Positions 1-64,000 of a stretch of DNA of 64,000 nucleotides are shown piece by piece. Origin of the DNA: a virus. The translations under genes and the position numbers were made by a program. Location: the IMG/VR virus record IMGVR_UViG_3300045973_000169, positions 13,000-76,999 of that record; one strand, 5' to 3'. How positions within the stretch are numbered: position 1 is the first letter of the stretch; each line of letters starts with the position of its first letter. The notes under the pieces are model-generated. The model ran no database searches. It was not told the DNA's origin and was given only the letters and a program-made list of their open reading frames with translations.

Positions 1-182
1 GTATTTTATAGATTTTCAGTTTTAGTTATGTGGGATTTGGAAAAGTTATTTTTTACATATGGGTAGTTTGGAATGGGATTTAACATCCTAGTAGACTATA
101 GGTGAGTTGGGGTATGGGACCCTAATTCATAAACCGGAACCCCGGTAGGGTAAGTGTTGTCTACTATGAAAGGAGATTCAAA

Positions 183-713
183 ATGAAAGTACAATCAAAG
201 GTAGTGTTCAATGATTCAGCAGCCGTTGTTGAGGTAACAGATGCGTTGTTAGTTAGATTAATCACTCTTGACATGCACTATGGGGCATACAAGCTTGTTA
301 ATGGGGATTGGTCGGTACTGATATACAAGTCTCTTATGGACAGTGACCCAGTGGACACATACACATGTAATGGGGATCTATTTGATATGGAAGCATGTAG
401 CAGTGCATGCCATGCATGTAAGCATAGTATACCGAATGCTGTGTATACAATGGACAATAGAGTAGCAGGACTACTAGCTGATGCTATGGGTGATATGAGT
501 AAGACCACATCACGTAAGGATAGATACGATGTATTCTATACATACACTAAAGAACTTAACACTATGGACGAAGAGATAAATGTGCAGGTAGACAAGCAGT
601 ATCATACCAGTAGTGCATGGGCTGCATGGCATGAGTATCACTGTGCTATACATCAAGTATGGACACTGCTATGGGATATGTATAGGGGTGTAGTACAGCA
701 TAATAGAGCATAG
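183..713 (+). CDS. hypothetical protein (176 aa)
   Basis: Intact ORF with RBS aaaggagattcaaaATG; no recognisable motif. Confidence 0.6.
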   Translation: MKVQSKVVFNDSAAVVEVTDALLVRLITLDMHYGAYKLVNGDWSVLIYKSLMDSDPVDTYTCNGDLFDMEACSSACHACKHSIPNAVYTMDNRVAGLLADAMGDMSKTTSRKDRYDVFYTYTKELNTMDEEINVQVDKQYHTSSAWAAWHEYHCAIHQVWTLLWDMYRGVVQHNRA

Positions 714-834
714 GCAGGGTACCCTTAAGCCCTGTGCGTACATGTACTGCTAGTATAGGGTACATGTGGTGGGTATATAGGACAGTTGAGTCATCCATAA
801 AGGACTCTTATCCTACAGTCAGGGAGGTGATATC

Positions 835-1026
835 ATGACTCTCATGGATGTACTTGGCAATGATGCAGAGGACGTACTATGGGCGATAGGTAAGGCCCAT
901 GGGATGAACCCTATGGACAAGGTACAGCCACAAAAGAAAGAGAGTAGCATTACTGCTGAGTATCATAGGCAGTGCATGCACCCTGCTATAGATGAGGCTA
1001 TGGCAAGGGAAATGGGAATTGTGTAA
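835..1026 (+). CDS. hypothetical protein (63 aa)
   Basis: ORF with RBS agggaggtgatatcATG. Confidence 0.5.
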   Translation: MTLMDVLGNDAEDVLWAIGKAHGMNPMDKVQPQKKESSITAEYHRQCMHPAIDEAMAREMGIV

Positions 1027-1054
1027 CATAACCAGAAACAAGGAGGATATAACA

Positions 1055-1360
1055 ATGAGTGACTTGATCATGGTAGTACTGGTAGAGTGGATCATGGTAG
1101 TGGGTGGGTACTGGTCAGTGGTACAGGGACAGGGGTACAGTGCATCGTGGTGTATACTGTTCGCTGTAGTAGCAGGTGTTGCTGCTGTATGCGTAGGTGT
1201 ATCAGAGAGGGCCAATGCGAGGTATTCTAAAGAGTTGATAGCTCGTATAGAGGAGAAACTCAAGGAAGAACACTACAATGTAACATCACTGTATAAAGGG
1301 GGGATGGACATAGCGTTTATGGAGCAGGAAGACATTAACAAGAAAGGGGAAAAATCATGA
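1055..1360 (+). CDS. small membrane protein (101 aa)
   Basis: Start moved from the track's 992 to the ATG after RBS aaggaggatataacaATG; two hydrophobic stretches (VVLVEWIMVVGGYW, AVVAGVAAVCVGV). Confidence 0.55.
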   Translation: MSDLIMVVLVEWIMVVGGYWSVVQGQGYSASWCILFAVVAGVAAVCVGVSERANARYSKELIARIEEKLKEEHYNVTSLYKGGMDIAFMEQEDINKKGEKS

Positions 1361-1509
1361 GTATGTTCCTTATCAACAACGACAAAGTGAAGTACACGAT
1401 GGATCAGGCCCTGGAGTTTGGGGAGATGTTGAAAGAGATGAATGGTGGCGGGCTTATCACTATTCGTCCATTGGCCTGTGGCGCTGGTTACGAAGTAAGT
1501 GTAGCATAA
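1357..1509 (+). CDS. hypothetical small protein (50 aa)
   Basis: ATGA overlap with the upstream stop; RBS-like gaaagggga upstream; below the track's length cutoff. Confidence 0.35.
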   Translation: MSMFLINNDKVKYTMDQALEFGEMLKEMNGGGLITIRPLACGAGYEVSVA

Positions 1510-1527
1510 CTAGAAAGGAGAAACAAA

Positions 1528-1839
1528 ATGAAAAAGAATAATCGCGGCTGGATCAGGGTATTCATTATGAGCATCGTCCTCTTGGCGATAGTACTCTGGC
1601 TTATCACCAGAGCTTTCCAGAAAGGCCACGTGTATTTCGATATGCGTGTTGACCCTTCGTTCGCGCAGACATCGTATCTTGGTGATACTCGGTTAGAATG
1701 CGAATGGACTGAAGGTGAGTCCTTCGCTAGATGCTACGATTCTATGACTGATCGAGGGAAACACAATCCAATACTGATAACCTTGACACCGGCGAAGCTC
1801 GAATGGTGCAGGAATGAGTTAATGAAAGGGAGGATGTAA
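1528..1839 (+). CDS. membrane-anchored protein (103 aa)
   Basis: RBS aaaggagaaacaaaATG; N-terminal TM helix (IMSIVLLAIVLWLI). Confidence 0.6.
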   Translation: MKKNNRGWIRVFIMSIVLLAIVLWLITRAFQKGHVYFDMRVDPSFAQTSYLGDTRLECEWTEGESFARCYDSMTDRGKHNPILITLTPAKLEWCRNELMKGRM

Positions 1840-1842
1840 ACT

Positions 1843-2448
1843 ATGAGAACTCTTATCTTTATCATACTGGGAGTACTGTTCGCTGATGTATTGGTTGGTT
1901 GTGGAGATAATGCAACTATCACTCAGCCTGAGCCTAAGCATACTGAGACCTATTCTATTACTACCATCAACACATCTCTCTCATCTGGGACTATTGTAGT
2001 TGAGGGCGGAAATAAAGAAATACATTGGGGTGAATCAAGAACTATCATTATCACTCCTAAACAGGGGATGAAGATCAACTCTGTTAGGTTAGATAATAAA
2101 GAGATATTACTACCAGGATCAGAGTTTGGGTTCTGTACAACGCTCACAGATATCAAAGAAGATTACATTATAACTGTCAGGTACTCATTTGATATCAAGT
2201 ACTATGACATAACAACAAGCTGCGGCCCTGGAGGAATCGTAGAGGTAAGGGGTGGACTAAGTACTCATATCGCTATGGGTAGCAACAGAGCAGTAGCTAT
2301 TATACCCTTTGCAGGGTATCGAATTAAGGTAATAAGAAAGGATGGTGAAGTAATAATCCCAGAAGATCCAAACACAGGCTATATGATTGTATTCACAGTC
2401 ATATCAACTTCACACAACATCAATGCAGAGTTCGAGGAGGTTAACTAA
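1843..2448 (+). CDS. putative lipoprotein (201 aa)
   Basis: Signal peptide ending in lipobox-like LVGC (MRTLIFIILGVLFADVLVGCGD). Confidence 0.6.
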   Translation: MRTLIFIILGVLFADVLVGCGDNATITQPEPKHTETYSITTINTSLSSGTIVVEGGNKEIHWGESRTIIITPKQGMKINSVRLDNKEILLPGSEFGFCTTLTDIKEDYIITVRYSFDIKYYDITTSCGPGGIVEVRGGLSTHIAMGSNRAVAIIPFAGYRIKVIRKDGEVIIPEDPNTGYMIVFTVISTSHNINAEFEEVN

Positions 2449-2780
2449 TGGAAAAGCTTATTGGGTGGTTGATTGTGGCAGCAGGAGTGGAGTTTCGTGA
2501 GCTGGGGCAGTCTGCACAGCGTTGGACTGACATGGTGGCGATAGGTGGACGTTATCCTCTTGTTGCCTCACTGAATAAGGGCTTTGTTGTAGCTCGTATT
2601 CCCTGTATCATCAAGCAACAGGTGTCTGATGATATCATCATGGGTCAATTGGTCCCTCATACTGAACGCGATGAGGCGGCTAAAGGTGAAGAAACTTACT
2701 ATTACTATGAGATCCGTGATTACAATGTTAAGGATTTCAAGTACAACGATGCTGGTGATATCAGCATTGAACTCATCTAA
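2448..2780 (+). CDS. hypothetical protein (110 aa)
   Basis: ORF start overlaps the upstream stop (TAATG). Confidence 0.5.
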   Translation: MEKLIGWLIVAAGVEFRELGQSAQRWTDMVAIGGRYPLVASLNKGFVVARIPCIIKQQVSDDIIMGQLVPHTERDEAAKGEETYYYYEIRDYNVKDFKYNDAGDISIELI

Positions 2781-2851
2781 CTGTAGTATCCGGCCAGATG
2801 GACTCTACATCCATCTAAACTATCACTCTAACCAAACAAAGGAGAAACAAA

Positions 2852-3838
2852 ATGAAAACTATTATTATCATGCTTGCAGCAATTGAGTACGCAATTAACA
2901 TTGAAGATGGCGTTGCTATTACCGTGGAGAAGATCATGGATGCCCTCAGCAATAGGTTGGCTATTATCGATGGTATCCATAGCATCAATCCTAAAGGTAG
3001 CTGGATGCTCCCTGACCTCACGAGCCCTTACCCAAAGGAAAAGGGGGGAAGGACTTGGATGCGATTCACTGGGCTTAAGATCAAGAAGGAGAATGTCATC
3101 ACGCTTACTCCTAATGAGCAGAAATTATGGGAAGTTCGTGTCCAAAGCTGGTTAGACATAGCTAATGGGGTAACTACTAAGTTAGATCTTAGTTATGTTG
3201 TTACCCCTCCTGTTGTCCCCGAAGCTGATCGCCAGGATATCTTTACTGATAAGGATGGAACACAGTATCCTATTATATGGCATGCAAGCGCAAGAGGGCT
3301 TAATGCAAGGGTTGCATGGGAAGTAGAGTGCAGCAAGTGTACCACTAAGATTAAAGGCTATCGGCGTATTGCATCTAAGAATGGAGTGATCCCTGCTATT
3401 ACTGAACTTCAACCTTTCATGTGTGATGATGATGGTTGTGGTAATTCTGGCCGCAATTGGCTGTGCAAGGTACATATGCCATCGTTGGTTACTACAAACC
3501 AGTTGATCGAGGAAGCTCAGAAGCCTACATACATTGGGCAGATGAGTGTTAAACTCTTGAAGGAGCATTGCAAGGGTTTGGAAACACAGGTCCAGTTGGT
3601 CAAACAGCATGAAGAGCAGTACATCCAGGTTATTGACGAACTCGAGAAATCGGTTAAGCGTCTCGAGAAAGAGGTCCTGTCAATAGTCACCGCCAAGCAG
3701 ATGGTTGATGAGTTGGAGTCTTACTGTCAGACTCTGATTGTCAATCCTAACAAAGATGATGCTTCTGACCAGAAGATTGGGATCCTTGTCCGCTTGATTC
3801 ACCACTCAAGGGCTTGGATGTTGAAGGTGACGAAATAA
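2852..3838 (+). CDS. hypothetical protein with C-terminal coiled coil (328 aa)
   Basis: RBS aaaggagaaacaaaATG; heptad-like C-terminus (LEKSVKRLEKEVL). Confidence 0.65.
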   Translation: MKTIIIMLAAIEYAINIEDGVAITVEKIMDALSNRLAIIDGIHSINPKGSWMLPDLTSPYPKEKGGRTWMRFTGLKIKKENVITLTPNEQKLWEVRVQSWLDIANGVTTKLDLSYVVTPPVVPEADRQDIFTDKDGTQYPIIWHASARGLNARVAWEVECSKCTTKIKGYRRIASKNGVIPAITELQPFMCDDDGCGNSGRNWLCKVHMPSLVTTNQLIEEAQKPTYIGQMSVKLLKEHCKGLETQVQLVKQHEEQYIQVIDELEKSVKRLEKEVLSIVTAKQMVDELESYCQTLIVNPNKDDASDQKIGILVRLIHHSRAWMLKVTK

Positions 3839-3919
3839 TGGAAGAGACAGATCCTTGTACCCATTGTACACGCCCGTTCTGCTATGGGTGTGAATACCAA
3901 CTTAAAGGAGGTGATTAAA

Positions 3920-4099
3920 ATGCCGTGGAGCTTGACCTACTTCTTCTTGTGTAGGCATTGTCACTATATGGATGAGATTCCTGCTCATTCATTGCCTGTA
4001 CATGATGGTTGTCCCAAGTGTGGGGCAATCGGCTTCAGGAGACAGGTGCTTGAGGATGATCAGTTGGTTGATTTCAATCCTAAGAAGCATGTGAAGTAA
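3920..4099 (+). CDS. zinc-ribbon small protein (59 aa)
   Basis: RBS taaaggaggtgattaaaATG; CRHC...CPKC pattern. Confidence 0.45.
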   Translation: MPWSLTYFFLCRHCHYMDEIPAHSLPVHDGCPKCGAIGFRRQVLEDDQLVDFNPKKHVK

Positions 4100-4155
4100 A
4101 CAAACGTTCTGAGCAGGACGTTAAAAGGCTCATACTTAAATAGAGGAGATATATC

Positions 4156-7100
4156 ATGAGTAAGATCAATCGGAACCAATTGGTAACATTGGCCCAGCAG
4201 TTTGGTTTGTCATGGACTAAAAGCAAAACAATGTCATGCGATGATGTGTTGGCATTCATCGTTAAGGCTGGTGGTACTGTTGAAGAGGAACTTGACCGGT
4301 GCCATGAGCATGAAGCATTCGCAAAAGATGGCAAACTCTGCTCCTTGCTGCTCAAAGCAAAGGCAGAGAAAACAAAGGGCAAAGGCCCTAAAAAGGAGGC
4401 TCCTATGACCAAGGAGCATTACGACCCGATGGTGGAAATGAAGCGCCTTCTCGCTGAACAGGAGAAAGGTACGATTGTGACAACTGAGGAGCTGTTGACC
4501 TCTACGTCACCTACTGAGGTGAAAGATGTCAGGACAGGTAAACGCTTCACTCTGATCACTGGAGAGGAAGTCAATGCCTCTGAACAGGTAATGATGCCCG
4601 GTATCCTCGTTAAGCTGTACAAACAGGGTGAGGGTTTCATCATCCGTTTCGAGGATGGTGAGGTACCTATCGGTATCCATGCCATAAACAGGTATGGGGC
4701 TGCAACGATGAAGAATGAAGATGGGACTAATGTCTTCAAACTCATCCGCATTCAGCTCATTGACCCTCAGCTCAGGATCGAGGCTACCAAACAGTGCATC
4801 AGCAAGTTGCACGACCATGGGATGGAGAAGTATGGCCGTCCTCTGTACCCTATCTTCTGGCATTCCGATACCAAAGATATGAAGGGTCTCGTTGGCTTCA
4901 AAGAGGATTTCGATAAGCTGTTGGGTGTCGATATCTTTGCTGGCAAGGATCCGGTCAAGCTCATTGGCTATGATACTCCTACACGTATCATGGTGGCAAA
5001 CTGCACTAAGAACAGTCTCAGGTTCTTGGTTGTTAATCCTGTTGGCCCCAACGGTGAGGCTTACTGCGATGGGCAGGCATACATGAACTTCGAGTTCAAG
5101 TACATCAAGTGGCTGTCCACAAAGGAAAAGGAAGCTGGGAAAGAGGCTCAGTGGAAGAAAGAGGATACCATGCAGTTCAGGTGCTTCTCTCCTCTGTTCA
5201 TGAAGGGTCAGCAGCTCCTTGGTTGGCAGTATGTCCACGATATCTGCCATTCGTACAACATCGAGAACTGGCAGGACTACGATGGTGTGGTCAACCTCGA
5301 TGTCATGAAGACTAACCCTAATGGCCTGAAACATGGGGATAGCTTCGAAGTCAATCCGATGGATATCAGTATCGTTAACATGATCACTGAGAATCCTTCA
5401 TCCTCTGCTGGTGTGCAGTTGGTCACTCACAAGCCAAGTGTTGTTTGTGCTTTGGCTGATGAGATGGGTGTTGCCGAGAACGGTAAGACCTTCCGTGGTA
5501 TTCTGGATGGCAATCTCGATGACGTCTATAAGATGCTCATGTCCTCCAAGGTTAAGTCCATGGAAGACTCTGACATCGCTCCTGCTATGTTCTTGGGTAT
5601 GAGTGTACCCAATGGCAAGGGTAGCTGGCGTCCTCTCGCTATCAAGAGCATCAGGGATCGTGAAGCTGCTCGTATCACGAAGTTCTACCAGACTGATGTG
5701 CTCAAGATGCAGACGTCCGAGTTGGCTCTGTACTCCTGCGCTACACCGGTTATCATCAAGGATGCTAAAGGTAATCTCCGTGATTGCCTGTCAGTATTCG
5801 AGCGCTACACTCTGGAGAATGATGGGAATGCAGTTAACTATGTTATTCTCCCCGATGATATCGCTTTCATCCGCAAGTGGGTAGCCAAGAAGTGCAGGAA
5901 CTCGATGCGCCATCCGGTGGTTGGTATTGGTTCTATTCAGGAGGATACTAATCTCCCTAAGTATTTCGTCGATGAACTCATTCAGATGGGTTTCAAGTCC
6001 ATCTATACGATCAATGTGGATGGTGTCGATTATGCTGTCCATCCTGCTAAACACGGGATTCTTATCTCCTATGATCGGGCAATCGCTCAGAATGGGGACT
6101 TTGATGGTGATATGCAGTATTTCATCATCAGTGACACTGCCAAGTTCGGTGTTGCAAAGATGCCCGAGATCACCATCGACATGGAAGACACTGGCAAAGA
6201 GATCGATGCCTACAACCACAACGTGTACCACAAGTTCCTGTTGTACAAGTATGTGCAGGTTATCAACTCTCAGCCTCTCATTGGCTTGGTTGACCTCTTG
6301 GTACGTCGTATCATCGAAGAGAATAGGCTCAACAACAAGGGTCTGTCCGTTGCTCAGTACATGAAGTTGGCTCTCATCAGGGAGTCCATGATTCAGGGCA
6401 GGAAGCATCTCACCGATGATATGGACTTGGATAACCCTCCATCCGTGGATGAGGTCTACAAGAACATCAGTGAGCGTTTGATTCGCACGTATCACTGGGC
6501 TGGGAAGATGAATCCCAAGGGTGCTGCTGCTCCTGCTACGCACAAGCTGAAAGTGTTTGGTGCATCTGGTACTGGCATCAGGGCAACTTCAAGCTTCCAG
6601 GCTGTTCAGAACATTGTTGAATTGGTTCCTACAGCCAAGCGCCAGCCTAATTACTCCTTGGACCCTTACTCCAAGGGCTGGGATGAACTGATTGGTGCTC
6701 AGTACATGTACCACAATGAGGATGCTGTTTACTGGATGACCAAGTTCGATACCCTTTGGACTGCTCTTCAGAAGGGCAATAGCACCATCCTCGGTGTTGA
6801 AGTATCTGCCAAGCGTATCATCAGTGTAGTTTCGTTCTGCCACTACTTGGTGTACGGTAACTCTGGCAAGACCTGGTTGGGTTACACTGCAAGTGCACGT
6901 GACCTGCTCTCTATCAGGGATGAGAATGTTCAGCGTCAGGCATTCTTTGACCTCAACAAACAGATCGATGCTCTCGTTGCTGGATTCGTTGAGGAGCAGT
7001 GTGGTCTGGACCCTCACCGTCAGGATCTGCTCAAGAAGATGTTGACCATTTACTTGGGTAAGATTGGCTTCGGTGGTCGCTTGGGCAAGGGCATTTACAC

Positions 7101-7248
7101 TCTGCCTGATAATGGTGGTATCATTGGTCATTCTGGTGGTTGCTTCTGGCGTATGAAAGCCAAGTACATCATCTGGGTTGCCAAACTCATCCATCCCAAT
7201 AACCCGATGCTGGACCGTCTCATCGACGATTACAACATCAAGATGTAG
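4156..7248 (+). CDS. multisubunit-RNAP beta-prime-like catalytic protein (1030 aa)
   Basis: Long ORF with RBS aggagatatatcATG; motif ILISYDRAIAQNGDFDGDMQYFI resembles the universal beta-prime NADFDGDQM Mg-binding loop; the functional call is by motif only. Confidence 0.5.
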   Translation: MSKINRNQLVTLAQQFGLSWTKSKTMSCDDVLAFIVKAGGTVEEELDRCHEHEAFAKDGKLCSLLLKAKAEKTKGKGPKKEAPMTKEHYDPMVEMKRLLAEQEKGTIVTTEELLTSTSPTEVKDVRTGKRFTLITGEEVNASEQVMMPGILVKLYKQGEGFIIRFEDGEVPIGIHAINRYGAATMKNEDGTNVFKLIRIQLIDPQLRIEATKQCISKLHDHGMEKYGRPLYPIFWHSDTKDMKGLVGFKEDFDKLLGVDIFAGKDPVKLIGYDTPTRIMVANCTKNSLRFLVVNPVGPNGEAYCDGQAYMNFEFKYIKWLSTKEKEAGKEAQWKKEDTMQFRCFSPLFMKGQQLLGWQYVHDICHSYNIENWQDYDGVVNLDVMKTNPNGLKHGDSFEVNPMDISIVNMITENPSSSAGVQLVTHKPSVVCALADEMGVAENGKTFRGILDGNLDDVYKMLMSSKVKSMEDSDIAPAMFLGMSVPNGKGSWRPLAIKSIRDREAARITKFYQTDVLKMQTSELALYSCATPVIIKDAKGNLRDCLSVFERYTLENDGNAVNYVILPDDIAFIRKWVAKKCRNSMRHPVVGIGSIQEDTNLPKYFVDELIQMGFKSIYTINVDGVDYAVHPAKHGILISYDRAIAQNGDFDGDMQYFIISDTAKFGVAKMPEITIDMEDTGKEIDAYNHNVYHKFLLYKYVQVINSQPLIGLVDLLVRRIIEENRLNNKGLSVAQYMKLALIRESMIQGRKHLTDDMDLDNPPSVDEVYKNISERLIRTYHWAGKMNPKGAAAPATHKLKVFGASGTGIRATSSFQAVQNIVELVPTAKRQPNYSLDPYSKGWDELIGAQYMYHNEDAVYWMTKFDTLWTALQKGNSTILGVEVSAKRIISVVSFCHYLVYGNSGKTWLGYTASARDLLSIRDENVQRQAFFDLNKQIDALVAGFVEEQCGLDPHRQDLLKKMLTIYLGKIGFGGRLGKGIYTLPDNGGIIGHSGGCFWRMKAKYIIWVAKLIHPNNPMLDRLIDDYNIKM

Positions 7249-7315
7249 TATTGTCTCGTAGTATAATGGTTTGGTAGTAATATCCTTAAAACTACCAATA
7301 TATTAGGAGGTAAGT

Positions 7316-7576
7316 ATGTCAGACAGAATGTTTAAGCACGATATTTGTTTGCCAATAGGTGATTGCGATGATGATATAGGTGATTTCTTTAGTACTCTTG
7401 GCTGGGTTATTTATTTATCTATCCCAGCATTTGAAGGGATGGTTATCCAATTTGAGAATGGTGAACACTTAATGTTCTATGTTAAAGACATCATATACTC
7501 TTACTGGAAAAATACAGCTGTAATAACGCTAGTTAAATACAGAGGGAGTTGCTCCCCATACAAGAAAGGAGTATGA
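7316..7576 (+). CDS. hypothetical protein (86 aa)
   Basis: RBS ttaggaggtaagtATG. Confidence 0.55.
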   Translation: MSDRMFKHDICLPIGDCDDDIGDFFSTLGWVIYLSIPAFEGMVIQFENGEHLMFYVKDIIYSYWKNTAVITLVKYRGSCSPYKKGV

Positions 7577-7782
7577 TATGTCAAATAACTTACGTGAACG
7601 TTTTATTGAAACATATACGACATTATCTCTTTTAGTTAGAGAGTTTTATGGTGGTCGGCGTGTATCTAATAAAAGGAGGAAATCATGATTGAAGTTCACT
7701 TATCGTTAATGGGGTGGTATTACGTTGTGATACCTATTTGTGCTAAAGTATCTGTTTATCTGATCTATTAATGGAGGGTGAT

Positions 7783-8208
7783 ATGAGAAGGGGATATAAA
7801 CAACCTAAACTTGTTGATAAAGTTAAATCTCTTATTGAAGCAGATGCTATCTCATTAGATAGAGTTAGATGCTATGATAACTCTTTGGAGAGTATCCCAG
7901 CTAAAACAGGCAGGACATCCAGAACTCATGGGTTCGAACGTGTCATAATAGAGAGGAATCAGAAGCATCGTGTAAGGTTGAAGAAAGAAAAGAGAATGAA
8001 AGAGATATTTAAAAGGGGCAAGGAAGTCCTAGCAAAGCAAGGAAGTGATCACAACTGTATTAGGAGAGGTAAACGAACTTATAGTAAAGAAGAAGCTGAT
8101 GTATATATTAAAGGTTACAAGCAAAAGAAACTTGGGAAATACTATTGTAAGAAGTGTAGAGGTTGGCATCTAACTTCTAAGCTGGAGGTGAGTAATGGTG
8201 ATACTTAG
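7783..8208 (+). CDS. basic Lys/Arg-rich protein with C-terminal CxxC (141 aa)
   Basis: Start moved to the ATG after ggagggtgat; pI clearly basic; CKKCRGWH near C-terminus. Confidence 0.5.
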   Translation: MRRGYKQPKLVDKVKSLIEADAISLDRVRCYDNSLESIPAKTGRTSRTHGFERVIIERNQKHRVRLKKEKRMKEIFKRGKEVLAKQGSDHNCIRRGKRTYSKEEADVYIKGYKQKKLGKYYCKKCRGWHLTSKLEVSNGDT

Positions 8209-8419
8209 ATTCATATGGTTATCATTAATGGACCTATTCTTTCTATTCACTCAATTTAAATTAATAGGACTAATAGTATTCTTCCTATTGTTCTGTATTA
8301 TGTTCTACTTGAAGCGTAAATAGAATTTCATGGATTCTTCTGGAGTCATTCGAGAGAGTGGCTCCTAGAGAGTGCGCGAGCATTCTAACTGCAGTACACG
8401 TTACACCTGTTATACCTGT

Positions 8420-8490
8420 AGTTTACAAGTTACACCTGTTGTACCATAGTACCGTTTAACCGTTACACATTAGTAAATATACCGCTGCTC
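8420..8490. repeat. direct repeats GTTACACCTGTT x2 plus CGTTACACA
   Basis: Copies at 8420-8431 and 8449-8460 in a 500-bp non-coding region. Confidence 0.5.
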
Positions 8491-8552
8491 CAGTCCCCCT
8501 AAAGTCAAGGGCGTGGTGCTATTTGTTGTGTTGAGTTATTAAGTGAGTGATT

Positions 8553-8702
8553 GTGTTAGTTGTAGCATTGTAGACGTAAGTGTAGCATTTGTCCGAAGAT
8601 GTCTTATCGTTGGTTAGTGTTCGTTCGTGGAGTCGTGTTAGTGTATGAAATTTTGAAATGGTGTTAGTGTTTGGCACCATTCAATAAAAAAAAACGTGTT
8701 AG
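8553..8702. repeat. array of five GTGTTAG(TGT) repeats plus GTAGCATT x2 directly upstream of gene 8716
   Basis: Copies at 8553, 8612, 8635, 8661 and 8696; likely operator or iteron-like sites. Confidence 0.5.
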
Positions 8703-8715
8703 GAAGGAGATTGTC

Positions 8716-9201
8716 ATGATTAAAAAGCGTTCCATGGTAGCAACTGTTGAGAGTCTCAAGACCGATTTCGTGAAGTTTGGTAGCAATGCTGCCATCCGCC
8801 AGATCGATATCAATCTTGGTGACCAGACCCGCATCCGCTGTAATGAAGGCGATGCACTGTTCGACTCTGTTGTAAAGTCCGTTCGCGGTGGCTGTACTCT
8901 GTCGTTCGACTATGCCGACATCCGTGAGGACAAGAAGACCGAGGCTTTGATTTCGGGCGGTACTGGTTCTGTTGGTTCCGGTTGGTTCACCGTGCATGGC
9001 GTCGAGATTACCGATGCGAAACCCGGCGAGATCAGCAAGTTGCTGGAAGAGCGTTTGGAAGCTGCTGCTGTTCCGCTGTCCTTCCCCGAGGCTCCGCGTG
9101 AAATCGTTACCGGTAAGACAAAGGGTGACATTGTTCCCGAGTACAAAGCTGGGGCACATGCTGAAGCCTCTGCTACTGGTGACACGGTTGAGAAGTTCTA
9201 G
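8716..9201 (+). CDS. hypothetical abundant protein (161 aa)
   Basis: RBS ggaaggagattgtcATG; strong high-expression codon bias (GGT/GTT/AAG/CGT/CTG) unlike its neighbours. Confidence 0.65.
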   Translation: MIKKRSMVATVESLKTDFVKFGSNAAIRQIDINLGDQTRIRCNEGDALFDSVVKSVRGGCTLSFDYADIREDKKTEALISGGTGSVGSGWFTVHGVEITDAKPGEISKLLEERLEAAAVPLSFPEAPREIVTGKTKGDIVPEYKAGAHAEASATGDTVEKF

Positions 9202-9373
9202 CCTTTTGTGCTAGTGTACGATTTTGGTAGGGGTACCGAATCCCTGCAGAGGGATAGGATTGAGTTGCTAATCCCTATCAAACGGTAGAGGGGCCTCCAT
9301 TGTTATGCATACAGTGGAGCCGAAAAGCCCCTCACCGTATTATTCTGTATCGAAGGAAGGAGAACTTAAACCA

Positions 9374-9610
9374 ATGGTTATCGAAATTAAGAGTGACACC
9401 GTAGTCAGCTCAAATCGACCATGCCATGGATGTCGAAACTTCCAGTTTAGGAGAGTAACAACGGAAGAGACCGATCCTGAAGCTAGGATTGAGGCGCAAC
9501 AACTTACAAAAGAAACCTGTTTAACTTGTGGTATCACTCGACCACGAACTTCTTTAAAGATTTATAGAGTGAAAAGTCCACCTGAACGTCGAAAACAAGA
9601 AAGGGGATGA
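9374..9610 (+). CDS. zinc-ribbon protein (78 aa)
   Basis: Start chosen after RBS gaaggaaggagaacttaaaccaATG rather than the track's 9305; CHGC...CLTCG. Confidence 0.45.
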   Translation: MVIEIKSDTVVSSNRPCHGCRNFQFRRVTTEETDPEARIEAQQLTKETCLTCGITRPRTSLKIYRVKSPPERRKQERG

Positions 9611-9764
9611 TATTTTGAAAAACTTCTTTAAAAAAGTATTCAAGTATGGGTCCCTCTTTATTATGGGATATGCATTACACATACTTGTAGAGGCATTTGT
9701 TGTAACGAATATACTTGCTATGTTCGGGATGCATATTCCCGTTCTAGTATAAGGGGGTGAACTT

Positions 9765-10028
9765 ATGATCCATCCCATACTTCTGGCTTTCATTTCTATG
9801 ATTGTTGGGAGTGTTGCACTCGTTATTACATTCGCTACAGGTCGTTGGTTCTTTAGGAACTTTATTGATCCACCCAACATGGAACTTGTTCGTGAGTTTA
9901 ACTCTTGTGTTGAAACTATAACTCGAGAACATCAACGTGGGAAACAACTCTATCGTAAATTCGGTACTGCTGAAATGAGAATCGCACAAAAGAATTGGGG
10001 TGCTGAAACACTTAGCACTTTCAAGTGA
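9765..10028 (+). CDS. membrane protein (87 aa)
   Basis: RBS aagggggtgaacttATG; N-terminal TM helix. Confidence 0.5.
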   Translation: MIHPILLAFISMIVGSVALVITFATGRWFFRNFIDPPNMELVREFNSCVETITREHQRGKQLYRKFGTAEMRIAQKNWGAETLSTFK

Positions 10029-10039
10029 GGTGGTATATC

Positions 10040-10357
10040 ATGCTCATGGTATTCTATGTTGGATTCGGAACTGGCATATTGTTTTATATCATTAAACTTG
10101 TCATGTTCTTTATTAGTACCCGTGGTTGGTTAAACTGGCTATGGAGATTAGCTCATCGTAATGGATTAGCTTTATTCATATTCGACTTTATATTCGGATT
10201 GATAATCTCTAGTGCCATACACACTGCTGGAGCCGAAGGGTTAACTACCCTATTTGTATTTATCGGCTTCACTGTAAGCTCATGTTTTTACGTTATCACA
10301 CACCTTAGTTGTCGAAAGGGAAAGGAGTTAGCATGCGCATTTGGCCGTTCGTATTAA
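10040..10357 (+). CDS. multi-pass membrane protein (105 aa)
   Basis: RBS gaggtggtatatcATG; three hydrophobic segments. Confidence 0.55.
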   Translation: MLMVFYVGFGTGILFYIIKLVMFFISTRGWLNWLWRLAHRNGLALFIFDFIFGLIISSAIHTAGAEGLTTLFVFIGFTVSSCFYVITHLSCRKGKELACAFGRSY

Positions 10358-10539
10358 TGATGACAATGTGCATACTCTTCTTTGGTGTAATGTTCTTTGC
10401 ATTCTATAAGTTTATCATCCTCTTAATCGGGGCTGCTTGCTTTGCATGTGCAATGTTCGTAACACTTAAGGTCTGTATCCCATTTGTCAATTGGTGCTAT
10501 GGTTTGAAACACAGAATTAAAGATTGTACTGGTAGATAG
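10333..10539 (+). CDS. membrane protein (68 aa)
   Basis: RBS gaaagggaaaggagttagcATG; two TM helices. Confidence 0.45.
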   Translation: MRIWPFVLMMTMCILFFGVMFFAFYKFIILLIGAACFACAMFVTLKVCIPFVNWCYGLKHRIKDCTGR

Positions 10540-10720
10540 CGTTCGCGGACTGCCATCCTGAGAGATAGAGACTCTAAGTGCCAACTCAAAAAGGCATGTA
10601 CAGTTTCTTTGGCTGATATACGTGAACATACGCTAAATGATCCTATATTACGACTCTTGCCTGACTGGTCATCGGGTAAAAGCATATTTAGAGGATTAGT
10701 TCTACCAGTGCATTAAATAA

Positions 10721-10807
10721 GCCTCTATGGTGGAATTGGTAGACACAAGGGACTTAAAATCCCTCGACAGTAATGTCGTCCCAGTTCGACTCTGGGTAGG
10801 GGCACCA
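10721..10807 (+). tRNA. tRNA-Leu (anticodon TAA), class II with encoded CCA
   Basis: Hand-folded cloverleaf: acceptor GCCTCTA/TAGGGGC, D-arm, anticodon stem AGGGA/TCCCT with loop CTTAAAA, variable stem CGAC/GTCG, T-arm CCCAG-TTCGACT-CTGGG, then ACCA. Confidence 0.85.
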
Positions 10808-10829
10808 CTCTTACACGAAAGGAGATACA

Positions 10830-11033
10830 ATGAAACTGCCTAACATGACTAAGTTAAAAGACATCAAAGGGGAACCTATGTATGTTAATGCTGACAGGGT
10901 TACTTCAGTTACTCTTGATGCAACGGGTACGAACACTGTCATCTGTCTTGATGGCAATGTCCAAGGCTTTTATGTCAAGGGTACGCCCGACGAAGTTGTT
11001 GCACTCATCGACGCTGCACATATCATCTCGTAG
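10830..11033 (+). CDS. hypothetical protein (67 aa)
   Basis: RBS gaaaggagatacaATG. Confidence 0.5.
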   Translation: MKLPNMTKLKDIKGEPMYVNADRVTSVTLDATGTNTVICLDGNVQGFYVKGTPDEVVALIDAAHIIS

Positions 11034-11061
11034 TATAAACTCGCTTGAAAGGAGAATTACC

Positions 11062-11436
11062 ATGAACAAGAAAGAACAGGATGCATTCCTCCTTGCCTAC
11101 AATGGCAGGACATTCGAACAACTGACTGAAGCAAAGAAATCCGATTTCAGCGGAAAAGAAGACATCTACTTCGATATCATGAAAGCTAAGGGAGCTGATA
11201 AACCTGCTGGTGCATCTACACTTATCGTCATGGGCCTGAAAAAGAAAGTCATCGACGGTGTTGTCGAATCCATCACCGGTCTCAAAGCAACTGGCGCTCA
11301 GGCTATCATCGAGTCTGATGCCGAGAAAGAAAAGAACGCCCTGCTGGAAGGTATCGCTGAAGCAACCAAAGACATGCCGCAACCTGCTGTAGCTGCCATG
11401 CTCAAAGCTTTGAACGATGCCAAACAGCACCCGTAA
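11062..11436 (+). CDS. hypothetical abundant protein (124 aa)
   Basis: RBS aaaggagaattaccATG, with start moved from the track's 10882; high-expression codon bias. Confidence 0.6.
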   Translation: MNKKEQDAFLLAYNGRTFEQLTEAKKSDFSGKEDIYFDIMKAKGADKPAGASTLIVMGLKKKVIDGVVESITGLKATGAQAIIESDAEKEKNALLEGIAEATKDMPQPAVAAMLKALNDAKQHP

Positions 11437-11445
11437 CAATCCGCA

Positions 11446-11490
11446 AACCATGGAGGTTAGGTGTTAGTTTTGAATCTAACCTTCATGGTT
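11446..11490 (+). terminator. 15-bp hairpin after gene 11062-11436
   Basis: AACCATGGAGGTTAG pairs with CTAACCTTCATGGTT (one G-U), loop 15 nt; no clear T-tract. Confidence 0.45.
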
Positions 11491-11551
11491 GTAGTACACT
11501 TGAGGAACATATATTCTTCAGTGCATATTATATTACGAAAAGGAGCTTCAA

Positions 11552-11665
11552 ATGTTTACCACAAAAACTTATTCCCGTCAAAAGCTTAAACAGTGTCGTA
11601 CTAAGATAGTATTACTCCTCGCAAGAAATCCTCGAACGTATAGTTCTGGAAGTGTCTCATCGTGA
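11552..11665 (+). CDS. possible small ORF (37 aa)
   Basis: Strong RBS aaaaggagcttcaaATG, but it lies in an AT-rich iteron region. Confidence 0.25.
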   Translation: MFTTKTYSRQKLKQCRTKIVLLLARNPRTYSSGSVSS

Positions 11666-12056
11666 TGTACATTCCTTGTATGTTTACTATTACTAAATTT
11701 TTTAGTTAAATTGTTAGATCCGACTCTTGTAAAAAGTTAGCCTTTTAATTTTGACATTTTTTGGAAACTTAATCAAATCAATAGCTTGTGTTAATTACGC
11801 AGAGATAGTATATTTAGTATCACTAAAAACTTCTATATGCGTATAACATGAGTATGATTGTATTTCTAATAGAAACTTATACCGTAACTTATTGATATTG
11901 TTAAATAAAGGGGGAATATGCATAAATTGTACAGTCACTGTTCTATTAATGTCTATTTCAAGTTGTCTCTATTTAGACTATAAACTTATTCCCAACTTAT
12001 CCAAACTTATACTCATCTCACTCCACTATAATCACTTCTCTACAGAAACTTATTCC
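11565..12056. repeat. dispersed AACTTATTCC / AACTTAT(A/C)C iterons (at least 7 copies)
   Basis: AAACTTATTCC at 11565, 11982 and 12046; variants at 11873, 11885, 11994 and 12003; all within an AT-rich 675-bp intergenic region. Confidence 0.5.
11786..11814 (+). promoter_or_regulatory. sigma70-like promoter candidate
   Basis: TTGTGT, 17-nt spacer, TATATT; a second TTGACA lies at 11751. Confidence 0.3.
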
Positions 12057-12166
12057 TTTCCTCGTCCTTACCCATCTAACTTAGTGTTATTGTTCGGAGT
12101 TATCTTCCCACTGTATATAGGTGTTATTGTTTGGTGTTTAATCTATTATTTAAAAGGTGGTATTGT

Positions 12167-12469
12167 ATGAAAAAGGTTATATTTGAAGAAGAAGTTAGTG
12201 ATACTGTTAAGTTTAATGATTGTAATATTCGTTCTCGGCCTATTGGAGTCCAAGTAGGTAATAAGAAATATTTTACTACTGATGCTGATATGAAAGATTC
12301 TGCTTATCAGTTAGTTGATCTTGATGAGAATTTTAAATTCGTCCTTGGTTCTTGTGTTAGAGGTCAGGATACTCAAAGCTTCCTTAAGGATATTAAGATT
12401 AAGTTTCCTCTTTGTCTTATTTATGAGTTTAATTCTTCTCGTGAATTGCTTGTTTGGTTACTTAAATAA
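12167..12469 (+). CDS. hypothetical protein (100 aa)
   Basis: RBS taaaaggtggtattgtATG; track start at 12131 replaced. Confidence 0.55.
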   Translation: MKKVIFEEEVSDTVKFNDCNIRSRPIGVQVGNKKYFTTDADMKDSAYQLVDLDENFKFVLGSCVRGQDTQSFLKDIKIKFPLCLIYEFNSSRELLVWLLK

Positions 12470-12481
12470 AAGGGGTGTTAT

Positions 12482-12682
12482 ATGTTCTGGTTATTAGTTT
12501 GGTTTACTCTTGGTGTTATACCTTGGTTCTATGATATTAAGAAACATAAGGTTCTTGTTATAGGGGATATATTGTCTTTTATAATATGTGCGGCTTTCGG
12601 TCTCTTTGGTTTTATTTGGTTTGTTGTTCTCCTTAGTCGTGATGATAAGGTTTGTCTTGACAATCCATTTTATAAAAGGTGA
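12482..12682 (+). CDS. small membrane protein (66 aa)
   Basis: Two TM helices. Confidence 0.5.
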   Translation: MFWLLVWFTLGVIPWFYDIKKHKVLVIGDILSFIICAAFGLFGFIWFVVLLSRDDKVCLDNPFYKR

Positions 12683-12685
12683 CCT

Positions 12686-12910
12686 ATGTTCCCTATTCTT
12701 ATGAGCCTTGTTCTCTGGTATATTATAGGAGTTGTATTATCCTTGTATACATTCTCAATCAATGATTGTTCTGATAAGTATATTGACCCTGTTGTTTTTA
12801 TACTTGCTTTACTTGGACCTTTTGTTATTGGGATGGTGTTCTTTGCTTTACTTGAACGTTATTTAAATCGTGTTAAAATTAAGAATCCATTTTGTAAAAG
12901 GAGATGGTAG
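12686..12910 (+). CDS. small membrane protein (74 aa)
   Basis: Two TM helices. Confidence 0.5.
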   Translation: MFPILMSLVLWYIIGVVLSLYTFSINDCSDKYIDPVVFILALLGPFVIGMVFFALLERYLNRVKIKNPFCKRRW

Positions 12911-13311
12911 TGGAAAGACCTGAATTAATTAAGCATGGTGAGTCTTTCATTAAGTCAATGGAAGAGTTAGTTACTCATTACCTTGGGGCTGTTGAGCTTG
13001 GTATATCAAAGAATAATTATACTATTAAGTTTGGTAAACCCTGTTTATTGTGTAATCCTCTTGATTGTGATGAGAGTTATCATTCTGTAGTTGCTCCACC
13101 TTTTGATCATATGGCTAGCTGTGTTGCTCTTGGTTGTCCTTGGATAGTTATGACAGGTTTGACCTGTGATGGTTATTATAAGACATTAAGTAATCCTAGT
13201 GTTACATACTTAGGGCCTATTTATCATTCAACTGATAAAGCATATCAGATGTTTCGTGTTATCCAGTTACGTGAATGGATAGCTGCATATAAAAAATACT
13301 TTGGAGTGTAA
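12904..13311 (+). CDS. Cys-rich paralog family member 1 (135 aa)
   Basis: PCLLCNPLDCDE...CVALGCPWIVMTGLTCDGYY shares CxLC..C..CPW(V/I)(M/I)TG..C with ORFs at 14009, 16997 and 46356. Confidence 0.6.
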   Translation: MVVERPELIKHGESFIKSMEELVTHYLGAVELGISKNNYTIKFGKPCLLCNPLDCDESYHSVVAPPFDHMASCVALGCPWIVMTGLTCDGYYKTLSNPSVTYLGPIYHSTDKAYQMFRVIQLREWIAAYKKYFGV

Positions 13312-13320
13312 GGAGCTTGT

Positions 13321-13533
13321 ATGGATTTAGTATATGAGCTTGATCGTATTATATTCATCATTAACCGTGATGGACCTGATGAAGGTAAGAAGTTTGCTAA
13401 ACGTATAACTAAAATATATCTTGATACATGTAAGGGATTTCGTAAGAAGTTTCATTCAAGATATCATCCTATGCGTTATGCATATATTCAATCAGCTTGG
13501 TCAGCCAGGTATATATTAAGAGAGATGTTGTGA
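13321..13533 (+). CDS. hypothetical protein (70 aa)
   Basis: ORF with RBS-like ggagcttgtATG. Confidence 0.5.
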   Translation: MDLVYELDRIIFIINRDGPDEGKKFAKRITKIYLDTCKGFRKKFHSRYHPMRYAYIQSAWSARYILREML

Positions 13534-13608
13534 AGTGTAAGAAGTGTCATTCTGTCCTTGATGGTAAGTGGTGTTGGAGCTGTATGAAATTTGAATGGGA
13601 GATATAAT

Positions 13609-13815
13609 ATGTCATTTAATGTCTTTAAACCAGTTCGTAAAAATGTTGATCCTAAGCTTTGGATAGAGTGGAAGAAGTTGAGAGACATTGAGCAGAAGAT
13701 GAGACAGAGTATTATTACTCTTGATGCTATTAAGGAAGATACATGTGATTTTGAAGTTGCATGTGATTCTGTTGTTGAGTTGATGAATAAACTATCTAAA
13801 AGGATGGGTTCATAA
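13609..13815 (+). CDS. hypothetical protein (68 aa)
   Basis: ATG after gggagatataat; the track ORF used an upstream TTG. Confidence 0.45.
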   Translation: MSFNVFKPVRKNVDPKLWIEWKKLRDIEQKMRQSIITLDAIKEDTCDFEVACDSVVELMNKLSKRMGS

Positions 13816-13816
13816 T

Positions 13817-13996
13817 ATGGCTATTATCTGTAATTGCAGGAAGTGTGGTACGCTTGTTGAGATAGCTGAGTTTATTGATACTAAGGCTGGTGTTAAGGAT
13901 TTAGTTAAAGCTACTTGTCATGGTGAGACTCAACCTTTATCAGTTACTGGACATCGTAATCTTGATGGATCTGATGTTGTTTTAAATTTCTTTTAA
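13817..13996 (+). CDS. small Cys-containing protein (59 aa)
   Basis: MAIICNCRKCGTLVEIAEF...CHGE; below the track's cutoff; the ORF exactly fills a gap. Confidence 0.4.
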   Translation: MAIICNCRKCGTLVEIAEFIDTKAGVKDLVKATCHGETQPLSVTGHRNLDGSDVVLNFF

Positions 13997-14008
13997 GAAA
14001 GGTGGAAT

Positions 14009-14350
14009 ATGACTACTAAAGAAAAGATCAATATAGAAAAGATAATTGAAGCTCTCTTATTGTTACGTTCGTATTATGAACGTTCTATTAAAGGCAATGT
14101 ATCATATGCTCTCTATCTTTATGGTAATGATCTTGAATGTCCATTGTGCGATGCTATGTGTGACATTTATGGTTATATAAACTGTAAGCAATGCCCTTGG
14201 GCAGTTATGACTGGCTTGCCTTGTTGTGAATTATCGGATGGTCCTTCAAAGAATCTTTTTACTCGTATAAGTAATGATCCTGATGTTAAGCAAGCTCGTA
14301 TTAATGAAATTGATGAATGGATTGAGTTTTACTCAAATCTAACTAATTAA
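14009..14350 (+). CDS. Cys-rich paralog family member 2 (113 aa)
   Basis: LECPLCDAMCDIYGYINCKQCPWAVMTGLPCCE. Confidence 0.6.
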   Translation: MTTKEKINIEKIIEALLLLRSYYERSIKGNVSYALYLYGNDLECPLCDAMCDIYGYINCKQCPWAVMTGLPCCELSDGPSKNLFTRISNDPDVKQARINEIDEWIEFYSNLTN

Positions 14351-14371
14351 TTAAGAAAGGAGAAGCATAGT

Positions 14372-15619
14372 ATGGCTAAGTTTATCCGTTTCAATGGTTG
14401 GGACAAAAGAGATTTAGAATGTATGTATGCTAATCCTGGTTATAGTAGTGGTATGGCTGATACTTATAGTGAAAGTGATAAAGATTTACATTATGAGTAT
14501 GATCCAAGTAAGAAGAAAGCTATACCTGCTGTTGAGCTTGAAGAGAGATTTAAAATTATCATTGATTCAACTGTTGTCTGTATGCTTGGTGTTGCTAAAC
14601 AAATGACTCATAAATCTGTTTGTATTATATATGGCAGAGATATGTATCCTGTTTGTGAAGTTATCCGAGTGTTAGGATATAAGTTAAGAGGGACTTATAT
14701 CTATATTGAAGGTGCTTCAAGATATACTTCTTCTGAAGAAGTTTTCAGGAAAAGATTTGCTGATGAGTTCAGTCCTATTTTTGAAAAGGCTGATAAGGTT
14801 ATTGGCTTTGATACTGGTTATCAAGGTACAATTCCAAGTAATATGATTAGAAAGAATCCTCATATTGCTAAATCAGTTAAAGATAAACATGTAATAAGGC
14901 TGATGGCTGCTACATCTGATCCTAAAGAGCATTGTATCTTTAGGGATTATATAGACACAGATAGCCAGTATCATTGGAAAAATGTAGTTAGTTATCTTGA
15001 AGACTTTTATAAGCCTATTACAAGGCCGACTAGAGTCTATAAGAATATGCCTATTCTGAATGTTGCTGATAAAGAATCTATTGAGAAAACATATGCTCTC
15101 TTGGGTTTAATAGCAGCTAAATGTAAAGAATTAGAGCCTATACTGTCTTATCTTCTGCATCCAGAAATTGATATAGTTGATGAATTACTTTCCTTAAAGA
15201 AAAAAGTTGAAGTTAAGCTGGAAGAAAAGAAAGAAGAAGCTAAAACTGATATTGATCCATTATTTAAACCAGGGGTTAAGGTTAAACTAAAAGAATCATC
15301 TAAATATTATGACCAATATAAAAAATATGGTGATCATTCTTTTGGTGTTATTCAAGAAGATTCTTGTGATACGTCTTGGGTTGAAGTTAAATGGCCTATA
15401 GATAATCAGGAGTTTTGTTATCCAAAAGAAGATCTTATCATTGTAAATGGATTTGCTGTTGGTGATAAGATTAAGCCTAAAGCTAATGCCCCTTATTTAA
15501 TGATTGTTGGTTCATGGAGAGGAGAGGTTATTGGCGTAGATAGTGATATGTGCTCTGATAAACTTCAAGTAAGTGGTGGATATTTTGTTGATGAAGATTT
15601 TTTTGAATTAGATATTTAA
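14372..15619 (+). CDS. hypothetical protein (415 aa)
   Basis: Long ORF with RBS aaaggagaagcatagtATG. Confidence 0.7.
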   Translation: MAKFIRFNGWDKRDLECMYANPGYSSGMADTYSESDKDLHYEYDPSKKKAIPAVELEERFKIIIDSTVVCMLGVAKQMTHKSVCIIYGRDMYPVCEVIRVLGYKLRGTYIYIEGASRYTSSEEVFRKRFADEFSPIFEKADKVIGFDTGYQGTIPSNMIRKNPHIAKSVKDKHVIRLMAATSDPKEHCIFRDYIDTDSQYHWKNVVSYLEDFYKPITRPTRVYKNMPILNVADKESIEKTYALLGLIAAKCKELEPILSYLLHPEIDIVDELLSLKKKVEVKLEEKKEEAKTDIDPLFKPGVKVKLKESSKYYDQYKKYGDHSFGVIQEDSCDTSWVEVKWPIDNQEFCYPKEDLIIVNGFAVGDKIKPKANAPYLMIVGSWRGEVIGVDSDMCSDKLQVSGGYFVDEDFFELDI

Positions 15620-15994
15620 GCAAAGGAGCTTAGTAAATGAAAACGCATGGCTTGTAACTGTAACGGAATGTGGAATATATAACGATTAGTCATCTTATAT
15701 AGGAAACATAGGATTGCAGTATAAAGATCTTGTCTAATTTGATTAGCGGTGTGATGGCCGAAGGGTAAGATGTGGAAGAGAGCGATACTCTCCTATGAGG
15801 GCTTATATATTATTAGACAATATACATCATTAGGATTCCTGTAATTTGATCAATTGTGGGGCCTAGACAAACATATATGGATGTAGAGCGATATGCTCGT
15901 AGCTTAGGCTATTAGACAGCATGCAGATACCGTATATGGACTAACTCTGTCTTAGAGAATTGGTGACATAAACTCTAAGTAAAAATAAAAAATG

Positions 15995-16022
15995 TTGACA
16001 ATTAAACTGAAAGGTAGATACT
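15995..16022 (+). promoter_or_regulatory. sigma70-like promoter candidate with A-rich UP element
   Basis: aaaaataaaaaatgTTGACA, 16-nt spacer, GATACT; sits inside a 600-bp non-coding region. Confidence 0.3.
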
Positions 16023-16227
16023 GTCATGAATTCAGACTCTTCGTAGCTTGAGATTGTAACTTTATTTTATACTTATATGATTATACTATTGGATATATTA
16101 TTGGAAGAATTAGGAGATTATAGGAGCTAGCATACCTTCTTAGATATCGACGGATATCAGTATGCTATATAGAGTAAAGTACATATTGTGTATTTTATTG
16201 TGTATATCAAATTGAAAGGATATTATC

Positions 16228-16602
16228 ATGGCTTATACGTTATCTCAGATTGAAAATGAAATTTTAGTTTCAATTAAAGCAAAGATTCCATCGTTGTTAG
16301 GTATAGTTAGTAAGGATAGATATCAAGAGAAGATTGATAAAGCTGCTAATATAATAGAGGTTCTTATTGCACATATAAGAAAACTCGATAGAAACATTGC
16401 TTTATTAGAACTTGATAAGAAATATAGTTTATCTAAACAAAAATCTAAAGTTAAGTCTGATTCTGCTGAACGAGCATTTGATAATGATGTTCGTAAGGAA
16501 TGGGCTAAACGAGTAGTTCGTGATATGCCTAAATTAACAACTGAAAATGTATTAAATCTTGTACGCTCTGCTTATATAGAGGGTTATAAGAAAGGAGAAT
16601 AA
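16228..16602 (+). CDS. hypothetical protein (124 aa)
   Basis: RBS gaaaggatattatcATG. Confidence 0.6.
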   Translation: MAYTLSQIENEILVSIKAKIPSLLGIVSKDRYQEKIDKAANIIEVLIAHIRKLDRNIALLELDKKYSLSKQKSKVKSDSAERAFDNDVRKEWAKRVVRDMPKLTTENVLNLVRSAYIEGYKKGE

Positions 16603-16603
16603 T

Positions 16604-16798
16604 ATGCTTGAATTTATACTTGGGTTAGCATTTCTTGTAGCTCTAGGATGTATTGCATTTGGACTGTTTGCATTTTATCATAACTTCTCTTCATTTTGTA
16701 ACTGGGGTATGGTATTGCTAATAACAATTGGTATCATAATTATATTCATTGACACTGTTCATAGTCTTGGAGTTATCGTATTAAAGGTCTTTGGATAG
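16604..16798 (+). CDS. small membrane protein (64 aa)
   Basis: Two TM helices. Confidence 0.5.
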   Translation: MLEFILGLAFLVALGCIAFGLFAFYHNFSSFCNWGMVLLITIGIIIIFIDTVHSLGVIVLKVFG

Positions 16799-16799
16799 T

Positions 16800-16985
16800 A
16801 TGTCTGAATTTGCCATGAAGTATTTAGCATTCGTTATTATGTTATTGATTGGGGTTGAATGCTCTGTAATGAATACAAAAGATAAGGATGCATTACAATC
16901 AGTTATATCGTTTGTTGCATTAATAGTTTATGTTGTTATTTATATCATAAAGAAAGGTGTTATTGTTTGGCACCTATTTAGCTAA
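16800..16985 (+). CDS. small membrane protein (61 aa)
   Basis: ATG at 16800; two TM helices. Confidence 0.5.
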   Translation: MSEFAMKYLAFVIMLLIGVECSVMNTKDKDALQSVISFVALIVYVVIYIIKKGVIVWHLFS

Positions 16986-16996
16986 GGAGAATAAAC

Positions 16997-17323
16997 ATGT
17001 CAAAGCAAGTAACAAAAGAGATGTATTATGCTATGGTAGATCTTCTAGCATGGTATAAAGATGGTGTTAGTCTCAAAGATAAATATGGGGCTGAATGTCC
17101 ATTGTGTTGTGCTTCTTCTCCTGGATGTACTAAATGTGCATGGATGATCTTTGAAGGTAAAGATTGTTTTGATTGGGAAGAAGAGATGGGTTTTGGTGAA
17201 GATGCAATTGTCCGTGCTCGTATAGCACCTGATCTTTGTGAATCTAATCTTGTTAAACTCAGGATAGAAATGCTTGAACGTTGGTGTAAGGAAAGTAAAA
17301 TAATGCTTGGAGACCAGGTATGA
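16997..17323 (+). CDS. Cys-rich paralog family member 3 (108 aa)
   Basis: ECPLCCASSPGCTKCAWMIFEGKDC. Confidence 0.6.
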   Translation: MSKQVTKEMYYAMVDLLAWYKDGVSLKDKYGAECPLCCASSPGCTKCAWMIFEGKDCFDWEEEMGFGEDAIVRARIAPDLCESNLVKLRIEMLERWCKESKIMLGDQV

Positions 17324-17431
17324 CAATATCAATGGTTTGTATCATTGGGGCTATTCTTGTGTCTGTCAATGGGAAAAGAGGCTGGGGATGGTTATTATTC
17401 TTTGCTTTTCTTTTTTCAGGAGTGAAGTAAT

Positions 17432-17605
17432 ATGACCAATGAAATGATTAAGCATTATGTTGAACATGTGCTAATAGGTGATATATCTCAGTTAGATGAG
17501 ATGGAAGCTACATTAGCAGGTAAGGTTGTACAAGCTTTTATAATACGAGTAGATGAGATCAGAACCAAACATGCTAACAGGGCATTAAGGGTTAAGAAAG
17601 GATAG
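17432..17605 (+). CDS. hypothetical small protein (57 aa)
   Basis: RBS caggagtgaagtaatATG; below the track's cutoff. Confidence 0.35.
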   Translation: MTNEMIKHYVEHVLIGDISQLDEMEATLAGKVVQAFIIRVDEIRTKHANRALRVKKG

Positions 17606-17608
17606 TAT

Positions 17609-17821
17609 ATGTTACATCATGTTCGAGGAGTCTATTTAAATGGACAATTTGAAGACAGTAAGGTTAAGAGTGAAGATTTAGCAAATCATCTCTACTATGA
17701 TATCCATTTCAGACCTGGTAGAGCTTTGTTTCTTGATGGTAAATGTCTTCACAAAGGACATCTTGAAATGTCTAGATGTATGGATATTCAGAATGCTCTT
17801 GTAGTTTCGTTACAACAATGA
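17609..17821 (+). CDS. hypothetical protein (70 aa)
   Basis: ORF with RBS gaaaggatagtatATG. Confidence 0.5.
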   Translation: MLHHVRGVYLNGQFEDSKVKSEDLANHLYYDIHFRPGRALFLDGKCLHKGHLEMSRCMDIQNALVVSLQQ

Positions 17822-17827
17822 GTAATT

Positions 17828-17912
17828 GGGGTTGTAGCGGATCGGCCTTCTAAGCCGTGCACATAACACCGTAATGGATCGCATGCTGGTTCGAATCCAG
17901 TCAGCCCCTCCA
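17828..17912 (+). tRNA. tRNA gene, 85 nt, anticodon uncertain (possibly TCT, Arg)
   Basis: Acceptor GGGGTTG/CAGCCCC, T-arm GCTGG-TTCGAAT-CCAGT and encoded CCA are clear; a stem-loop TCGGC-CTTCTAA-GCCGT would place anticodon TCT; the D-arm and variable region could not be folded by eye. Confidence 0.55.
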
Positions 17913-18254
17913 TTATTCATTTGAATGTAAAATTGAATGACAATTAGCACATAGTAAAATGCATTTATCTAGTTCTTCGTTTATTGAACTTTGTGATCTT
18001 AAACGCAGCTTACCCCAATCAAAATCTTTTTGAGAAGGGTTTGTATGATGGAATTGCATTGCAGCATAGTGATATTCATTATTACAATGATTACATTTAG
18101 ATCCAAGATAAATAATTGCATCTTTTTTACGTTGGATCCATCGCTCAATGCAGTAAGCATTAAAACAAGTTTTACAATAAGTTTGTAACTTAGTGCCTTT
18201 AGTATAGAATTCTGATTTATTTTTTTCTGTGTTACATTTTGAGCATGTTTTCAT
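17913..18254 (-). CDS. HNH homing endonuclease (113 aa)
   Basis: CxxC...AAMQFHHTNPSQKDFDW...LLCANCHSILH; the only minus-strand gene, sitting between tRNA genes. Confidence 0.8.
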   Translation of the reverse strand: MKTCSKCNTEKNKSEFYTKGTKLQTYCKTCFNAYCIERWIQRKKDAIIYLGSKCNHCNNEYHYAAMQFHHTNPSQKDFDWGKLRLRSQSSINEELDKCILLCANCHSILHSNE

Positions 18255-18323
18255 ATATGTCTCCTTATTTGTTAATAACTAGATTAGAATTAAAGTGTCT
18301 ATCCAGTCAGGCGCACCAAATTT

Positions 18324-18398
18324 GGGTCTCTCTTCCAGTGTGCAGGAAGATCCGCTCATAACGGATTAAGTAGAGTTCGATTCTCTAGGGACCCACCA
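18324..18398 (+). tRNA. tRNA-Met/Ile2 (anticodon CAT), 75 nt with CCA
   Basis: Full cloverleaf folded: acceptor GGGTCTC/GGGACCC, D TTCC-AGTGTGCA-GGAA, anticodon ATCCG-CTCATAA-CGGAT, T TAGAG-TTCGATT-CTCTA. Confidence 0.85.
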
Positions 18399-18463
18399 TG
18401 GGATTAGTAGAAAATTGGTAAATCGGGGTGAGCCCATGAGGGTAACCTGTCACTGTCTAACAG

Positions 18464-18531
18464 GGATAAATGAGTAGTTTTAAATAATGAAAATCTATTC
18501 GTTGTAGGTTCGAGTCCTACCTATCTCACCA
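18464..18531 (+). ncRNA. tRNA-like element with canonical T-arm/acceptor 3' end but no foldable 5' half
   Basis: GTAGG-TTCGAGT-CCTAC then CTATCTC-A-CCA; the 5' side is AT-rich and pairs only 6/7 in the acceptor, with no D-arm. Confidence 0.3.
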
Positions 18532-18545
18532 ATAAAAGGAGACGT

Positions 18546-18788
18546 ATGGCAACAAAAGAATTATATATAGTTATTGTGAATGGAGGAGATGGGAGTTATT
18601 CTTCTCAATATACATTCAATAAAGAGTTCATAGATAAAATGGAAAAGATGGAAGCTGAAAGTGATCCTGATTTTGATTATGAAAGTTATTCTGATGGTGA
18701 TGGTTTCCACTATGATGTGTTAACTGTTCCTGAAGAATGTACTCTTGAATCACTTGGGGTCACTTATGATTTTGCAAAGGATTGGTAA
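18546..18788 (+). CDS. acidic small protein (80 aa)
   Basis: RBS aaaggagacgtATG. Confidence 0.55.
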   Translation: MATKELYIVIVNGGDGSYSSQYTFNKEFIDKMEKMEAESDPDFDYESYSDGDGFHYDVLTVPEECTLESLGVTYDFAKDW

Positions 18789-26602: not shown

Positions 26603-27509
26603 TAAAATTCAAGTATTCCAAGGAGAAAATCCTGATGTTTGGAAGTATGTATTTGAGAAAGATGATATATGTGTAGAAGCTGTTCTCTATAGATATGAGT
26701 CTTTTCAGAAACGTACTGTTCTTTGTATATCAGTCCAGAGTGGTTGTCCTGTTGGATGTGTATTCTGTGGTACTGGTAAGAAGTTTATTCGTAATTTAAC
26801 TGCTGATGAAATACAATATCAAGTTGACCATGTAATTAATTGGGTTTCGTCTCAGATTGATTGGCCTCTTAACTCTGTTTGTGAAAAATTTCAGATTATG
26901 TTTATGAGTATGGGTGAGCCTATGCTTAACTGGTCTGAAGTAGATAAAGCAATTCGTAGATTGAATGATACATATCGTAATGCTCAATTGCTTATTTCAA
27001 CTATTGGAGTTAAGGACTACAGTGCATTTTTTAAACTATGTGATCTATCTCGTGAAATAGGTAAAGTTGGCTTACAGTTCTCTTTACATTCAGGTGATGA
27101 TGAAGAAAGAGATGAAATTATCCCATTTAAAAACAAGATGTCTATTCGTGAAATTAGAGATGCTGGTATTATGTGGAATAGTTATACTCATAGACCAGTT
27201 TACTTGAATATATGTGTGGATGAATTTAATCTTTCTCCTGAAGAACGTGAGAGGATTAAGGATTTGTTTCCCCCAAGTATATTTAGTCTTACGTTCTCTG
27301 TTATATGCGAATATGAGAATGGACAAGTAGTTAACCAAACTTTGAAAGATAAGATTGATAGGAAGATGCAAAATATCATGGCTAACTTCCTTTGTCATAG
27401 TTATAATGTTCGTAAGTTTGATCCTGCTGGACAAGATGATATTGGGGCTGGTTGTGGTCAACTTTGGTACACTCAATCATGGATGAAGGAACATTTTAAA
27501 GGTAAGTAA
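26595..27509 (+). CDS. radical SAM enzyme, RlmN/Cfr-like (304 aa)
   Basis: CISVQSGCPVGCVFCGTGKKF matches the RlmN/Cfr VSSQVGCxxxCxFCxTG signature with the CxxxCxxC cluster; shorter than bacterial RlmN. Confidence 0.7.
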   Translation: MFSKIQVFQGENPDVWKYVFEKDDICVEAVLYRYESFQKRTVLCISVQSGCPVGCVFCGTGKKFIRNLTADEIQYQVDHVINWVSSQIDWPLNSVCEKFQIMFMSMGEPMLNWSEVDKAIRRLNDTYRNAQLLISTIGVKDYSAFFKLCDLSREIGKVGLQFSLHSGDDEERDEIIPFKNKMSIREIRDAGIMWNSYTHRPVYLNICVDEFNLSPEERERIKDLFPPSIFSLTFSVICEYENGQVVNQTLKDKIDRKMQNIMANFLCHSYNVRKFDPAGQDDIGAGCGQLWYTQSWMKEHFKGK

Positions 27510-27510
27510 G

Positions 27511-27648
27511 ATGGAAAAAGTTAAATGTGATTCATGTAAGGAAACTTTTACAATTAATATGTGGAGAGGTTATCTTAACCTTGAATATAATAGTGAATTA
27601 GAGGCATATGAAACAGTATGTCCTCATTGTGGGCATAAAGGATCATAA
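27511..27648 (+). CDS. zinc-ribbon mini-protein (45 aa)
   Basis: CDSC...CPHCGH; below the track's cutoff. Confidence 0.4.
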   Translation: MEKVKCDSCKETFTINMWRGYLNLEYNSELEAYETVCPHCGHKGS

Positions 27649-27858
27649 ATGTTAACATTTTGTTTAATAGTTTTAATAGTTTATCTAACTCCTACTTTAT
27701 TACTTTTAGCACTTTGTGTGTATTTAAGAACAATAGCTAAAGCAGATATTGATATAACACTTAAGAATACATTTAGTTGGTCTTTTGCTTGGCCCTGGTG
27801 GGTAATTATAGGGTTGATTGAAGACTTTAAAAGGAGAAGAGAAAATGATTCTAATTGA
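27649..27858 (+). CDS. small membrane protein (69 aa)
   Basis: Two TM helices. Confidence 0.5.
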   Translation: MLTFCLIVLIVYLTPTLLLLALCVYLRTIAKADIDITLKNTFSWSFAWPWWVIIGLIEDFKRRRENDSN

Positions 27859-28672
27859 TAATAGAGAAGTTAAGTTTGGTAAGTTTCCAAACGGTGAAAG
27901 TAATCTGAACTATAACACTATCGAATTCTGTCATGATAGTGATGTTATTCTTAAGTTTGAGTCTGATATTGATTTATTTAATCTTTATATTCTCAAGAAG
28001 TATATGGATTCTTGTATTTGCTATAATAAGATTTCATTAAAGGTTCTTTATTTCCCTTACTCACGTATGGATAGAGAGAATGATTTCTATACTTTTAATC
28101 TTAAGTATGTTGCTCAGATGATTAATGATATGAACTTCTATGAAGTTATTGTTGGGGATATACATTCAGATGTAGCTCCTGCTTTAATCAATAACTATAC
28201 TGGATATTCTTCTATTGATATTCTGTTTGAAACATTCAGAGATGAAATTGGTATTTCTGATTTTAGTATTATGTTCCCTGATGCTGGTGCACAGAAACGT
28301 TATGGAACTGGCTTTGCTTATCATACTCTTGTTGGATTTAAAGAGCGTGATTTTAGTGATGGGCGTATCCTTGGAATGAAAGTCTTTGGTGATGTACATC
28401 CTGGGAAGCCTGTTGTTATCATTGATGATTTATGTTCTAAAGGTGGAACATTTATTGGAGCAGCCAAAGCTTTGAAAGAAGCTGGTGCTGGTGATATCTA
28501 TCTTATTGTTGGACATTGTGAGAATACTATTGATGAAGGAGCTGTCTTTACATCTGGACTCATTAAGAAGGTCTATACTACTGATAGTATCTATAGTAAT
28601 CCTACAACTATTTGGAATACTTCTGATAGATTGTATGTCCATAAACTAATTGTACATGAAAAGAGATACTGA
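27845..28672 (+). CDS. ribose-phosphate pyrophosphokinase (Prs) family enzyme (275 aa)
   Basis: RBS aaaaggagaagagaaaATG; FGKFPNGES, VLYFPYSRMDRE (PYxxYxRQDR), FPDAGAQKRY and PRPP loop VVIIDDLCSKGGT all align to Prs motifs. Confidence 0.85.
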   Translation: MILIDNREVKFGKFPNGESNLNYNTIEFCHDSDVILKFESDIDLFNLYILKKYMDSCICYNKISLKVLYFPYSRMDRENDFYTFNLKYVAQMINDMNFYEVIVGDIHSDVAPALINNYTGYSSIDILFETFRDEIGISDFSIMFPDAGAQKRYGTGFAYHTLVGFKERDFSDGRILGMKVFGDVHPGKPVVIIDDLCSKGGTFIGAAKALKEAGAGDIYLIVGHCENTIDEGAVFTSGLIKKVYTTDSIYSNPTTIWNTSDRLYVHKLIVHEKRY

Positions 28673-29157
28673 TGAATATAATTCAATCTCCTAAGAATAC
28701 AAATGGATATGAAGTATATTCAATGTTTCTTGCTGGTGGTATATCTGGTTGTGATGATTGGCAGAAGTATGTATGTAATCAATTAGTTGAGCTATATAAG
28801 CCAAATGATGAAGTTTATATATTTAATCCTCGTAGAAAAGGCGACTTAACTAAAGAAGGAGCAATGGCTAGGAAACAAATTCTTTGGGAGTATAAGTATT
28901 TACAATTATGTGATTTTTATGCATTTTGGTTTCCACAAGAAACATTATGTCCAATAACTTTATTTGAATTAGGAAAATACGCTAATTGTAATGCTGTTGT
29001 TGGTATTCATCCTGATTACAAAAGAAGATTTGATCTTGAAATTCAGCTCCCTTTAATAAGTAAAAAGATTAAGATCGTTTATGACCTTGATGAATTTGTT
29101 GAAGCTATTGCAGAAAAAATGTTATTAGAAAGGAAAGATAATGGAGAATGTAATTAG
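28672..29157 (+). CDS. nucleoside 2-deoxyribosyltransferase-like protein (161 aa)
   Basis: MFLAGGISG and FELGKYANCNAVVG resemble NDT-family Rossmann motifs; moderate. Confidence 0.55.
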   Translation: MNIIQSPKNTNGYEVYSMFLAGGISGCDDWQKYVCNQLVELYKPNDEVYIFNPRRKGDLTKEGAMARKQILWEYKYLQLCDFYAFWFPQETLCPITLFELGKYANCNAVVGIHPDYKRRFDLEIQLPLISKKIKIVYDLDEFVEAIAEKMLLERKDNGECN

Positions 29158-29623
29158 ATTTTATGGTAAGAGTAAACCTTTCTTTGAAGGTAGTAACTTT
29201 TATCCTGCAAAATTTAAAGATAGTGCTGGTACTATATGGGATACAACTGAACATTATTTTCAGGCTATGAAGTTTGAAGCTGGATCTGAAATTCAAATTG
29301 GACCAGAAAGCTTTATCCCAATTCGTAAGCATATACATGATCAGCCTACTCCTATGAAAGCAGCAAACGAAGGACGTAGGAGAGATTTTCCACTCCGTAG
29401 TGATTGGGAACAAGTAAAAGACCAAATGATGTATAATGCATTACGTTATAAGTTTACACAGAATCCAGTATGTAAACAGGCTCTTCTTGATACTGGTGAT
29501 GCTGAGTTAATTGAAGCTTCTCCTGTTGATTATTACTGGGCAGAAGGTGCAGATGGTACAGGCAAGAATATGCTTGGTAAACTGTTAGTTAAATTACGAG
29601 AGGAGATCAGAAATGAACAATAA
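29141..29623 (+). CDS. NADAR / YbiA-like (DUF1768) domain protein (160 aa)
   Basis: FYG..FSNF..A.F...G..W.T.EHYFQAMKF, LRYKFTQNP, LLDTGDAELIEASPVDYYWAEGADGTGKNMLGKLL match the NADAR signature. Confidence 0.8.
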   Translation: MENVIRFYGKSKPFFEGSNFYPAKFKDSAGTIWDTTEHYFQAMKFEAGSEIQIGPESFIPIRKHIHDQPTPMKAANEGRRRDFPLRSDWEQVKDQMMYNALRYKFTQNPVCKQALLDTGDAELIEASPVDYYWAEGADGTGKNMLGKLLVKLREEIRNEQ

Positions 29624-31262
29624 GTTATTAGCTGTATTAGCATGTGATGGATATAAGATTGGTCATAAAGATCAAGATGCTCCTGGCGTTGAAAATAAGT
29701 ATTATACATGGACTCCTCGTTCAAACAAATATCTTCCTGAAGTTGAGAAGGTAGTTGTCTTTGGTGTTCAAGGTTTTATTAAGATTCATCTTCTTCAGTT
29801 CTTCAATGAGAACTTCTTTGAATTAGATAAAGAGTATGTTGTCTTTGAATACAAGCGTATTCTTAAATCATACTTGTTCAAAGAGGAGATTGATACAACT
29901 CATATTGAGGAACTGCATGACTTAGGTTACTTGCCTTTAAAGATTAAAGCTATTAAAGAAGGGATAAGAGTCCCAATCAGAACTCCTGTTTTAACTGTTG
30001 AGGTTACTAATGGGAAATTTGCATGGTTGGGTGGATATATTGAAGATATTCTTTCTACTTCTCTTTGGCAGCCAATGACTGTTGCTTCTATTGCTTATGA
30101 GTATAAGAAACTCTTTAAAGAGTTTGCAATGGAAACTGTAGGAAATACTGAATTCTGTAAGTTCCAAGGTCATGACTTTAGTTATCGTGGCTTGATGGCT
30201 GGTCTTGATGCTATTCAGGCTTCAGGTTCAGCTTGGTTACCTTTGTTTGTTGGAACAGATAATATTCCATCTATTCCTTATATGGAAAATGTCTATGGAG
30301 CTGATAGCTCTAAAGAGATTATTGGGTGTAGTGTACCTGCTTCTGAACACAGTGTAGCTGAGACCTATATGGAATTTGATGATGATGGCAATCTTATCCC
30401 TGGTTGGGAAGATGAATATCTCCGTAGATTGATTGTTGATATTTATCCTACTGGGATTGTTTCAATTGTAGCAGATACAATTGATCTCTTTGAGCTTATT
30501 ACTGTTAAGTTAGTTGCTCTTAAAGAAATCATTATGGCTCGTGATGGTAAGACTGTCATTCGTCCTGATAGTGGCAACCCTGCTGATATCCTTTGTGGAT
30601 ATGTTATTAAGAAATTAAATAACCCACTTAATGGTGATGCTGATAAGTACTATCTTCCTTTTGATCGTTGGACTGATGATGGATTTAATGCTTACCAGAC
30701 TACTGATGGAAAAGTTTATAACTTTGATCATAAAGAATTATCTATTGCTGAAACTAAAGGTGTAGTTGAACTTCTTTGGGAGATCTTTGGTGGAACTATC
30801 AATGCCAAAGGATACAAAGAATTAGACTCACACATTGGTACTATCTATGGTGATTCTATTACTATTTCTTTAGCTAGAGAGATCTGTAAAAGACTTAAAG
30901 CTAAAGGCTTTGCTAGTACTAACTGGGTTGCTGGTGTTGGTAGTTACAGCTTGTTAGGACAGTTAAGTCGTGATAGTCTTGGATTTGCACTTAAAGAGAC
31001 CTCTATTACTAGAAATGGTAAAGAGATAGCTGTCTTTAAGGATCCTAAGACTGATGATGGAACTAAGAAATCAGCTAAAGGACGTGTAGTAGTTGTACCT
31101 TCTCCTATTGGTGATGGTTCAATGCGTACTATTGATAACCTTACCAAAGAACAGGAAGAAAAGGTTGGAGCTTTCAACTTACTCCAGACTGTATTTGAAG
31201 ATGGTGTATTGCCTGCAGAAACAACATTAGCAGATATTCGTATTTGTTTAGGTGGAATTTAA
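29613..31262 (+). CDS. nicotinamide phosphoribosyltransferase (NAMPT/NadV) family enzyme (549 aa)
   Basis: N-terminal ACDGYKIGHKDQ matches the NAPRTase-family DSYK.TH signature; the size fits NAMPT-like enzymes. Confidence 0.8.
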   Translation: MNNKLLAVLACDGYKIGHKDQDAPGVENKYYTWTPRSNKYLPEVEKVVVFGVQGFIKIHLLQFFNENFFELDKEYVVFEYKRILKSYLFKEEIDTTHIEELHDLGYLPLKIKAIKEGIRVPIRTPVLTVEVTNGKFAWLGGYIEDILSTSLWQPMTVASIAYEYKKLFKEFAMETVGNTEFCKFQGHDFSYRGLMAGLDAIQASGSAWLPLFVGTDNIPSIPYMENVYGADSSKEIIGCSVPASEHSVAETYMEFDDDGNLIPGWEDEYLRRLIVDIYPTGIVSIVADTIDLFELITVKLVALKEIIMARDGKTVIRPDSGNPADILCGYVIKKLNNPLNGDADKYYLPFDRWTDDGFNAYQTTDGKVYNFDHKELSIAETKGVVELLWEIFGGTINAKGYKELDSHIGTIYGDSITISLAREICKRLKAKGFASTNWVAGVGSYSLLGQLSRDSLGFALKETSITRNGKEIAVFKDPKTDDGTKKSAKGRVVVVPSPIGDGSMRTIDNLTKEQEEKVGAFNLLQTVFEDGVLPAETTLADIRICLGGI

Positions 31263-31355
31263 AATTATAGTAGTGTCCAAAACAAAACTATCGGTATGTC
31301 GTGGCGTAAGTGAACCGAGCTACTATAATAACTTTATGAAAGGAGAAATAGGGAA

Positions 31356-31580
31356 ATGAGACTTTTTACAAAAACAAAAGAAGTAGTTTCAGTTGCATCT
31401 ATTATGTCTACGTTTAATGAAACAATCAGTAAACTGACATCACATGCATCTGATATGGATTCTAAAGCTGTTACTCATGCTGAAGAAATCAAAATTGCAG
31501 AAGCTAATAAAGCTAATGCAGAAAAAGAAGCAAATAAAGCTCGGTCTATTGCAGACAAACTTACAAAAATTGTAGAATAA
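31356..31580 (+). CDS. coiled-coil small protein (74 aa)
   Basis: RBS aaaggagaaatagggaaATG; KANAEKEANKARS repeats. Confidence 0.5.
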   Translation: MRLFTKTKEVVSVASIMSTFNETISKLTSHASDMDSKAVTHAEEIKIAEANKANAEKEANKARSIADKLTKIVE

Positions 31581-31591
31581 GGAGAAGTATT

Positions 31592-32467
31592 TTGTTTGAA
31601 CTTTTAAATTCGATAGTTATCCCAGATACTAAGATTAAGTTTAAGCATATCTTAATGGGAATTTTTATTTTCTTTACTCTTATCCTTACAAACTGTTCTT
31701 TCAGACGTGTCAAAATTGATGCCGGTGAACAGGGAGTAATTGTATCTCAACCTTATATCTTTGGTTCTGGTGGAGTAAGTGACACAGTTCTTCATACTGG
31801 TGGTTATTGGGTTTGGAAATCTAATGCTGTTTATGGGATTAGAATTCTTCCTCAGCAGGTATCAGAAGACTTTAAGGATATGATGTCTGGTGATAGTATC
31901 CCTGTGCAGTTTGATGCTCATTTGAATTATAGGATTATTGATCCTGTTGTTTATTGGAGATCTTGGGGTGAGCATTGGTATTCTTCTAATATTCAACAGA
32001 CCTTTAGGACTGTAGCTCGTGATGAGTGTAAGCGTTATACTATGTCTAGTCTTATTACAAATCCTGATACTACAAGGGCTATTGAGCTTAAAATTCTAGA
32101 AGCAGTCCAGAAATATGCTGCTGAAAAGAAAATGCCAATTGAATTTACAAAAGTAAATATTGGTAAGATCAATCCTAAAGATGATGTAATGGCCGAGATT
32201 GGACAGACTGCTGTACAGCAACAGAGACAACGTACAGAGCTTGATCGTAAGAAAGCAGAGGATAACCGTAGGATGACAGAAGTCTCTAGGGCTGCTGCTG
32301 ATAATGCTTATCGTGAAGCTATGAATCTTGCACCTGAACAATATATTCGTCTTGAAGCTGTTAAGGCTTATTCTCATGCTGCAGAGGAATGTGCTAAGAA
32401 TGATAAATGTACAATGATCCTTACTCAGCCTGGGAATGAAGTTAAAGCAACTATCCCAGCTCGTTAA
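31592..32467 (+). CDS. SPFH/band-7 (HflK/C-prohibitin-like) membrane protein (291 aa)
   Basis: TTG start after aaggagaagtatt; N-terminal TM then a QGVIVSQPYIFG...GDSIPVQFDAHLNYRIIDPV band-7 core and a coiled-coil tail. Confidence 0.65.
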   Translation: MFELLNSIVIPDTKIKFKHILMGIFIFFTLILTNCSFRRVKIDAGEQGVIVSQPYIFGSGGVSDTVLHTGGYWVWKSNAVYGIRILPQQVSEDFKDMMSGDSIPVQFDAHLNYRIIDPVVYWRSWGEHWYSSNIQQTFRTVARDECKRYTMSSLITNPDTTRAIELKILEAVQKYAAEKKMPIEFTKVNIGKINPKDDVMAEIGQTAVQQQRQRTELDRKKAEDNRRMTEVSRAAADNAYREAMNLAPEQYIRLEAVKAYSHAAEECAKNDKCTMILTQPGNEVKATIPAR

Positions 32468-32521
32468 TTAATCGTGGTTGGTCTCTACACATACCTTGAG
32501 ACCAAATAAAAAGGAGTGTTC

Positions 32522-32863
32522 ATGAAATTATTTATTATATTAATTTGTTTATTAATACCATTAAATTGCTATTCTGCCTATCCCGATATTACTGGTATTG
32601 ATACATTTAGATTCAATGTAGGTGCAGTTGATATGAATGATAGTACAGTAGTTGAAGGTTATTGTACTTGGGATACTACTAATTGGTGGACCTGGACACT
32701 TGAGACTTATATTGATGAACCTGATGGAGTATGGTGTTATTCATATACTAATTATGGAGAAGCGATACAGAAAGAGAAATATCATATAGCTCCTATAGTT
32801 GTAAGTGGTAAACCATTAATTATAAACAATAATAATAGGCTTATTATAAGGAGTTCAGAATGA
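32522..32863 (+). CDS. secreted protein (113 aa)
   Basis: Signal peptide MKLFIILICLLIPLNCYSA. Confidence 0.55.
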   Translation: MKLFIILICLLIPLNCYSAYPDITGIDTFRFNVGAVDMNDSTVVEGYCTWDTTNWWTWTLETYIDEPDGVWCYSYTNYGEAIQKEKYHIAPIVVSGKPLIINNNNRLIIRSSE

Positions 32864-33252
32864 CAATTATATGTTATTTATTGTTAGCTCATTTTTTAAT
32901 TGATTGGTGTTGGCAAACAGATTTTATTGCTCAGAATAAACATAGGATGTGGCAGATAATGTTTGCTCATTGTGCTGCTTGGTCTTTAGGTATAGGAGCA
33001 GTTCTAACCTATTGTGGGTTATTTGCTTGGTGGAAACTAGCAATGCTATTTATAGGTCATTGGATTGAAGATCTATGGAAAGCTAAAAAGGTTGCTTGTA
33101 TAAATGAGACTGGGATTGGATCTGGAGAGTTTCAGTTGTCAGGGTATAGTATTCAAGACTTTGATAAATGGAAGATGAAATACTTTTCTAAACTTCTTAA
33201 TATAGATCAAGGGTTTCATATCTTACAATTATTAATTTGTTTAGTATTTTAA
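32860..33252 (+). CDS. multi-pass membrane protein (130 aa)
   Basis: Three or four TM helices. Confidence 0.55.
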   Translation: MTIICYLLLAHFLIDWCWQTDFIAQNKHRMWQIMFAHCAAWSLGIGAVLTYCGLFAWWKLAMLFIGHWIEDLWKAKKVACINETGIGSGEFQLSGYSIQDFDKWKMKYFSKLLNIDQGFHILQLLICLVF

Positions 33253-33262
33253 AGGAGTATAT

Positions 33263-33481
33263 ATGGAAAATTTTGATTATTTCCCTGTTGTTATGGGATT
33301 ATTATTTGGAGCTTTTGTTACTGGCATTGGTTGGATGGGATTCTTTGAAATAAAACCAGATACAATAGCTAAAAATATAGGTAGAAATGTACTTGGTTGT
33401 TTTCTTTGGCTTATATCTGCATTGGAAGCTTTTATTGCAATAACTCTTTTATTTAAGATATTGTATAAGGTGATGTTATGA
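33263..33481 (+). CDS. small membrane protein (72 aa)
   Basis: Two TM helices. Confidence 0.5.
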   Translation: MENFDYFPVVMGLLFGAFVTGIGWMGFFEIKPDTIAKNIGRNVLGCFLWLISALEAFIAITLLFKILYKVML

Positions 33482-33669
33482 CATTTACAATTGGATATTG
33501 GATAATCCCATTAGCTCTGACTGCTTTGTTCTTTTATAATGCTAAGAAGAAAGCAGAGTATGATTCTCGTGGACAGTTTATGTTTGGTGGATTGTTCCAT
33601 ATATTGTATTTTGGTATAGCAACTATTGGAGCTTTAATCGCATGGCTTGTTTATTCATTTTTGAGGTAG
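33478..33669 (+). CDS. small membrane protein (63 aa)
   Basis: Two TM helices. Confidence 0.5.
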   Translation: MTFTIGYWIIPLALTALFFYNAKKKAEYDSRGQFMFGGLFHILYFGIATIGALIAWLVYSFLR

Positions 33670-33672
33670 AAT

Positions 33673-34173
33673 ATGAATTTAATATTAAAAGCATTAAGAT
33701 TTGCAGAAAATAAACATAAAGGACAGACACGTAAGGTTACTGGAGAAGAGTATTTTGTACATCCTTTAATGGTAAGTTATATTGTAGCTAACTATAAGAT
33801 GTCTCAGAACTTAGAGATACTTATTGTAGCTGCTATCTTGCATGATACAGTTGAAGATACAGATACTACTTTTGAAGAGATACTTAAAGAGTTTGGTATG
33901 TTTGTAGCTACATTAGTATTTGAACTTACAGATGATAAGGCTAAGAAAAGGAAGTTAGGAAACTTAGAGTATTGTAAATTGAGATGGTGTGGTCTATCTA
34001 ACTATGCTTTATATCTTAAACTATGTGATAGACTTTACAATATGTCTGATCATCCTACTAAAGAACAACAAGATACTACACTTCTTATACTTGATCATGT
34101 TGAGAGTAAACGTAAATTAACATTATCTCAACAGCGTGTTGTATTTGAAATAAGAAAGGTGATAAATGGTTAA
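33673..34173 (+). CDS. HD-domain small alarmone hydrolase, SpoT/Mesh1-type (p)ppGpp hydrolase (166 aa)
   Basis: ALRFAENKHKGQTRKVTGEEYFVHPLMVSYIV...AAILHDTVEDT matches the RelA/SpoT HD signature (HxGQxR...G.PY..HP..VA...HD.VEDT). Confidence 0.8.
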   Translation: MNLILKALRFAENKHKGQTRKVTGEEYFVHPLMVSYIVANYKMSQNLEILIVAAILHDTVEDTDTTFEEILKEFGMFVATLVFELTDDKAKKRKLGNLEYCKLRWCGLSNYALYLKLCDRLYNMSDHPTKEQQDTTLLILDHVESKRKLTLSQQRVVFEIRKVING

Positions 34174-34702
34174 AGATATTTATGTATTAGTTGGAGCTGC
34201 TGCTCACGGTAAGAGTACATGGGCTGGAAGTAAGACAACTGAATATTTTGCTAAGTGGATGGATGAAAGATCTAAAAATCCAAGTCAAACTGGATCTTAT
34301 GGATATGTAAATGCTGATATGATTAGGAAGCAGCTTTATGGTGATCCTACTATCCAAGGTGATGGCAATGAAGTATTTGGTAAAGTGTTTGAAGCTTATA
34401 CTGGGTTCTTAAGAAACAAGGCAGTTGATTTAATTATTGTAGACAATACATCTCTTAAAGTTAGAGATAGAAAAAGATATTATACATTGGCTCAAACTAT
34501 ATGTGAAGCTATGGGTTATGCTTTTAATTATCACCTTGTATTTTTCCCACCTCATTTTGAGAGAGCTTTAGTTTGGAATAAGCAAAGGAATCGTCAGGTT
34601 CCAGAAGATGTTATTGCAAGACATTGTGCTGTATATCAAGGACCAAGTGAATTTGAAAGAGAAAATTGTATAATCGAGACTGTTATACACAAAGAAAGGT
34701 AA
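34166..34702 (+). CDS. pnk: polynucleotide 5'-kinase, T4 Pnk kinase-domain-like (178 aa)
   Basis: P-loop VLVGAAAHGKSTWAG (T4: GCPGSGKSTWA); NADMIR and IIVDNTSLKVRDRKRY (T4: NRDDYR, IISDTNLNPERR); the C-terminal HLVFFPPHFERALVWNKQRNR region is colinear with T4 Pnk. Confidence 0.8.
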   Translation: MVKDIYVLVGAAAHGKSTWAGSKTTEYFAKWMDERSKNPSQTGSYGYVNADMIRKQLYGDPTIQGDGNEVFGKVFEAYTGFLRNKAVDLIIVDNTSLKVRDRKRYYTLAQTICEAMGYAFNYHLVFFPPHFERALVWNKQRNRQVPEDVIARHCAVYQGPSEFERENCIIETVIHKER

Positions 34703-34705
34703 AAA

Positions 34706-34936
34706 ATGGGTGAGTATAAGACAGAGAAAATTGTATCATTGAATACTCCAGGCTTTACTAGTATCCATGGTAATTGGAGATCTAGACCTAAGAATGGACG
34801 TTTATTTAATGAAGATGAAATTCGCTTGATTAGAGTCCAAGAAGGATCTCTTCGGCATTTAGCTGAAATCCATGGATGTAGTCAAGTCTTAATTCGCAAT
34901 ATTAAAAAAAGATGCATCTATGAAGATGTAATTTAA
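34706..34936 (+). CDS. hypothetical protein (76 aa)
   Basis: RBS aaagaaaggtaaaaaATG. Confidence 0.5.
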   Translation: MGEYKTEKIVSLNTPGFTSIHGNWRSRPKNGRLFNEDEIRLIRVQEGSLRHLAEIHGCSQVLIRNIKKRCIYEDVI

Positions 34937-34949
34937 GAGGAGAAATGAA

Positions 34950-35387
34950 ATGAAAAATATTATGATTCAACCGATTAACCGGTTTAAGAAGATTCTTGTT
35001 GGTGATGACTGTGGCGAAGTATTCGACCCTACACAGGGCAAATTTCTTACTGGGTGTACCGAGAGTTACATCTTTCAGAAAGAACGCTGTGGTGAGCTTG
35101 TAGCTTACAAAGAAGAAGGTTCTGATGCAGTGTATGTTGGCTTTGCTATTATGCATAAAGAAGATATGAAGAAAGGTTATGCTAAAGCAACTACTCGTGA
35201 GAAAGCTTTCCTTGTAGCTGATAAATCTTATCATGCTGACTTCTATACTAATAAGAATGGGGTTGTAGGTGTTCCTCATCTTATTCGTGATAATGTCTAT
35301 TACTTCGCTAAACGTATTGAGCGTTATTTCAAAGGTTGTACTGTCCCATTTTGGGTTAATGAAATTGTTGCTCATTACGAAGCATAG
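34950..35387 (+). CDS. hypothetical protein (145 aa)
   Basis: RBS aagaggagaaatgaaATG. Confidence 0.6.
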   Translation: MKNIMIQPINRFKKILVGDDCGEVFDPTQGKFLTGCTESYIFQKERCGELVAYKEEGSDAVYVGFAIMHKEDMKKGYAKATTREKAFLVADKSYHADFYTNKNGVVGVPHLIRDNVYYFAKRIERYFKGCTVPFWVNEIVAHYEA

Positions 35388-35487
35388 TAGTCAATAGTTA
35401 AAGCTTACTGTAGGTGAACCTACTAGCTGGTGGGCTGTGTAAGTTGTCTGTTTATAGCAGAGCAAACCTATTTATTAAGGAGTATAT

Positions 35488-35670
35488 ATGTTTGAAATAA
35501 TTGGTATTATGTTATGTATTCTTGCTATTTTACATATGCAATATCCTCACAAAACAAAATTTTACATAGAACGTATTATGATTTTATTTAACTACTGCCC
35601 TAACTGTAAAAAGTTTTCAATGTATACAATAAAGAATTATAAGGTATGTTCTAGTTGTCGTAAACGGTAA
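35488..35670 (+). CDS. membrane-anchored zinc-ribbon protein (60 aa)
   Basis: TM helix then CPNC...CSSC. Confidence 0.45.
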   Translation: MFEIIGIMLCILAILHMQYPHKTKFYIERIMILFNYCPNCKKFSMYTIKNYKVCSSCRKR

Positions 35671-35674
35671 TACT

Positions 35675-36025
35675 ATGTCTGGTGTATTATGTAAAGATAA
35701 ATCAGATAAGAAGTATGCGATGTTTAGACATTCAGTAAAGAATCTTCGTATTAGATATGGTATTAGAGCTGATGAAGAATTGTATTTTAAATTATGTAAG
35801 TATATTAAAAATGCTAAAGGAAACACAGAGTTTACTCATCCTGATGGGACAAGAGTTGTCTTTGTTGACAAGCAATCGTGTACTCGATCTGTATGGCGTA
35901 TATACTTCAAAGATAAATGTATAATTGCTGCTTATGATAAGACAAGACATATATTATGTACTGTCTTACCTGCTAATCTTAAAGATGAAGATATAATTTA
36001 TAAACGATGGTTAGAAGAAGAATAA
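35675..36025 (+). CDS. hypothetical protein (116 aa)
   Basis: ORF follows the upstream stop after 4 nt. Confidence 0.55.
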   Translation: MSGVLCKDKSDKKYAMFRHSVKNLRIRYGIRADEELYFKLCKYIKNAKGNTEFTHPDGTRVVFVDKQSCTRSVWRIYFKDKCIIAAYDKTRHILCTVLPANLKDEDIIYKRWLEEE

Positions 36026-36047
36026 TCTTATAAACAACGGAGAGTAT

Positions 36048-36344
36048 ATGTTAAAGGCAAGAAAAGTTTATTTAGTTAAAATAGCTCCTGCTAATCTTAA
36101 TAAATTTATTTCTTTCTCATCTAATTTTATTCCTACTTTAGATGAGATAAAAGATATAATCGAAAATTTACATGAAGAGAATCCTTTACCATTTGATTTG
36201 ATATATGAATGTCATTGTGGATTAGATATTTGGGGAGTCCCTTCTGAATGTAATGGAAAGACTATCCGTTGGTGGAAAAATAAAGGTGAAGCTGTTTCAA
36301 GAGGATTCATCTCAATAAAAGAACAAAATATTTATTTTAAGTAG
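36048..36344 (+). CDS. hypothetical protein (98 aa)
   Basis: RBS aacggagagtatATG. Confidence 0.55.
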   Translation: MLKARKVYLVKIAPANLNKFISFSSNFIPTLDEIKDIIENLHEENPLPFDLIYECHCGLDIWGVPSECNGKTIRWWKNKGEAVSRGFISIKEQNIYFK

Positions 36345-36350
36345 GTAGTA

Positions 36351-36929
36351 ATGAAGAATAAAAGAGTTTGTGTAGATTTAGATAATACACTATGTGATTT
36401 AACTGGTTATGTTTGTGATGAAATTAATTTAGGATTAGGATTAGCTGATCCGGTATTTAATCAACGTATTGAAACATATAATTATCTACAAAATACTTAT
36501 GGAGCTTGGATAGAAGAATTTTGGACTACTCCTGGAATTTATGATAAACATATTAAACCATTAGAAGGTTCAATAGAATTTATTAGAGAACTTATCGCTA
36601 TAGTAGGTAGATTCAATGTATCTATTGTAACAGCGACTCCAAAAGGGCTTGAAGAAGAAAAGAAACAATTTTGTTTCAAGAACTATGGGATTAGTAATGT
36701 TATATGTACCCATGAGAAATGGAAGCATACTAAAGGAGCTATTCTTATAGATGATTATTGGAAACATTGTATGGATCATTTATTACAGAATGATGATCCT
36801 TGTATTTTGTTTAACTATGAAAATGATTATCCTTATGCTGATGCTAAGTATATTACTTTCCCAATAACCAATAAGTTACATAGAGCTGATTCTTATAAGA
36901 AAGTATTAGAGATTATAAAGGAGAAATAA
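36351..36929 (+). CDS. HAD-superfamily phosphatase (NT5C-like nucleotidase or Pnk-type 3'-phosphatase) (192 aa)
   Basis: HAD motif I VCVDLDNTLCD at the N-terminus; the size fits 5'(3')-deoxyribonucleotidase-type HAD enzymes. Confidence 0.7.
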   Translation: MKNKRVCVDLDNTLCDLTGYVCDEINLGLGLADPVFNQRIETYNYLQNTYGAWIEEFWTTPGIYDKHIKPLEGSIEFIRELIAIVGRFNVSIVTATPKGLEEEKKQFCFKNYGISNVICTHEKWKHTKGAILIDDYWKHCMDHLLQNDDPCILFNYENDYPYADAKYITFPITNKLHRADSYKKVLEIIKEK

Positions 36930-36930
36930 C

Positions 36931-37653
36931 ATGGCACGTTATGCTATAAGTGACATACATGGTTGTTTAAGAACCTTTAAGAAAGTGTTACGTTCAGTTG
37001 ACTTTAATAAGAGCGATACGCTTATATTACTAGGTGATTATATTGATAGAGGGTTAGACTCTAAAGGTGTTATTCAATACATTATTGATCTTATTGCAGA
37101 AGGCTATGATGTTATTCCTTTGTGTGGGAATCATGAACAATTCCTTATAGAGTCTATTGGTAATAATGCAGTTCAAACTATGTGGGAACGTAATGGTGGA
37201 GATAAATGCCTTAGAAGTTATGGTGTTAATCATCCTAGTTTAATGCCACATGAACATATAAGTTTTATAAGATCTTTACCTCTTATGCATGTTGAAAGAG
37301 ATTATGTCTTTGTTCATGCAGGGTTAGATTTCTGTAAAGAAGATCCTATTGAAGAATCAAGTGATGAGACTATTCTTTGGAGTAGGATGCATCGCCTTGC
37401 TGGAGATTCACGTAGGAAGAAACTTGGTGGAAGAGTCTTGGTTACAGGACATACTCCTACAGATAAGAAAACAATGATTACAATGGCTATGGGTGAAGAT
37501 ATGATTACTATTGACAGAGGCTGTGTCTTTGAAGGATCTAATTATAACCATATGGCTATTTTTAATCTAGATACAAAACAGTTTAATTTTATTAAAAATA
37601 TTGATACTTTAGAAAATGATTGGGTGAGTAGACATGGATATGCAGGACGATAG
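36931..37653 (+). CDS. PPP-family Ser/Thr phosphatase / ApaH-like metallophosphatase (240 aa)
   Basis: All signature motifs present: DIHG, GDYIDRG, GNHE, VHAG, GHTP. Confidence 0.85.
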   Translation: MARYAISDIHGCLRTFKKVLRSVDFNKSDTLILLGDYIDRGLDSKGVIQYIIDLIAEGYDVIPLCGNHEQFLIESIGNNAVQTMWERNGGDKCLRSYGVNHPSLMPHEHISFIRSLPLMHVERDYVFVHAGLDFCKEDPIEESSDETILWSRMHRLAGDSRRKKLGGRVLVTGHTPTDKKTMITMAMGEDMITIDRGCVFEGSNYNHMAIFNLDTKQFNFIKNIDTLENDWVSRHGYAGR

Positions 37654-38071
37654 GCTTTTAGTTCATATGAATTATAGAAAATATACACCTGAAAACATTG
37701 TCAGTCTAGAGCCAAATGAAGTGTTTGTCTTCGGTAGCAATACCGAAGGCATTCACGGAGCTGGTGCTGCTAGAGCTGCATTGGATTTGTTTGGTGCTAA
37801 GTTTGGACAAGCAGAAGGATTACAAGGTCAGTCTTATGCTATTGTAACTAAAGATCTTGAATTAGGTATGAGGAGTATCCCTCTTGGAGATATATGTAAA
37901 AGTATATTTAAATTCCTTGAGTTTGCTAAAGAGAATGGAGATAAAATTTTTTATGTAACTAAATTAGGTTGCGCTTTAGCTGGATATTCTATTGATGAAA
38001 TAGGTAAGCTTTTTATGGGATTTAATATTCCGAATAATGTTGTTTTACCAGTTGAATTTTGGGAGTGTTAG
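37634..38071 (+). CDS. conserved Rossmann-like protein with FVFGSNTEGIHGAGAARAA motif (145 aa)
   Basis: The glycine-rich motif looks familiar from phage and bacterial proteins, but the family name is not recalled with certainty. Confidence 0.55.
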   Translation: MDMQDDRLLVHMNYRKYTPENIVSLEPNEVFVFGSNTEGIHGAGAARAALDLFGAKFGQAEGLQGQSYAIVTKDLELGMRSIPLGDICKSIFKFLEFAKENGDKIFYVTKLGCALAGYSIDEIGKLFMGFNIPNNVVLPVEFWEC

Positions 38072-38072
38072 A

Positions 38073-38330
38073 ATGAAAGTTGAAATTATTCACGAAGAAG
38101 TAAAGCCAGTTATCCCGCCAGTTAAAGAAGTAGTTATTACTCTTACAGCGAAAGAAGCTTTAATCCTTAAGGTTTTAATGGGACATATAGCTGGAGTTAG
38201 TGGTGGACATGAGCTGAGTATTTTTAGAGATAAAATCTGGGAATCTTTAAGTAAAGATTTACCTGGGATTTATTCTGATAAATTTAAAGCAGTTGAAAAT
38301 GAATGTAAAAATGTTAAATTAGCATTTTAG
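38073..38330 (+). CDS. hypothetical protein (85 aa)
   Basis: RBS ttgggagtgttagaATG. Confidence 0.5.
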   Translation: MKVEIIHEEVKPVIPPVKEVVITLTAKEALILKVLMGHIAGVSGGHELSIFRDKIWESLSKDLPGIYSDKFKAVENECKNVKLAF

Positions 38331-38430
38331 TATAAGGAGTAAATATGTATCAAGCTGTAAGCATATAAATGCAAATGTAGCTATCTGCATTAATGTGTTA
38401 TTAACATCTATCAAAACTAAGGAGTCTCAA

Positions 38431-39168
38431 ATGATAGGTGAAAAGTTTGGTAAGTTAACAGTTGTCTATTTCAATGATTTAAATAAGAGAAAAGAGAAAC
38501 TATGGTTATGTCTTTGTGATTGTGGAAAAGAAATAATTGTAAAAACAAGAAATCTTAAAATTGGAGCAACAAAAAGTTGTGGTTGTTTATCAACAGGCCC
38601 AAAAATTTCTGATCTTACTGGGAATAAATTTGGTGATTTAGAAGTTATATCTTATGCACATCAAGATAAATGGAGAACAAGTTTTTGGAATTGTAGATGT
38701 ATTTGTGGTAATTATACTGTTGCTAGTTCCGCAAATCTTAAATCTGGAAATCGTATTTCTTGTGGATGTAAACATGATGAATGGAAACATAATAAACCAA
38801 AAGGTCAAGATAGTCCACATTGGAATTCAGATATAATTGATAGAAATAGCAGACGACTTGACTATGAAGCAAAAGACTGGGCAATAAGAATTAAAGAACG
38901 TGATAAATATAAGTGTTTAGTTTGTGGTAAATCTCCAAGTGGAGAACTAACAAGTCATCATCTATATAGCTATAATGACTATATAGATTTAAGATATGAT
39001 ATTGATAATGGAATTACTTTATGCGAGCAATGTCATTATTCTTTCCATAAAAAATATGGATTCAAAAAGAACACAAAAGAACAATTTAAGGAGTGGAAAA
39101 ATGAGTTATATGGCAGTAATAGCACGGTTGAAGAATGTCCGTGCTCATCCGAATGCAGACCGGATTAA
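38431..39168 (+). CDS. HNH homing endonuclease with N-terminal Cys-rich DNA-binding region (245 aa)
   Basis: RBS aaggagtctcaaATG; C-terminal SHHLYSYNDY...NGITLCEQCHYSFH; the 3' end overlaps the RNA ligase start by 68 nt. Confidence 0.75.
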   Translation: MIGEKFGKLTVVYFNDLNKRKEKLWLCLCDCGKEIIVKTRNLKIGATKSCGCLSTGPKISDLTGNKFGDLEVISYAHQDKWRTSFWNCRCICGNYTVASSANLKSGNRISCGCKHDEWKHNKPKGQDSPHWNSDIIDRNSRRLDYEAKDWAIRIKERDKYKCLVCGKSPSGELTSHHLYSYNDYIDLRYDIDNGITLCEQCHYSFHKKYGFKKNTKEQFKEWKNELYGSNSTVEECPCSSECRPD

Positions 39169-40471
39169 ATTAGCTAATTGTTTAGGCTATCAAGTTATTG
39201 TAGGGCTTGAGGCTAAAGATGATGATATTGTTATTTTATTTCCTGATGATGGGCAATTAAGTCATGAATATATTTTTAATAATAACCTATATAACAAAGC
39301 AGAGATGAATAAAGATCCTAGTGTTAAAACTGGATTCTTTGATCATAAACGTAGAGTAAGATGTCAGACATTTAGAGGAGAGAAAAGTGAAGCTTATACT
39401 GCTGATATCAGAAGCGTGGAATTTACTGGGGTTGATATTGAAAGTCTCTATGTGGGTGTCCGTTTTGATGTTCTTAATGATATTAGCATTTGCAATAAGT
39501 ATATAACTCAAGCCACTAAGGATGCTGCTAATAAGAATGGGAATAAAGATAAGGTTAAACTTAATGTTATTCTTAAGAAAATGTTCCCTGAGCATATAGA
39601 TACTGAACAGATTAGATTTGCAAGAGATGAAGATCTAATTGGATTAGTTACTATTACTCATAAGCTTCATGGTACAAGTGCTAGAACTGGATATATTAAT
39701 ACTCCTGTTGAAGTACCTTTAAAATGGTATCATAAACTTTGGAATCAGTATGTTAAGTTAGTTGACTATCTCCCTCCTAAGTATACTCACGAGCAGAATG
39801 AAGCTTTATATTTTGCTCCTACTACTATCAAGAAATGGAAAACTATTTTTGGTACACGTAGGGTAATTAAAGGTCCTGTTAATGAAGAAGCAACTGATTA
39901 TCGTTCTTTATGTGCTAAACGATTAGCTCCTTTTATTGAAAAGGGTGAAATCTGGTATTATGAAATTGTAGGGTATGAAGATACTGGTGCTCTTATTATG
40001 GGGAGTGTTTCTACTAAAGAAATGCCTAAAGAATTCCAAAAAAGGTTTGGTGAAACTATTACTTACAAGTATGGTTGCTTACCTGGGACATGGAATATTT
40101 ATGTTTATCGTATTACTCATCAGAATGAAGATGGTGTTATCTATGAACTTCCATGGGCACAAGTAAAAGCTAAATGTAATAATGCTGCTATTAAGCATGT
40201 TCCTGAAATTGATGTTATTTTAACAGAAGTAGCTTTAGATGGTACAATTGATGTTGAAGTTTTAAAGCAAACAATTGAACATTACACTGAAGATGAAGAT
40301 ATTGCTGAACCCCTTGATGCTTCTCATATACGTGAAGGTATCTGTGTTAGGATTGATAATCTTGAGACTGGTAAAATGAAAATATTCAAGAATAAAACTT
40401 TTGTATTTAAGGTGCTTGAAGGTATTGTTAAGGATTCTGGTGTAGTTGATACAGAAGAAGCTGAAGGGTAG
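39101..40471 (+). CDS. RNA ligase, Rnl2-type KxHG nucleotidyltransferase (456 aa)
   Basis: RBS aaggagtggaaaaATG; motif I ITHKLHGTSARTG resembles T4 Rnl2 EKIHGTN; a ~170-aa N-terminal extension precedes the NTase domain. Confidence 0.75.
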   Translation: MSYMAVIARLKNVRAHPNADRIKLANCLGYQVIVGLEAKDDDIVILFPDDGQLSHEYIFNNNLYNKAEMNKDPSVKTGFFDHKRRVRCQTFRGEKSEAYTADIRSVEFTGVDIESLYVGVRFDVLNDISICNKYITQATKDAANKNGNKDKVKLNVILKKMFPEHIDTEQIRFARDEDLIGLVTITHKLHGTSARTGYINTPVEVPLKWYHKLWNQYVKLVDYLPPKYTHEQNEALYFAPTTIKKWKTIFGTRRVIKGPVNEEATDYRSLCAKRLAPFIEKGEIWYYEIVGYEDTGALIMGSVSTKEMPKEFQKRFGETITYKYGCLPGTWNIYVYRITHQNEDGVIYELPWAQVKAKCNNAAIKHVPEIDVILTEVALDGTIDVEVLKQTIEHYTEDEDIAEPLDASHIREGICVRIDNLETGKMKIFKNKTFVFKVLEGIVKDSGVVDTEEAEG

Positions 40472-40472
40472 T

Positions 40473-40640
40473 ATGGAAATATTAACAGTTATAAGTTTAG
40501 TTTTAGTAGTACTTATATTTATTTATGGAGCTTATGAAATTGAATATGAATTCAAATATACTCTTAGATATCATTTATTAGCAATGGTTATAGTAACATA
40601 TACTATTTCATGTTTATGTTTTTATCTTAAAGGATTATAA
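40473..40640 (+). CDS. small membrane protein (55 aa)
   Basis: TM helices. Confidence 0.4.
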   Translation: MEILTVISLVLVVLIFIYGAYEIEYEFKYTLRYHLLAMVIVTYTISCLCFYLKGL

Positions 40641-40641
40641 T

Positions 40642-40878
40642 ATGAAGAGTGCTAAAGATGCAAGGCGTGAGACTGAATCTATTGATTCCAATAAAGCTAA
40701 ATTAGAAGTTGAAAAGATAGAAAAGGCAATTCAAGAAGCTATTAATAATGGTAAATTTAATTGCTATATAGATTTCTATCCTTCAGCTCCTGTTAAATAT
40801 CAAGTAACTTCACTTGGATATTCTATAGGTCCTAATTATGGTAGATATAACGAAACGTGTGTAGAAATATCATGGTAA
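40642..40878 (+). CDS. hypothetical protein (78 aa)
   Basis: ORF follows the upstream stop after 1 nt. Confidence 0.5.
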   Translation: MKSAKDARRETESIDSNKAKLEVEKIEKAIQEAINNGKFNCYIDFYPSAPVKYQVTSLGYSIGPNYGRYNETCVEISW

Positions 40879-40987
40879 AAGTAATCAAATATTTAGAAGA
40901 ACTCTATGATCATTATGACAAAAAGAGTTTAGTTTATCGTGCGGATACTGTAAAGAAAATTATAAAAGAATTAAAAGGAGAAACAAA

Positions 40988-41716
40988 ATGAGTTTCGCAG
41001 ATCTTGGCAAAAAGGCAGATGATGCTAGTCAGGTGGTAGCTGGTGAGGCTACTAAAGTAAAAGGTGAGTTCCTTGGTTTAAGTAAGGCAACTAAGTATGT
41101 AGTATATGGTATTATATTGATTGCTATTCTTGCTCTTGGTTCTTGTATGTTAAAGGGCTGTGGTGCTGATAATCATTCAGCTAAAGCTTCTATCCAGAAT
41201 GTTGGGACAGAGTATCCAGCACAGCAGATGCAACAGCCAGTTATTGTACAGCAGAATGATCCTACATCTGGAGTTCTTACTGGTATGGCTATTGGCTATA
41301 TGATGTCTAATGGTCAACGCTATGATGGTCATAATGGGTATGGTGATTCACATTATCGTGGGCCTGCTCAAGTAACAAATAATACAACTGTAATTAATAA
41401 GGCGGCTCCTAATGTACCTGCTCCTGTTTCTCCCGTTGCCAATGTTCCTGCCAAGCCTTTGGCCGCTGTGGCTCCTGTTGCTGCTGTTGTACCTGCTGTT
41501 GTCAAAGTAGCTAACCCTGGGGATGCTGCTGCTGAACAGATTAGAAAGAATGATGCATTGAAAGCAGAACTTAAAGCTAAACAAGCTGCTAGAGCTTCTG
41601 CTCCTATTAGTTTAAGTAAACCGTCTGCTCCTAAAAGTAGCTTTAGTTCTTTTAGTAAAAGTGTTAGTTCACCAACAAGAAGTAGTTCATCTAGTTCTGG
41701 TTCAAGGAGAAGGTAA
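40988..41716 (+). CDS. membrane-anchored low-complexity protein, Pro/Ala/Val-rich then Ser-rich (242 aa)
   Basis: RBS aaaggagaaacaaaATG; TM helix at aa 38-58; PAPVSPVANVPAKPLAAVAPVAAVVPAVV repeats; Ser-rich tail. Confidence 0.6.
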   Translation: MSFADLGKKADDASQVVAGEATKVKGEFLGLSKATKYVVYGIILIAILALGSCMLKGCGADNHSAKASIQNVGTEYPAQQMQQPVIVQQNDPTSGVLTGMAIGYMMSNGQRYDGHNGYGDSHYRGPAQVTNNTTVINKAAPNVPAPVSPVANVPAKPLAAVAPVAAVVPAVVKVANPGDAAAEQIRKNDALKAELKAKQAARASAPISLSKPSAPKSSFSSFSKSVSSPTRSSSSSSGSRRR

Positions 41717-41828
41717 TGTCAAACTTTGCTAATTATTTGGTTTTACTTGGTATTATTCTTGGAGCATTCCCTGGATATTGGATTGGTAAAAAAGTAGGAA
41801 AATTACAAGCTAAGAAAGAGGATACGAA

Positions 41829-42233
41829 ATGAATTGTGATATATTATTACCAAAGAATGAAAAAGAAGGAATTCTCCTAATAAAAGCTTTACAAGCAATT
41901 GGAATTGAAGACTGTATTGATGAAACTGATCCTAAGAAAACCTATCAAAGAATATTAAGTACTTGGGACTGTATTAACATTATCCCTTCCTATAAAGATA
42001 AAAATAAATTGATCTTTGGTGGTGGGAATAAAAGACAGAAATATTCAACATTTGGTGAGTTACTAGAAATAGTAGCCGCCTATAGACCAGAAATTGTTGT
42101 TGAAGTTAAACTTAATAATGAATATACTGCAATTGTATCAAAAGATGGGATTAAAGTAGGATGTCAAGAATTTTCTCTTGGGGTGATTGACATTTTAGCC
42201 GCTGCAAAAGAGACAATACTAAAAGGAAAATAA
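41829..42233 (+). CDS. conserved hypothetical protein, paralog A (134 aa)
   Basis: Paralogous to 44160-44564 (VEVKLNNEYTAIVSKDGIKVGCQEFSLGVI versus IEVKLNSNYKAEVTKDSVVVGCQTFTHKAI); equal length. Confidence 0.6.
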   Translation: MNCDILLPKNEKEGILLIKALQAIGIEDCIDETDPKKTYQRILSTWDCINIIPSYKDKNKLIFGGGNKRQKYSTFGELLEIVAAYRPEIVVEVKLNNEYTAIVSKDGIKVGCQEFSLGVIDILAAAKETILKGK

Positions 42234-42234
42234 G

Positions 42235-42948
42235 ATGAAACATATAGTGGTTGGAGATGTACACTCTAATCATCTTGCTCTTATTAAAATCATGTTTAAA
42301 TATCCCCCTAGTGAGTATAAATATATATTCACTGGGGATTATAATGATTATAGAGAAGAGAATCCTAGAGAGAAATCTAATTATATAACCACTATATTTC
42401 AGGTTATGAAGATAGTTAATCTCCATGGTGGAGTTGCTCTTCTTGGTAACCATGATGATAAATTGAGAAGATGGTTTAATGGTAGGAATGTAGAAATTAG
42501 AGACGGTTTAACTGAGACTATCTATGATATTGAAAAGTTTCGTAAAGAACCTTATGGACAGCTTCATCTTGATACAATCAATGCTTTTCTTAATAATCTC
42601 CCTTTAACTCATATCGAAGAAATTAATGGAATAGTTTATAAGTTTGCTCATGCAATCCATCCAGAATATGATGAAGTGTATATCCAAACAGGACATAATC
42701 CACCATCTGAGAAAAAATGGAAAGAGCATTGTATTTGGGGGTATCCTAGAACTCTTGATGATGAGAAGGTTTTTCATAGAGTTCACTATTGGAATATTAA
42801 AGAGTATAATGATAGAGTCCCTGAGAATACATTCAAGATAGCTGGACATTATCATGAAGTATTTAAGAATGATAAGTTTCTTATACTTGATGCTACTCCT
42901 AACATTGCAACTTATATTATAGAAGATAACTTAATAGAGGAATGGTAA
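42235..42948 (+). CDS. calcineurin-like metallophosphoesterase (237 aa)
   Basis: GDVHSN, TGDYNDY, LLGNHDD and AGHYH motifs. Confidence 0.8.
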   Translation: MKHIVVGDVHSNHLALIKIMFKYPPSEYKYIFTGDYNDYREENPREKSNYITTIFQVMKIVNLHGGVALLGNHDDKLRRWFNGRNVEIRDGLTETIYDIEKFRKEPYGQLHLDTINAFLNNLPLTHIEEINGIVYKFAHAIHPEYDEVYIQTGHNPPSEKKWKEHCIWGYPRTLDDEKVFHRVHYWNIKEYNDRVPENTFKIAGHYHEVFKNDKFLILDATPNIATYIIEDNLIEEW

Positions 42949-42949
42949 A

Positions 42950-44170
42950 ATGTTTAGATCTTTAAATGATAAAGCCTACTTAGTTGGAGGCGCAGTACGT
43001 GATCTCCTATTAGGCCATGAACCTAAAGATCGAGATTATGTTATTGAATGTACAGAAGCTGAATTTGAGAGAGTATTTCCCGATGCTGAAAAGGTCGGGA
43101 ATACTTTCCCTGTTTATTTACATCCTGAGACTGGTGATGAGATAGCTTTAACAAGAACAGAAAGACCAACAGAAACTAAATTTGGTGCTCTTGGTTCATA
43201 CCAAGGATTTGAAATTATTGGAGTTGGAGTGTCTATTCTTGATGATCTTAGAAGAAGAGATTTTACTATTAACTCTATTGCTCAAAAATATCTTACGAAA
43301 GAAATCATTGATCCTACTAATGGTAAGTTTGATTTAAAAAATAAGATGTTACGCTGTGTTAATTCTGAAGCTTTTAATGATGACCCTTTAAGAATCTATA
43401 GAGCTTGTAGATTTGCTGCTAGATTTGATTTTAAAGTTGAGATGCATACATTTAAATTAATGAGAGACAATTGTCATAATCTTTTCTTTGTAGAAAAAGA
43501 AAGAGTAGTTAATGAATTAAAGAAAATGTATTCTCAGACTGATAAGCCAGGTATATTCTTTAGGTTATTATTTGAGCTTGGTGGTATGGCACATCATTTT
43601 GATCCTATTTTAGACCTTACTGTTATCCCTGCTGGACCTAAACAATACCATGGTACTAATACTGGGTTTGATCATACAATGGAAGTGATAGATAGATGTA
43701 AGGCTAATGGATTAAGCTTTGATTGTTTTATAGCTTGTCTATTCCATGATACAGGTAAAGCTTCAACTGATCCTTCTATATTACCTCACCATTATGGGCA
43801 TGAAAATGGGTCTTATCGTATTAATAAAGAGTTCTTTGCTGAGAATAGGTTTGATGCTAGTACGGTAGATTTAGCTTTAACTGTAGGGAAGAATCATATG
43901 AAGACTCATGTTATAACTAAGATGAGGACTAATAAAGTAGTTGATTTTCTTAGAGGAATTAGAAGATTAGATGAGTTTATTGATTGTTGTAATTGTGATC
44001 ATCCTTTTACTGATAATACTTTAGATTATATCAATCTTTTCAAACAAGTAAGAAAAGAAACTGTTGTTGAAATTCCTAAAGAAACAAAAGATAAATATGA
44101 ATTTGTTGGTAGGTTATACACTAAAGCCCTTGGGCAAAAGATAAAGGAATTTAAAGAAAATGGCAAATGA
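42950..44170 (+). CDS. cca: class II tRNA nucleotidyltransferase (CCA-adding enzyme) with C-terminal HD domain (406 aa)
   Basis: LVGGAVRDLLLG...DRDYV, RRDFTINSIA, DPLRIYRACRFAARF and the HD motif LFHDTGK. Confidence 0.85.
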   Translation: MFRSLNDKAYLVGGAVRDLLLGHEPKDRDYVIECTEAEFERVFPDAEKVGNTFPVYLHPETGDEIALTRTERPTETKFGALGSYQGFEIIGVGVSILDDLRRRDFTINSIAQKYLTKEIIDPTNGKFDLKNKMLRCVNSEAFNDDPLRIYRACRFAARFDFKVEMHTFKLMRDNCHNLFFVEKERVVNELKKMYSQTDKPGIFFRLLFELGGMAHHFDPILDLTVIPAGPKQYHGTNTGFDHTMEVIDRCKANGLSFDCFIACLFHDTGKASTDPSILPHHYGHENGSYRINKEFFAENRFDASTVDLALTVGKNHMKTHVITKMRTNKVVDFLRGIRRLDEFIDCCNCDHPFTDNTLDYINLFKQVRKETVVEIPKETKDKYEFVGRLYTKALGQKIKEFKENGK

Positions 44171-44564
44171 ACCAGCTTACAAGATGAAAAATAATGCCGA
44201 ACAGAAAGTAATTGTTACTGCATTAAAAACAATGGGTTTCAAAATATTAAGTGCTGATATGGAAATAGCTAAATATTTAAAAGATAATCCTGCAACTGAT
44301 AATCATTATATTTGGGTTCAACTTACTGATTCAGGTTGGATTATTAATGGATGTAATTTTATGGGAAGCAGGAAAGAAGTCTCTCTTGGAGAATTTCTTG
44401 CTAATGCCGCTGAATCTATACTCAAAAATAGAGTTATTGAAGTGAAACTTAACAGTAATTATAAGGCAGAAGTAACTAAAGATAGTGTTGTAGTCGGTTG
44501 CCAGACATTTACACATAAAGCTATTAAAGAACTTTATAACGCTACCCTTGAAGTTCAGAAATGA
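44160..44564 (+). CDS. conserved hypothetical protein, paralog A-prime (134 aa)
   Basis: Paralog of 41829-42233. Confidence 0.6.
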   Translation: MANEPAYKMKNNAEQKVIVTALKTMGFKILSADMEIAKYLKDNPATDNHYIWVQLTDSGWIINGCNFMGSRKEVSLGEFLANAAESILKNRVIEVKLNSNYKAEVTKDSVVVGCQTFTHKAIKELYNATLEVQK

Positions 44565-44713
44565 AACGTTTGAGAGAAGGTTTTACTTTTACACAAGACC
44601 AATCAATAGGTATGACTTGTAGAGTAGAAAATAATGAAGTTGTCCTTATCCCTTATATAAGAGAGACTGGACAACTTCTATTTAGATGGATGGCAGAATA
44701 TGAAATTAAATAA
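44561..44713 (+). CDS. hypothetical small protein (50 aa)
   Basis: ATGA overlap with the upstream stop; below the track's cutoff. Confidence 0.3.
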   Translation: MKRLREGFTFTQDQSIGMTCRVENNEVVLIPYIRETGQLLFRWMAEYEIK

Positions 44714-44936
44714 AATAAAAGAATCAGGGATCTATTTAGTTATAGGACCACCTGAATGTGTTTCTTTGTTACCTACTGAAAATATATTATTTCTTTATCC
44801 TAATGGTGATCTTGTTATGGAAGGTAATAATTATATGGATTGTTTAAATGATGGTGAAGATGAGATAATTGAAGTTATCTGTCTTGCTAAATCAGAGAAC
44901 CATCCATCTTTGAGAGAAGGTGTTTTTGATGAGTGA
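44700..44936 (+). CDS. hypothetical acidic protein (78 aa)
   Basis: ORF overlapping both neighbours. Confidence 0.45.
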   Translation: MKLNKIKESGIYLVIGPPECVSLLPTENILFLYPNGDLVMEGNNYMDCLNDGEDEIIEVICLAKSENHPSLREGVFDE

Positions 44937-46062
44937 TGTTAACAAATGGTTAACTCAAAATACTATATTTAAAGGTGTGTTAGGGTCTAGGGCTTATGGT
45001 ATCCATAATGCTGATAGTGATTATGACTATAGAGCTGTAGCTATTGCTCCTAAACAATATTATCTTGGATTAGATAATTTTGAACAACAGGAAACTAAAA
45101 ATCCTGATTCGACAGTTTTTGATATACAAAAATTTACAAAACTTGCTTTAGAATGTAATCCTAATATTATTGAGTATTTATTTCTCCATCCAGAGAATAT
45201 TCTTATCAATACTCCTTATTGGGATATATTAGTTGAGAATAGAGATATATTCCTAAGCAAGAGAGCTAAACATAGATATCTAGGATATGCTTATTCTCAA
45301 CTTAAAAGAGTCCAATCTCATAAGCAATGGTTGCTTAATCCTGTAGACCATAAACCTACCCGTGAGGAGTACGGATTGCCTGCTACAGAGTCTTTGAATA
45401 GAGAACTAATAGGACAGATAGAGTTAGTGACTAAAGACTGTTTAAAAGAGAATTTAGACGTTATACTTAATAGTTCTGCAGATGAGTTAACTATTACTGG
45501 ATTAAGAAACTATTTAGAGTTTGATGTAAGAGGTGCTCTTGATGAAGCTTTTGCTGATTTTGTTTATCCTACTATATTTAACTTATTAATTAATAAGATA
45601 GATGTAATGTCAACTCTTGCAATAGATAATTTCTCAGAAGAGATTGTAGCTGTATATACTAAAGAGAAGTCTTATTCTTCTGCTATGAGTAGATGGAAAC
45701 AATACCAGAATTGGGTTGATACAAGAAACCCTGCTAGAGCTGAACTTGAAGCTAAGTTTGGATATGATACAAAACATATAGGACATGTATTTAGGCTCCT
45801 TAAGCAAGGACAAGAAATCCTGTTGGATAAAACATTAACTGTTAAATTAAAACCAGAGGATAAAGAAGAGATTCTTGCTATTAAAGCTGGTAAATTTACA
45901 TATGATGAAATAATAGATTTAGCTTCTATGAGGATGGCTTTCTTTGAAGAGTTATATGAGAGATCTACTCTCCCACATAGTCCAGATTTTAATAAAGCAA
46001 ATACATTGCTAGTAAAAACAATAGAAAAATTTTATGAGGATAAAAATGAAACAAATTGTTAA
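44929..46062 (+). CDS. Pol-beta-superfamily nucleotidyltransferase (377 aa)
   Basis: ATG after gagagaaggtg; GVLGSRAYGIHNADSDYDYRAV equals the G[SG]x9-13 DxD minimal NTase motif. Confidence 0.65.
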   Translation: MSDVNKWLTQNTIFKGVLGSRAYGIHNADSDYDYRAVAIAPKQYYLGLDNFEQQETKNPDSTVFDIQKFTKLALECNPNIIEYLFLHPENILINTPYWDILVENRDIFLSKRAKHRYLGYAYSQLKRVQSHKQWLLNPVDHKPTREEYGLPATESLNRELIGQIELVTKDCLKENLDVILNSSADELTITGLRNYLEFDVRGALDEAFADFVYPTIFNLLINKIDVMSTLAIDNFSEEIVAVYTKEKSYSSAMSRWKQYQNWVDTRNPARAELEAKFGYDTKHIGHVFRLLKQGQEILLDKTLTVKLKPEDKEEILAIKAGKFTYDEIIDLASMRMAFFEELYERSTLPHSPDFNKANTLLVKTIEKFYEDKNETNC

Positions 46063-46345
46063 AAAAATTAAAGAACCATTCGCTGTCATAGAATATGATA
46101 AAAATAAAATTGCTTGTAGTAAAATTTATATTGCTGTAGATAATGTTGGTAATATATATAAGCTTTCTTATGATCATGGAGAAGGACACTGGAATCTATT
46201 AAATAGAGTTGACAATGGTCTTGGAAAGACTAAAAATTGTCCTTCTACTTATGAAGCAATGAAAAATGCTCTTGATGTTGGATATGAAGTGTTTGAATTT
46301 GATAGTCTGTTAGAATTTTCTAAATGGCTTACTAAACAATTTTAA
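46046..46345 (+). CDS. hypothetical protein (99 aa)
   Basis: ATG after tatgaggataaaaATG. Confidence 0.5.
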   Translation: MKQIVKKIKEPFAVIEYDKNKIACSKIYIAVDNVGNIYKLSYDHGEGHWNLLNRVDNGLGKTKNCPSTYEAMKNALDVGYEVFEFDSLLEFSKWLTKQF

Positions 46346-46355
46346 GAGGATAAAA

Positions 46356-46889
46356 ATGAAAGTATATAAAAAAGAAGAATTTATTGCAGCAATGAAAGCA
46401 ACTGCTAAAGAATATATTGATGGAACGCATGCTTGGGATTGTGATACATGTAAACTTTGTTTGGTTGCTGGAGCTAAAGGTCATTCTGACGAATGTAAGG
46501 TTTGTCCTTGGGTAATTATTACAGGGAAAATGTGTTCATCTTATGATAGCGATTCTTTGTCTAGAGCAACTGAATTACTTGATTGGGTTGAAAAGTATAA
46601 AAAAGCCGATATTGCTAATGGGAAGCCTGTTATTGAGCCATTTTCAATTGAAGTACGTTTCGATAATTTTGAAGAAGCAGCTTTCTTACTGAATGTATTT
46701 GGTGAGTCTAATGCTGACTATAGTGGATCAGTTGGGTCACGTATCTATAATACTATTTTTACTGACTTTAAATCTAAAGGTATTAAATTCAGTTACACTG
46801 ATAAGATTTCCCCTTTCTGGGCTGCTAAGAATGGCAACAGAAACTATTGGTCTGATTTTAAGGCTTATATTAAAGAAGAGTATAAATAA
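46356..46889 (+). CDS. Cys-rich paralog family member 4 (177 aa)
   Basis: DCDTCKLCLVAGAKGHSDECKVCPWVIITGKMC; same motif as 12904, 14009 and 16997 but 33 kb away. Confidence 0.6.
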   Translation: MKVYKKEEFIAAMKATAKEYIDGTHAWDCDTCKLCLVAGAKGHSDECKVCPWVIITGKMCSSYDSDSLSRATELLDWVEKYKKADIANGKPVIEPFSIEVRFDNFEEAAFLLNVFGESNADYSGSVGSRIYNTIFTDFKSKGIKFSYTDKISPFWAAKNGNRNYWSDFKAYIKEEYK

Positions 46890-46895
46890 TAGTAT

Positions 46896-46925
46896 GGAGG
46901 GTCAAAAATGGCCCTCCTATTCTTT
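46896..46925 (+). terminator. rho-independent terminator
   Basis: GGAGGG(TC)-AAAAAT-(G)GCCCTCC hairpin followed by TATTCTTT. Confidence 0.55.
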
Positions 46926-47075
46926 AGGAGTAGTTAATGTTACATCTTCACTTAGATAGACAGAAAGTAGTATTAGAGAGCTTGATATATTCTTGTTCTA
47001 ATAAGTCATGTGCTTTCTACAGTCCATTTGCTGTTATTGAATGTGCTGAATGTTATACAAAGAGGAATAAGTCTA

Positions 47076-47261
47076 ATGATGATAATAGAATTGGCACCTG
47101 TTGAGTGTTCTATATGTGGCAATAAGAACTTCTCTTTGTTTAGAACACATCAAGAGTTAATTGATTTTAGATGTATGGAATGTAGAAGTTCTCTTATGGA
47201 TATTGAGAACCATGCTATATTTGAAAATAATATAGAATTAATAAAGAGAGAAATGATATGA
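47076..47261 (+). CDS. zinc-ribbon protein (61 aa)
   Basis: ATG after aagaggaataagtctaATG; CSICGNK...CMECR. Confidence 0.45.
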   Translation: MMIIELAPVECSICGNKNFSLFRTHQELIDFRCMECRSSLMDIENHAIFENNIELIKREMI

Positions 47262-47331
47262 ATAATATACCAGAATTGCAAAACTTATCAGATAGATGTT
47301 CTGAAACTTATACTGTTGATTATGTAAAAAT

Positions 47332-47541
47332 ATGACATTCGAAGAGATAGTAAAAGAAGAACTTGCAATACAAAGACAAATGATTGAATTACTTCTTGAA
47401 GAGAATGTTGCTTTAAATGCTAAAGTGGCAGCTCTAGAAGAAGCTTTAATTGTACATGAAGTCCTTGATAAATCTGAACTTGAGACACTAGAGCAAGCTT
47501 GGTATCAAGATGTTGCCTTAGAAAGAATGGCAATTCAGTAG
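47332..47541 (+). CDS. coiled-coil small protein (69 aa)
   Basis: Heptad pattern LEENVALNAKVAALEEAL. Confidence 0.5.
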   Translation: MTFEEIVKEELAIQRQMIELLLEENVALNAKVAALEEALIVHEVLDKSELETLEQAWYQDVALERMAIQ

Positions 47542-47680
47542 AGAGTTATTAACAAGGACATACAGAGTAGTTCCCTACCCATCACCGCAATAGGAAAGGT
47601 TTACTTAGCTTAAATACCGAGTCAGAAGAGGGACTGATAATAAGCGAAGTAAGTGGTACTATTACAGGAGGCGTTCGTGA

Positions 47681-48232
47681 ATGAGACTAAGAACATTAGT
47701 TATGGTTGTGTTATTTTTGGTAATTAGTATATCGCAGTTAGCATTTAGTGATTATCATCCTACGTTTAGTAAGTATAGCACAGAGGCGTATCAATTAGCT
47801 AGTAAGATTGATACATTAAAAGAAAAGTATCATTTAAAACATAAGAGTTATGAAGACTTATTGGAAACATGTAGTTACATAACAACATATTCACAGTATA
47901 GTAAGTTTGATAAGTATGAAGTTTCAGCTATTGTATTAAAAGAGGCTAAGTTTGACCAATTTGCTTTTAACAAAAATGATGGTGGGATAGGGCTAGGTCA
48001 GATAACAGGTTTAAAAAAAGGTTGGCATGATGATACTTTATTCTGGATGACAGATCCTTGGAATAAAGAACAGAATATTAGAGGAATCTATTTCTTATTA
48101 TCTGACAATTTACACTGTTATAAAACTAAGTTTAATGCTATCAAAAGGTACAATGGTAAGACAGTAAAGAGTAAAAGATATGCAGAGCATATTGGAAAAC
48201 TTAAACAAGAAATAAAAGCAGCAAAAATTTAA
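47681..48232 (+). CDS. secreted lytic transglycosylase (SLT domain) (183 aa)
   Basis: Signal peptide; catalytic-Glu region KEAKFDQFAFNKNDGGIGLGQIT resembles the SLT ES.F...A.S..GA.GLMQ motif. Confidence 0.7.
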   Translation: MRLRTLVMVVLFLVISISQLAFSDYHPTFSKYSTEAYQLASKIDTLKEKYHLKHKSYEDLLETCSYITTYSQYSKFDKYEVSAIVLKEAKFDQFAFNKNDGGIGLGQITGLKKGWHDDTLFWMTDPWNKEQNIRGIYFLLSDNLHCYKTKFNAIKRYNGKTVKSKRYAEHIGKLKQEIKAAKI

Positions 48233-48246
48233 AATCCTTTCCTAGG

Positions 48247-48308
48247 CCCCATCCTGTAACACTATCCCTCAAAAATAGTGTTATGGTTTGGGGTCTAAAT
48301 AATTTTTG
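48247..48308 (+). terminator. rho-independent terminator
   Basis: CCCCA...AACACTAT / ATAGTGTT...TGGGG hairpin followed by TCTAAATAATTTTT. Confidence 0.5.
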
Positions 48309-48317
48309 GAGAAACAA

Positions 48318-48773
48318 ATGTTAAACTTAGATAAAAAGAATTTCTATAATGCAGGTTTAAATAAACAATATACAAAGGTTTATAAAGTTGTAACTGTAAT
48401 TAAAGATGTAATGCTTAGTATGAATGCTCAAAGAGAAAATTATGGTACTATAATCCCTTCTGTAATGAAAATAAAGTATGAGTATGGTAAAGTATCATAT
48501 CCTAAAGTTGGTAAATTGTTCTGTTTCCCTGATTATCAATCAGCAAAAAAATGGTGTGATAAAATGACTGATGGAATAATTATAGTAGGGAAAGGAACTA
48601 ATGTTGAAGAATGTGAGATCTCATATCTTTTAGGAGAAAGAGGATTCAGGCATGTTGAAAGATTTTGGAGTACAAAGAATAAATCAACTATCTCTGAAGC
48701 TATTTGGCACGTCCCTACAAAAACTTATACTTGTGATTCTTTCACTCCACTTAGGAGAGTAATAGGATGCTAA
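48318..48773 (+). CDS. hypothetical protein (151 aa)
   Basis: ATG after tttggagaaacaaATG. Confidence 0.55.
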   Translation: MLNLDKKNFYNAGLNKQYTKVYKVVTVIKDVMLSMNAQRENYGTIIPSVMKIKYEYGKVSYPKVGKLFCFPDYQSAKKWCDKMTDGIIIVGKGTNVEECEISYLLGERGFRHVERFWSTKNKSTISEAIWHVPTKTYTCDSFTPLRRVIGC

Positions 48774-49195
48774 TAGATCAAATCAGAGCAGATAGAATTG
48801 TTGCATTTAAAAACAAAGAAAATATCAAGAAAAACTTACTAGGCTGTCTAATTGGGGATGCCTGTAAGATTGATAAAGAGCCTACTGATGCTTTTGTACT
48901 ATCTATTATTAAGAAGTTTATTGATGGTGCTAAGATTGTAATTGAAAATGCTAAAGATACTGATTATGAGTTCTATCAAGCTAACCAGGAGATTGATATT
49001 CTCGAAACTTATCGTCCTAAACAATTGACTGAAGATGATATTAGGGGTAAAATTTATAGGCTTATAACTGCTGGGTCTATTGAACAGCCTAACCTTCTTA
49101 ATCTTGGTGATATTATGAAATATTTTAAAACTAATTTTGAAGGTCAATATGATGGTGCATTAGTATCTAAATTAGCTAAAAAGATGCTAGTATGA
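48767..49195 (+). CDS. GatB/YqeY-domain protein (142 aa)
   Basis: EIDILETYRPKQLTEDDIRGKI...AGS......LGDIM.....F.GQYDGALVSKL aligns with B. subtilis YqeY (ELDILEVYLPEQLSEEELR...MGKVMG...GKADGSLINKL). Confidence 0.7.
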   Translation: MLIDQIRADRIVAFKNKENIKKNLLGCLIGDACKIDKEPTDAFVLSIIKKFIDGAKIVIENAKDTDYEFYQANQEIDILETYRPKQLTEDDIRGKIYRLITAGSIEQPNLLNLGDIMKYFKTNFEGQYDGALVSKLAKKMLV

Positions 49196-49288
49196 TTTAT
49201 ATAATTGTATGGAATATAGTTCTAACATGTGCTGTTGGAGTACTTCTATATAAGGAACTTACACGAAAAAGTATTGAGGTAGAGTAAT

Positions 49289-49726
49289 ATGTATCCACCA
49301 GATTATAATACTGGTGATGATGATATGGCTCCAGATGATAGAGGTAAAGTAGGAATGGGTGAATTTGCTGATATGGCTATTGATTCTATTATCAATGGCC
49401 CTTATGGTATGTGGTCTCCTAGTTATAATTCGAGATATAATTCAAGCTATAGTAGACCTAAAAAGAGAATTTCATGTAATAAGTGTAATTCTACTATGGT
49501 TTATTGGGAACAACTTTCTAGTGGAAGATGGTGCCTATATGATAGTGTTACTGATAAACCACATGTATGTCGTAAAGGTGATAATAAGAAAGATATAATT
49601 AAACATAGACAAATTTACAGTTGTTTTAATTGTATCTATATTAATCATAAAGATAAGAGTTGTGATGAACATAACTTTATAACTACTTATGATTCTATAT
49701 GTAATGATTATGAAAGTAGTATATGA
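49289..49726 (+). CDS. Cys-rich protein (145 aa)
   Basis: CNKCNST...CRKGD...CFNCIYINHKDKSCDEH. Confidence 0.55.
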   Translation: MYPPDYNTGDDDMAPDDRGKVGMGEFADMAIDSIINGPYGMWSPSYNSRYNSSYSRPKKRISCNKCNSTMVYWEQLSSGRWCLYDSVTDKPHVCRKGDNKKDIIKHRQIYSCFNCIYINHKDKSCDEHNFITTYDSICNDYESSI

Positions 49727-49905
49727 CTGATGGTAAATTTTTTAATCCTTTCTCTATCAAACTTATGCTAATAATAGGGATTGTTTTAACTGTATGTTGG
49801 CTAGCAGAAAGTGAACCTAAGAAGAAAGATCCACAACAGACTATTGTAATAAAAAATTATATATATCCTAAAGATATTGTATACAAAAATGTGAGTACAA
49901 AATGA
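49723..49905 (+). CDS. small membrane protein (60 aa)
   Basis: TM helix. Confidence 0.45.
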   Translation: MTDGKFFNPFSIKLMLIIGIVLTVCWLAESEPKKKDPQQTIVIKNYIYPKDIVYKNVSTK

Positions 49906-50168
49906 AAAATGCTTTTGAAATATATAGTGATGCAGAGAAACTTGAAGAACAACTTAAACCATTTCAATACTTTATGGCTGGATGTGGGATAACTGGTTTT
50001 GCGAGTGCTTTTTTAGCAATAATATGGTCTCCATTTGTTTATGGGGTATTTGGTTTGTTTTTAGCTGGTATTATTGCTGGGTTTCTTGTCCAATACGAAA
50101 ATAAAATTGGGCGATGGAAAAGAGAAGCTATTAGACTCTATGGTAGAGATGAAGAGGAGTATTGGTAA
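49902..50168 (+). CDS. membrane protein (88 aa)
   Basis: Two TM helices. Confidence 0.5.
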   Translation: MKNAFEIYSDAEKLEEQLKPFQYFMAGCGITGFASAFLAIIWSPFVYGVFGLFLAGIIAGFLVQYENKIGRWKREAIRLYGRDEEEYW

Positions 50169-50926
50169 TGCTTGATCTTACTGATAAAAGATCCTTTTAT
50201 AATATATATCCTATTAAGAAGGCTAATGGTAAGATTAGGATTATACATGCTCCTAAAAAAGAACTTAAAGATGAACAGAAAAAGCTTGCAGATGCATTAG
50301 AAAAATGGTATAATCCTCCTGATTGTGTATTCGGTTTTATCAAAGGTAAATCTCCTAAAGACTTAGCTCAACATCATATTAATAAAGATTGGATTGTTAC
50401 TCTCGATATTAAAGATTTCTTTCCAAGTATAACTAAAGCTCTGTTAAAAGAGTTATTAAGATTAGATGACTATTGGATAGAAGTTGCAACTTATGAAGAT
50501 AAACTTATACAAGGTAGTCCAGCGAGTCCTATATTAAGTAATCTTGTAATGCTATGGCAGGATAAGTTCTTTGAAATGTATGCTTTTGTAAATGGGTATA
50601 CTTATAGTAGATATGCAGATGATTTAGTGTTATCAGGGATGGGTAAGCCTAAATGGGATTATATCAATTATATAGAGAGCCATTTAAATGGATTAGGTTT
50701 TAGATTGAATAAATCTAAGATTAAATTTATGTTTAAGAATCAAGAGCAAAGAGTTCTTGGTATTACAGTAAATGATAAGGTTAGTCTAAACCATAAAGTT
50801 AGAAAGAAGCTTAAAAATACGATTAAATATAATCCTATGAGCAATGTATTACAAGGCTATATGGCTTATGTTAATAGTATCAATAAAGATCAATTTAATA
50901 AAATAAAAGAACAAACAAAAGGGTAA
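50168..50926 (+). CDS. reverse transcriptase, retron/group-II-like, thumb-less (252 aa)
   Basis: RT motifs 1 YPIKKANGKIRIIHAP, 2 VFGFIKGKSPKDLAQHH, A LDIKDFFPSI, B-prime IQGSPASPILSNL and C YSRYADDLVLSG; QGxxxSP rather than the DGR-type IGxxxSQ. Confidence 0.85.
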   Translation: MLDLTDKRSFYNIYPIKKANGKIRIIHAPKKELKDEQKKLADALEKWYNPPDCVFGFIKGKSPKDLAQHHINKDWIVTLDIKDFFPSITKALLKELLRLDDYWIEVATYEDKLIQGSPASPILSNLVMLWQDKFFEMYAFVNGYTYSRYADDLVLSGMGKPKWDYINYIESHLNGLGFRLNKSKIKFMFKNQEQRVLGITVNDKVSLNHKVRKKLKNTIKYNPMSNVLQGYMAYVNSINKDQFNKIKEQTKG

Positions 50927-50929
50927 CAA

Positions 50930-51808
50930 ATGGAAGGCAATATTGAACCTATTGGTCTTTATAATCCGGAAATTGTAGATGCTAAACTATTAAAATATAT
51001 CATTCCTAATGGGAATCCAATTGAAACTATCTTTGCTCCCTTTATGGCAAAGATGTTCAAAAAGAGTAATGTAATTATTAAATGTAAGTTAGAAAAATTT
51101 AAAAAGAAATTTAATATTACATCTGACGTATTAGAACCTATGGAAGATATATGGAAGAACTTTGATGTTATAGTAGCTGGTGGGAAACTTATTGACTTTT
51201 GTAATAACAAAACTAAAGAAGAATCTACTAATGACTATGATATGTTTTTTATTTCCTCTACTCCTAATAAACAAGGAGAATATGGAACTAGTATTCATAC
51301 ATACTTAACGAAAGAGTTGAAGTTTAATACTACCGCTACATTAAGTTATGTAACTGAATATATAAATGATAATCAAATTAAACTTCAAACTATAAATAAA
51401 GTATATGTTAATGCTGACCATATTTTAGAAGAGTTTGATATCAGAGCTTGTGCTATCTGTACGGATGGCAAGTATGTCTATTGGGTTAAGGGTGCTATTA
51501 GGGACATTAGAGATAAGCAACTTGTTATATTAAATCCTAAAAATAGTCCTCGTGGGATGCATAGGATAGTTAAATATATACAAAAGGGATATGAACTTAA
51601 ATTGCCAGATATGGCTTTGATAAGTATTAGATTCCTTGATGCTTTCTTTGGTTCGTCAGTACAACCTGATATCCAGCAAGAACTTATTAATAGGAATTTT
51701 TCTATTACTCGTAGTTCTATTAATATGGAAATGTATGATGAAATGGTTAATGGAAATACCCATGAGCTAGGTGATGCTGGTATAGAAGCAGCCACTACAC
51801 CGTTTTAA
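50930..51808 (+). CDS. hypothetical protein with minimal-nucleotidyltransferase-like motif (292 aa)
   Basis: IVAGGKLIDFCNNKTKEESTNDYDMFFI fits hGG x15 DhDhhh of Pol-beta/CD-NTase-like folds; weak, by eye only. Confidence 0.6.
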   Translation: MEGNIEPIGLYNPEIVDAKLLKYIIPNGNPIETIFAPFMAKMFKKSNVIIKCKLEKFKKKFNITSDVLEPMEDIWKNFDVIVAGGKLIDFCNNKTKEESTNDYDMFFISSTPNKQGEYGTSIHTYLTKELKFNTTATLSYVTEYINDNQIKLQTINKVYVNADHILEEFDIRACAICTDGKYVYWVKGAIRDIRDKQLVILNPKNSPRGMHRIVKYIQKGYELKLPDMALISIRFLDAFFGSSVQPDIQQELINRNFSITRSSINMEMYDEMVNGNTHELGDAGIEAATTPF

Positions 51809-51888
51809 ACAATTGAATATTGAGAAAACCCATACTGTGTGGGTATGTTGTAACATGTAGTAAAATAAAACATTAAAAGGAAAAACAA

Positions 51889-52101
51889 ATGGAAAACGTA
51901 AACAGTACAGTAGTAGAGTTCGCAAATGTTGACTTCGTAGCAGAATTGATTGGGGACCTTGATGCAGAGCATGTCCGTGATATGCTTTCTGATACTTACC
52001 AGTTTCTTGAGAATGCAGTTTATACTGAGTCTTATGATCCTGAGCTGGAGCAGAAGCGTATTATCTTCTCTGAGAAACTTGGCGATAAAGGTCAGTTTTA
52101 A
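51889..52101 (+). CDS. acidic small protein (70 aa)
   Basis: RBS aaaggaaaaacaaATG. Confidence 0.5.
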   Translation: MENVNSTVVEFANVDFVAELIGDLDAEHVRDMLSDTYQFLENAVYTESYDPELEQKRIIFSEKLGDKGQF

Positions 52102-52132
52102 TTCTTATTATTACTAAGATTTAATTTTATAT

Positions 52133-52168
52133 AGCGTCTATGATAGAGATATCATAGGCGCTTTTTTA
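52133..52168 (+). terminator. strong rho-independent terminator
   Basis: 12-bp stem AGCGTCTATGAT / ATCATAGGCGCT (one G-U), 6-nt loop, then TTTTTT. Confidence 0.75.
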
Positions 52169-52180
52169 TCTGAGGTTAAT

Positions 52181-52483
52181 ATGGATTATGAAACAAGCAA
52201 TAAGATTGTAGTAGAGATTTTAAAGTTATCTAATGAAGAATCAAAAGTATATGATTTTGCTGAAATAAGTAAGTTTAGTGAATCATTGCCAAAAGAAATA
52301 ACGATTAATAAATTTGTTAATAGTATCCCTGGTATAGATGAAAAGTTAGAAGAATTATTAGATTCTTTATCTGAGTATTATAACTCACAAACTATCTTTA
52401 CTAATCTTGGTGTTATCTTTGGGAAACTTGTTACAAATACAAATTTCGATTATTATAAAGAGATGCAAAATGAACAGATATGA
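52181..52483 (+). CDS. hypothetical acidic protein (100 aa)
   Basis: ORF after terminator; RBS tgaggttaatATG. Confidence 0.55.
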   Translation: MDYETSNKIVVEILKLSNEESKVYDFAEISKFSESLPKEITINKFVNSIPGIDEKLEELLDSLSEYYNSQTIFTNLGVIFGKLVTNTNFDYYKEMQNEQI

Positions 52484-53294
52484 AGTTGGTAATCACTCAA
52501 CAAAAATATGTCAATCTTATATTGTTGCTGGTTTATATAAAAAAGGATTTTTAAAATCTAAAGCATTTACTTTCACTAATAATACAGAGGATCTACAAAA
52601 TAAATTACATCATATAATTAAATCATCTGTAAACAAAGAGATTGATAAAGATTTTAGAGAAGTATTTACTGAAGTTAGATTTTCAAGATGGCAGGGGCTA
52701 AGAGTAAGTTTGCTTTTAACTAATCAATATGGTAAATGGGCTATGTTTAAGGCTAGGTCTAAAGCTATCCTAGATAATGCTGCTATAGGTTTATCTGGAG
52801 TTATGAAATTAACTTTAAATGGTAACCTATTATCGTATGCATTTGATGGTTTAAGTAGTAGTATTAATCCAAGTCAGTATTCCAATAGTACAACTTTAAT
52901 TAATATAAGAGAGACTTTAGATAATGTTATTAGTTGTATTATGTATATTCCATCTAGTATAGCTGAATTTGGTAACCTGGCTAAAGAGATTAATAAGATA
53001 GATATTAATTACAATTATTCTATTAAAGATATTAGAGATATTTTTAATTCATGTCATATTCATTCTACTAGTCAAAGAGGTCCTTTAACTAACTTACAAT
53101 TATCTCTTAATACATTTATTGGGAATGATCTAGATGGACTTGAAGATAGACTTGGTACTATTGTAGATATTGAACCTAAGTATAAAGATTTATTTGTACA
53201 AATGGAAGGTATGAGTTATTATCCTTCTCCAGGACTTGTTGAGCTATTAGAGTATTTAAATGTAACTATAGGAAGATTAAATGGACATCCTTGA
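52470..53294 (+). CDS. hypothetical protein (274 aa)
   Basis: Internal ATG chosen; the track start at 52407 would overlap the previous gene by 77 nt. Confidence 0.55.
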   Translation: MNRYEVGNHSTKICQSYIVAGLYKKGFLKSKAFTFTNNTEDLQNKLHHIIKSSVNKEIDKDFREVFTEVRFSRWQGLRVSLLLTNQYGKWAMFKARSKAILDNAAIGLSGVMKLTLNGNLLSYAFDGLSSSINPSQYSNSTTLINIRETLDNVISCIMYIPSSIAEFGNLAKEINKIDINYNYSIKDIRDIFNSCHIHSTSQRGPLTNLQLSLNTFIGNDLDGLEDRLGTIVDIEPKYKDLFVQMEGMSYYPSPGLVELLEYLNVTIGRLNGHP

Positions 53295-54015
53295 ACTTGA
53301 AGAAACAGAAGAAGTAAAAGTAGACAAAAAGACAAAGCCTATGTTTTCAATAAAGGTTTATGGGAATAATTGTATTGTCGATATTAACAATAATAATGGG
53401 AAAGGTAATACTATAAAGACTGTTAAGTTAGAGTCTTTAGTTAAAGCTTTCCAGAATACAGATACAAAAATTGAATCACCAATTTTACCATTGAATTGTA
53501 TCAGATATCAGGAGCATGGCTCTAATATATCTGTTATCTTATATCATCCGCCTAAGAAGTTCAATGCAACATGTTTTAAAGATGTATTTGAAGATTGTAT
53601 TAGACCAGGGATTGTTATCAAATATATCTTAGGGTATAAGAATGATCCTAACTATGGTAGGTCTTATAATATCCAAGACTCTAGATGTTTTGGAGTGGTA
53701 GATGACTTTGGTTTGTTCTCTAATAAGACTCAGTTATTTGGATTACCGTTTCCTAATATTAGCTCTGAAGGTTGGGTATGTTGGGGCTCTAATAGTATAG
53801 GTGGAGAGATTAGAGCTTTAACTGGATTGTATGTTTATATTGATAGGATTTTTAATAGTCCTTTTAATAGTCATATTTTCCATAATGCTTTACTTAAGAA
53901 CTATGGCATTAATGAGCCTAGAGATTTGTTTAAGTATATCCAAGGAAGAGATAGATTCCCTAATGAATTACTTGAGAATCTAGGTGCTAAGAATTGGACT
54001 TTAGGTAAACTATAA
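53281..54015 (+). CDS. hypothetical protein, possible E2-like (244 aa)
   Basis: LYHPPKKFNATCFKD has HP(N)-x8-Cys spacing like UBC E2 active sites; speculative. Confidence 0.6.
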   Translation: MDILELEETEEVKVDKKTKPMFSIKVYGNNCIVDINNNNGKGNTIKTVKLESLVKAFQNTDTKIESPILPLNCIRYQEHGSNISVILYHPPKKFNATCFKDVFEDCIRPGIVIKYILGYKNDPNYGRSYNIQDSRCFGVVDDFGLFSNKTQLFGLPFPNISSEGWVCWGSNSIGGEIRALTGLYVYIDRIFNSPFNSHIFHNALLKNYGINEPRDLFKYIQGRDRFPNELLENLGAKNWTLGKL

Positions 54016-54803
54016 TGGGACAAATGACACAATCTAAACAGATATTCCCTATTATTGAGGGACTCCCTGAAGGTGGAGCTAAGTCATTTGTTACTTATTC
54101 TGTTTGTTCTAATGGTATCTTTCAAACTAGATTAGTTTGTGGTAAAGGGTCTATTACTACAAAGGTAGAAGGAATTAAAGGATTACCTGAAGGGAAAGAA
54201 TCAATTGATATCTTGCCTAGGAAAATCCCTATTTCTTACTTCTGGAAGATAGTTGAATTCTTTAGGCATGTTAAGGAAACGTTTAATGAAAAGCTTGAAG
54301 CTTATATTTTATTAGGTTATAACTTTGATGAAGATAAGTTTATGTTATATGTCCCAAAACATTCAGTTGGAGCTGCTCATGTTAAATATGATATTGAATC
54401 TTTTTGGAAAGATTATCCAGGATACTATTTAGTATTAGATGCTCATTTACATTGTGACTTTGGAGCTTTCTGGTCTGGGACTGATAATGCTGATGATAAG
54501 CGTGATAGATTCAGTATGGTTATTGGACATCAAGATAATCCTATTCCAGATGTTAAGCTTAGATTTGCTAATGGAGCTAAACATATAGATTATGATTTAC
54601 GTGAACTCTTTACTAAAGAAACTGAAGATATTGACTTTGACTTTAAGAAAGCTATTAAGAATATAAGTTATACAAAGCCTGAGTTTGTAAAGACTAATAC
54701 AGGATATGTTGGAAGAAATGATGTTTCTTTCTATGATTCATTAAGATTCAGAATAAAACAAGAAAAACAATTCAGTCTTCAAGAATTGTTCCCAGGATGG
54801 TAA
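54015..54803 (+). CDS. JAB/JAMM (MPN+) metalloprotease-domain protein (262 aa)
   Basis: LDAHLHCDFGAFWSGTD equals the JAMM motif H-x-H-x7-S-x2-D. Confidence 0.7.
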   Translation: MGQMTQSKQIFPIIEGLPEGGAKSFVTYSVCSNGIFQTRLVCGKGSITTKVEGIKGLPEGKESIDILPRKIPISYFWKIVEFFRHVKETFNEKLEAYILLGYNFDEDKFMLYVPKHSVGAAHVKYDIESFWKDYPGYYLVLDAHLHCDFGAFWSGTDNADDKRDRFSMVIGHQDNPIPDVKLRFANGAKHIDYDLRELFTKETEDIDFDFKKAIKNISYTKPEFVKTNTGYVGRNDVSFYDSLRFRIKQEKQFSLQELFPGW

Positions 54804-54895
54804 TAAATGGCAACAGATAGTTTTGATGAATTATTTAAATAGTATGATAAACATTGTCGTTATTAACATATAGCTCAAATATTAAGGAGACCTAT

Positions 54896-55627
54896 ATGGC
54901 GTATACTACAAATACATGGATTAATAAAGCTAAAGAAATTCATAATGATAAATACGATTATTCATTAGTTAATTATTCTGGGAATAAAAATAAAGTTATC
55001 ATTATTTGTAAATTACATGGCGAGTTTTTACAAATACCAAATGATCATACGCAAGGGAGAGGATGTCGTTATTGTGGGAGTGAGTCAAAAGGGAACTATA
55101 AAAAGTTGACTATTGAAGAATTTATTCTACGGTCTAATGTAAAACATAATAATAAATATGATTATAGTAAGTCTAGTTATAATGATGGATATAAGACAAA
55201 AATATGTATAATTTGTCCTGATCATGGAGAATTCTTTTCAACTGGGAATAATCATTTAAATGGGAGTGGTTGTCCAATTTGTAATGAGTCCAAAGGTGAA
55301 AACATAATACGTGAATGGCTTATTTCTAATAATATAGAATTTAGAATGTCATATAGATTTAAAGACTGTAAATCAAAACAACCTTTACCTTTTGACTTCT
55401 ATCTTCCAAATTTAAATATTTGCATTGAATATGATGGTGAACAACATTTTAAGGCTACATGGCCTAGAAATGATAAGGATATTGCTACGAAAAATCTTAT
55501 AATGTTACAAGGTAGAGATAAAATTAAAGATTTATATTGTATTAATAATAAAATAAAACTAATAAGGATCCCTTATAATAAATTCAAAAATATTGGACTT
55601 ATTTTAGAGGATAAAATAAAAGGATAA
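54896..55627 (+). CDS. homing-endonuclease-like protein: tandem zinc ribbons plus DUF559/Vsr-like PD-(D/E)xK nuclease (243 aa)
   Basis: Two repeats of KLHGEFLQIPNDHTQGRGCRYCG / CPDHGEFFSTGNNHLNGSGCPICN; C-terminal FDFYLPNLNICIEYDGEQHF resembles the DUF559 endonuclease motif. Confidence 0.7.
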   Translation: MAYTTNTWINKAKEIHNDKYDYSLVNYSGNKNKVIIICKLHGEFLQIPNDHTQGRGCRYCGSESKGNYKKLTIEEFILRSNVKHNNKYDYSKSSYNDGYKTKICIICPDHGEFFSTGNNHLNGSGCPICNESKGENIIREWLISNNIEFRMSYRFKDCKSKQPLPFDFYLPNLNICIEYDGEQHFKATWPRNDKDIATKNLIMLQGRDKIKDLYCINNKIKLIRIPYNKFKNIGLILEDKIKG

Positions 55628-55629
55628 AT

Positions 55630-56757
55630 ATGGATTTATCAGAAATGTTTAAGTATGGAAAAGTTAAATGTGCTCCTACTATGAATACTGAACAGAGGTT
55701 TTCTACTAATGTTCATATAGTTGGATGTGGAGGGACTGGAAGTAGACTAATCCCTTTAGTTGCTCAAGCAATAGCTATACATAACCAGATAATTGCAACT
55801 CAGCCTAATCATAAGGAATATCTTAAAGGACCTATTAATTTAGTCCTCTATGATTGTGATGAAGGCGTTGAGTTGAAGAATCTTGAAAGACAAGGATTCA
55901 TTCCTAGTGATATTGGGAAAAGAAAAGAAGTAGTATTGGCTGAAAGATATGGTGCATGTTTTGGCATTGATATAACTTATGTATCTGATAAGATTAAGTA
56001 CGAGAATACTGTCTTCTCTGGAGCCAATAATATATTCTGTGATTGTACTGACAATCTAAGTGCTAGAAGAGCTATTGAGGATATCTATTATAGGTATTAT
56101 TCTAATTGTGTTCTTATTTCTGGTGGTAATGGTGAAGACTTTGGTCAAGCAATGGTCTCATTTAAGTCTAATAATACTAACTTAAATATGAAAACAAAGC
56201 ATTTTACTGATGAAATATTCAGACTGAAATCTTTAATTGATCATCCAGATGTTAAGACTAATAAGACTATTAATATTCTTCCTACTCTATTAGAGCTATA
56301 TCCTGAATTTAAAGATACTGAAGGTCCTAGTTGTGATGAGGTTTTATTAAGGAATGAACAATCTATGCCTATTAATAACCTTGTAGCTACTCTTATGTAT
56401 AATATCTTTTATAGTGCTATCAATGGAGATCCATTTACTTATAATATGGTTAAATGTAATCTTAGTAATACATTTGATACTAAGAAGATAACACATCCTA
56501 AAGCTATGTTTGAACTTTTAGTAAGTGGGGTTACTGGCAGTAAGAATGGATATGCTGCTATTGAAGAATGGCGTAAATTGAATATTGCTCGTACTGGACA
56601 TTTTGTTCTTGTTGCTGATGTAGTTAAGTTTTTAGAACAGTATAAAAAGAAAGCACTTAATATTGTTAATGGATATATACTTGATAACTGGAAGTTAACA
56701 CCAGCAGATCATATAGTTCTTAACAATGCTATTAAGACTGTTAAGGAGGAGGATTAA
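55630..56757 (+). CDS. E1-like ThiF/MoeB-family adenylyltransferase (375 aa)
   Basis: Rossmann nucleotide loop NVHIVGCGGTGSRLIPLVA at the N-terminus, as in ThiF/MoeB/E1 enzymes. Confidence 0.7.
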   Translation: MDLSEMFKYGKVKCAPTMNTEQRFSTNVHIVGCGGTGSRLIPLVAQAIAIHNQIIATQPNHKEYLKGPINLVLYDCDEGVELKNLERQGFIPSDIGKRKEVVLAERYGACFGIDITYVSDKIKYENTVFSGANNIFCDCTDNLSARRAIEDIYYRYYSNCVLISGGNGEDFGQAMVSFKSNNTNLNMKTKHFTDEIFRLKSLIDHPDVKTNKTINILPTLLELYPEFKDTEGPSCDEVLLRNEQSMPINNLVATLMYNIFYSAINGDPFTYNMVKCNLSNTFDTKKITHPKAMFELLVSGVTGSKNGYAAIEEWRKLNIARTGHFVLVADVVKFLEQYKKKALNIVNGYILDNWKLTPADHIVLNNAIKTVKEED

Positions 56758-56758
56758 T

Positions 56759-56986
56759 TTGCCTTTATATGTAATTAAATGTTCAAATGAAGAATGTGAT
56801 AAATTTAATATCACTTCTGAAGTTAGAATGTCATTTGAAATGTTAGGGATAACAATGTGTCCATCTTGTGGAAGTAAAATGATTCAAGAGGTTAGTAAGG
56901 TTGGATTTAATATCCAGGGATTCTGTCATAAGAATGGCTGGGAAATTGAGCATATGAATTATGATGGAACTAAACCAGACTGGTAA
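56759..56986 (+). CDS. zinc-ribbon protein (75 aa), TTG start
   Basis: RBS aaggaggaggattaaTTG; CSNEEC...CPSCGS. Confidence 0.45.
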   Translation: MPLYVIKCSNEECDKFNITSEVRMSFEMLGITMCPSCGSKMIQEVSKVGFNIQGFCHKNGWEIEHMNYDGTKPDW

Positions 56987-57482
56987 TATATTATTACATA
57001 TAAGTGGACCTTGTTTTAGTGGAAAGACTTATTTATTATCTCATTTAATTGAAGATTTTGCTGGGTTTAATGTTATCACTTTTGAAAAACATTTTGATAG
57101 TGATAATAAAACATTAAAACAAATGTATGGTCATTTCTATCAGGATATATTTAATACACTTGAAACATCTAATGTTATAGGTGAAAGTATATATAGTTCT
57201 AGTAATAAGATTCTTTATTGTAAGTTTAAGAATTTAATTAATATAGTTACATATCCAGATTATGAACATCATAAAAAGAACTATGATAGGTTTGTTGAGA
57301 AATTTGGGAGTAGGGTAGCTAATAAAAGAACTGGGGGTTCATCAATTAGCTTTCTAAGGAATGATTTTATAACGAAGGGCTGTCCTCCTAATAAGATCCT
57401 ATATGATGGAAAGAATTATAATACTGTTAAAGAAGAGATAAAAAATGTATTTAGAAAATATAACAATTATAAAGCAATCTGA
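56961..57482 (+). CDS. P-loop kinase-like NTPase (173 aa)
   Basis: Walker A ISGPCFSGKTYL at the N-terminus; the size fits a small (d)NMP-kinase-like fold. Confidence 0.55.
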   Translation: MMELNQTGNILLHISGPCFSGKTYLLSHLIEDFAGFNVITFEKHFDSDNKTLKQMYGHFYQDIFNTLETSNVIGESIYSSSNKILYCKFKNLINIVTYPDYEHHKKNYDRFVEKFGSRVANKRTGGSSISFLRNDFITKGCPPNKILYDGKNYNTVKEEIKNVFRKYNNYKAI

Positions 57483-57735
57483 ATATGAAGGTGAATGTTC
57501 TATTAAGCTTACTGATGAAGATGGTATGACTTTAATACTCAATAAGTTAATTATTGACTTGACAAATGGGGCAGAACCTGTTAAAATAGTTAAATTCAAT
57601 CAGACACCTGTTGTAACTGGAAGCTTTATTGAAGGCATCAAAACTCATATTTTGGAGCTATGGCAAGATTACTTTAAGACTAGTCTTGCAGTTGGAGCAT
57701 ATGTCGTTGATGGAGAAGGAATAACAAAACTATAA
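57445..57735 (+). CDS. hypothetical protein (96 aa)
   Basis: ORF overlaps the previous gene by 38 nt; start uncertain. Confidence 0.4.
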   Translation: MYLENITIIKQSEYEGECSIKLTDEDGMTLILNKLIIDLTNGAEPVKIVKFNQTPVVTGSFIEGIKTHILELWQDYFKTSLAVGAYVVDGEGITKL

Positions 57736-57750
57736 AGAGGGTAACAAAGA

Positions 57751-58140
57751 ATGGAAATTACAAAAGTACAAGTATGGAAAAACAAAAGTGAAACATTTGT
57801 AGCAAATTGCAGCGTTGAATTTGATGATGTATTTTTTGTCAAATGTAAAGTAGTTAAGTCAAGCAAAGATGGGTCTTTATTCATTTCTTGGCCTAATACC
57901 AAGGGAAAAGATGCAGATGGAAATGATAAGTATTTCCCAGATGCAGGTTTTGTTTTAGGTGAAGATGAAGAAACGAAATATGACTTTAAGAATGCTATTG
58001 ATGATCAGATTATCAAAGAGTATAATAAAGTTGTAGGGATTGATTCTGGTACGAAGAATGGTAAGAAGGATGAAACTCCTCCTGCTGATCCGACTCCAAC
58101 TAAGAAAACCCCTGATATTAAATTTGGGCCTAAGAAATAA
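57751..58140 (+). CDS. hypothetical protein (129 aa)
   Basis: RBS aagagggtaacaaagaATG. Confidence 0.55.
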   Translation: MEITKVQVWKNKSETFVANCSVEFDDVFFVKCKVVKSSKDGSLFISWPNTKGKDADGNDKYFPDAGFVLGEDEETKYDFKNAIDDQIIKEYNKVVGIDSGTKNGKKDETPPADPTPTKKTPDIKFGPKK

Positions 58141-58157
58141 AAAGAAAAGGAAACATA

Positions 58158-58658
58158 ATGCTTAAATTTAAAGTATCTAAATTAAAATCTACAATGGAAA
58201 TGTCTGTTTGGGAAAAGAAAGTTACTGGAGATACAGTTGAAATTGTAAACAAAGCTATATTAGAGATTGCTCCTGCTCTTGTTGATGCCCCAAAGGGTCA
58301 GCCTAAAGCTGGAGAAAAACGTTATGATTATGCTAAGAAAGTTAAGATTTCTTTTAATCCTACTGATATGCTAAAAGTAGCCTATAATCTTATTATGATG
58401 TCTTATGGGAATGAGATTGAATATAAGAAAATGGGTGATGCATCTAGAGCCAATGCTAATAGTTCAGGTATTAAATCTCTATCTATTAAGTTGAATGATA
58501 AAGGTTCAATTGCTATTAGTTTAAATGAAGATAAAGATGGCGCTAAATCTAGTGTATTTATTTATCTTGAAAAAGACGAAGCTTATGCTTTGGCTAAATG
58601 GTTTGAAGTAACTTATACTAAACTTTATAATAATCCTGATGCAAGTGAGGATGAATAA
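58158..58658 (+). CDS. hypothetical protein (166 aa)
   Basis: RBS aaaaggaaacataATG. Confidence 0.6.
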   Translation: MLKFKVSKLKSTMEMSVWEKKVTGDTVEIVNKAILEIAPALVDAPKGQPKAGEKRYDYAKKVKISFNPTDMLKVAYNLIMMSYGNEIEYKKMGDASRANANSSGIKSLSIKLNDKGSIAISLNEDKDGAKSSVFIYLEKDEAYALAKWFEVTYTKLYNNPDASEDE

Positions 58659-59260
58659 TGTATGGACCAGATGATTTAATTATTCGTAAGCCAGTAATGT
58701 ATCTTTATAATATGTCTGGTATGGTTCAGTCTATGTCTGTTGATTTCAAAAACAATAAGGTTGTAGATTCTATCCCAACAGTTAGACAGGATAATAAACT
58801 TGTCTTTAACTTAGATACAGACTCTTTTATAAATGCTAAATATGATTATTTATATTATGAATTTCTTATTGATAAAGAGATTCCAAGAGCTACATATTAT
58901 GCTTATGTAAGGAATGATAAAAATCTTATTGATGATTTAACTAAGTTAGCTAATATGTCTTCTATGTTTGGAAGAGAGTCTGCTGATTTCTCATCTTATT
59001 GGAATATGGAATTAAAGAGATCTGATACTAAGTTTTATAAAGTAGAAATCTATGATGAAGATAAGCTTAATAAGCTCTTCCCTATAGATGTATTCCCAGA
59101 GCCAGGATACTTTCTTAGAAGGTATTTTAAGTTCAGTGAGTGTGATAAGCCTGCTAAGTCTAATATAAGTCTCCTACAGGATAAATATAGGACTAGAACA
59201 GGTAGCATCCGTGTTGTTGAATGGGGTGGCTGGATTGAAGGAAATACTAAAATAAAGTAA
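58658..59260 (+). CDS. hypothetical protein (200 aa)
   Basis: ATGA-type overlap with the previous gene. Confidence 0.6.
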   Translation: MYGPDDLIIRKPVMYLYNMSGMVQSMSVDFKNNKVVDSIPTVRQDNKLVFNLDTDSFINAKYDYLYYEFLIDKEIPRATYYAYVRNDKNLIDDLTKLANMSSMFGRESADFSSYWNMELKRSDTKFYKVEIYDEDKLNKLFPIDVFPEPGYFLRRYFKFSECDKPAKSNISLLQDKYRTRTGSIRVVEWGGWIEGNTKIK

Positions 59261-59261
59261 G

Positions 59262-59447
59262 GTGGTGATTAGACTGAAGAGAATTCTCATTACAATTTTT
59301 ACTCTTATTGCTTTCGCTACATCTGCTTTAGCTGTAGAAGTAGTTAAACCAGAAGTTAAAAAACCTGTAATTGCGAAGAAAGTAAAGGTTGCAAAACCAG
59401 TACTTAAAGCAGTTTCAAGTGTTAAGAAAACAAAAAAAAAGAAGTAA
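59262..59447 (+). CDS. secreted Lys-rich small protein (61 aa), GTG start
   Basis: Signal peptide then KPEVKKPVIAKKVKVAKPV repeats. Confidence 0.45.
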   Translation: MVIRLKRILITIFTLIAFATSALAVEVVKPEVKKPVIAKKVKVAKPVLKAVSSVKKTKKKK

Positions 59448-59453
59448 GTTAAT

Positions 59454-59480
59454 AGGGCTCAGAAATGGGCCCTTAACTTT
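59454..59480 (+). terminator. weak terminator hairpin
   Basis: AGGGC-TCAGAAATGG-GCCCT then TAACTTTTC. Confidence 0.35.
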
Positions 59481-59500
59481 TCTAAAACAAAAGGTGCTAA

Positions 59501-60148
59501 ATGGCGACTGAATGTAATAATAAAAATAAAGAACTTGTATCAAGGCCAGAACTTGCTAGGATAATTAACTATGAGTTTAGCAATAAAGCTATCTCTATGC
59601 TTGAACTATTAGGTGATGGAACTGGGTTAGACTATTATATTGATAAATGTAATATAAAAACAATGTATGCTATTGAACGTCATAAAGATAATTTTAATAA
59701 GTTTTGTTATAGGATGAAAGATTTTTGGTTATATCCTCCATTAGTTCTTCATAAATCAAATGCTGAAATAGTACCTTTGCGAATTCAGTTGAATAAATTT
59801 TTTAATAATTTTACATATATATCTTTTGATGTTGTAAATCTAGATTTTTGTTCTTATCTATATGATAATGGGACTGAGAAATCTACTGGTTTTGTTATAC
59901 GCAATATGTTTAAAAATAAAGCTGTTAAAGATAATGGTTTAGTGTTATTTACTTTTATGGTGAAAGGGATGGGTATTAACTTTAGTAAAGTGAATCCTAT
60001 AACTGAAGATGAAGATATAATTGATACTATTACATCTATAGGGCTAGAGAATGGATATATAGTCCATGATGCTTATCCTTCATTACATTATAAATCAAGT
60101 AAAAGTACAGAGATGGCTAATTATATAGTTAGAGTTAATAAAATATAG
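59501..60148 (+). CDS. hypothetical protein (215 aa)
   Basis: RBS aaaaggtgctaaATG. Confidence 0.65.
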   Translation: MATECNNKNKELVSRPELARIINYEFSNKAISMLELLGDGTGLDYYIDKCNIKTMYAIERHKDNFNKFCYRMKDFWLYPPLVLHKSNAEIVPLRIQLNKFFNNFTYISFDVVNLDFCSYLYDNGTEKSTGFVIRNMFKNKAVKDNGLVLFTFMVKGMGINFSKVNPITEDEDIIDTITSIGLENGYIVHDAYPSLHYKSSKSTEMANYIVRVNKI

Positions 60149-60157
60149 GAGTTACAA

Positions 60158-60400
60158 ATGGAATATTATGTATTAGAAAAAGGCGTAGACACAAAAAGAT
60201 ATTTAAAAGATTTCTGTGAGTCTATAACTAATGGTAAGTCTGATGAAACATGGACTTTAGATTTGTCTAAAGCTATGCTTTTCAATAAATATAATCCTAG
60301 GAAATCAGAAGTTACTAATGATCAATGGACTGTTTCGTTTGATAAAGAAGAACGTGTACGTTTTGTAACTAAAAAGTGTGAAGTAAAGATAGTCAGATAA
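60158..60400 (+). CDS. hypothetical protein (80 aa)
   Basis: RBS taggagttacaaATG. Confidence 0.5.
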   Translation: MEYYVLEKGVDTKRYLKDFCESITNGKSDETWTLDLSKAMLFNKYNPRKSEVTNDQWTVSFDKEERVRFVTKKCEVKIVR

Positions 60401-60421
60401 ACCGATAGTACTGGAGCTTCA

Positions 60422-60883
60422 ATGGGCAGTAAAGATAAAGTAGTTGTATATCTTGATATAAATAATTTATTTCATAGATATAAAAAATTAGATTTTATAA
60501 AGTTAAAAGAATATATATCTGGAGCATATGATATTGTCAAGATAACAGCTTTTAATAGTATAGATCATACGAATCAAAATCAAATTAAGTTTAATACTTA
60601 TTTAAGTAATAATGGATATCGGATAGAAGATCCTGATGTAAATGTAATGAGCAATGTTGATTTTATGATCATCACTCAAATGGGGATGGATTCTAATTGT
60701 TTATCTCATACAGTAGTAATTATAGTAGCTTGTGATGGAGGGTATTCTTATACACTTAATGAACTTTCTAAGGCAGGATATAGAATTGTCACTATTGGAT
60801 GTAAAGAGAATACAAATTTAAATTTACTAAAAGTCTCTGATGAAGTTGTTTATCTAGAGAATCTAAATGGAGTTATACTGTGA
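60422..60883 (+). CDS. NYN-domain (LabA/YacP-like PIN-fold) nuclease (153 aa)
   Basis: KVVVYLDINNLFH at the N-terminus (conserved Asp), then D...DFMIITQMGMD and IVACDGGY acidic clusters typical of NYN. Confidence 0.65.
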   Translation: MGSKDKVVVYLDINNLFHRYKKLDFIKLKEYISGAYDIVKITAFNSIDHTNQNQIKFNTYLSNNGYRIEDPDVNVMSNVDFMIITQMGMDSNCLSHTVVIIVACDGGYSYTLNELSKAGYRIVTIGCKENTNLNLLKVSDEVVYLENLNGVIL

Positions 60884-61083
60884 AATTTTTAGATGCATTT
60901 GATATGCTTAAAACAGGCAAATGTGATAAGATTATATCTGATGATGCTTGTTGGTATTTTGAGAAGCAACATATAAATGAAGACCCTTATCTAAAGTCTA
61001 TAACTAAAGCTATTGAAATTGTTCAAGCTGAAGATTGGCAAGCTATTAAGTTTAAATGTTCTGAAGTGGTTATAGCAAGATGA
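60880..61083 (+). CDS. hypothetical protein (67 aa)
   Basis: ORF overlapping the upstream stop. Confidence 0.45.
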   Translation: MKFLDAFDMLKTGKCDKIISDDACWYFEKQHINEDPYLKSITKAIEIVQAEDWQAIKFKCSEVVIAR

Positions 61084-61304
61084 GAATCGGATATAGTGAA
61101 GAACCTACTCCTTGGGCTGTGACTTGTAGAGAACATGGTTTGGTCTATATGGTTCGTGAACTATATATGGATCAATTATTTGCTGTTAATAGTAAATGGG
61201 TATGTCCTATTTGCTTTAGAGAAGCTTCTTGGTCAGATGAAAACTATGATGCACATTGTGAAAGAGAAATGGCTGAAAGAGATATGCCTGGAGGTTTTAA
61301 TTGA
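61080..61304 (+). CDS. zinc-binding small protein (74 aa)
   Basis: CREHG...CPICFRE...HCE. Confidence 0.5.
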   Translation: MRIGYSEEPTPWAVTCREHGLVYMVRELYMDQLFAVNSKWVCPICFREASWSDENYDAHCEREMAERDMPGGFN

Positions 61305-61705
61305 ATTTAACAGACCGAATTAAAGATCTTAATAAAATAATTATAGACTTACAAATATGTCTTAAGACTTATCTTATCGATCAAACAAAAGATATTAATG
61401 AAAGATGGGAATGTTATAAATTAGCATGTGATAATAATATTGCTAATGAAGAAGATAATTGGGGTCCAAGTCTTAATACTTTAGAAGCTCTTGGTATCGA
61501 TTCTTCATATGATTATCTTTATATTGAAAGACATCAATCTCAAGACTATACTGTTATGATTGAAAATCTTGAAGAAAGACTTGAGTATCCAAGAGAAACA
61601 ACTGGCATTTGGAAGAATATTGATTTAACTCAAGAAGCAATTAATAAAATCAAGGAAGAGATTCTTACTAGATTCCCAGAAAGAGGATTTCGACATGATT
61701 GGTAA
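61301..61705 (+). CDS. hypothetical protein (134 aa)
   Basis: ORF overlapping the upstream stop. Confidence 0.55.
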   Translation: MNLTDRIKDLNKIIIDLQICLKTYLIDQTKDINERWECYKLACDNNIANEEDNWGPSLNTLEALGIDSSYDYLYIERHQSQDYTVMIENLEERLEYPRETTGIWKNIDLTQEAINKIKEEILTRFPERGFRHDW

Positions 61706-61952
61706 AATGGTTAGAGTCTTTGATTGTCAAGAGATGCCTAATGATGTTAAAGATTATTTCTTTAAACATTATGGTGAAGGCAAGTCTAATGATTGTTATA
61801 TAAATGTATGGATTGAAGGTGATTGTGAAATCTCTGATCAAGACTGTACTAATGATTATGATTGTGAAAAATGTATCCATAGAAAATATAATATAGTTGA
61901 TCAATGGCTTTTAGATAATGGAGCTGGAGATGAAACTATAGTGAAAAGATGA
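61695..61952 (+). CDS. acidic Cys-rich small protein (85 aa)
   Basis: DCEISDQDCTNDYDCEKC. Confidence 0.5.
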   Translation: MIGKMVRVFDCQEMPNDVKDYFFKHYGEGKSNDCYINVWIEGDCEISDQDCTNDYDCEKCIHRKYNIVDQWLLDNGAGDETIVKR

Positions 61953-61959
61953 TGGTAAA

Positions 61960-63357
61960 ATGATAAAAACGTTTATTGATATACTAGAACAATTAGAGAC
62001 TACTACTGGGACTAATGATAAAATTGCTCTTATCAAAGAGAATAAAGATAACCTAGAGTTAAAAGAGTTTCTTAGACTTGCATTAGACAAGAATGTTACG
62101 TTCGGAATAGCTGAAATTGATGAATCAGTTACAAAGTTAACTTATGAAAATAAATATACTAATGTTGAAAGATTTAAAGTTTTAACTCATATGTTATCTA
62201 CCAGAGGTTGGACTGGCGGAGATGCTATGATCCAAATTGTAGCCTTTTTGAATGGATGTATTCCGCTTGAACATAAATGGTACAAGAAGTGTCTTCAGAA
62301 AGATCTTGCATCTATCGGGATTGGACAACGTTTATTTGAAGAAGCATATGATGAAAAAGGTTTTAAGTTCCGTTTAATGCTTGCTGAATCAGAAGAAGAA
62401 CTTGATTCTATCGATGATGAAGAAGGCTGGTTAGATAAGAAGGCTAATGGTGTATGTACTATTATTAGAGTAGAAGATACTAAAGTTAGTGTTATCTATG
62501 GTGGAAGAAATGGCTTAGTAGCAGATAGCTTTTATTTCTTACAAGAAGAGACTGAGAAGCTATGCTCAGACTCACGTGTTATGTCTGATTGCGTGTTTCA
62601 TGGTGAGACCCATGTCAATGATTGTCTTGAGAATACAATGACCTTATATGGCTTTAAATTTCGTCCTATGGAGGATTTCATTGGAGCTAAAGGTAAGATT
62701 AAAGAAAAAGCATATGCCGATTACTTAGCTAAAGAAAAAGAAGTTCTTGCATTTAAGAAAGATGCTAAATTCTGTATCTTTGAACAGTTGACATTAGATG
62801 AATGGGATACCCAAACATGTACTAGAGATTGTGATGAAAGAAAAGAAGCTTTAGCTGAATTACAAAAAGTAATTACTGAACTTGGTCTTAAAAGAATAGA
62901 GATTATACCTACAGAGAAAGTACCTAATCAATCAGTTGCTATTGAGAAAGCTCAAGACTGGATTAAGCGTAAGTTTGAAGGTGGTATTTATAAGAGAAGT
63001 TCAGGTTTCTATGAATGGAAAAGGTCTAGAAATTCTATTAAGATTAAAGAAGTAGTAGATTTTGAAATTGAGTTTGATTCATTTGAAATCCAAAAGAAGA
63101 AGCATAACCCAGATGGTACTCTTAAACCTCCTATGGCTGGTAAGGTATGGGGACATGATTTAAATGGGAATCAATATAAGATTGGTACTGGTAAAGCTTT
63201 ATCTGAAGCAGTAAGAATTGATATGCTTAATAATTGGGATACTAATTATAAAGGTAAGATTGGTACTTGTTCTGCTCAAAGACCTAGTGAAAAAGGAAAG
63301 TATATTTGTGCTCGATTGGACATTATCCGTCTTGATAGAAATAGCTTGGAGGATTAA
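61960..63357 (+). CDS. ATP-dependent nucleic-acid ligase-like nucleotidyltransferase with variant motif I (465 aa)
   Basis: Motif I KKANGVC (KxNG instead of KxDG), motif III VFHGETHV, motif IV FEGGIYKRSSG, motif V WKRSRNSIKIKE. Confidence 0.6.
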   Translation: MIKTFIDILEQLETTTGTNDKIALIKENKDNLELKEFLRLALDKNVTFGIAEIDESVTKLTYENKYTNVERFKVLTHMLSTRGWTGGDAMIQIVAFLNGCIPLEHKWYKKCLQKDLASIGIGQRLFEEAYDEKGFKFRLMLAESEEELDSIDDEEGWLDKKANGVCTIIRVEDTKVSVIYGGRNGLVADSFYFLQEETEKLCSDSRVMSDCVFHGETHVNDCLENTMTLYGFKFRPMEDFIGAKGKIKEKAYADYLAKEKEVLAFKKDAKFCIFEQLTLDEWDTQTCTRDCDERKEALAELQKVITELGLKRIEIIPTEKVPNQSVAIEKAQDWIKRKFEGGIYKRSSGFYEWKRSRNSIKIKEVVDFEIEFDSFEIQKKKHNPDGTLKPPMAGKVWGHDLNGNQYKIGTGKALSEAVRIDMLNNWDTNYKGKIGTCSAQRPSEKGKYICARLDIIRLDRNSLED

Positions 63358-63434
63358 TGGCAACTTACTTTACAGCAGATTTACAAAAGAGTTATTAACA
63401 TTGGTAGTTAGTTAATGTCCAAGGAGTAACTCTA

Positions 63435-63989
63435 ATGATAAATAATGCTGGTAAAAATAATCCAAATTATAAACATGGATTACATTGTGAAATAAATTAT
63501 TGTGTTTGTGGTAAAGAGAAAGATTATAGATCTGAATTATGTAAATTCTGCTCTGGCAAAGAATTACAAATTACTAAAGAACAAATTTTGGAATATCTTA
63601 GTAAATCTAAATCATTGCTTGAGCTTTCTAAATATCTTAATATTTCTAGACAATCTGTAACTAGATATATCAAAAAATATGATCTTGATATTTCGCATTT
63701 TAGCCCTGGACGAAATAGACCATATAGACTTGATCAGATATTTTGTATATCAGATACAAGAATAAATGGAACTGTTAAAAAATTTCTTATTGAGAATAAA
63801 ATATTAGAATATATTTGCTCTGAATGTAAATGTAAACCAATATGGAATAATATACTATTAGTTCTTGAATTAGATCATATAAACGGAAATAGTTTAGACA
63901 ATAGAATTGAAAATTTAAGATTCTTATGTCCTAATTGTCATTCACAAACAGATACCAACAAAGGTAAAAATTCTAAAAAGAAAGAATAA
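63435..63989 (+). CDS. HNH homing endonuclease (184 aa)
   Basis: N-terminal CxxC pairs; C-terminal LELDHINGNSLDNRIENLRFLCPNCHSQTD. Confidence 0.8.
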   Translation: MINNAGKNNPNYKHGLHCEINYCVCGKEKDYRSELCKFCSGKELQITKEQILEYLSKSKSLLELSKYLNISRQSVTRYIKKYDLDISHFSPGRNRPYRLDQIFCISDTRINGTVKKFLIENKILEYICSECKCKPIWNNILLVLELDHINGNSLDNRIENLRFLCPNCHSQTDTNKGKNSKKKE

Positions 63990-64000
63990 TTATGAATAGT

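Follow-up and report, generated by a model that had tools for sequence, protein, structure and literature searches.

The polymerase gene and its product

The stretch of DNA analysed here, 64,000 nucleotides long and called the window throughout, is phage-like: 106 of 113 crude gene calls lie on one strand, and tRNAs, NAD-salvage genes and RNA-repair genes are present. It comes from an uncultured phage of ~206 kb (own contig, 206,638 bp), which encodes a 1030-residue protein with the following features at the level of the gene.

4156..7248, + strand: gene for a 1030-aa single-chain two-barrel RNA polymerase-like protein, ATG start, stop codon included
4145..4148, + strand: Shine-Dalgarno sequence GGAG, 7 nt 5' of the ATG, read directly from the sequence
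6091..6117, + strand: NGDFDGDMQ, aa 646-654; its aspartates D648/D650/D652 form the triad predicted to bind the catalytic Mg2+ ions

The open reading frame has no internal stops on translation and includes ILISYDRAIAQNGDFDGDMQYFII. A first-pass annotation had reported NGDFDGDMQ in a 1030-aa reading frame at this place, and the ORF list, the translation and the motif coordinates all agree with it. The motif is the sole D-x-D-[GIAS]-D in the 64 kb window, when all six-frame ORFs of at least 60 aa are considered, and every one of the 28-29 family members covering the site has D648, D650, G651 and D652, although most of these members have just 18-27% pairwise identity to the window protein. Since the motif is unique among the ORFs of the window and invariant at this degree of divergence, it is not a chance occurrence. 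The gene was also correctly placed in the GC-richer part of the window: its GC content is 0.48 (GC3 0.59) compared to 0.34 in the rest, and GC3 is about 0.16-0.33 in the genes beyond 12.9 kb. The high-expression bias that the first-pass annotation ascribed to this part would follow from GC3 only.

Sequence family

Searches with the single protein found no family in Pfam at E ≤ 10, including no RNA_pol_Rpb1 or Rpb2 domain, which makes the earlier remark that colinearity with bacterial beta-prime could not be seen by eye a fair one at the sequence level. In PHROGs there were two marginal matches of unknown function only (E 0.009 and 0.03), and in the PDB sequences a chance match only (E 0.8). 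The protein showed no resemblance to Pfam RNA_pol (PF00940) or to the fold of the T7 and N4 RNAPs, that is, to the T7-like right-hand, Pol A-type RNA polymerases (RNAPs). The window protein had no tblastn match in 50,697 GenBank phage records. When these phages were searched with three members the polymerase family was absent; for two distant members, the sole tblastn match was to the SLOG domain at the N terminus of one of them. A search for related loci with the close trio gave just the IMG/VR contig already known.

Finding the relatives took an exhaustive HMMER scan over 1.84 billion representative proteins; they number only ~30 cluster representatives, mostly of ~1000 aa; a word-indexed homology search found two, even with the 30-sequence alignment. 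All 20 relatives whose sources were checked are metagenomic, and none of these 20 is present in NCBI or UniProt. The protein, very probably a single-chain RNA polymerase with the two-barrel fold known from the cellular enzymes, thus belongs to a rare sequence family that is recognised by no database profile and has so far been seen in metagenomes only. As a sequence family it is new; the kind of enzyme is known.

Links to characterised polymerases appear at the level of profiles. The best match of the family profile (A2) among PDB sequences was the beta'-like barrel of phiKZ gp55 (E 0.098), in an alignment that runs from R-x-P through DFDGD (RNPTLQRGSTQ...NADFDGDQL in gp55). With hhalign, 112 columns covering DxDGD, the bridge helix and the trigger loop were aligned to P23-45 gp64, with a pairwise E of 4.4e-4 and a probability of 34%. 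Membership of the YonO family, raised in the first-pass annotation, did not hold up by sequence: the hhalign comparison with a YonO profile of 15 sequences (A3) was not significant (probability 1.6%), nor was that with YonO as a single sequence. No match to PF05183 (RdRP) was found in the 30 family members at E ≤ 0.01.

Predicted structure and active-site signature

An AlphaFold2 (AF2) model built from 30 diverse family sequences reached a pLDDT of 83.8 and a pTM of 0.79; one built from 3 sequences only (pLDDT 34) was left uninterpreted. Comparison of the model with double-psi beta-barrel (DPBB) polymerases had been proposed at the outset as a check. Foldseek returned six PDB matches at E ≤ 1e-5, each with a probability of 1.00 and all two-barrel polymerases: phi14:2 gp66 (6vr4), the P32 gp64 and P74 gp62 RNAPs (8f72, 8f5m) and maize RDR2 (7w82). 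Further down came P23-45 gp96 and chains of the beta'/Rpb1 type. Between 469 and 628 residues of the window protein align to the single-chain enzymes. In BFVD at E ≤ 0.001 several matches had no informative name; all 10 that did were crAss-type, P23-45 gp64 or "RNA dependent RNA polymerase" phage proteins. By this comparison, the predicted overall fold consists of two DPBBs that would form a catalytic cleft. The model and the family alignment give the following map.

4156..4542, + strand: N-terminal ~129 residues with short helix pairs; the region differs between family members and is probably flexible (pLDDT <50 for residues 1-129)
4543..5016, + strand: aa 130-287, beta-rich N-terminal domain ahead of the first barrel; AF2 models its strands with confidence and gives it one long helix; boundaries drawn from secondary structure only
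5017..5418, + strand: beta-type barrel (DPBB-B / DPBB1), aa ~288-421, with residues invariant in 28 of 28 sequences
5068-5073, + strand: D305-G306, invariant, in the beta-type barrel
5173-5205, + strand: Q340-F-R342...K350-G351, invariant, in the beta-type barrel
5308-5310, + strand: K385, invariant, in the beta-type barrel
5401-5418, + strand: S416-x-x-G419-x-Q421, in the beta-type barrel, invariant in 28 of 28 sequences
5419..5838, + strand: connector between the barrels, aa 422-561, mostly helical in AF2, boundaries approximate (from secondary structure)
5839..6135, + strand: beta-prime-type barrel (DPBB-A / DPBB2), aa ~562-660, with Pro-gate loop, insertion and catalytic loop; the whole segment is aligned to phiKZ gp55 by A2
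5908-5916, + strand: R585-H-P587 "Pro-gate" loop (P587 in 29 of 29 sequences, R585 in 23 of 29)
about aa 600-630, + strand: lineage-specific insertion in the second barrel
6217..6330, + strand: assigned bridge helix, aa 688-725, 38 residues, a helix in AF2 (G710 invariant, D713 in 28 of 29, R717 in 26 of 29)
6346..6411, + strand: assigned trigger-loop segment (I746 invariant, K750 in 28 of 29)
6412..7245, + strand: C-terminal helical domain in AF2, aa 753-1030, with conserved D856, F972-G973, G994, P1014 and N1016

Pfam Rho_N (helix-extended-helix) was found in 5 of 30 family members and a cpYpsA SLOG domain in 2 of 30; the window protein itself has neither match. Only in P0022 was the N-terminal placement of such domains directly seen: there, the match to phage SLOG proteins spans residues 3-135.

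Across 28-29 sequences with an identity of ~20%, D305-G306, Q340, R342, K350, K385, P587, D648, D650, G651, D652, G710 and I746 are invariant. This signature is colinear with that of QDE-1: D709, Q736-x-R738, K743, K767, R962-x-P964, D1007-D1009-D1011, bridge helix and trigger loop. The pairing of single residues, such as D305 with D709, is taken from order, spacing and published alignments, not from superposition. The roles of the QDE-1 residues have been established by structures and mutagenesis; D709, Q736-x-R738, K743 and K767 bind cation B, product RNA and NTP phosphates. In RNAi-related RdRPs, Q736/R738 of QDE-1 replace K979 of Pol II. The function of the R-x-P loop has been described for QDE-1 and Pol II, and both YonO and QDE-1 require the homologous aspartate triad. 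A published structure-based alignment also fits at the DG, Q-x-R and KG positions: in it, "GDG" and "KG" occur at corresponding places in gp64, gp96, QDE-1, Tth beta and PolD, and all aligned two-barrel polymerases have the "KG" of strand beta4. KGLVGFK (aa 243-249) was considered as the two-lysine motif of the beta barrel and rejected, as it is not conserved across the wider family; Q340-x-R342...K350-G351 is the element that is.

The features of both barrels are found in the protein. [quoted passage not shown] The two lie in one polypeptide, beta-type first, joined by a connector that sits at the equivalent position in single-chain two-barrel RNAPs, and an invariant Q-x-R is found where multisubunit RNAPs have the first lysine. 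As regards the assigned elements beyond the second barrel, hhalign pairs helix 688-725 with gp64 ~365-392, labelled bridge helix in the P23-45 paper, and residues up to 748 with gp64 402-418; gp64 402-424 (...EMIQVAVDRKRD) is the trigger loop in the published structure-based alignment. The basic turn at 749-752 lies just beyond the aligned block and was matched to gp64 by eye. From the architecture of gp64, QDE-1 and gp66, the C-terminal domain probably provides clamp or C-terminal elements.

Genomic context and candidate promoter motif

A conserved gene lies downstream of the polymerase gene.

8716..9201, + strand: 161-aa conserved neighbour with an acidic C-terminal tail ending in Phe; the real start, ATG 8716, was set by alignment

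By BLASTP this neighbour recurs, again downstream of the polymerase, in three other loci (L001, L002 and L006). It has no match in Pfam, PHROGs or the PDB, and its GC of 0.53 and GC3 of 0.56 are close to the values of the polymerase gene, to which it is linked by position only. The acidic tail ending in Phe gives the impression, and only that, of an SSB-like protein. In two relatives of the polymerase (L002 and L011) the adjacent downstream gene is for a protein with an RNAP alpha-CTD-like DNA-binding domain and an HTH. A chimeric assembly behind the GC step near 11-12 kb was considered and rejected, as the genes that span the step stand in the same order in L001, an independent contig: polymerase, 161-aa gene, 110-aa gene and DUF2828/VWA gene.

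An enriched motif is present near several genes.

7259..7274, + strand: copy of the enriched motif, whose consensus is TAGTGTTATTGTTTGG; as a phage promoter element it is a candidate and a lead only
8659-8674, 12082-12097, 12119-12134, 16955-16970 and 48276-48291: other copies just 5' of genes

With up to 3 mismatches, TAGTGTTATTGTTTGG has 9 matches compared to 1.3 expected, a number reached in none of 100 shuffles. Eight are on the + strand, a bias partly explained by the G/T-rich nature of that strand. Four of the six listed sites end 15-42 nt before an ATG with a ribosome-binding site; the copy at 12119 stops about 34 nt short of the likely ATG 12168, with the 12082 copy in tandem upstream. 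The stretch ATGGTTTG..AGTAATATCCTTAAAACT, which follows the polymerase gene, is conserved in L002; the candidate promoter motif as such is not conserved in relatives. GTTATTAAC was tried as an enriched intergenic element and dropped at chance level (30 matches compared to 28 expected).

Proposed mechanism and role

Since the sequence links to characterised RNAPs lie below conventional significance, the assignment of function draws on predicted structure and motif colinearity. With these, the 1030-aa protein is probably an active two-barrel RNA polymerase. It would be a single-polypeptide, Mg2+-dependent, template-directed enzyme of the two-barrel superfamily, in the clade formed by the phage single-subunit RNAPs (Thermus phage gp64/gp62, crAss gp66 and YonO) and the eukaryotic RNAi polymerases (QDE-1 and RDR2). 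The active site would lie at the interface of the two barrels within one chain. In the second barrel D648/D650/D652 are predicted to hold two catalytic metal ions, and the R585-x-P587 loop may sense the ribose 2'-OH and the minor groove. In the first, D305 would belong to the second-metal shell, and Q340, R342, K350 and K385 would hold the RNA 3' end and the NTP phosphates. [quoted passage not shown]

The likely role is that of a DNA-dependent RNAP that needs no host RNAP to transcribe a part of the ~206 kb genome of the phage, most likely as a non-virion enzyme made early. By analogy, we lean towards a non-virion, DNA-dependent transcriptase of phage genes, with modest confidence. In three relatives (L001, L011 and L012) the polymerase gene follows a strand switch and a run of small genes, as does the gene for P23-45 gp64, the non-virion RNAP (nvRNAP). 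Because the gene in these relatives lies behind the run of tiny genes, a few kb from the strand switch, like that of gp64, the enzyme would be non-virion and early; the evidence is gene position, seen in the three relatives and not in the window, where no strand switch occurs within the available 4 kb upstream. A virion-packaged RNAP like crAss gp66, P23-45 gp96 or N4 vRNAP, injected with the DNA to transcribe the first genes and not made after infection, is a reading that we regard as unlikely here.

Since members of the clade can be RNA-dependent (QDE-1 and RDR2), DNA dependence is proposed from the phage analogues only. An alternative reading is a polymerase acting mainly on RNA templates, like QDE-1 or RDR2, or a synthase of RNA primers for phage replication. 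All characterised phage members of the clade (YonO, gp66, gp64 and gp96) are, however, DNA-dependent RNAPs transcribing phage genes, and QDE-1 itself has both activities. The phage "RdRP" label stems from PF05183, which also matches YonO relatives and, as noted, no member of this family. This alternative is quite improbable.

The first-pass annotation had left the choice between a diverged single-subunit and a split-subunit phage RNAP, and had expected a beta-like partner nearby. Its central idea stands: the single-subunit class (crAss gp66-like or YonO-like) is favoured and the split one is not. No other RNAP-like ORF or beta-like partner was found in the 64 kb window (six-frame ORFs of at least 60 aa), and none is needed, because both barrels are in one chain: the beta-type barrel, with its own invariant D-G, Q-x-R, K-G and K, lies at aa ~288-421. 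The protein might still be thought one subunit of a phiKZ/AR9-like multisubunit RNAP, since its best PDB profile match is the phiKZ nvRNAP beta'-like subunit gp55, its genome is jumbo-sized, and jumbo phages are usually reported to have RNAPs of the multisubunit type. In the phiKZ/AR9 type, however, the beta'- and beta-like modules are on separate polypeptides and most resemble cellular beta'/beta, so this reading, already disfavoured, is very improbable. A PolD-like two-barrel DNA polymerase, or a catalytically dead relic keeping DFDGD for non-catalytic reasons, can be given hardly any weight.

Significance

Single-chain two-barrel RNAPs are minimal relatives of the cellular transcription machine. 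Each one newly characterised has had a different architecture and a different solution to promoter recognition. To our knowledge only a handful have been characterised: YonO, crAss gp66, Thermus phage gp64 and gp96, and QDE-1/RDRs. The present polymerase family is invisible to Pfam, PHROGs and BLAST and is found on large phage genomes. If active, the protein would be a polymerase of compact size (~115 kDa) whose DFDGD site is canonical, and a new data point on how RNAi polymerases and cellular RNAPs evolved from phage enzymes, and it could serve as an orthogonal transcription tool. A recent review of jumbo phages discusses multisubunit RNAPs or dependence on the host only.

A wider proposal, which we offer tentatively and consider rather doubtful as a whole, is that this protein is the founding member of an undescribed single-chain two-barrel RNAP family, the transcription enzyme of large (90-206 kb) uncultured phages, with its own promoter code (a GTGTTATTGTTTGG-like element 15-45 nt upstream of genes), some members of which recruit an alpha-CTD-like accessory DNA-binding factor encoded immediately downstream. 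The alpha-CTD-like protein beside two distant members suggests such an accessory-factor mechanism. If true, this would be a new way to give promoter specificity to a minimal two-barrel RNAP.

Comparison with known polymerases

The Thermus nvRNAP (P23-45 gp64 / P74-26 gp62; 8f72 and 8f5m) has 12% identity to the window protein over the structural alignment. The window protein is about 400 residues longer than gp64 (1030 compared to 616), with a disordered N-terminal region of ~130 residues, a larger connector, a ~30-residue insertion in the second barrel and a C-terminal helical domain of ~280 residues. The gp64 enzyme comes from an 84 kb Thermus phage, whereas the phage of the window protein has a genome of ~206 kb and, within the window, a GC content of about 34%. 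The virion RNAP of the crAss-like Cellulophaga phage phi14:2 (gp66; 6vr4) is 9-11% identical; it has 2,180 residues, is packaged in the virion and carries a DFDID motif. In contrast, the window protein is half that size, has the canonical DFDGD and is not part of a structural module.

Identity to QDE-1 and RDR2 (7y7p, 7w82/7w84) is 10-12%, and PF05183, as above, matches no family member. Both are enzymes of eukaryotes; QDE-1 forms a dimer and has a regulatory C-tail. An RNAi-type role is implausible for the window protein because of its phage context. The window protein differs from the multisubunit beta'/beta enzymes (RpoC/RpoB, phiKZ and AR9) in having both barrels fused in one chain, and where those enzymes carry the first of two lysines in the beta barrel, its family has a Q. 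One insertion of the beta barrel, the sandwich-barrel hybrid (flap), is missing from RdRP/YonO-type enzymes.

Like YonO of the SPbeta prophage, the window protein is phage-encoded, of ~100 kDa class, single-chain and two-barrel, and both have R-x-P, D-x-D-G-D and an IISD-type strand in that order, with an R...KG element in the first barrel. YonO has M-x-R, whereas the family described here has Q-x-R. YonO relatives number more than 4,600, many of them in NCBI and many matching PF05183, compared to the ~30 representatives of the present family, 0 of 30 with that match.

The Probable Polymerase Gene and Its Composition

The gene and its signature motif lie in the window as follows.

4156-7248, + strand: polymerase-like ORF, ATG start, 1030 codons
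6091-6117, + strand: NGDFDGDMQ, residues 646-654, checked in translation

The first-pass annotation had described an ORF with NGDFDGDMQ in a GC-richer part of the window, and both points hold. The ORF and its translation, which contains ILISYDRAIAQNGDFDGDMQYFII, were verified, and D-x-D-[GIAS]-D is unique to this ORF when all six-frame ORFs of 60 aa or longer across the 64 kb are considered. A Shine-Dalgarno sequence, GGAG, is found 7 nt 5′ of the ATG. The GC content of the gene is 0.48 (GC3 0.59) compared to 0.34 for the remaining window, and at each of the five loci compared the polymerase gene exceeds its flanks in GC.

There is also a broader step in composition between positions 1-11400 and 12000-64000, with GC falling from 0.43-0.48 in the first ~10 kb to 0.29-0.35 past 12 kb, and GC3 from 0.5-0.6 in several left-hand genes to 0.16-0.3 on the right. 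Since the independent contig of a relative, L001, keeps the gene order across this step, an assembly chimera was ruled out as its source. The cause could lie in expression class, in a recent acquisition or in codons adapted to the host.

A Rare Family Known from Metagenomes

Searched alone, the window protein matched no Pfam family at E ≤ 10, no PDB sequence below E 0.8, and only two marginal PHROGs of unknown function (E 0.009 and 0.03); tblastn against 50,697 phage records gave no match. In an index of 5.8 billion proteins, two relatives (52-53% identity) were the only matches besides the protein itself. When 1.84 billion cluster representatives were scanned exhaustively by HMMER with a profile of these three sequences, 30 proteins scored E ≤ 0.001; they are mostly of ~900-1360 aa, and most are 18-27% identical to the query. 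None of the 30 aligned members matches an RNAP or RdRP Pfam model; a Rho_N (helix-extended-helix) domain is found in five and a cpYpsA SLOG domain in two. This fused, circularly permuted YpsA-type domain, N-terminal in P0022 (L007:466-3912) and also present in P0025 (L013:2895-6977), suggests that a nucleotide or ligand regulates these polymerases. In Maribacter phages there are related SLOG proteins that stand alone.

All 20 members checked came from Logan, JGI or ENA metagenome assemblies, several on contigs of 91-161 kb, and none was present in NCBI or UniRef. The polymerase body of two distant members was not found in GenBank phages by tblastn, and a search of IMG/VR with the close trio returned only the contig of P0003, a family member. 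The window protein represents a rare, unannotated sequence family, known so far from metagenomes only.

Predicted Structure

AlphaFold gave a pLDDT of 34 with three sequences; the model used was built from the 30-sequence alignment (pLDDT 83.8, pTM 0.79), and its low-confidence parts are confined to residues 1-129 and two short loops. Foldseek against the PDB returned six matches at probability 1.00: the crAss-like phi14:2 virion RNAP gp66 (6vr4), four chains of the Thermus phage RNAPs P32 gp64 and P74 gp62 (8f72, 8f5m), and maize RDR2 (7w82). P23-45 gp96, followed by many β′/Rpb1-type chains, had weaker scores. In the ranked structure comparison, unrelated helical proteins first appear at rank 14.

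Structure comparison of the predicted model (score; aligned residues)
P74 gp62 (8f5m): 14.5; 469
phi14:2 gp66 (6vr4): 14.1; 628
Maize RDR2: 10.7; 534
QDE-1: 10.2; 622
P23-45 gp96, two crystals: 9.9, 9.4; 327, 335
RPA1, vaccinia rpo147, archaeal A, Pol IV, Mtb β′, AR9 β′, Rpb1: 8.8-7.6; 149-283
phiKZ gp55: 7.2; 165
PolD DP2: 7.0; 260

In BFVD there were ten significant matches, all at ~10% identity, which included crAss-type proteins, P23-45 gp64, one protein annotated "RNA dependent RNA polymerase" and several unnamed proteins. The earlier proposal had been made to depend on structural similarity to double-psi beta-barrel polymerases. This similarity was found by Foldseek with the AlphaFold model, and the three sets of matches therefore favor a polymerase of this type.

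Active-Site Signature

Complex structures and mutagenesis of QDE-1 have assigned functions to its active-site residues. In barrel 1, D709 coordinates cation B via water, and Q736-x-R738, K743 and K767 contact the product RNA and NTP phosphates. Next in order comes the R962-x-P964 Pro-gate loop, in contact with the ribose 2′-OH and the minor groove, followed by the barrel 2 aspartates D1007, D1009 and D1011, which hold cations A and B, and then by the bridge helix and trigger loop. All of these elements have apparent counterparts in the window protein's family, in the same order and with similar spacing, the equivalences being drawn from order, spacing and alignments. Each site is covered by 28-29 family sequences, over which conservation was counted. 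D305, G306, Q340, R342, K350, K385, S416, G419 and Q421 are invariant, as are P587, D648, D650, G651, D652, G710, I746 and N1016; R585 (23/29), D713 (28/29), R717 (26/29) and K750 (28/29) are nearly so.

Spacing of active-site elements (window protein's family; QDE-1)
D to Q: 35; 27
Q to K: 10; 7
K to K: 35; 24
K to R-x-P: 200; 195
R to first D: 63; 45

The longer R-to-first-D spacing is due to a helix-hairpin insertion at approximately residues 600-630. A published structure-based alignment of gp96, gp64, QDE-1, gp66, Thermus β and PolD places "GDG", "VQGRFG" and the universal strand-β4 "KG" at corresponding positions. When the deep family profile was compared with PDB sequences, the best match was the β′-like barrel of phiKZ gp55, from R-x-P through DFDGD (E 0.098). 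With P23-45 gp64, hhalign aligned 112 columns, query 629-748 with gp64 307-418 (probability 34%, pairwise E 4.4e-4), a block that takes in the DxDGD loop and, as delimited in the P23-45 paper, the gp64 segments 365-392 (bridge helix) and 402-424 (trigger loop). The core of the earlier reading, a diverged RNA polymerase with DFDGD as its catalytic loop, is borne out by fold and motif colinearity on the predicted structure; the window protein is very probably such an enzyme, with DFDGD its predicted catalytic loop.

Gene Neighborhood and a Candidate Promoter

In L001, L011 and L012, three loci of relatives, the polymerase gene follows a run of tiny genes and has a strand switch 4-5 kb to its left, and in L011 a terminase-like gene is on the opposite arm. 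No strand switch was seen within the 4 kb visible upstream of the gene in the window. P23-45 has the same layout around the gene for its non-virion RNAP, gp64, which is transcribed very early. By analogy, the layout shared with these three loci favors a non-virion, early-made enzyme.

A conserved gene recurs 3′ of the polymerase gene in the window and in L001, L002 and L006.

8716-9201, + strand: conserved 161-aa gene

It is as GC-rich (0.53) as the polymerase gene. Its listed TTG start at 8671 is probably wrong; the ATG at 8716 agrees with the alignment and is preceded by an RBS. The protein has no Pfam, PHROG or PDB match, and its acidic C-terminal tail, with Phe last, is reminiscent of SSB-type tails. 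Directly 3′ of the polymerase gene in L002 (3231-3920) and L011 (13052-14020), whose polymerases share 53% and ~24% identity with the window protein, are genes for mutually homologous proteins with an RNAP alpha-CTD (PF03118, E 2e-20) and an HTH. The window has no homologue. These proteins could be accessory DNA-binding factors of the phage polymerase, or decoys for host activators.

With up to three mismatches, TAGTGTTATTGTTTGG has nine matches in the window compared to 1.3 expected, a number reached in none of 100 shuffles. Eight of the nine are on the + strand, on which G/T-rich words are commoner anyway. Six lie just 5′ of genes.

7259-7274, + strand: TAGTGTTATTGTTTGG copy, directly 3′ of the polymerase gene
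8659-8674, + strand: copy preceding the 161-aa gene, inside a GGTG...CACC hairpin
12082-12097, + strand: copy
12119-12134, + strand: copy
16955-16970, + strand: copy, inside a GGTG...CACC hairpin
48276-48291, + strand: copy

Four of these six end 15-42 nt 5′ of an RBS-bearing ATG. In L002, ATGGTTTG..AGTAATATCCTTAAAACT, part of the stretch 3′ of the polymerase gene, is conserved. Ahead of the 161-aa gene, the window and L002 both have a GTGTTA(T/G)(T/G)TATGAAA-like element, of which L001 shows a weaker form. TAGTGTTATTGTTTGG as such is not enriched in the relatives. Sigma-70-like sites are under-represented in the first 1-12.5 kb of the window (14 compared to 29.7 ± 6.4 expected). TAGTGTTATTGTTTGG could be a phage promoter or RNA element.

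The Phage Genome

The DNA comes from a large phage that has not been cultured. Crude gene calling gave 113 genes in the window, 106 of them on the + strand; many genes are small, and tRNA genes are present, as are genes for a radical SAM enzyme, a metallophosphoesterase and an ATP-dependent DNA ligase. A JGI contig of 206,638 bp carries a protein identical to the one in the window. When the first 25 kb were compared with GenBank phages by megablast, the only match was a tRNA. Other recognized features are:

22602-23978, + strand: DUF2828/DUF7788/VWA protein (counterpart L001:20453-21883)
27818-31262, + strand: NAD+ salvage pair, a PRPP-synthetase-like gene close to a NAMPT gene
38996-40471, + strand: RNA ligase
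42950-44170, + strand: CCA-adding enzyme with HD domain
44920-46062, + strand: RlaP
50162-50926, + strand: small reverse transcriptase, 254 aa (RVT_1, E 1e-21), adjoining genes without assignment
53281-54015, + strand: Prok-E2_D
54015-54803, + strand: Prok-JAB
54854-55627, + strand: 257-aa gene, no assigned family
55630-56757, + strand: ThiF-type E1
17828-17909, 18507-18517, 20862-20872, 24341-24351, 24425-24435, + strand: T-arm-like sequences matching GGTTCGAGTCC

The E1/E2/JAB cassette (53281-56757) is a phage-borne ubiquitin-like conjugation system. The DUF2828/DUF7788/VWA gene lies ~10-18 kb 3′ of the polymerase gene in both the window phage and the L001 phage; together with the RNA ligase, CCA-adding enzyme and RlaP it suggests a sizeable RNA-repair module. 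Phage NAD+ salvage pairs of this kind are reported to counter NAD-depleting defence. The tRNA T-arm-like GGTTCGAGTCC has five intergenic matches compared to 0.18 expected. The tRNA at 17828-17909 was called by Rfam and missed by ARAGORN, and the ARAGORN calls tRNA-Leu (10721-10807) and tRNA-Met (18324-18398) are absent from the Rfam list at the gathering threshold. The window may hold more tRNA or tRNA-like genes than either program reports.

Comparison with Known RNA Polymerases

The literature counts 23 families of two-barrel RNAPs, and the family described here was set against YonO/PF05183, gp64, phiKZ-type and T7-type enzymes. With gp64, the sequence comparison gave the 34% hhalign probability cited above. 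For jumbo phages, the reviews consulted name multisubunit RNAPs, plus YonO-like enzymes in two Firmicute phages. The window protein is not a T7-type RNAP, and by sequence its family falls outside YonO/PF05183. A split RNAP of the phiKZ type, in which the window protein would be one part of a divided enzyme, is disfavored, and the protein does not belong to that type: both predicted barrels are within ORF 4156-7248, and the family HMM found no second copy in the window. As there is also no further DxDGD ORF there, the nearby beta-like partner that had been expected is unsupported. Alignments to single-chain enzymes extend over 469-628 residues, and the window protein is very probably a complete single-chain enzyme, not a β′ fragment. 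All of the structural and sequence features of the two-barrel superfamily that were tested were found, on the predicted structure. [quoted passage not shown]

Follow-up and report, generated by a model that had tools for sequence, protein, structure and literature searches.

Which route of NAD+ metabolism is encoded by a Prs-like and a Nampt-like gene that lie in a single phage operon, and do the two genes between them belong to it? The question is raised by an uncultured, large phage with a contig of at least 206,638 bp, 64 kb of which (the window) was analyzed here. Positions 27845-31262 of the window are filled by four overlapping plus-strand genes for Prs-like, NDT-like, NADAR and Nampt-like proteins; they lie exactly where a previous inspection (the sequence-only reading) had placed them. 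A second assembly of the phage with an independent gene call gives four identical products of 275, 161, 160 and 549 aa. Successive genes overlap by 1, 17 and 11 nt, and they are probably co-translated as a single unit. The operon is surrounded by a mixed auxiliary island. We consider it likely that the four genes constitute a NARP1 NAD+ reconstitution operon that is extended by two embedded accessory enzymes.

The outer gene pair

The first gene of the operon (27845-28672, plus strand, 275 aa) encodes an Adps-like protein, a putative ADP-ribose pyrophosphokinase with a Prs fold. It matches Pribosyl_synth in Pfam (1.2e-07) and phrog_619 (2.7e-67), and lies below all NCBIfam cut-offs for Prs (84.5 bits for TIGR01251, where 113 are required). 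In tblastn, it is 43% identical to Adps from FADO and 40% to Adps from SPbetaL1, two phages whose NARP1 enzymes have been experimentally validated (bioRxiv 10.1101/2024.02.11.579819), and it scores 150-174 bits against these proteins, but only ~36 bits against Prs enzymes in the PDB. The residues F18, R87, H121, D161, K185, D212, D213, C215 and F221 of ICP1 Adps, for which catalytic and acceptor roles have been described (PMC13586617), are all kept (alignment A1). The PP-loop, DDLCSKGGTF, resembles that of SPbetaL1 and FADO and differs from the DDMIDTGGT of PRS, and the alpha11-alpha12 module that forms the regulatory C-terminus of PRS is absent from the protein in the same alignment.

The last gene (29613-31262, plus strand, 549 aa) encodes a Namat-like protein, a putative nicotinamide ADP-ribose transferase with a Nampt fold, which matches NAPRTase (2.1e-28), NAMPT_N and phrog_448 (1.3e-167). 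Its top match in the PDB is Namat from SPbetaL1 (9W5X/9W5W, 469 bits), with human NAMPT at 169 bits, and it is 46.6% identical to FADO Namat (tblastn) and 29.7% to the KVP40-species Nampt. In a neighbor-joining tree, it falls into an Adps-linked clade, and 200/200 bootstraps separate this clade from the four NARP2-type Nampts; over conserved columns, identity is 30-34% to the NARP2-type Nampts and ~50% to the Adps-linked ones. Furthermore, 78 of the 82 closest Namat-like loci have an Adps-like gene nearby. The sequence-only reading had preferred an ADPR-pyrophosphate route over NadV/NatV, and both this clade placement and the best matches to validated NARP1 enzymes agree with it.

Active-site residues are retained as well, those of the Adps type as described above and those of the Namat type in F189, R192, D216, the His of ASEHS, R317, D319, R453 and D454. 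The SCL (TPRSNKYLPE) is of the Namat type, and its K-Y pair of stacking residues (PMC12774641) is conserved. In the SCH, or adenine-clamp helix, this lineage has a variant sequence, GSYSLLGQLSRD, with the first aromatic only and one extra residue. The signature published for Namat is GSXphiXphiXphiTRD, in which positions 3 and 7 are aromatic; here, Leu and Gly/Gln stand in place of Tyr, and the tail LLGQLSRD resembles the GGLLQ..RD of Nampt. The signature is thus matched in part, such that the preference for ADPR-PP over PRPP could be weaker, and the NARP1 assignment, which holds for the SCL and the catalytic core, has to be qualified for the SCH clamp. The variant is common to the closest relatives (58-63% identity), and in the three of these whose contigs were looked up, the Namat-like gene adjoins an Adps-like gene. 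The protein also carries two insertions of ~9 and ~45 aa at variable hot spots.

An NMNAT gene had not been seen in the window earlier, and a motif scan and tblastn led to the same result. The GxFxPxHxGH motif does not occur in any six-frame open reading frame of at least 60 aa across the 64 kb, and a mid-protein HxGH in the sizeable ones is confined to a CCA-adding enzyme and an RlaP protein. Likewise, tblastn of the window with NadM-Nudix, Phosso NMNAT, Nudix, PncA, PncB, NadE, Macro, SLOG and DUF4326 queries returned nothing but the NADAR gene itself.

Judged by its sequence, the outer pair is NARP1 (Adps and Namat) rather than Prs and Nampt, and we infer the core pathway from the close homology to characterized enzymes. 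The Adps-like protein would move the beta,gamma-pyrophosphate of ATP onto the 1'' hydroxyl of free ADP-ribose, yielding ADPR-PP, and on the Namat-like protein nicotinamide would displace the pyrophosphate of ADPR-PP to give NAD+ directly. An NAD+ pool emptied by SIR2, TIR or SEFIR NADase defenses could in this way be refilled without NMNAT.

The two embedded genes

The second gene (28672-29157, plus strand, 161 aa) encodes an NDT-like protein of the DrHyd fold (PF15891 Nuc_deoxyri_tr2, 9.3e-17 in Pfam), a predicted N-glycosidase. The best structural match of its AF2 model (pLDDT 92) is the uncharacterized 4MCJ (BDI_0649), followed by Rcl/DNPH1, MilB/BcmB and NDTs, which makes DNPH1/Rcl and the CMP N-glycosidases MilB/BcmB the nearest characterized folds. 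With this superfamily it shares the fold and the Glu of xxELG, which corresponds to the nucleophile of NDT/DNPH1 (E99, alignment A2). Yet PF15891 is a separate, uncharacterized subfamily with invariant motifs of its own (NPRR, QIxWE and CPITL, the last within CPITLxELG), of which NPRR suggests a phosphate-bearing substrate.

A Nampt/Namat gene lies at most 2 kb from the PF15891 gene in 11 of 84 loci, where ~0.7% would be expected (binomial P ~4e-11, more than 10-fold above expectation). PF15891 genes accompany three NAD+ routes, namely NARP1, NARP2 and a PncA/PncB operon; in nine further loci and in phage Phosso, the NDT-like gene ends a NadE-PncB-Nudix-NMNAT-PncA operon. A relative of our phage (L094) has kept the flanking genes (rSAM, HD_4 and SPFH, 64%, 68% and 63% identity) as well as the NDT-like gene (47%), but at this syntenic position it carries the NARP2 pathway, in which the partners are NadM-Nudix and a Nampt of 28% identity. 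We did not find such NAD+ salvage neighborhoods of PF15891 described in the literature searched. The function of the family may also exceed NAD+ metabolism, since a first screen of 8 kb around the gene turned up neither Nampt/Namat nor Adps, NADAR or NadM in 59 of the 84 loci, and ~50 had no NAD+- or ADPR-related gene at all after a second. Some have genes for dCMP deaminase and ribonucleotide reductase around them (e.g., L093), and NADAR, SLOG, DUF4326 and Macro genes are also present in the vicinity of NDT-like genes.

The sequence-only reading had suggested that the middle genes may extend the module toward ADPR or deoxyribosyl processing. The NDT-like gene is not confined to NARP1, and its presence with NARP2 and PncA/PncB points to a step common to all these routes and not to "deoxyribosyl processing". 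Its neighbor in other phages encodes a consumer of nicotinamide, be it Nampt, Namat or an amidase of the PncA type, and the enzyme would most likely free nicotinamide, for instance from a pyridine (deoxy)ribonucleotide such as NMN. Release from NMN would seem pointless, however, in NARP2 phages, which are able to adenylate NMN directly.

The third gene (29141-29623, plus strand, 160 aa) encodes a NADAR protein (PF08719, 7.7e-34; TIGR02464, 119.7 bits, where 73.7 are required) with a YbiA-type core, a predicted ribosyl/ADP-ribosyl N-glycosidase. Its alignment to E. coli YbiA (2B3W, 2.9e-28) covers the entire protein, and the two share the motifs TEHYFQAMKF and D.YW..G..G.GKN.LG (EHYFQAxK and DxYW..G..GxN in NADAR hydrolases and phage AdfN). 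In contrast to those cases, it has no DarT partner and is embedded in an NAD+ rebuilding operon. In a related locus (L178), an ortholog with 52% identity precedes Adps by 3.7 kb.

The protein is the minimal YbiA core without the N-terminal extension that has been tied to ssDNA binding (Schuller et al.; PMC11543638, PMC11125620), and YbiA and one phage NADAR did not rescue DarT1 toxicity in vivo (PMC11543638, PMC11125620). All tested NADAR subtypes hydrolyze guanosine-ADPr, i.e., an N-glycosidic bond between ADP-ribose and base, in vitro (PMC11125620). The NADAR identity proposed earlier stands. For a minimal core of this type, the evidence for an action on DNA against DarT is no stronger than that for a role on small molecules. 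The enzyme would free ADP-ribose from N-linked ADP-ribosyl conjugates. For phage NADARs in general, an anti-DarT1 role needs no tie to NARP1.

Accessory enzymes in NARP1 loci

NARP1 of Bas63, SPbetaL1, FADO and ICP1 (Osterman et al. 2024; PMC12774641; PMC13586617) comprises the same two families on one strand with Adps first. Our operon resembles it in its 40-47% tblastn identity to validated proteins, in the retained catalytic residues, PP-loop and SCL, and in the lack of NMNAT in the window; it differs by the two enzyme genes between Adps and Namat and by the variant SCH and insertions of Namat.

There are precedents for such additions. In NARP1-AP (Adps - Adpp - Namat), the Macro phosphatase Adpp turns ADPR-1''P, a non-canonical NAD+ breakdown product, into ADPR (bioRxiv 10.64898/2026.01.28.702374). 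An accessory enzyme is thus embedded between the core genes there as well, though our inserts are NADAR and PF15891 N-glycosidase folds and not a phosphatase, and tblastn revealed no Macro domain gene in the 64 kb. Mycobacteriophage DyoEdafos carries RyDEP inside its NARP1 locus. This O-glycosidase with a RyR domain acts on 2'/3'cADPR (10.64898/2026.05.28.727677) and yields linear ADPR that the core enzymes convert to NAD+; NADAR and NDT-like proteins have unrelated folds and are expected to cut N-glycosidic bonds.

Moreover, several unrelated lineages (Namat 38-46%, NDT-like 32-44% identical) also have NADAR and NDT-like genes next to NARP1, in varied gene orders: Adps-Namat-NADAR-NDT-Macro (L017-L019, of which L017 is a related locus), Adps-Namat-NDT-NADAR (L109), Adps-NDT-Namat (L125) and NDT-Adps-Namat (L158), or with the NDT-like gene directly downstream of Namat (L070, L077). 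The earlier suggestion that the middle genes may extend the module is in line with these neighborhoods and with the Adpp and RyDEP precedents. From the neighborhoods, we propose the accessory steps and substrates, in that the two predicted N-glycosidases would supply both substrates of NARP1 from other molecules, either NAD+-derived or ribosyl-linked. NARP1 loci can also hold unrelated intervening genes, such as the HNH endonuclease genes between Adps and Namat in L177 and L178.

Alternative readings

A possible, though unlikely, reading is that only the core belongs to NARP1 and the middle genes travel with it as independent passengers, as anti-defense and auxiliary genes cluster in phages. 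NADAR would then be an AdfN-like anti-DarT1 enzyme that strips guanines in phage DNA of ADP-ribose, and the NDT-like protein an enzyme of the nucleotide pool, for instance a DNPH1-like (d)NMP N-hydrolase. Orphan phage NADARs do neutralize DarTG1 and are known anti-DarT1 factors (PMC11257639), and the DNPH1/Rcl- and MilB/BcmB-like fold, the majority of NDT-like loci that lack NAD+ genes, the loci near dCMP deaminase and ribonucleotide reductase genes (e.g., L093), the HNH insertions and the mixed island are all compatible with this. It is at odds, however, with the overlaps of 1-17 nt with operon neighbors, the recurrence of both families with NARP1 in distant lineages, the excess adjacency to Nampt/Namat that extends to PncA/PncB operons, and the missing ssDNA-linked extension together with the failure of YbiA to rescue DarT1.

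It is somewhat less likely still, in our view, that the accessory enzymes mainly destroy N-glycosidic ADPR immune signals (N1-cADPR, His-ADPR-type Thoeris) with ADPR recycling as a by-product, NADAR and/or the NDT-like protein being the N-glycosidase counterpart of RyDEP. RyDEP does so for O-glycosidic signals from within a NARP1 operon, a processing of N-glycosidic ADPr derivatives including cADPr has been predicted for NADAR and TIR/DrHyd/SLOG-class domains of phages (Iyer et al. 2022; PMC9503650), and NADAR, SLOG, DUF4326 and Macro genes are neighbors of NDT-like genes. Yet this leaves the NDT-like gene beside PncA-like amidases in Preiss-Handler operons unexplained; the signal-cleaving role of both families is itself a prediction, and NPRR fits the competing ideas equally.

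Very improbable is classical salvage of the NARP2 or KVP40 (NadV-NatV) kind, which likewise uses a Nampt-fold enzyme and nicotinamide and in which PRPP from the Prs-like protein would serve to make NMN for an NMNAT elsewhere in the genome or for the host (NadR/NadD, PncC): the Pfam/NCBIfam names, the Nampt-like SCH tail, the formation of NMN from PRPP by Namat enzymes in vitro (PMC12774641), an NMNAT search spanning about one third of the contig and the pathway of L094 speak for it, but the Prs-like protein fails curated Prs cut-offs and is much nearer to validated Adps than to solved Prs, the Nampt-like protein is only 28-34% identical to those Nampts and in another clade, the required NMNAT (NadM-Nudix) is absent from the window, and a published survey found no phage with both pathways and 97% of Adps-clade genes adjoining a Namat homolog (10.1101/2024.02.11.579819).

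An extended NARP1 operon thus remains our preferred reading, and in this form it looks undescribed, though analogous to NARP1-AP and RyDEP. The two-enzyme pathway for rebuilding NAD+ is known; what would be new are the two middle genes between its core genes.

NARP1 in the outer pair of the operon

NAD+ depletion is among the commonest strategies by which bacteria defend themselves against phages, and phages are known to answer it mainly with NARP1. The sequence-only reading had placed an island of four NAD+-related genes at 27845-31262 (+), and this is correct, because the open reading frames and the domain matches agree. The island begins with an Adps-like gene (27845-28672; 275 aa; Pribosyl_synth; phrog_619 'ribose-phosphate pyrophosphokinase', 2.7e-67), followed by an NDT-like gene (28672-29157; 161 aa; PF15891 Nuc_deoxyri_tr2, 9.3e-17), a NADAR gene (29141-29623; 160 aa; PF08719, 7.7e-34; TIGR02464 with 119.7 bits against a cut-off of 73.7) and a Namat-like gene (29613-31262; 549 aa; NAPRTase and NAMPT_N; phrog_448, 1.3e-167). 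Successive reading frames overlap by 1, 17 and 11 nt, and gene calling on a second, independent assembly of this phage (Logan run SRR35489367, contig of 55 kb) yields the identical four products; the JGI contig from which the window derives measures 206,638 bp.

In NARP1, a Prs-like enzyme, Adps, pyrophosphorylates ADPR, and a Nampt-like enzyme, Namat, couples the resulting ADPR-PP to nicotinamide (Osterman et al., bioRxiv 10.1101/2024.02.11.579819). Judged by homology, the outer pair of the operon belongs to this pathway and is not a Prs with a Nampt. The Adps-like protein reaches 150-174 bits and 39-43% identity with the validated Adps proteins of FADO and SPbetaL1 and their relatives (by tblastn, 43% with FADO and 40% with SPbetaL1), but at most about 36 bits with solved Prs enzymes, and it fails every NCBIfam cut-off for Prs. 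Scores, identities and cut-offs alike thus assign it to the phage Adps clade and not to cellular Prs. The ICP1 Adps residues F18, R87, H121, D161, K185, D212, D213, C215 and F221 are all kept (alignment A1), with R74, H107, D146, the lysine of FKERD and D194-D195 as the window equivalents of R87, H121, D161, K185 and D212-D213. According to the ICP1 Adps structures, the catalytic lysine (ICP1 K185, SPbetaL1 K162) sits on a beta-hairpin, and R87, H121, D161, D212 and D213 are acceptor residues (PMC13586617). The C-terminal alpha11-alpha12 regulatory module of PRS is missing, and the protein ends where phage Adps proteins end. Its PP-loop reads DDLCSKGGTF, as compared to DDLSSFGGTF in SPbetaL1 and DDLSSYGGTF in FADO; that of E. 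coli PRS, DDMIDTGGT, is unlike this phage-type loop. Finally, Osterman et al. recognize an Adps operationally by a Namat homologue within 10 genes, which is true of 97% of Adps-clade genes (10.1101/2024.02.11.579819); here, the Namat-like gene lies three genes downstream on the same strand of the overlapping operon, well within these ≤10 genes.

The score of the Namat-like protein against the crystal structures 9W5X and 9W5W, identified as SPbetaL1 Namat (PMC12774641), is 469 bits, whereas human NAMPT reaches 169 bits. In tblastn, the Namat of FADO, a phage whose NARP1 has been validated by deletion (bioRxiv 10.1101/2024.02.11.579819), matches it with 46.6% identity, and the Nampt of a KVP40-species phage with 29.7%. 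Of the 82 loci in IMG/VR and GenBank with the nearest Namat-like genes, 78 have an Adps-like gene alongside. Furthermore, a neighbour-joining tree of 56 non-redundant sequences and 485 columns separates the Adps-linked sequences, including the window protein, from four NARP2-type Nampts (KVP40 species, Matisse, RsoM2USA and a cyanophage with adjacent NadM) in 200/200 bootstraps. The phylogeny by which the sequence-only reading had wanted the Nampt-like protein judged therefore places it in the Adps-associated clade and not with the NARP2 Nampts. The catalytic core is kept as well (F189, D216, the histidine of ASEHS and R317, corresponding to SPbetaL1 F189, D215, the catalytic histidine and R306), as are R192, D319, R453 and D454; a lack of catalytic residues, which would have told against the proposed route, is found in neither the Adps-like nor the Namat-like protein. 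A loss of the catalytic histidine by an H-to-W exchange at SPbetaL1 H207 (window GSAWLP) was considered and dropped, because realignment places this histidine in the (A/T/S)EHS motif, where it is conserved.

A NARP2 pathway differs in requiring an NMNAT, and neither a motif scan nor tblastn revealed one (NadM, NadR, NatV) in the 64 kb window, which is part of a contig of 206 kb or larger. This confirms what had been read from the sequence. The N-terminal GxFxPxHxGH motif and homologues of NadM, NMNAT, Nudix, PncA, PncB, NadE and Macro proteins are likewise absent from the 64 kb. Taken together, the similarity to Adps and Namat, the split in the tree, the conserved residues and the missing NMNAT in the window bear out the earlier preference for an ADPR-pyrophosphate route over NadV salvage. 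As shown by homology, the window Adps and Namat would rebuild NAD+ from ADPR, ATP and nicotinamide. The core pathway of two genes is already known, and the window version is an ordinary though divergent NARP1.

The divergence lies in the 'selectivity clamp' of Namat, which consists of a loop (SCL) and a helix (SCH) (PMC12774641). The loop is expected to carry Arg, or Lys/Tyr followed by a stacking residue (PMC12774641), and the window loop, TPRSNKYLPE, is the commonest Namat form, the NARP2 Nampts having ESRGGKF. For the helix, the rule is GSXphiXphiXphiTRD with aromatics at positions 3 and 7 (PMC12774641), whereas the window helix, GSYSLLGQLSRD, has an aromatic residue at position 3, but not at 5 or 7, and is one residue longer than the motif. 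The closest Namat relatives in a set of 5.8 billion proteins (58-63% identity) have GS[WY]S[YL]LG[KQR]LSRD at this place, and in all three whose contigs were looked up, Namat adjoins an Adps-like gene. Because the closest relatives share this form, and those looked up lie beside an Adps-like gene, the variant helix is best taken, on sequence grounds, as a conserved trait of an Adps-linked sub-clade and not as a sign of gene decay. Other variants of the helix occur in further Adps-linked loci (L047, L074, L082 and L089). In clamp mutagenesis, single substitutions cost only 1.3-1.7-fold, and the most impaired double mutant was altered in both the SCL residue and the first SCH aromatic (PMC12774641), two residues that the window protein keeps. 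A preference of the window Namat for ADPR-PP over PRPP is predicted, and how strong this preference is may depend on the variant helix.

Two of the closest Namat relatives, L177 and L178, have weak matches to HNH endonucleases (below the Pfam cut-off) between Adps and Namat, at 6295-7011 and 6337-7008, respectively. In L178, moreover, the Namat reading frame breaks off at the SCH, and a LAGLIDADG endonuclease gene (8492-9289) comes next, which suggests that this Namat has been invaded by an intron or other element.

Genomic surroundings

All transcription in the 64 kb window runs on one strand, and past the first 10 kb the GC content is about 30-35%. Positions 1-10000 have 43-48% GC, as compared to 29-38% elsewhere in the window, and contain a 1030-aa reading frame (4156-7248) that has no Pfam match. 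Two tRNA genes (+) were found, for tRNA-Leu (TAA) at 10721-10807 and tRNA-Met (CAT) at 18324-18398.

The neighbours of the operon are typical auxiliary genes of large phages. Upstream of it lie genes for a TROVE/vWA (Ro60-like; DUF2828 and DUF7788) protein (22602-23978, +), a ferritin/bacterioferritin-like protein (24970-25440, +) and an RlmN/Cfr-like radical SAM protein of 304 aa (26595-27509, +), whose match to TIGR00048 (3.4e-31) is far under the cut-off. A TROVE/vWA_Ro60 gene is also present near the NDT-like gene of the phage locus L093, and L137 has a 33% identical homologue. Homologues of the radical SAM gene stand directly beside NAD+ or NDT-like genes in L094 (64% identity, by NadM), L109 (by NADAR) and L155 (by Nampt) and likewise recur in L092, L095 and L096, and the gene may be a member of the same conserved neighbourhood. 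Immediately downstream of Namat is a gene for an SPFH/Band_7 protein (31592-32467, +). Its orthologue in L094 (63% identity) comes after the Nampt gene, and further genes for Band_7-domain proteins lie near NadM in L095 and, in L070, separate the Adps-like gene from Namat. Further downstream, positions 33673-46062 (+) look like a cluster for RNA repair and nucleotide signals, with a RelA/SpoT-type HD_4 hydrolase (33673-34173), an AAA_33 kinase (34166-34702), NT5C (36351-36929), an ApaH/Pnkp-like metallophosphatase (36931-37653), an RNA ligase (38996-40471), a CCA-adding enzyme with an HD domain (42950-44170) and RlaP (44920-46062).

A scan for promoters and terminators around the operon was uninformative, with fewer sites than in shuffled controls and no terminator after Namat. 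PADLOC gave only marginal matches (ShosT PRTase, 9.5e-05; PDC-M42C, 1.2e-07) and no sign of a defence system. By sequence comparison, the phage is without a close sequenced relative: a nucleotide search of GenBank phages with the locus returned no match, a protein-pattern search of IMG/VR found no close relatives of the NDT-like gene, and the highest Namat identity anywhere is 63%.

The middle genes and their neighbourhoods

The NDT-like protein is a clear member of PF15891 (61.7 bits against a threshold of 30). In an alignment of 28 sequences of the family, the motifs NPRR, QIxWE and CPITLxELG are invariant, as is E99, which, from its position in the ELG helix, is probably the equivalent of the NDT-type nucleophile; the NPRR motif may form a phosphate site. 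An AF2 model of the protein is confident (pLDDT 92), and its best Foldseek match is the uncharacterised structure 4MCJ, followed by the nucleotide N-glycosidases Rcl/DNPH1 and MilB/BcmB and by true NDTs. By this model, the protein has the superfamily fold of nucleoside 2-deoxyribosyltransferases. The literature searched contained nothing relevant on PF15891 (Nuc_deoxyri_tr2) or on 4MCJ (BDI_0649), and no member of the family is known to have been characterised.

The NADAR protein contains the full-length domain (PF08719, 117.7 bits against a threshold of 35.1). Its predicted catalytic Glu-x6-Lys pair, E37 and K44 in TEHYFQAMKF, aligns with SEHYFQAQKF of YbiA and would be equivalent to E88 and K95 of the E. 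coli C7 NADAR (PMC11543638). It aligns from end to end with the 160-aa core of E. coli YbiA (2.9e-28), both having EHYFQAxK and DxYW..G..GxN, whereas the match to the NADAR structure 8BAU is weak (2.4e-08). The N-terminal extension that forms the ssDNA groove of DarT1-linked antitoxin NADARs, and that Schuller et al. linked to ssDNA binding (PMC11543638), is absent. The window protein is hence classed, by alignment, as a minimal YbiA-type core. All NADAR subtypes tested hydrolyse guanosine-ADPr, with its N-glycosidic bond between ADP-ribose and base, in vitro, and neither YbiA nor a phage NADAR rescued cells from DarT1 toxicity in vivo (PMC11125620). Matches by phmmer to designed 'Pizza' proteins were rejected as spurious, since they are summed over repeated blades and 0 stretches pass. 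In L178, a SLOG/DprA-like gene (DNA_processg_A) immediately precedes a NADAR gene 52% identical to that of the window; the two together occupy 2270-3265 of a 205 kb contig, on which the Adps-Namat pair lies 3.7 kb further downstream.

Both middle families turn up again beside NARP1 in phages of distant lineages, where the gene order varies. Besides Adps-Namat-NADAR-NDT-Macro (L017-L019), we find Adps-Namat-NDT-NADAR (L109), Adps-NDT-Namat (L125), NDT-Adps-Namat (L158), Namat followed by NDT (L070 and L077) and NADAR upstream of Adps (L032). In L017, the five genes are tightly packed at 7223-10866 (Macro domain, 1.5e-09), so that an accessory of the kind found in NARP1-AP, a NARP1 with an embedded Macro phosphatase, is united with both accessory genes of the window. 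Of 84 NDT-like loci, 14 have a Nampt or Namat gene at a distance of up to 8 kb, and in 11 it is no further than 2 kb away. Random placement of a NadV-like gene, which a third of jumbo phages carry (frequency from PMC9503650), would lead one to expect about 2.6% and 0.7%, so that the binomial P is about 4e-8 and 4e-11, respectively. NADAR lies within 8 kb in 9/84 loci, and DUF4326 genes are near 5/84.

The partner pathway of the NDT-like gene varies between NARP1, NARP2-type and PncA/PncB-type. It accompanies a NARP2-type Nampt and NadM-Nudix in four loci (L092, L094, L137 and L155). In the Sinorhizobium jumbo phage Phosso (469 kb; L181, 260908-275324), an NDT-like gene 42% identical to that of the window closes an operon of NadE, a PncB-type NAPRTase, Nudix, NMNAT and an isochorismatase/PncA-like hydrolase, which looks like a complete Preiss-Handler NAD+ operon; nine IMG/VR loci are alike. 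The proposal that the middle genes extend the module is thus supported by gene neighbourhoods.

The most telling of these loci is L094, on a 167 kb contig of a related phage, which has the same neighbourhood as the window (identities of 64% for the radical SAM protein, 68% for HD_4, 63% for SPFH and 47% for the NDT-like protein). However, the Nampt beside its NDT-like gene is only 28% identical to the window Namat-like protein, a NadM-Nudix gene lies upstream, and neither Adps nor NADAR is found within the 12.5 kb examined. At one locus, the NAD+ pathway has been exchanged between NARP1 and NARP2 while the NDT-like gene was retained, a case that speaks directly for a modular evolution of these counter-defences.

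Possible roles of NADAR and PF15891 in NAD+ reconstitution

Two 2026 preprints (10.64898/2026.01.28.702374; 10.64898/2026.05.28.727677) describe how embedded enzymes adapt NARP1 to new defence chemistries: Adpp, in NARP1-AP, converts ADPR-1''P to ADPR (10.64898/2026.01.28.702374), and RyDEP, a RyR-domain glycosidase, converts 2'/3'cADPR to ADPR (10.64898/2026.05.28.727677). The window operon resembles these systems in having embedded enzymes, for which we likewise propose that they widen the input of NARP1. It differs from NARP1-AP in lacking a Macro-domain ADPR-1''P phosphatase; the middle genes have no Macro match, and tblastn with the Macro protein of L017 was empty across the 64 kb window. 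An association of NADAR with phage NadV/NadM genes has been noted in comparative surveys, and the same survey reports no PF15891-type DrHyd in viruses, stating viral DrHyd versions to be ARC-like only (PMC9503650). In the literature searched, we found no description of NADAR or PF15891 as a component of NARP1; 'NADAR' and 'NARP1' occur together in a single paper, in unrelated sentences, and the supplements of the aRES/NARP1-AP preprint (10.64898/2026.01.28.702374) mention neither NADAR nor a deoxyribosyltransferase. The locus is of interest for its two accessory enzymes and for the swap between NARP1 and NARP2, not for its core pathway.

Both middle enzymes would act as N-glycosidases. NADAR would plausibly free ADPR from N-linked conjugates, and the NDT-like enzyme would release nicotinamide from nucleotides, for instance NMN or other pyridine nucleotides, in a step directly preceding a consumer of nicotinamide: Namat in NARP1, Nampt in NARP2 or PncA in the Preiss-Handler route. 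We tentatively favour such a nicotinamide-releasing activity, e.g., on NMN, because these partners all consume nicotinamide. It is a weak guess, since it does not account for the need in NARP2 phages, and NAD+ genes are missing from the vicinity of most PF15891 loci. The latter observation speaks for a different explanation, namely that the NDT-like enzyme may serve the nucleotide pool in a role unrelated to NAD+. Alternatively, the middle enzymes may degrade signals such as N-glycosidic cADPR or His-ADPR.

The nicotinamide-release reading can be extended to a broader proposal, which we regard as somewhat doubtful: PF15891 might be an unrecognised N-glycosidase of NAD+ rebuilding that liberates nicotinamide and, with a YbiA-type NADAR freeing ADPR, makes NARP1 a four-enzyme pathway. 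If this is the case, such a NARP1 could use NAD+ breakdown products that are closed to the two-enzyme pathway and would counter non-canonical NAD+-targeting defences.

The locus adds to NARP1 two embedded enzymes that recur with it in unrelated phage lineages and to which the literature searched gives no role in NAD+ reconstitution. PF15891, which tracks three NAD+ routes, stands out as a clearly delimited candidate for a step still missing, and it may point to a defence chemistry that has so far been without a matched counter-defence.

Follow-up and report, generated by a model that had tools for sequence, protein, structure and literature searches.

Does the run of co-directional genes around a predicted RNA ligase in this phage encode a pathway that reverses RNA damage? 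Within the 64,000-nucleotide stretch of DNA that was analyzed (the window), the original prediction described a cluster at positions 33673-40471: an alarmone hydrolase, a polynucleotide kinase, HAD and PPP phosphatases and an RNA ligase. All of the ORFs it named are present on the + strand at the coordinates listed below, and for the five enzymes both the enzyme assignments and intact catalytic motifs were confirmed. The limits of the cluster were, however, drawn too narrowly. The repair block continues beyond 40471, up to 46 kb of the window, with a second metallophosphoesterase, a CCA-adding enzyme and an RlaP nucleotidyltransferase, and a macro-domain gene had also been missed. The reading that we favor, with a probability of about 0.6, is a modular RNA-end healing and sealing toolkit, most likely for tRNA ends, which forms part of an extended run of co-directional accessory genes in a phage of ~206 kb.

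Organization of the proposed repair block

33673..34173, + strand: small alarmone hydrolase with a Mesh1/SAH-type HD domain, 166 aa
34166..34702, + strand: stand-alone polynucleotide 5'-kinase domain, without a phosphatase half, 178 aa
36351..36929, + strand: HAD-superfamily phosphatase, NT5C-like, 192 aa
36931..37653, + strand: lambda-phosphatase/ApaH-like dinuclear metallophosphoesterase (PPP1), 240 aa
37634..38071, + strand: macro-domain-fold protein of the A1S_2505 family (NF049995, 1.4e-36), 145 aa
38395..39168, + strand: free-standing HNH endonuclease (Pfam HNH, 4.3e-7), overlapping the ligase start
39101..40471, + strand: ATP-dependent RNA ligase of Rnl5 architecture, 456 aa (453 aa if the start is 39110)
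42235..42948, + strand: second metallophosphoesterase, Pnkp-phosphatase-like (PPP2), 237 aa
42950..44170, + strand: CCA-adding tRNA nucleotidyltransferase with an HD domain, 406 aa
44920..46062, + strand: RlaP nucleotidyltransferase (RNA ligase-associated Pol-beta family), 380 aa
46896..46917, + strand: intrinsic-terminator-like hairpin, 9-bp stem with 6 G-C pairs, then a T-rich tail

The hairpin at 46896..46917 is the only convincing terminator-like one downstream of the co-directional block and is weak evidence; terminator-like sites are no more numerous overall than shuffling predicts, and promoter and terminator scans did not delimit an operon. The HNH endonuclease is probably a mobile insertion, and no HNH gene occupies the corresponding position in the closest relative of this phage (L002, ligase 74% identical). 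NADAR/NAMPT genes are located upstream of the block.

A kinase and an Rnl5-like ligase

The kinase matches AAA_33 (2.8e-9) and PHROG 505 'polynucleotide kinase' (1.2e-10). A PDB search with its family profile retrieved the kinase of Clostridium thermocellum Pnkp (CthPnkp) as the best match (8.5e-26), followed by PSTK (6e-22), T4 Pnk (1.9e-19), Pnkp1 (7.5e-18) and mammalian PNKP (5e-13), with no match to dNMP kinases; by this profile the protein groups with the polynucleotide kinases. Residues G15, K16, R54, R102 and R141 are invariant and D51, D93/T95 and R143 nearly so, and the D51/R54 pair aligns with the D..R pair of CthPnk. The domain had been described as T4-Pnk-like, of which the family and the missing phosphatase half stand; it is nevertheless nearer to the bacterial enzyme than to that of T4. 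Its separation from a phosphatase, taken in the original prediction as unusual, has been described as usual in jumbo phages (PMC7824862).

The ligase matches PHROG 968 'RNA ligase' (2e-55) and contains the motif THKLHG with K185. The original prediction labelled it a KxHG (Rnl2-type) enzyme, an assignment that we reject: the AlphaFold2 model (pLDDT 91) superimposes on Naegleria NgrRnl, an Rnl5 ligase, across both domains (Foldseek E 3.4e-12, TM 0.65-0.71), whereas the match to T4 Rnl2 is far weaker (3e-5, TM 0.37). The domain order is also that of Rnl5, an N-terminal OB module followed by the nucleotidyltransferase, with no C-terminal domain. The first ~170 residues do lack a counterpart in T4 Rnl2, as had been noted, but because fold and domain order match Rnl5 this 'extra' region corresponds to the known signature of that family (Deinococcus DraRnl and Naegleria NgrRnl), which was described in 2007. 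Rnl5 ligases have already been reported in phages, viral homologues of this ligase are labelled NgrRnl-like in BFVD, and in homologues PF21189, an OB-fold domain that takes its name from RNA ligase PHA02142, is combined with PF09414 RNA_ligase. The N-terminal domain also matches the tRNA-binding OB folds of PheRS-B2, Trbp111 and EMAPII. All nucleotidyltransferase motifs are present (T183, K185, H187, G188, R250-R251, E285, Y319/Y321, E409-G410, K427 and K429), with motifs IV (E409-G410) and V (K427, K429) invariant across the family.

The protein belongs to a divergent, longer Rnl5-like clade of >3,600 members. Because it scores 22.6 bits against TIGR02306, far under the cut-off of 151 bits, and has about 110 extra residues, its specificity may differ from that of DraRnl and NgrRnl. 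The reaction characterized for Rnl5 enzymes is nick sealing in duplexes, and repair of tRNA anticodon loops is a hypothetical activity of this family.

Three candidate phosphatases

The HAD protein matches NT5C at 2.2e-4, under the Pfam cut-off, and PHROG 420 at 1.6e-17, and bears the motifs DLDNT (DxDxT), VTAT (the Thr motif) and IDD. Its orthologue in L002 is recorded with an NT5C match, and sequence searches found neither significant similarity to Pnkp-type HADs nor a solved relative. An NT5C-like enzyme of this kind is at most a candidate for a role in repair.

PPP1 matches Metallophos (4.1e-16), the NinI-like PHROG 246 (8.5e-52) and ApaH (PRK00166, 3.1e-20), with the motifs DIHG, GDYIDRG, GNHE, HAG and GHT. 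Among solved structures it is closest to lambda phosphatase (1g5b, 4.9e-12), and it also matches the CthPnkp phosphatase (4j6o) at 7.4e-5. Both lambda phosphatase and the phosphatase domain of CthPnkp have 2',3'-cyclic phosphodiesterase activity (PMC2190708), and PPP1 is likewise a candidate. Both phosphatases of the original prediction therefore exist, but the HAD is not of the Pnkp type and a repair function of either is our inference.

The similarity to Pnkp is closer for PPP2, which matches the bacterial Pnkp phosphatase region TIGR04075 (3.8e-9) and for which the CthPnkp phosphatase is the only significant solved relative (4j6o, 1.8e-5). The two proteins share the block GNHDxKLxRxxNGRxVxIxxGL, and the PPP2 motifs are GDVH, GDYNDY, GNHD, HAIH and GHYH. 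The L002 orthologue, ~0.5 kb downstream of the ligase, matches TIGR04075 at 3.5e-12. On these similarities PPP2 is the best candidate for healing 2',3'-phosphate ends, and bacterial Pnkp is closer than T4 Pnkp to both the kinase and PPP2.

Enzymes of RNA 3' ends and a macro-domain protein

The CCA-adding enzyme comprises PolyA_pol (1.4e-22), PolyA_pol_RNAbd and HD domains and matches both the multifunctional CCA addition/repair protein PRK10885 (2.2e-73) and PHROG 2244 (2.7e-86); in L002 its slot is occupied by another polymerase of tRNA ends, Thg1. RlaP scores above the cut-off for PF10127 (6.8e-25), and members of this family add 1-2 NMP to damaged RNA 3' ends (PMC12776372). The macro-domain gene sits between PPP1 and the ligase and shares 20 nt with the end of the PPP1 gene. 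Top PDB fold matches to its AlphaFold2 model (pLDDT 94) are the macro domains DarG, TARG1/C6orf130, CHIKV nsP3 and Poa1p, at TM values of about 0.5-0.6 and marginal E-values (3e-3 to 0.1); the sole non-macro protein among them is a designed serine hydrolase at rank 4, and the profile gives a weak TARG1 match.

Linkage of the putative repair genes in other phages

In the window the kinase and ligase are separated by 4.4 kb and seven unrelated or unidentified ORFs. We compared 46 diverse ligase lineages, at ≤70% identity. In 17 of them a kinase of the Pnk family was found ≤10 kb from the ligase, and in 13 of these it was ≤2 kb away (binomial p 9e-7 against a uniform spread); a search of limited sensitivity found none within 10 kb in the other 29. 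RlaP was within 10 kb in 12 of the 46 and ≤2.5 kb away in nine of those (p 4e-4). When Pfam families were counted without preselection among ORFs ≤1.7 kb from the ligase, the most frequent were AAA_33 (11), HD (9), Metallophos (8) and RlaP (5), compared with 2, ≤1, 5 and ≤1, respectively, at ≥6.5 kb. The difference for AAA_33 (11/143 ORFs versus 2/144) has p 0.009, and Metallophos shows no significant enrichment (p 0.28). The grouping of kinase and ligase exceeds chance, and Pnk-type kinases, HD domains and RlaP cluster beside this ligase.

L002 retains the order SAH (the alarmone hydrolase)-kinase, NT5C-HAD, ligase, PPP2, Thg1, RlaP and YqeY, while more distant phages keep ligase-MPP-kinase-RlaP (L004) or CCA-RlaP-kinase...NT5C-x-ligase (ERZ1426817). 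An annotated polynucleotide kinase adjoins or nears this ligase family in the cultured Bacillus phage vB_BcoS-136 and Mycobacterium phage JoeDirt. Of the proposal of a disassembled T4 Pnkp-Rnl pathway, the kinase-ligase linkage is thus borne out in unrelated phages, but the modules resemble bacterial Pnkp and the ligase is Rnl5.

It is possible, though rather unlikely, that the repair pathway consists of no more than the kinase, ligase, RlaP and CCA enzyme. The HAD, PPP1 and alarmone hydrolase would then be independent accessory enzymes of the same hypervariable region: the HAD would act on nucleotide pools, PPP1 on Ser/Thr-phosphoproteins or Ap4A-type dinucleotides and the hydrolase on the stringent response. 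The 25 kb around the block mixes many unrelated accessory functions, the HAD resembles NT5C nucleotidases, PPP1 is closer to lambda Ser/Thr phosphatase and ApaH than to Pnkp phosphatase and is absent from L002, and Metallophos is not enriched beside the ligase. The HAD was near the ligase in only one of the 46 lineages in a low-sensitivity search, and the hydrolase in two (L002 and L047); most of 80 phage SAH loci show no repair genes. Against this, three phages carry the HAD upstream of the ligase at a distance of 0.5-2.2 kb, with orthologues near the ligase in L002 and ERZ1426817, the hydrolase adjoins a Pnk-type kinase in the window, L002 and the distant L047 (which adds a metallophosphoesterase and ligase), and lambda phosphatase itself has the cyclic phosphodiesterase activity.

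The alarmone hydrolase

The hydrolase matches HD_4 (6.3e-16) and the spoT_relA hydrolase region TIGR00691 (7.9e-25). Its best solved relative is human MESH1/HDDC3 (3nr1, 2.8e-17), further PDB matches include bacterial SAHs and a ppApp hydrolase, and every catalytic residue is kept (H30, H57-D58, E61-D62, D119, N123). The predicted defense against alarmone-type toxins has a precedent in PaSpo of phage SSU5, an alarmone hydrolase that neutralizes toxSAS toxins.

It is conceivable but unlikely that the hydrolase takes a more direct part in end healing, acting with the kinase and CCA enzyme as a 3'-(pyro)phosphatase to repair tRNA CCA ends that CapRel/FaRel2-type toxSAS toxins have pyrophosphorylated. 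FaRel2-pyrophosphorylated tRNA becomes chargeable again through the action of MESH1 or the bacterial SAH ATfaRel (bioRxiv 10.1101/2021.04.30.441581), the hydrolase gene overlaps the kinase start by 8 nt, and the pair recurs in L002 and L047. Some of the 80 phage SAH loci, which were counted without dereplication or a background control, have a full-length CCA-adding enzyme ≤1.3 kb away (L093, L115/L116, L124), a Pnk kinase ≤4 kb away (five) or RlaP (two), but about five in six show no such neighbors, and hydrolysis of nucleotide alarmones, or activity as an NADPH phosphatase, would account for the gene just as well.

A model for RNA-end healing and sealing

The family assignments, the intact catalytic motifs and the recurrent ligase/kinase/HD/RlaP linkage carry the healing-and-sealing reading, from which we infer substrates and an order of reactions. 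Host ribonucleases would leave 5'-OH and 2',3'-cyclic or 3'-phosphate ends. The stand-alone kinase would phosphorylate the 5'-OH, and a metallophosphoesterase, preferably the Pnkp-like PPP2 and possibly the lambda-like PPP1, would remove the 2',3'-phosphate. RlaP may then replace nucleotides lost by trimming on the 3' side, and the CCA-adding enzyme may rebuild 3'-CCA ends. Last, the Rnl5-like ligase, with its tRNA-binding-like OB domain, would close the 3'-OH/5'-phosphate break where the RNA is base-paired. Neighboring counter-defense functions would be provided by the Mesh1-like hydrolase (against alarmones or pyrophosphorylated ends), the macro-domain protein (against ADP-ribose adducts) and the upstream NADAR/NAMPT genes (against NAD+ depletion). 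That the ligase instead serves phage DNA transactions, sealing nicks with RNA on the 3'-OH side (primer remnants, ribonucleotide patches) while the kinase and phosphatases clean DNA ends, is improbable: characterized Rnl5 enzymes do seal nicked duplexes whose 3'-OH strand is RNA and tolerate DNA on the 5'-phosphate side, Deinococcus without DraRnl is more sensitive to ionizing radiation, and T4 Pnk and mammalian PNKP, both matched by the kinase profile, also act on DNA ends, but the neighbors are RNA-specific (CCA-adding enzyme or Thg1, RlaP, YqeY), the ligase N-terminal domain resembles tRNA-binding modules and the immediate block contains no replication genes.

RNA-repair toolkits of jumbo phages were catalogued in 2021, and the same enzyme combination has been described in such phages (PMC7824862). 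The RNA-repair toolkit of this phage is thus a well-supported but fairly ordinary example of a kind already described for big phages.

Organization of the locus

The window belongs to a phage-like genome; it is AT-rich and densely packed with genes, all on a single strand. The ORFs between positions 33673 and 40471 match exactly those listed in the original prediction, which read this interval as a disassembled version of the T4 Pnkp-Rnl pathway; the ORFs and enzymes that it described stand, and its interpretation is supported in part only. The co-directional block extends beyond this interval, through a second metallophosphoesterase, a CCA-adding enzyme, RlaP and YqeY.

Genes of the repair block and their best family assignments (CthPnkp, Clostridium thermocellum Pnkp)
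33673-34173, plus strand: small alarmone hydrolase (SAH), Mesh1-like HD hydrolase
34166-34702, plus strand: P-loop kinase, 178 aa (AAA_33, 2.8e-9; PHROG 505 'polynucleotide kinase', 1e-10)
36351-36929, plus strand: HAD-type protein (HAD)
36931-37653, plus strand: lambda-type metallophosphoesterase (PPP1)
37634-38071, plus strand: A1S_2505-family 'phage non-structural protein', 145 aa, overlapping the end of the PPP1 gene by 20 nt
38395-39168, plus strand: free-standing HNH endonuclease, its gene running about 60-70 nt into that of the ligase
39101/39110-40471, plus strand: Rnl5-like RNA ligase, 456/453 aa
42235-42948, plus strand: second metallophosphoesterase (PPP2), matching the CthPnkp phosphatase domain and the phosphatase segment of TIGR04075
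42950-44170, plus strand: CCA-adding enzyme carrying an HD domain (multifunctional CCA addition/repair protein, 2e-73)
44920-46062, plus strand: RlaP (PF10127), RNA ligase-associated nucleotidyltransferase (6.8e-25; 88.6 bits, cut-off 23)
48767-49195, plus strand: YqeY

The five small ORFs between the kinase and HAD genes matched no family in Pfam or PHROG. A promoter scan returned fewer promoter-like sites than were found in shuffled sequence and a terminator scan gave terminators at the chance level, and operon boundaries are not definable from these two scans. The repair genes matched no defence-system model in PADLOC. The ligase gene recurs unchanged on two metagenomic contigs, one of 206,638 bp from JGI and one of 55 kb from Logan (SRR35489367); no near-identical DNA was found in sequenced phages, and the phage is known from metagenomes only. 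The GC content of the window steps from 43–48% (positions 1-10000) to 29–35% (12000-64000), with a positive GC skew throughout. ARAGORN reported a tRNA-Leu(taa) and a tRNA-Met(cat) (10721-10807 and 18324-18398), both below the Rfam gathering score, and a further tRNA at 17828-17909 reached 33 bits with Rfam and is absent from the ARAGORN output.

A predicted Rnl5 architecture for the ligase

The ligase belongs to PHROG 968 and has more than 3,600 full-length relatives, with 369 records from sequenced phages, of which 296 are mycobacteriophages. Across 43 diverse members, residues Lys185, Gly188, Arg250, Glu285, Gly288, Tyr321, Glu409, Gly410, Lys427, and Lys429 are invariant, and Thr183, His187, Arg251, and Tyr319 are kept in at least 90%. 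These positions constitute motifs I (TxKxHG), Ia, III, IIIa, IV, and V, and the pattern agrees with the residues essential in DraRnl of Deinococcus radiodurans (Thr163, Lys165, His167, Gly168, Lys186, Glu230, Phe281, and Glu305). Motifs IV and V, the absence of which would have argued against a ligase, are thus represented by the invariant Glu409, Gly410, Lys427, and Lys429.

Against solved structures, neither a search with the ligase sequence itself nor one with a profile of 43 members returned a match, and the enzyme is therefore classified from its predicted fold. In the AlphaFold (AF2) model (pLDDT 91), residues 1 to ~130 form a beta-rich, OB-like domain. The best matches to this model in a Foldseek search are thirteen entries for NgrRnl of Naegleria gruberi, the Rnl5 prototype, which align over both domains with E-values of 3e-12 to 9e-11 (best 3.4e-12) and TM-scores of 0.65–0.71 when normalised to the target. 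The original prediction had assigned the enzyme to the Rnl2 type; T4 Rnl2, however, matches the catalytic core only (E 3e-5, TM 0.37). Rnl2 ligases such as T4 Rnl2 and REL1 carry a C-terminal alpha-helical domain and have no N-terminal domain, whereas the order here is reversed: the N-terminal OB domain is present and the C-terminal domain is absent, the polypeptide ending 24 residues past Lys429 of motif V in what the model shows as two short helices. We therefore discard the Rnl2 assignment. An OB-like domain preceding the nucleotidyltransferase domain is the arrangement of the Rnl5 ligases DraRnl and NgrRnl (PDB 5cot and entries beginning 6vt), and the N-terminal OB domain, the lack of a C-terminal domain and the TxKxHG motif together make up an Rnl5 signature that the window ligase shares. 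On the strength of the model, we conclude that the ligase has a predicted Rnl5 architecture. The OB-fold domain PF21189, which takes its name from the RNA ligase PHA02142, is present in its homologues, and viral homologues are already labelled 'NgrRnl' in BFVD. The model TIGR02306 (RNA_lig_DRB0094) gives the ligase 22.6 bits, over its N-terminal half only, and its homologues 50.5 bits at most, against a curated cut-off of 151.15.

At 453–456 residues, the enzyme is ~110 residues longer than DraRnl and NgrRnl (337–342 aa). Judged by motif spacing against the published residue numbers of DraRnl, the interval from motif I to motif Ia is longer by ~45 residues and that from motif IIIa to motif IV by ~60. 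To our knowledge, no member of this long Rnl5-like clade has been characterised.

A resemblance of the N-terminal domain to tRNA-binding modules was one of the checks proposed with the original prediction, and it was found: in the Foldseek search, the domain by itself also matches the tRNA-binding OB folds of PheRS-beta B2, MetRS-C, Trbp111-like proteins and EMAPII. Such a likeness had already been proposed for DraRnl (Raymond and Shuman, 2007). Homologues of Rnl5 were noted earlier in phages of Aeromonas, Caulobacter, Mycobacterium, and Sinorhizobium. The family trait is Mn-dependent sealing of 3'-OH(RNA)/5'-phosphate duplex nicks; the characterised enzymes seal such nicks and have no known physiological substrate.

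A kinase of the Pnk family

The kinase is composed of the kinase domain alone, without a fused 3'-phosphatase domain; relatives of ~300 aa in other phages bear HD or HAD_PNKP domains. A word-indexed search recovered two relatives and an exhaustive search 353. In a 40-member alignment, residues Gly15, Lys16, Arg54, Arg102, and Arg141 are invariant, and Asp51, Asp93, Thr95, and Arg143 are kept in at least 90%. The elements that mark polynucleotide 5'-kinases, namely the P-loop GxxxxGK[ST], the Asp base with its Arg (DxxR) and the distal Arg residues, are all present, and Asp51 and Arg54 align with the Asp-x-x-Arg pair of CthPnk, the Asp of which is the catalytic base.

Grouping with dNMP kinases would have spoken against the Pnk assignment. 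Compared with solved structures, the kinase profile matches the kinase domain of CthPnkp best (8.5e-26), followed by PSTK (6e-22), T4 Pnk (1.9e-19), Capnocytophaga Pnkp1 (7.5e-18), mammalian PNKP (5e-13), and then generic P-loop proteins. No dNMP kinase occurs among the 60 sequences listed for the profile, the sole nucleotide kinase being adenylate kinase 9 with a match to the P-loop only (6.6e-5), and a dNMP-kinase identity is accordingly rejected. The original assignment to Pnk is upheld; judged by its sequence, the protein is a putative Pnk that lies nearer to the bacterial Pnkp module than to that of T4.

Candidate end-healing phosphoesterases

Three further genes encode candidate phosphatases. 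HAD (192 aa) contains the DLDNT (DxDxT), VTAT, and IDD motifs. Its only Pfam family is NT5C, at 2.2e-4 and below the cut-off, and its orthologue in the most closely related locus is recorded with an NT5C match. Neither a match to HAD_PNKP (PF25109) nor a BLASTP alignment to mycobacteriophage Pnkp extending past motif I (E 0.17) was obtained, and the NT5C-like HAD is thus not a Pnkp phosphatase of the T4 type.

Both metallophosphoesterases possess the motifs of dinuclear enzymes: DIHG, GDYIDRG, GNHE, HAG, and GHT in PPP1 (240 aa) and GDVH, GDYNDY, GNHD, HAIH, and GHYH in PPP2. The closest relatives of PPP1 are lambda phosphatase (4.9e-12) and ApaH, with a weaker match to the CthPnkp phosphatase (4j6o, 7.4e-5). 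For PPP2, the CthPnkp phosphatase (4j6o, 1.8e-5) is the only significant solved relative, and the two have in common the block GNHDxKLxRxxNGRxVxIxxGL. PPP2 also matches TIGR04075 at 3.8e-9. For PPP1 and PPP2 alike, all scores lie far under the equivalog cut-off.

Linkage of the repair genes across related phages

The closest related locus (L002; ligase 74% identical) keeps NADAR, NAMPT, the SAH-kinase pair, the NT5C-like HAD, the ligase and PPP2, which is followed by Thg1, RlaP, YqeY and a reverse transcriptase. It is without PPP1, the A1S_2505 gene, and the HNH gene. The absence of the last from the closest relative is consistent with insertion of a homing endonuclease beside a conserved gene. 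Exactly where the window has its CCA enzyme, flanked by the Pnkp-like phosphoesterase and RlaP, L002 has the Thg1-family 3'-5' polymerase (12969-13742 of L002), and these two enzymes of tRNA-end repair look interchangeable at this position.

Other relatives keep parts of the set. In a locus with a 61% identical ligase (L004), the ligase, a metallophosphoesterase, the kinase and RlaP lie inside 4 kb; in a 48% relative (ERZ1426817), a CCA enzyme, RlaP, a kinase and YqeY are present and the NT5C-like HAD precedes the ligase by one gene. Among cultured phages, a kinase-HD fusion annotated as a polynucleotide kinase directly follows the ligase in Bacillus phage vB_BcoS-136, and a T4-like Pnkp is encoded 3.6 kb upstream of the ligase in Mycobacterium phage JoeDirt; NAMPT is near the ligase and Pnk genes in both.

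Clustering at 70% ligase identity condensed 80 IMG/VR loci around ligase relatives, together with further loci, into 46 lineages. In 17 of the 46, the gene for a Pnk-family kinase is found no more than 10 kb from the ligase, and for 13 of these 17 the distance is 2 kb or less (binomial p 9e-7 against a uniform spread); in the window it is 4.4 kb. RlaP is found within 10 kb in 12 of 46 lineages and within 2.5 kb in nine of the 12 (p 4e-4). An unbiased Pfam census set 143 ORFs lying at most 1.7 kb from the ligase against 144 ORFs of these loci at distances of 6.5 kb or more.

Pfam census around the ligase (family: near ORFs; far ORFs; p)
AAA_33: 11; 2; 0.009
HD: 9; at most 1; 0.009
RlaP: 5; at most 1; 0.1
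Metallophos: 8; 5; not significant

The association of ligase, kinase, HD and RlaP is real. An association of the ligase with metallophosphoesterases or HAD proteins is not demonstrated statistically, and PPP2 and HAD are syntenic in the close relatives; the HAD, PPP2, and macro searches in other loci used single sequences and had low sensitivity, which makes their counts lower bounds.

The alarmone hydrolase and its pairing with the kinase

SAH (166 aa) consists of the hydrolase domain only, with no synthetase domain (HD_4, 6e-16; 58.9 bits against a cut-off of 27.2). Human MESH1 is its best solved relative (2.8e-17); bacterial small alarmone hydrolases come next, as does a ppApp hydrolase, and the catalytic residues His30, His57-Asp58, Glu61-Asp62, Asp119, and Asn123 are present. 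The role first proposed for it, defence against alarmone-based toxins, has a precedent in PaSpo, the small alarmone hydrolase of Salmonella phage SSU5, which neutralises toxSAS toxins. MESH1 removes pyrophosphate from the CCA ends of tRNA. Like both of these, SAH consists of one HD hydrolase domain of the RelA/SpoT type, and PaSpo is likewise phage-encoded; unlike them, SAH sits in an RNA-repair neighbourhood and its gene overlaps the start of the kinase gene, by 8 nt.

The SAH-kinase pairing recurs in L002 and in a distant locus (L047) with the order kinase, SAH, metallophosphoesterase, ligase. In about one-sixth of 80 phage SAH loci, a full-length CCA enzyme, a Pnk kinase or RlaP is encoded nearby; this set was not dereplicated and had no background for comparison. 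The gene overlap, the recurrent pairing and these neighbourhoods are only suggestive of SAH acting together with RNA-repair enzymes. We consider it rather unlikely that SAH is an RNA 3'-end (pyro)phosphatase that pairs with Pnk in tRNA repair instead of a hydrolase of free alarmone nucleotides. If it were, SAH would heal the 3' end and Pnk the 5' end as a hitherto undescribed pair, which together with the CCA enzyme, RlaP and the ligase would reverse tRNA pyrophosphorylation by toxSAS toxins of the CapRel/FaRel2 type in addition to nuclease cuts, and the long Rnl5-like clade would represent tRNA-directed ligases using an OB domain of the tRNA-binding type. SAH does not correspond to the HD domain of the kinase-HD fusions in other phages, as those domains are of the CCA-enzyme, GlnD, and HDIG types and do not match RelA/SpoT.

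In three of the IMG/VR loci fetched with the SAH query (L135, L153, and L156), the best SAH match and the match to a CCA-enzyme query fall in one giant frame of ~1,150–1,250 codons from stop to stop. These frames possibly encode polyvalent proteins.

Other neighbouring genes

The A1S_2505-family protein has more than 4,200 relatives and matches neither Macro nor any other family in Pfam. The top PDB fold matches of its model (pLDDT 94) are DarG, TARG1, alphavirus nsP3, and Poa1p, and every top match is a macro domain except a designed serine hydrolase at rank 4; the macro matches have TM-scores of ~0.5–0.6 and marginal E-values of 3e-3 to 0.1. The modelled fold, a probable macro domain nearest to DarG and TARG1, suggests that the protein may remove ADP-ribose from nucleic acids or proteins. 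An NAD+/ADP-ribose set (27818-31262) lies directly upstream of the repair block; it encodes NADAR and NAMPT along with a Prs-like phosphoribosyl pyrophosphate synthetase and a nucleoside deoxyribosyltransferase-like protein.

The gene at 22602-23978 encodes a protein of 458 aa in which DUF2828, DUF7788, and VWA domains were recognised; it is presumably the TROVE/Ro-like RNA-binding module that a survey of jumbo phages ties to RNA repair. A retron-type reverse transcriptase of 254 aa lies at 50162-50926 (PADLOC RT_III-A, 6e-54; Pfam RVT_1, 1e-21). Public gene calls fill the 440 nt upstream of it with small ORFs, and a search of this stretch for structured RNA found no excess of folding energy (z = 0.00). 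The ORF that follows the reverse transcriptase (50930-51808) gave no hit, and its counterpart in L002 is recorded as Gad2-like.

Comparison with known repair systems and a proposed mechanism

The logic of the locus is the one by which T4 Pnkp and Rnl1/Rnl2 counter the anticodon nuclease PrrC: a 5'-kinase, removal of 3'-phosphate and an ATP-dependent ligase. T4 also encodes RlaP. In T4, however, the kinase is fused to a DxDxT (HAD) phosphatase, whereas the window kinase has a gene to itself, with an NT5C-like HAD encoded nearby; the ligase, unlike those of T4, is neither Rnl1 nor Rnl2. In CthPnkp, of the Pnkp-Hen1 system, the kinase, metallophosphoesterase and an Rnl4 ligase make up one polypeptide, whereas here they are separate genes spread over 8 kb. 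The window kinase, PPP2 and PPP1 all match CthPnkp modules, the ligase being Rnl5-like rather than Rnl4; no Hen1 methyltransferase was seen. Rather than a disassembled T4 Pnkp, the locus is better regarded as a dispersed bacterial Pnkp toolkit to which an Rnl5-like ligase is joined.

Comparable sets have been surveyed in jumbo phages (Iyer et al., 2021, Viruses 13:63, PMC7824862, building on Burroughs and Aravind, 2016). The survey describes 5'-phosphate-dependent RNA ligases, polynucleotide kinases, HAD, calcineurin-like and HD phosphoesterases, RlaP, a CCA-adding enzyme or Thg1, a TROVE protein, an HD alarmone phosphodiesterase, Macro/NADAR proteins and NAD+ salvage, and it calls stand-alone modules, as opposed to fused ones, common. 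The split kinase and phosphatase and the extended ligase, which the original prediction had singled out as unusual, are known from such repair sets and from Rnl5 ligases, respectively. The survey places most phage ligases in Rnl1/Rnl2, with 'rare divergent versions' outside, of which the window ligase, with its predicted Rnl5 architecture, is one; the coupling of SAH to the kinase is not described in the portions consulted (PMC7824862).

By analogy with their families, the kinase would phosphorylate 5'-OH ends, and a metallophosphoesterase would open and remove 2',3'-cyclic or 3'-phosphates. PPP2 is the best candidate for phosphate removal, given its likeness to the Pnkp module; PPP1 is a possible second enzyme for this step because lambda phosphatase has 2',3'-cyclic phosphodiesterase activity (PMC2190708). 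RlaP would put back nucleotides taken by 'smart' ribotoxins such as RloC (PMC12776372), the CCA enzyme would rebuild 3' ends, and the Rnl5-like ligase would then seal the break.

The locus fills a known category and leaves the current picture of phage counter-defence unchanged. Its healing enzymes, each with a gene of its own in a compact set, could help to assign each phosphoesterase to a type of damaged end. It also points to an Rnl5 architecture, as predicted from the model, for PHROG 968, a widespread phage 'RNA ligase' family, and the linkage to polynucleotide kinases, HD phosphoesterases and RlaP gives Rnl5 enzymes a testable context in counter-defence RNA repair. The main value of the locus lies in this context for the uncharacterised long Rnl5-like clade and in the testable idea, raised by the SAH-kinase pair, that phage alarmone hydrolases may act on RNA ends.
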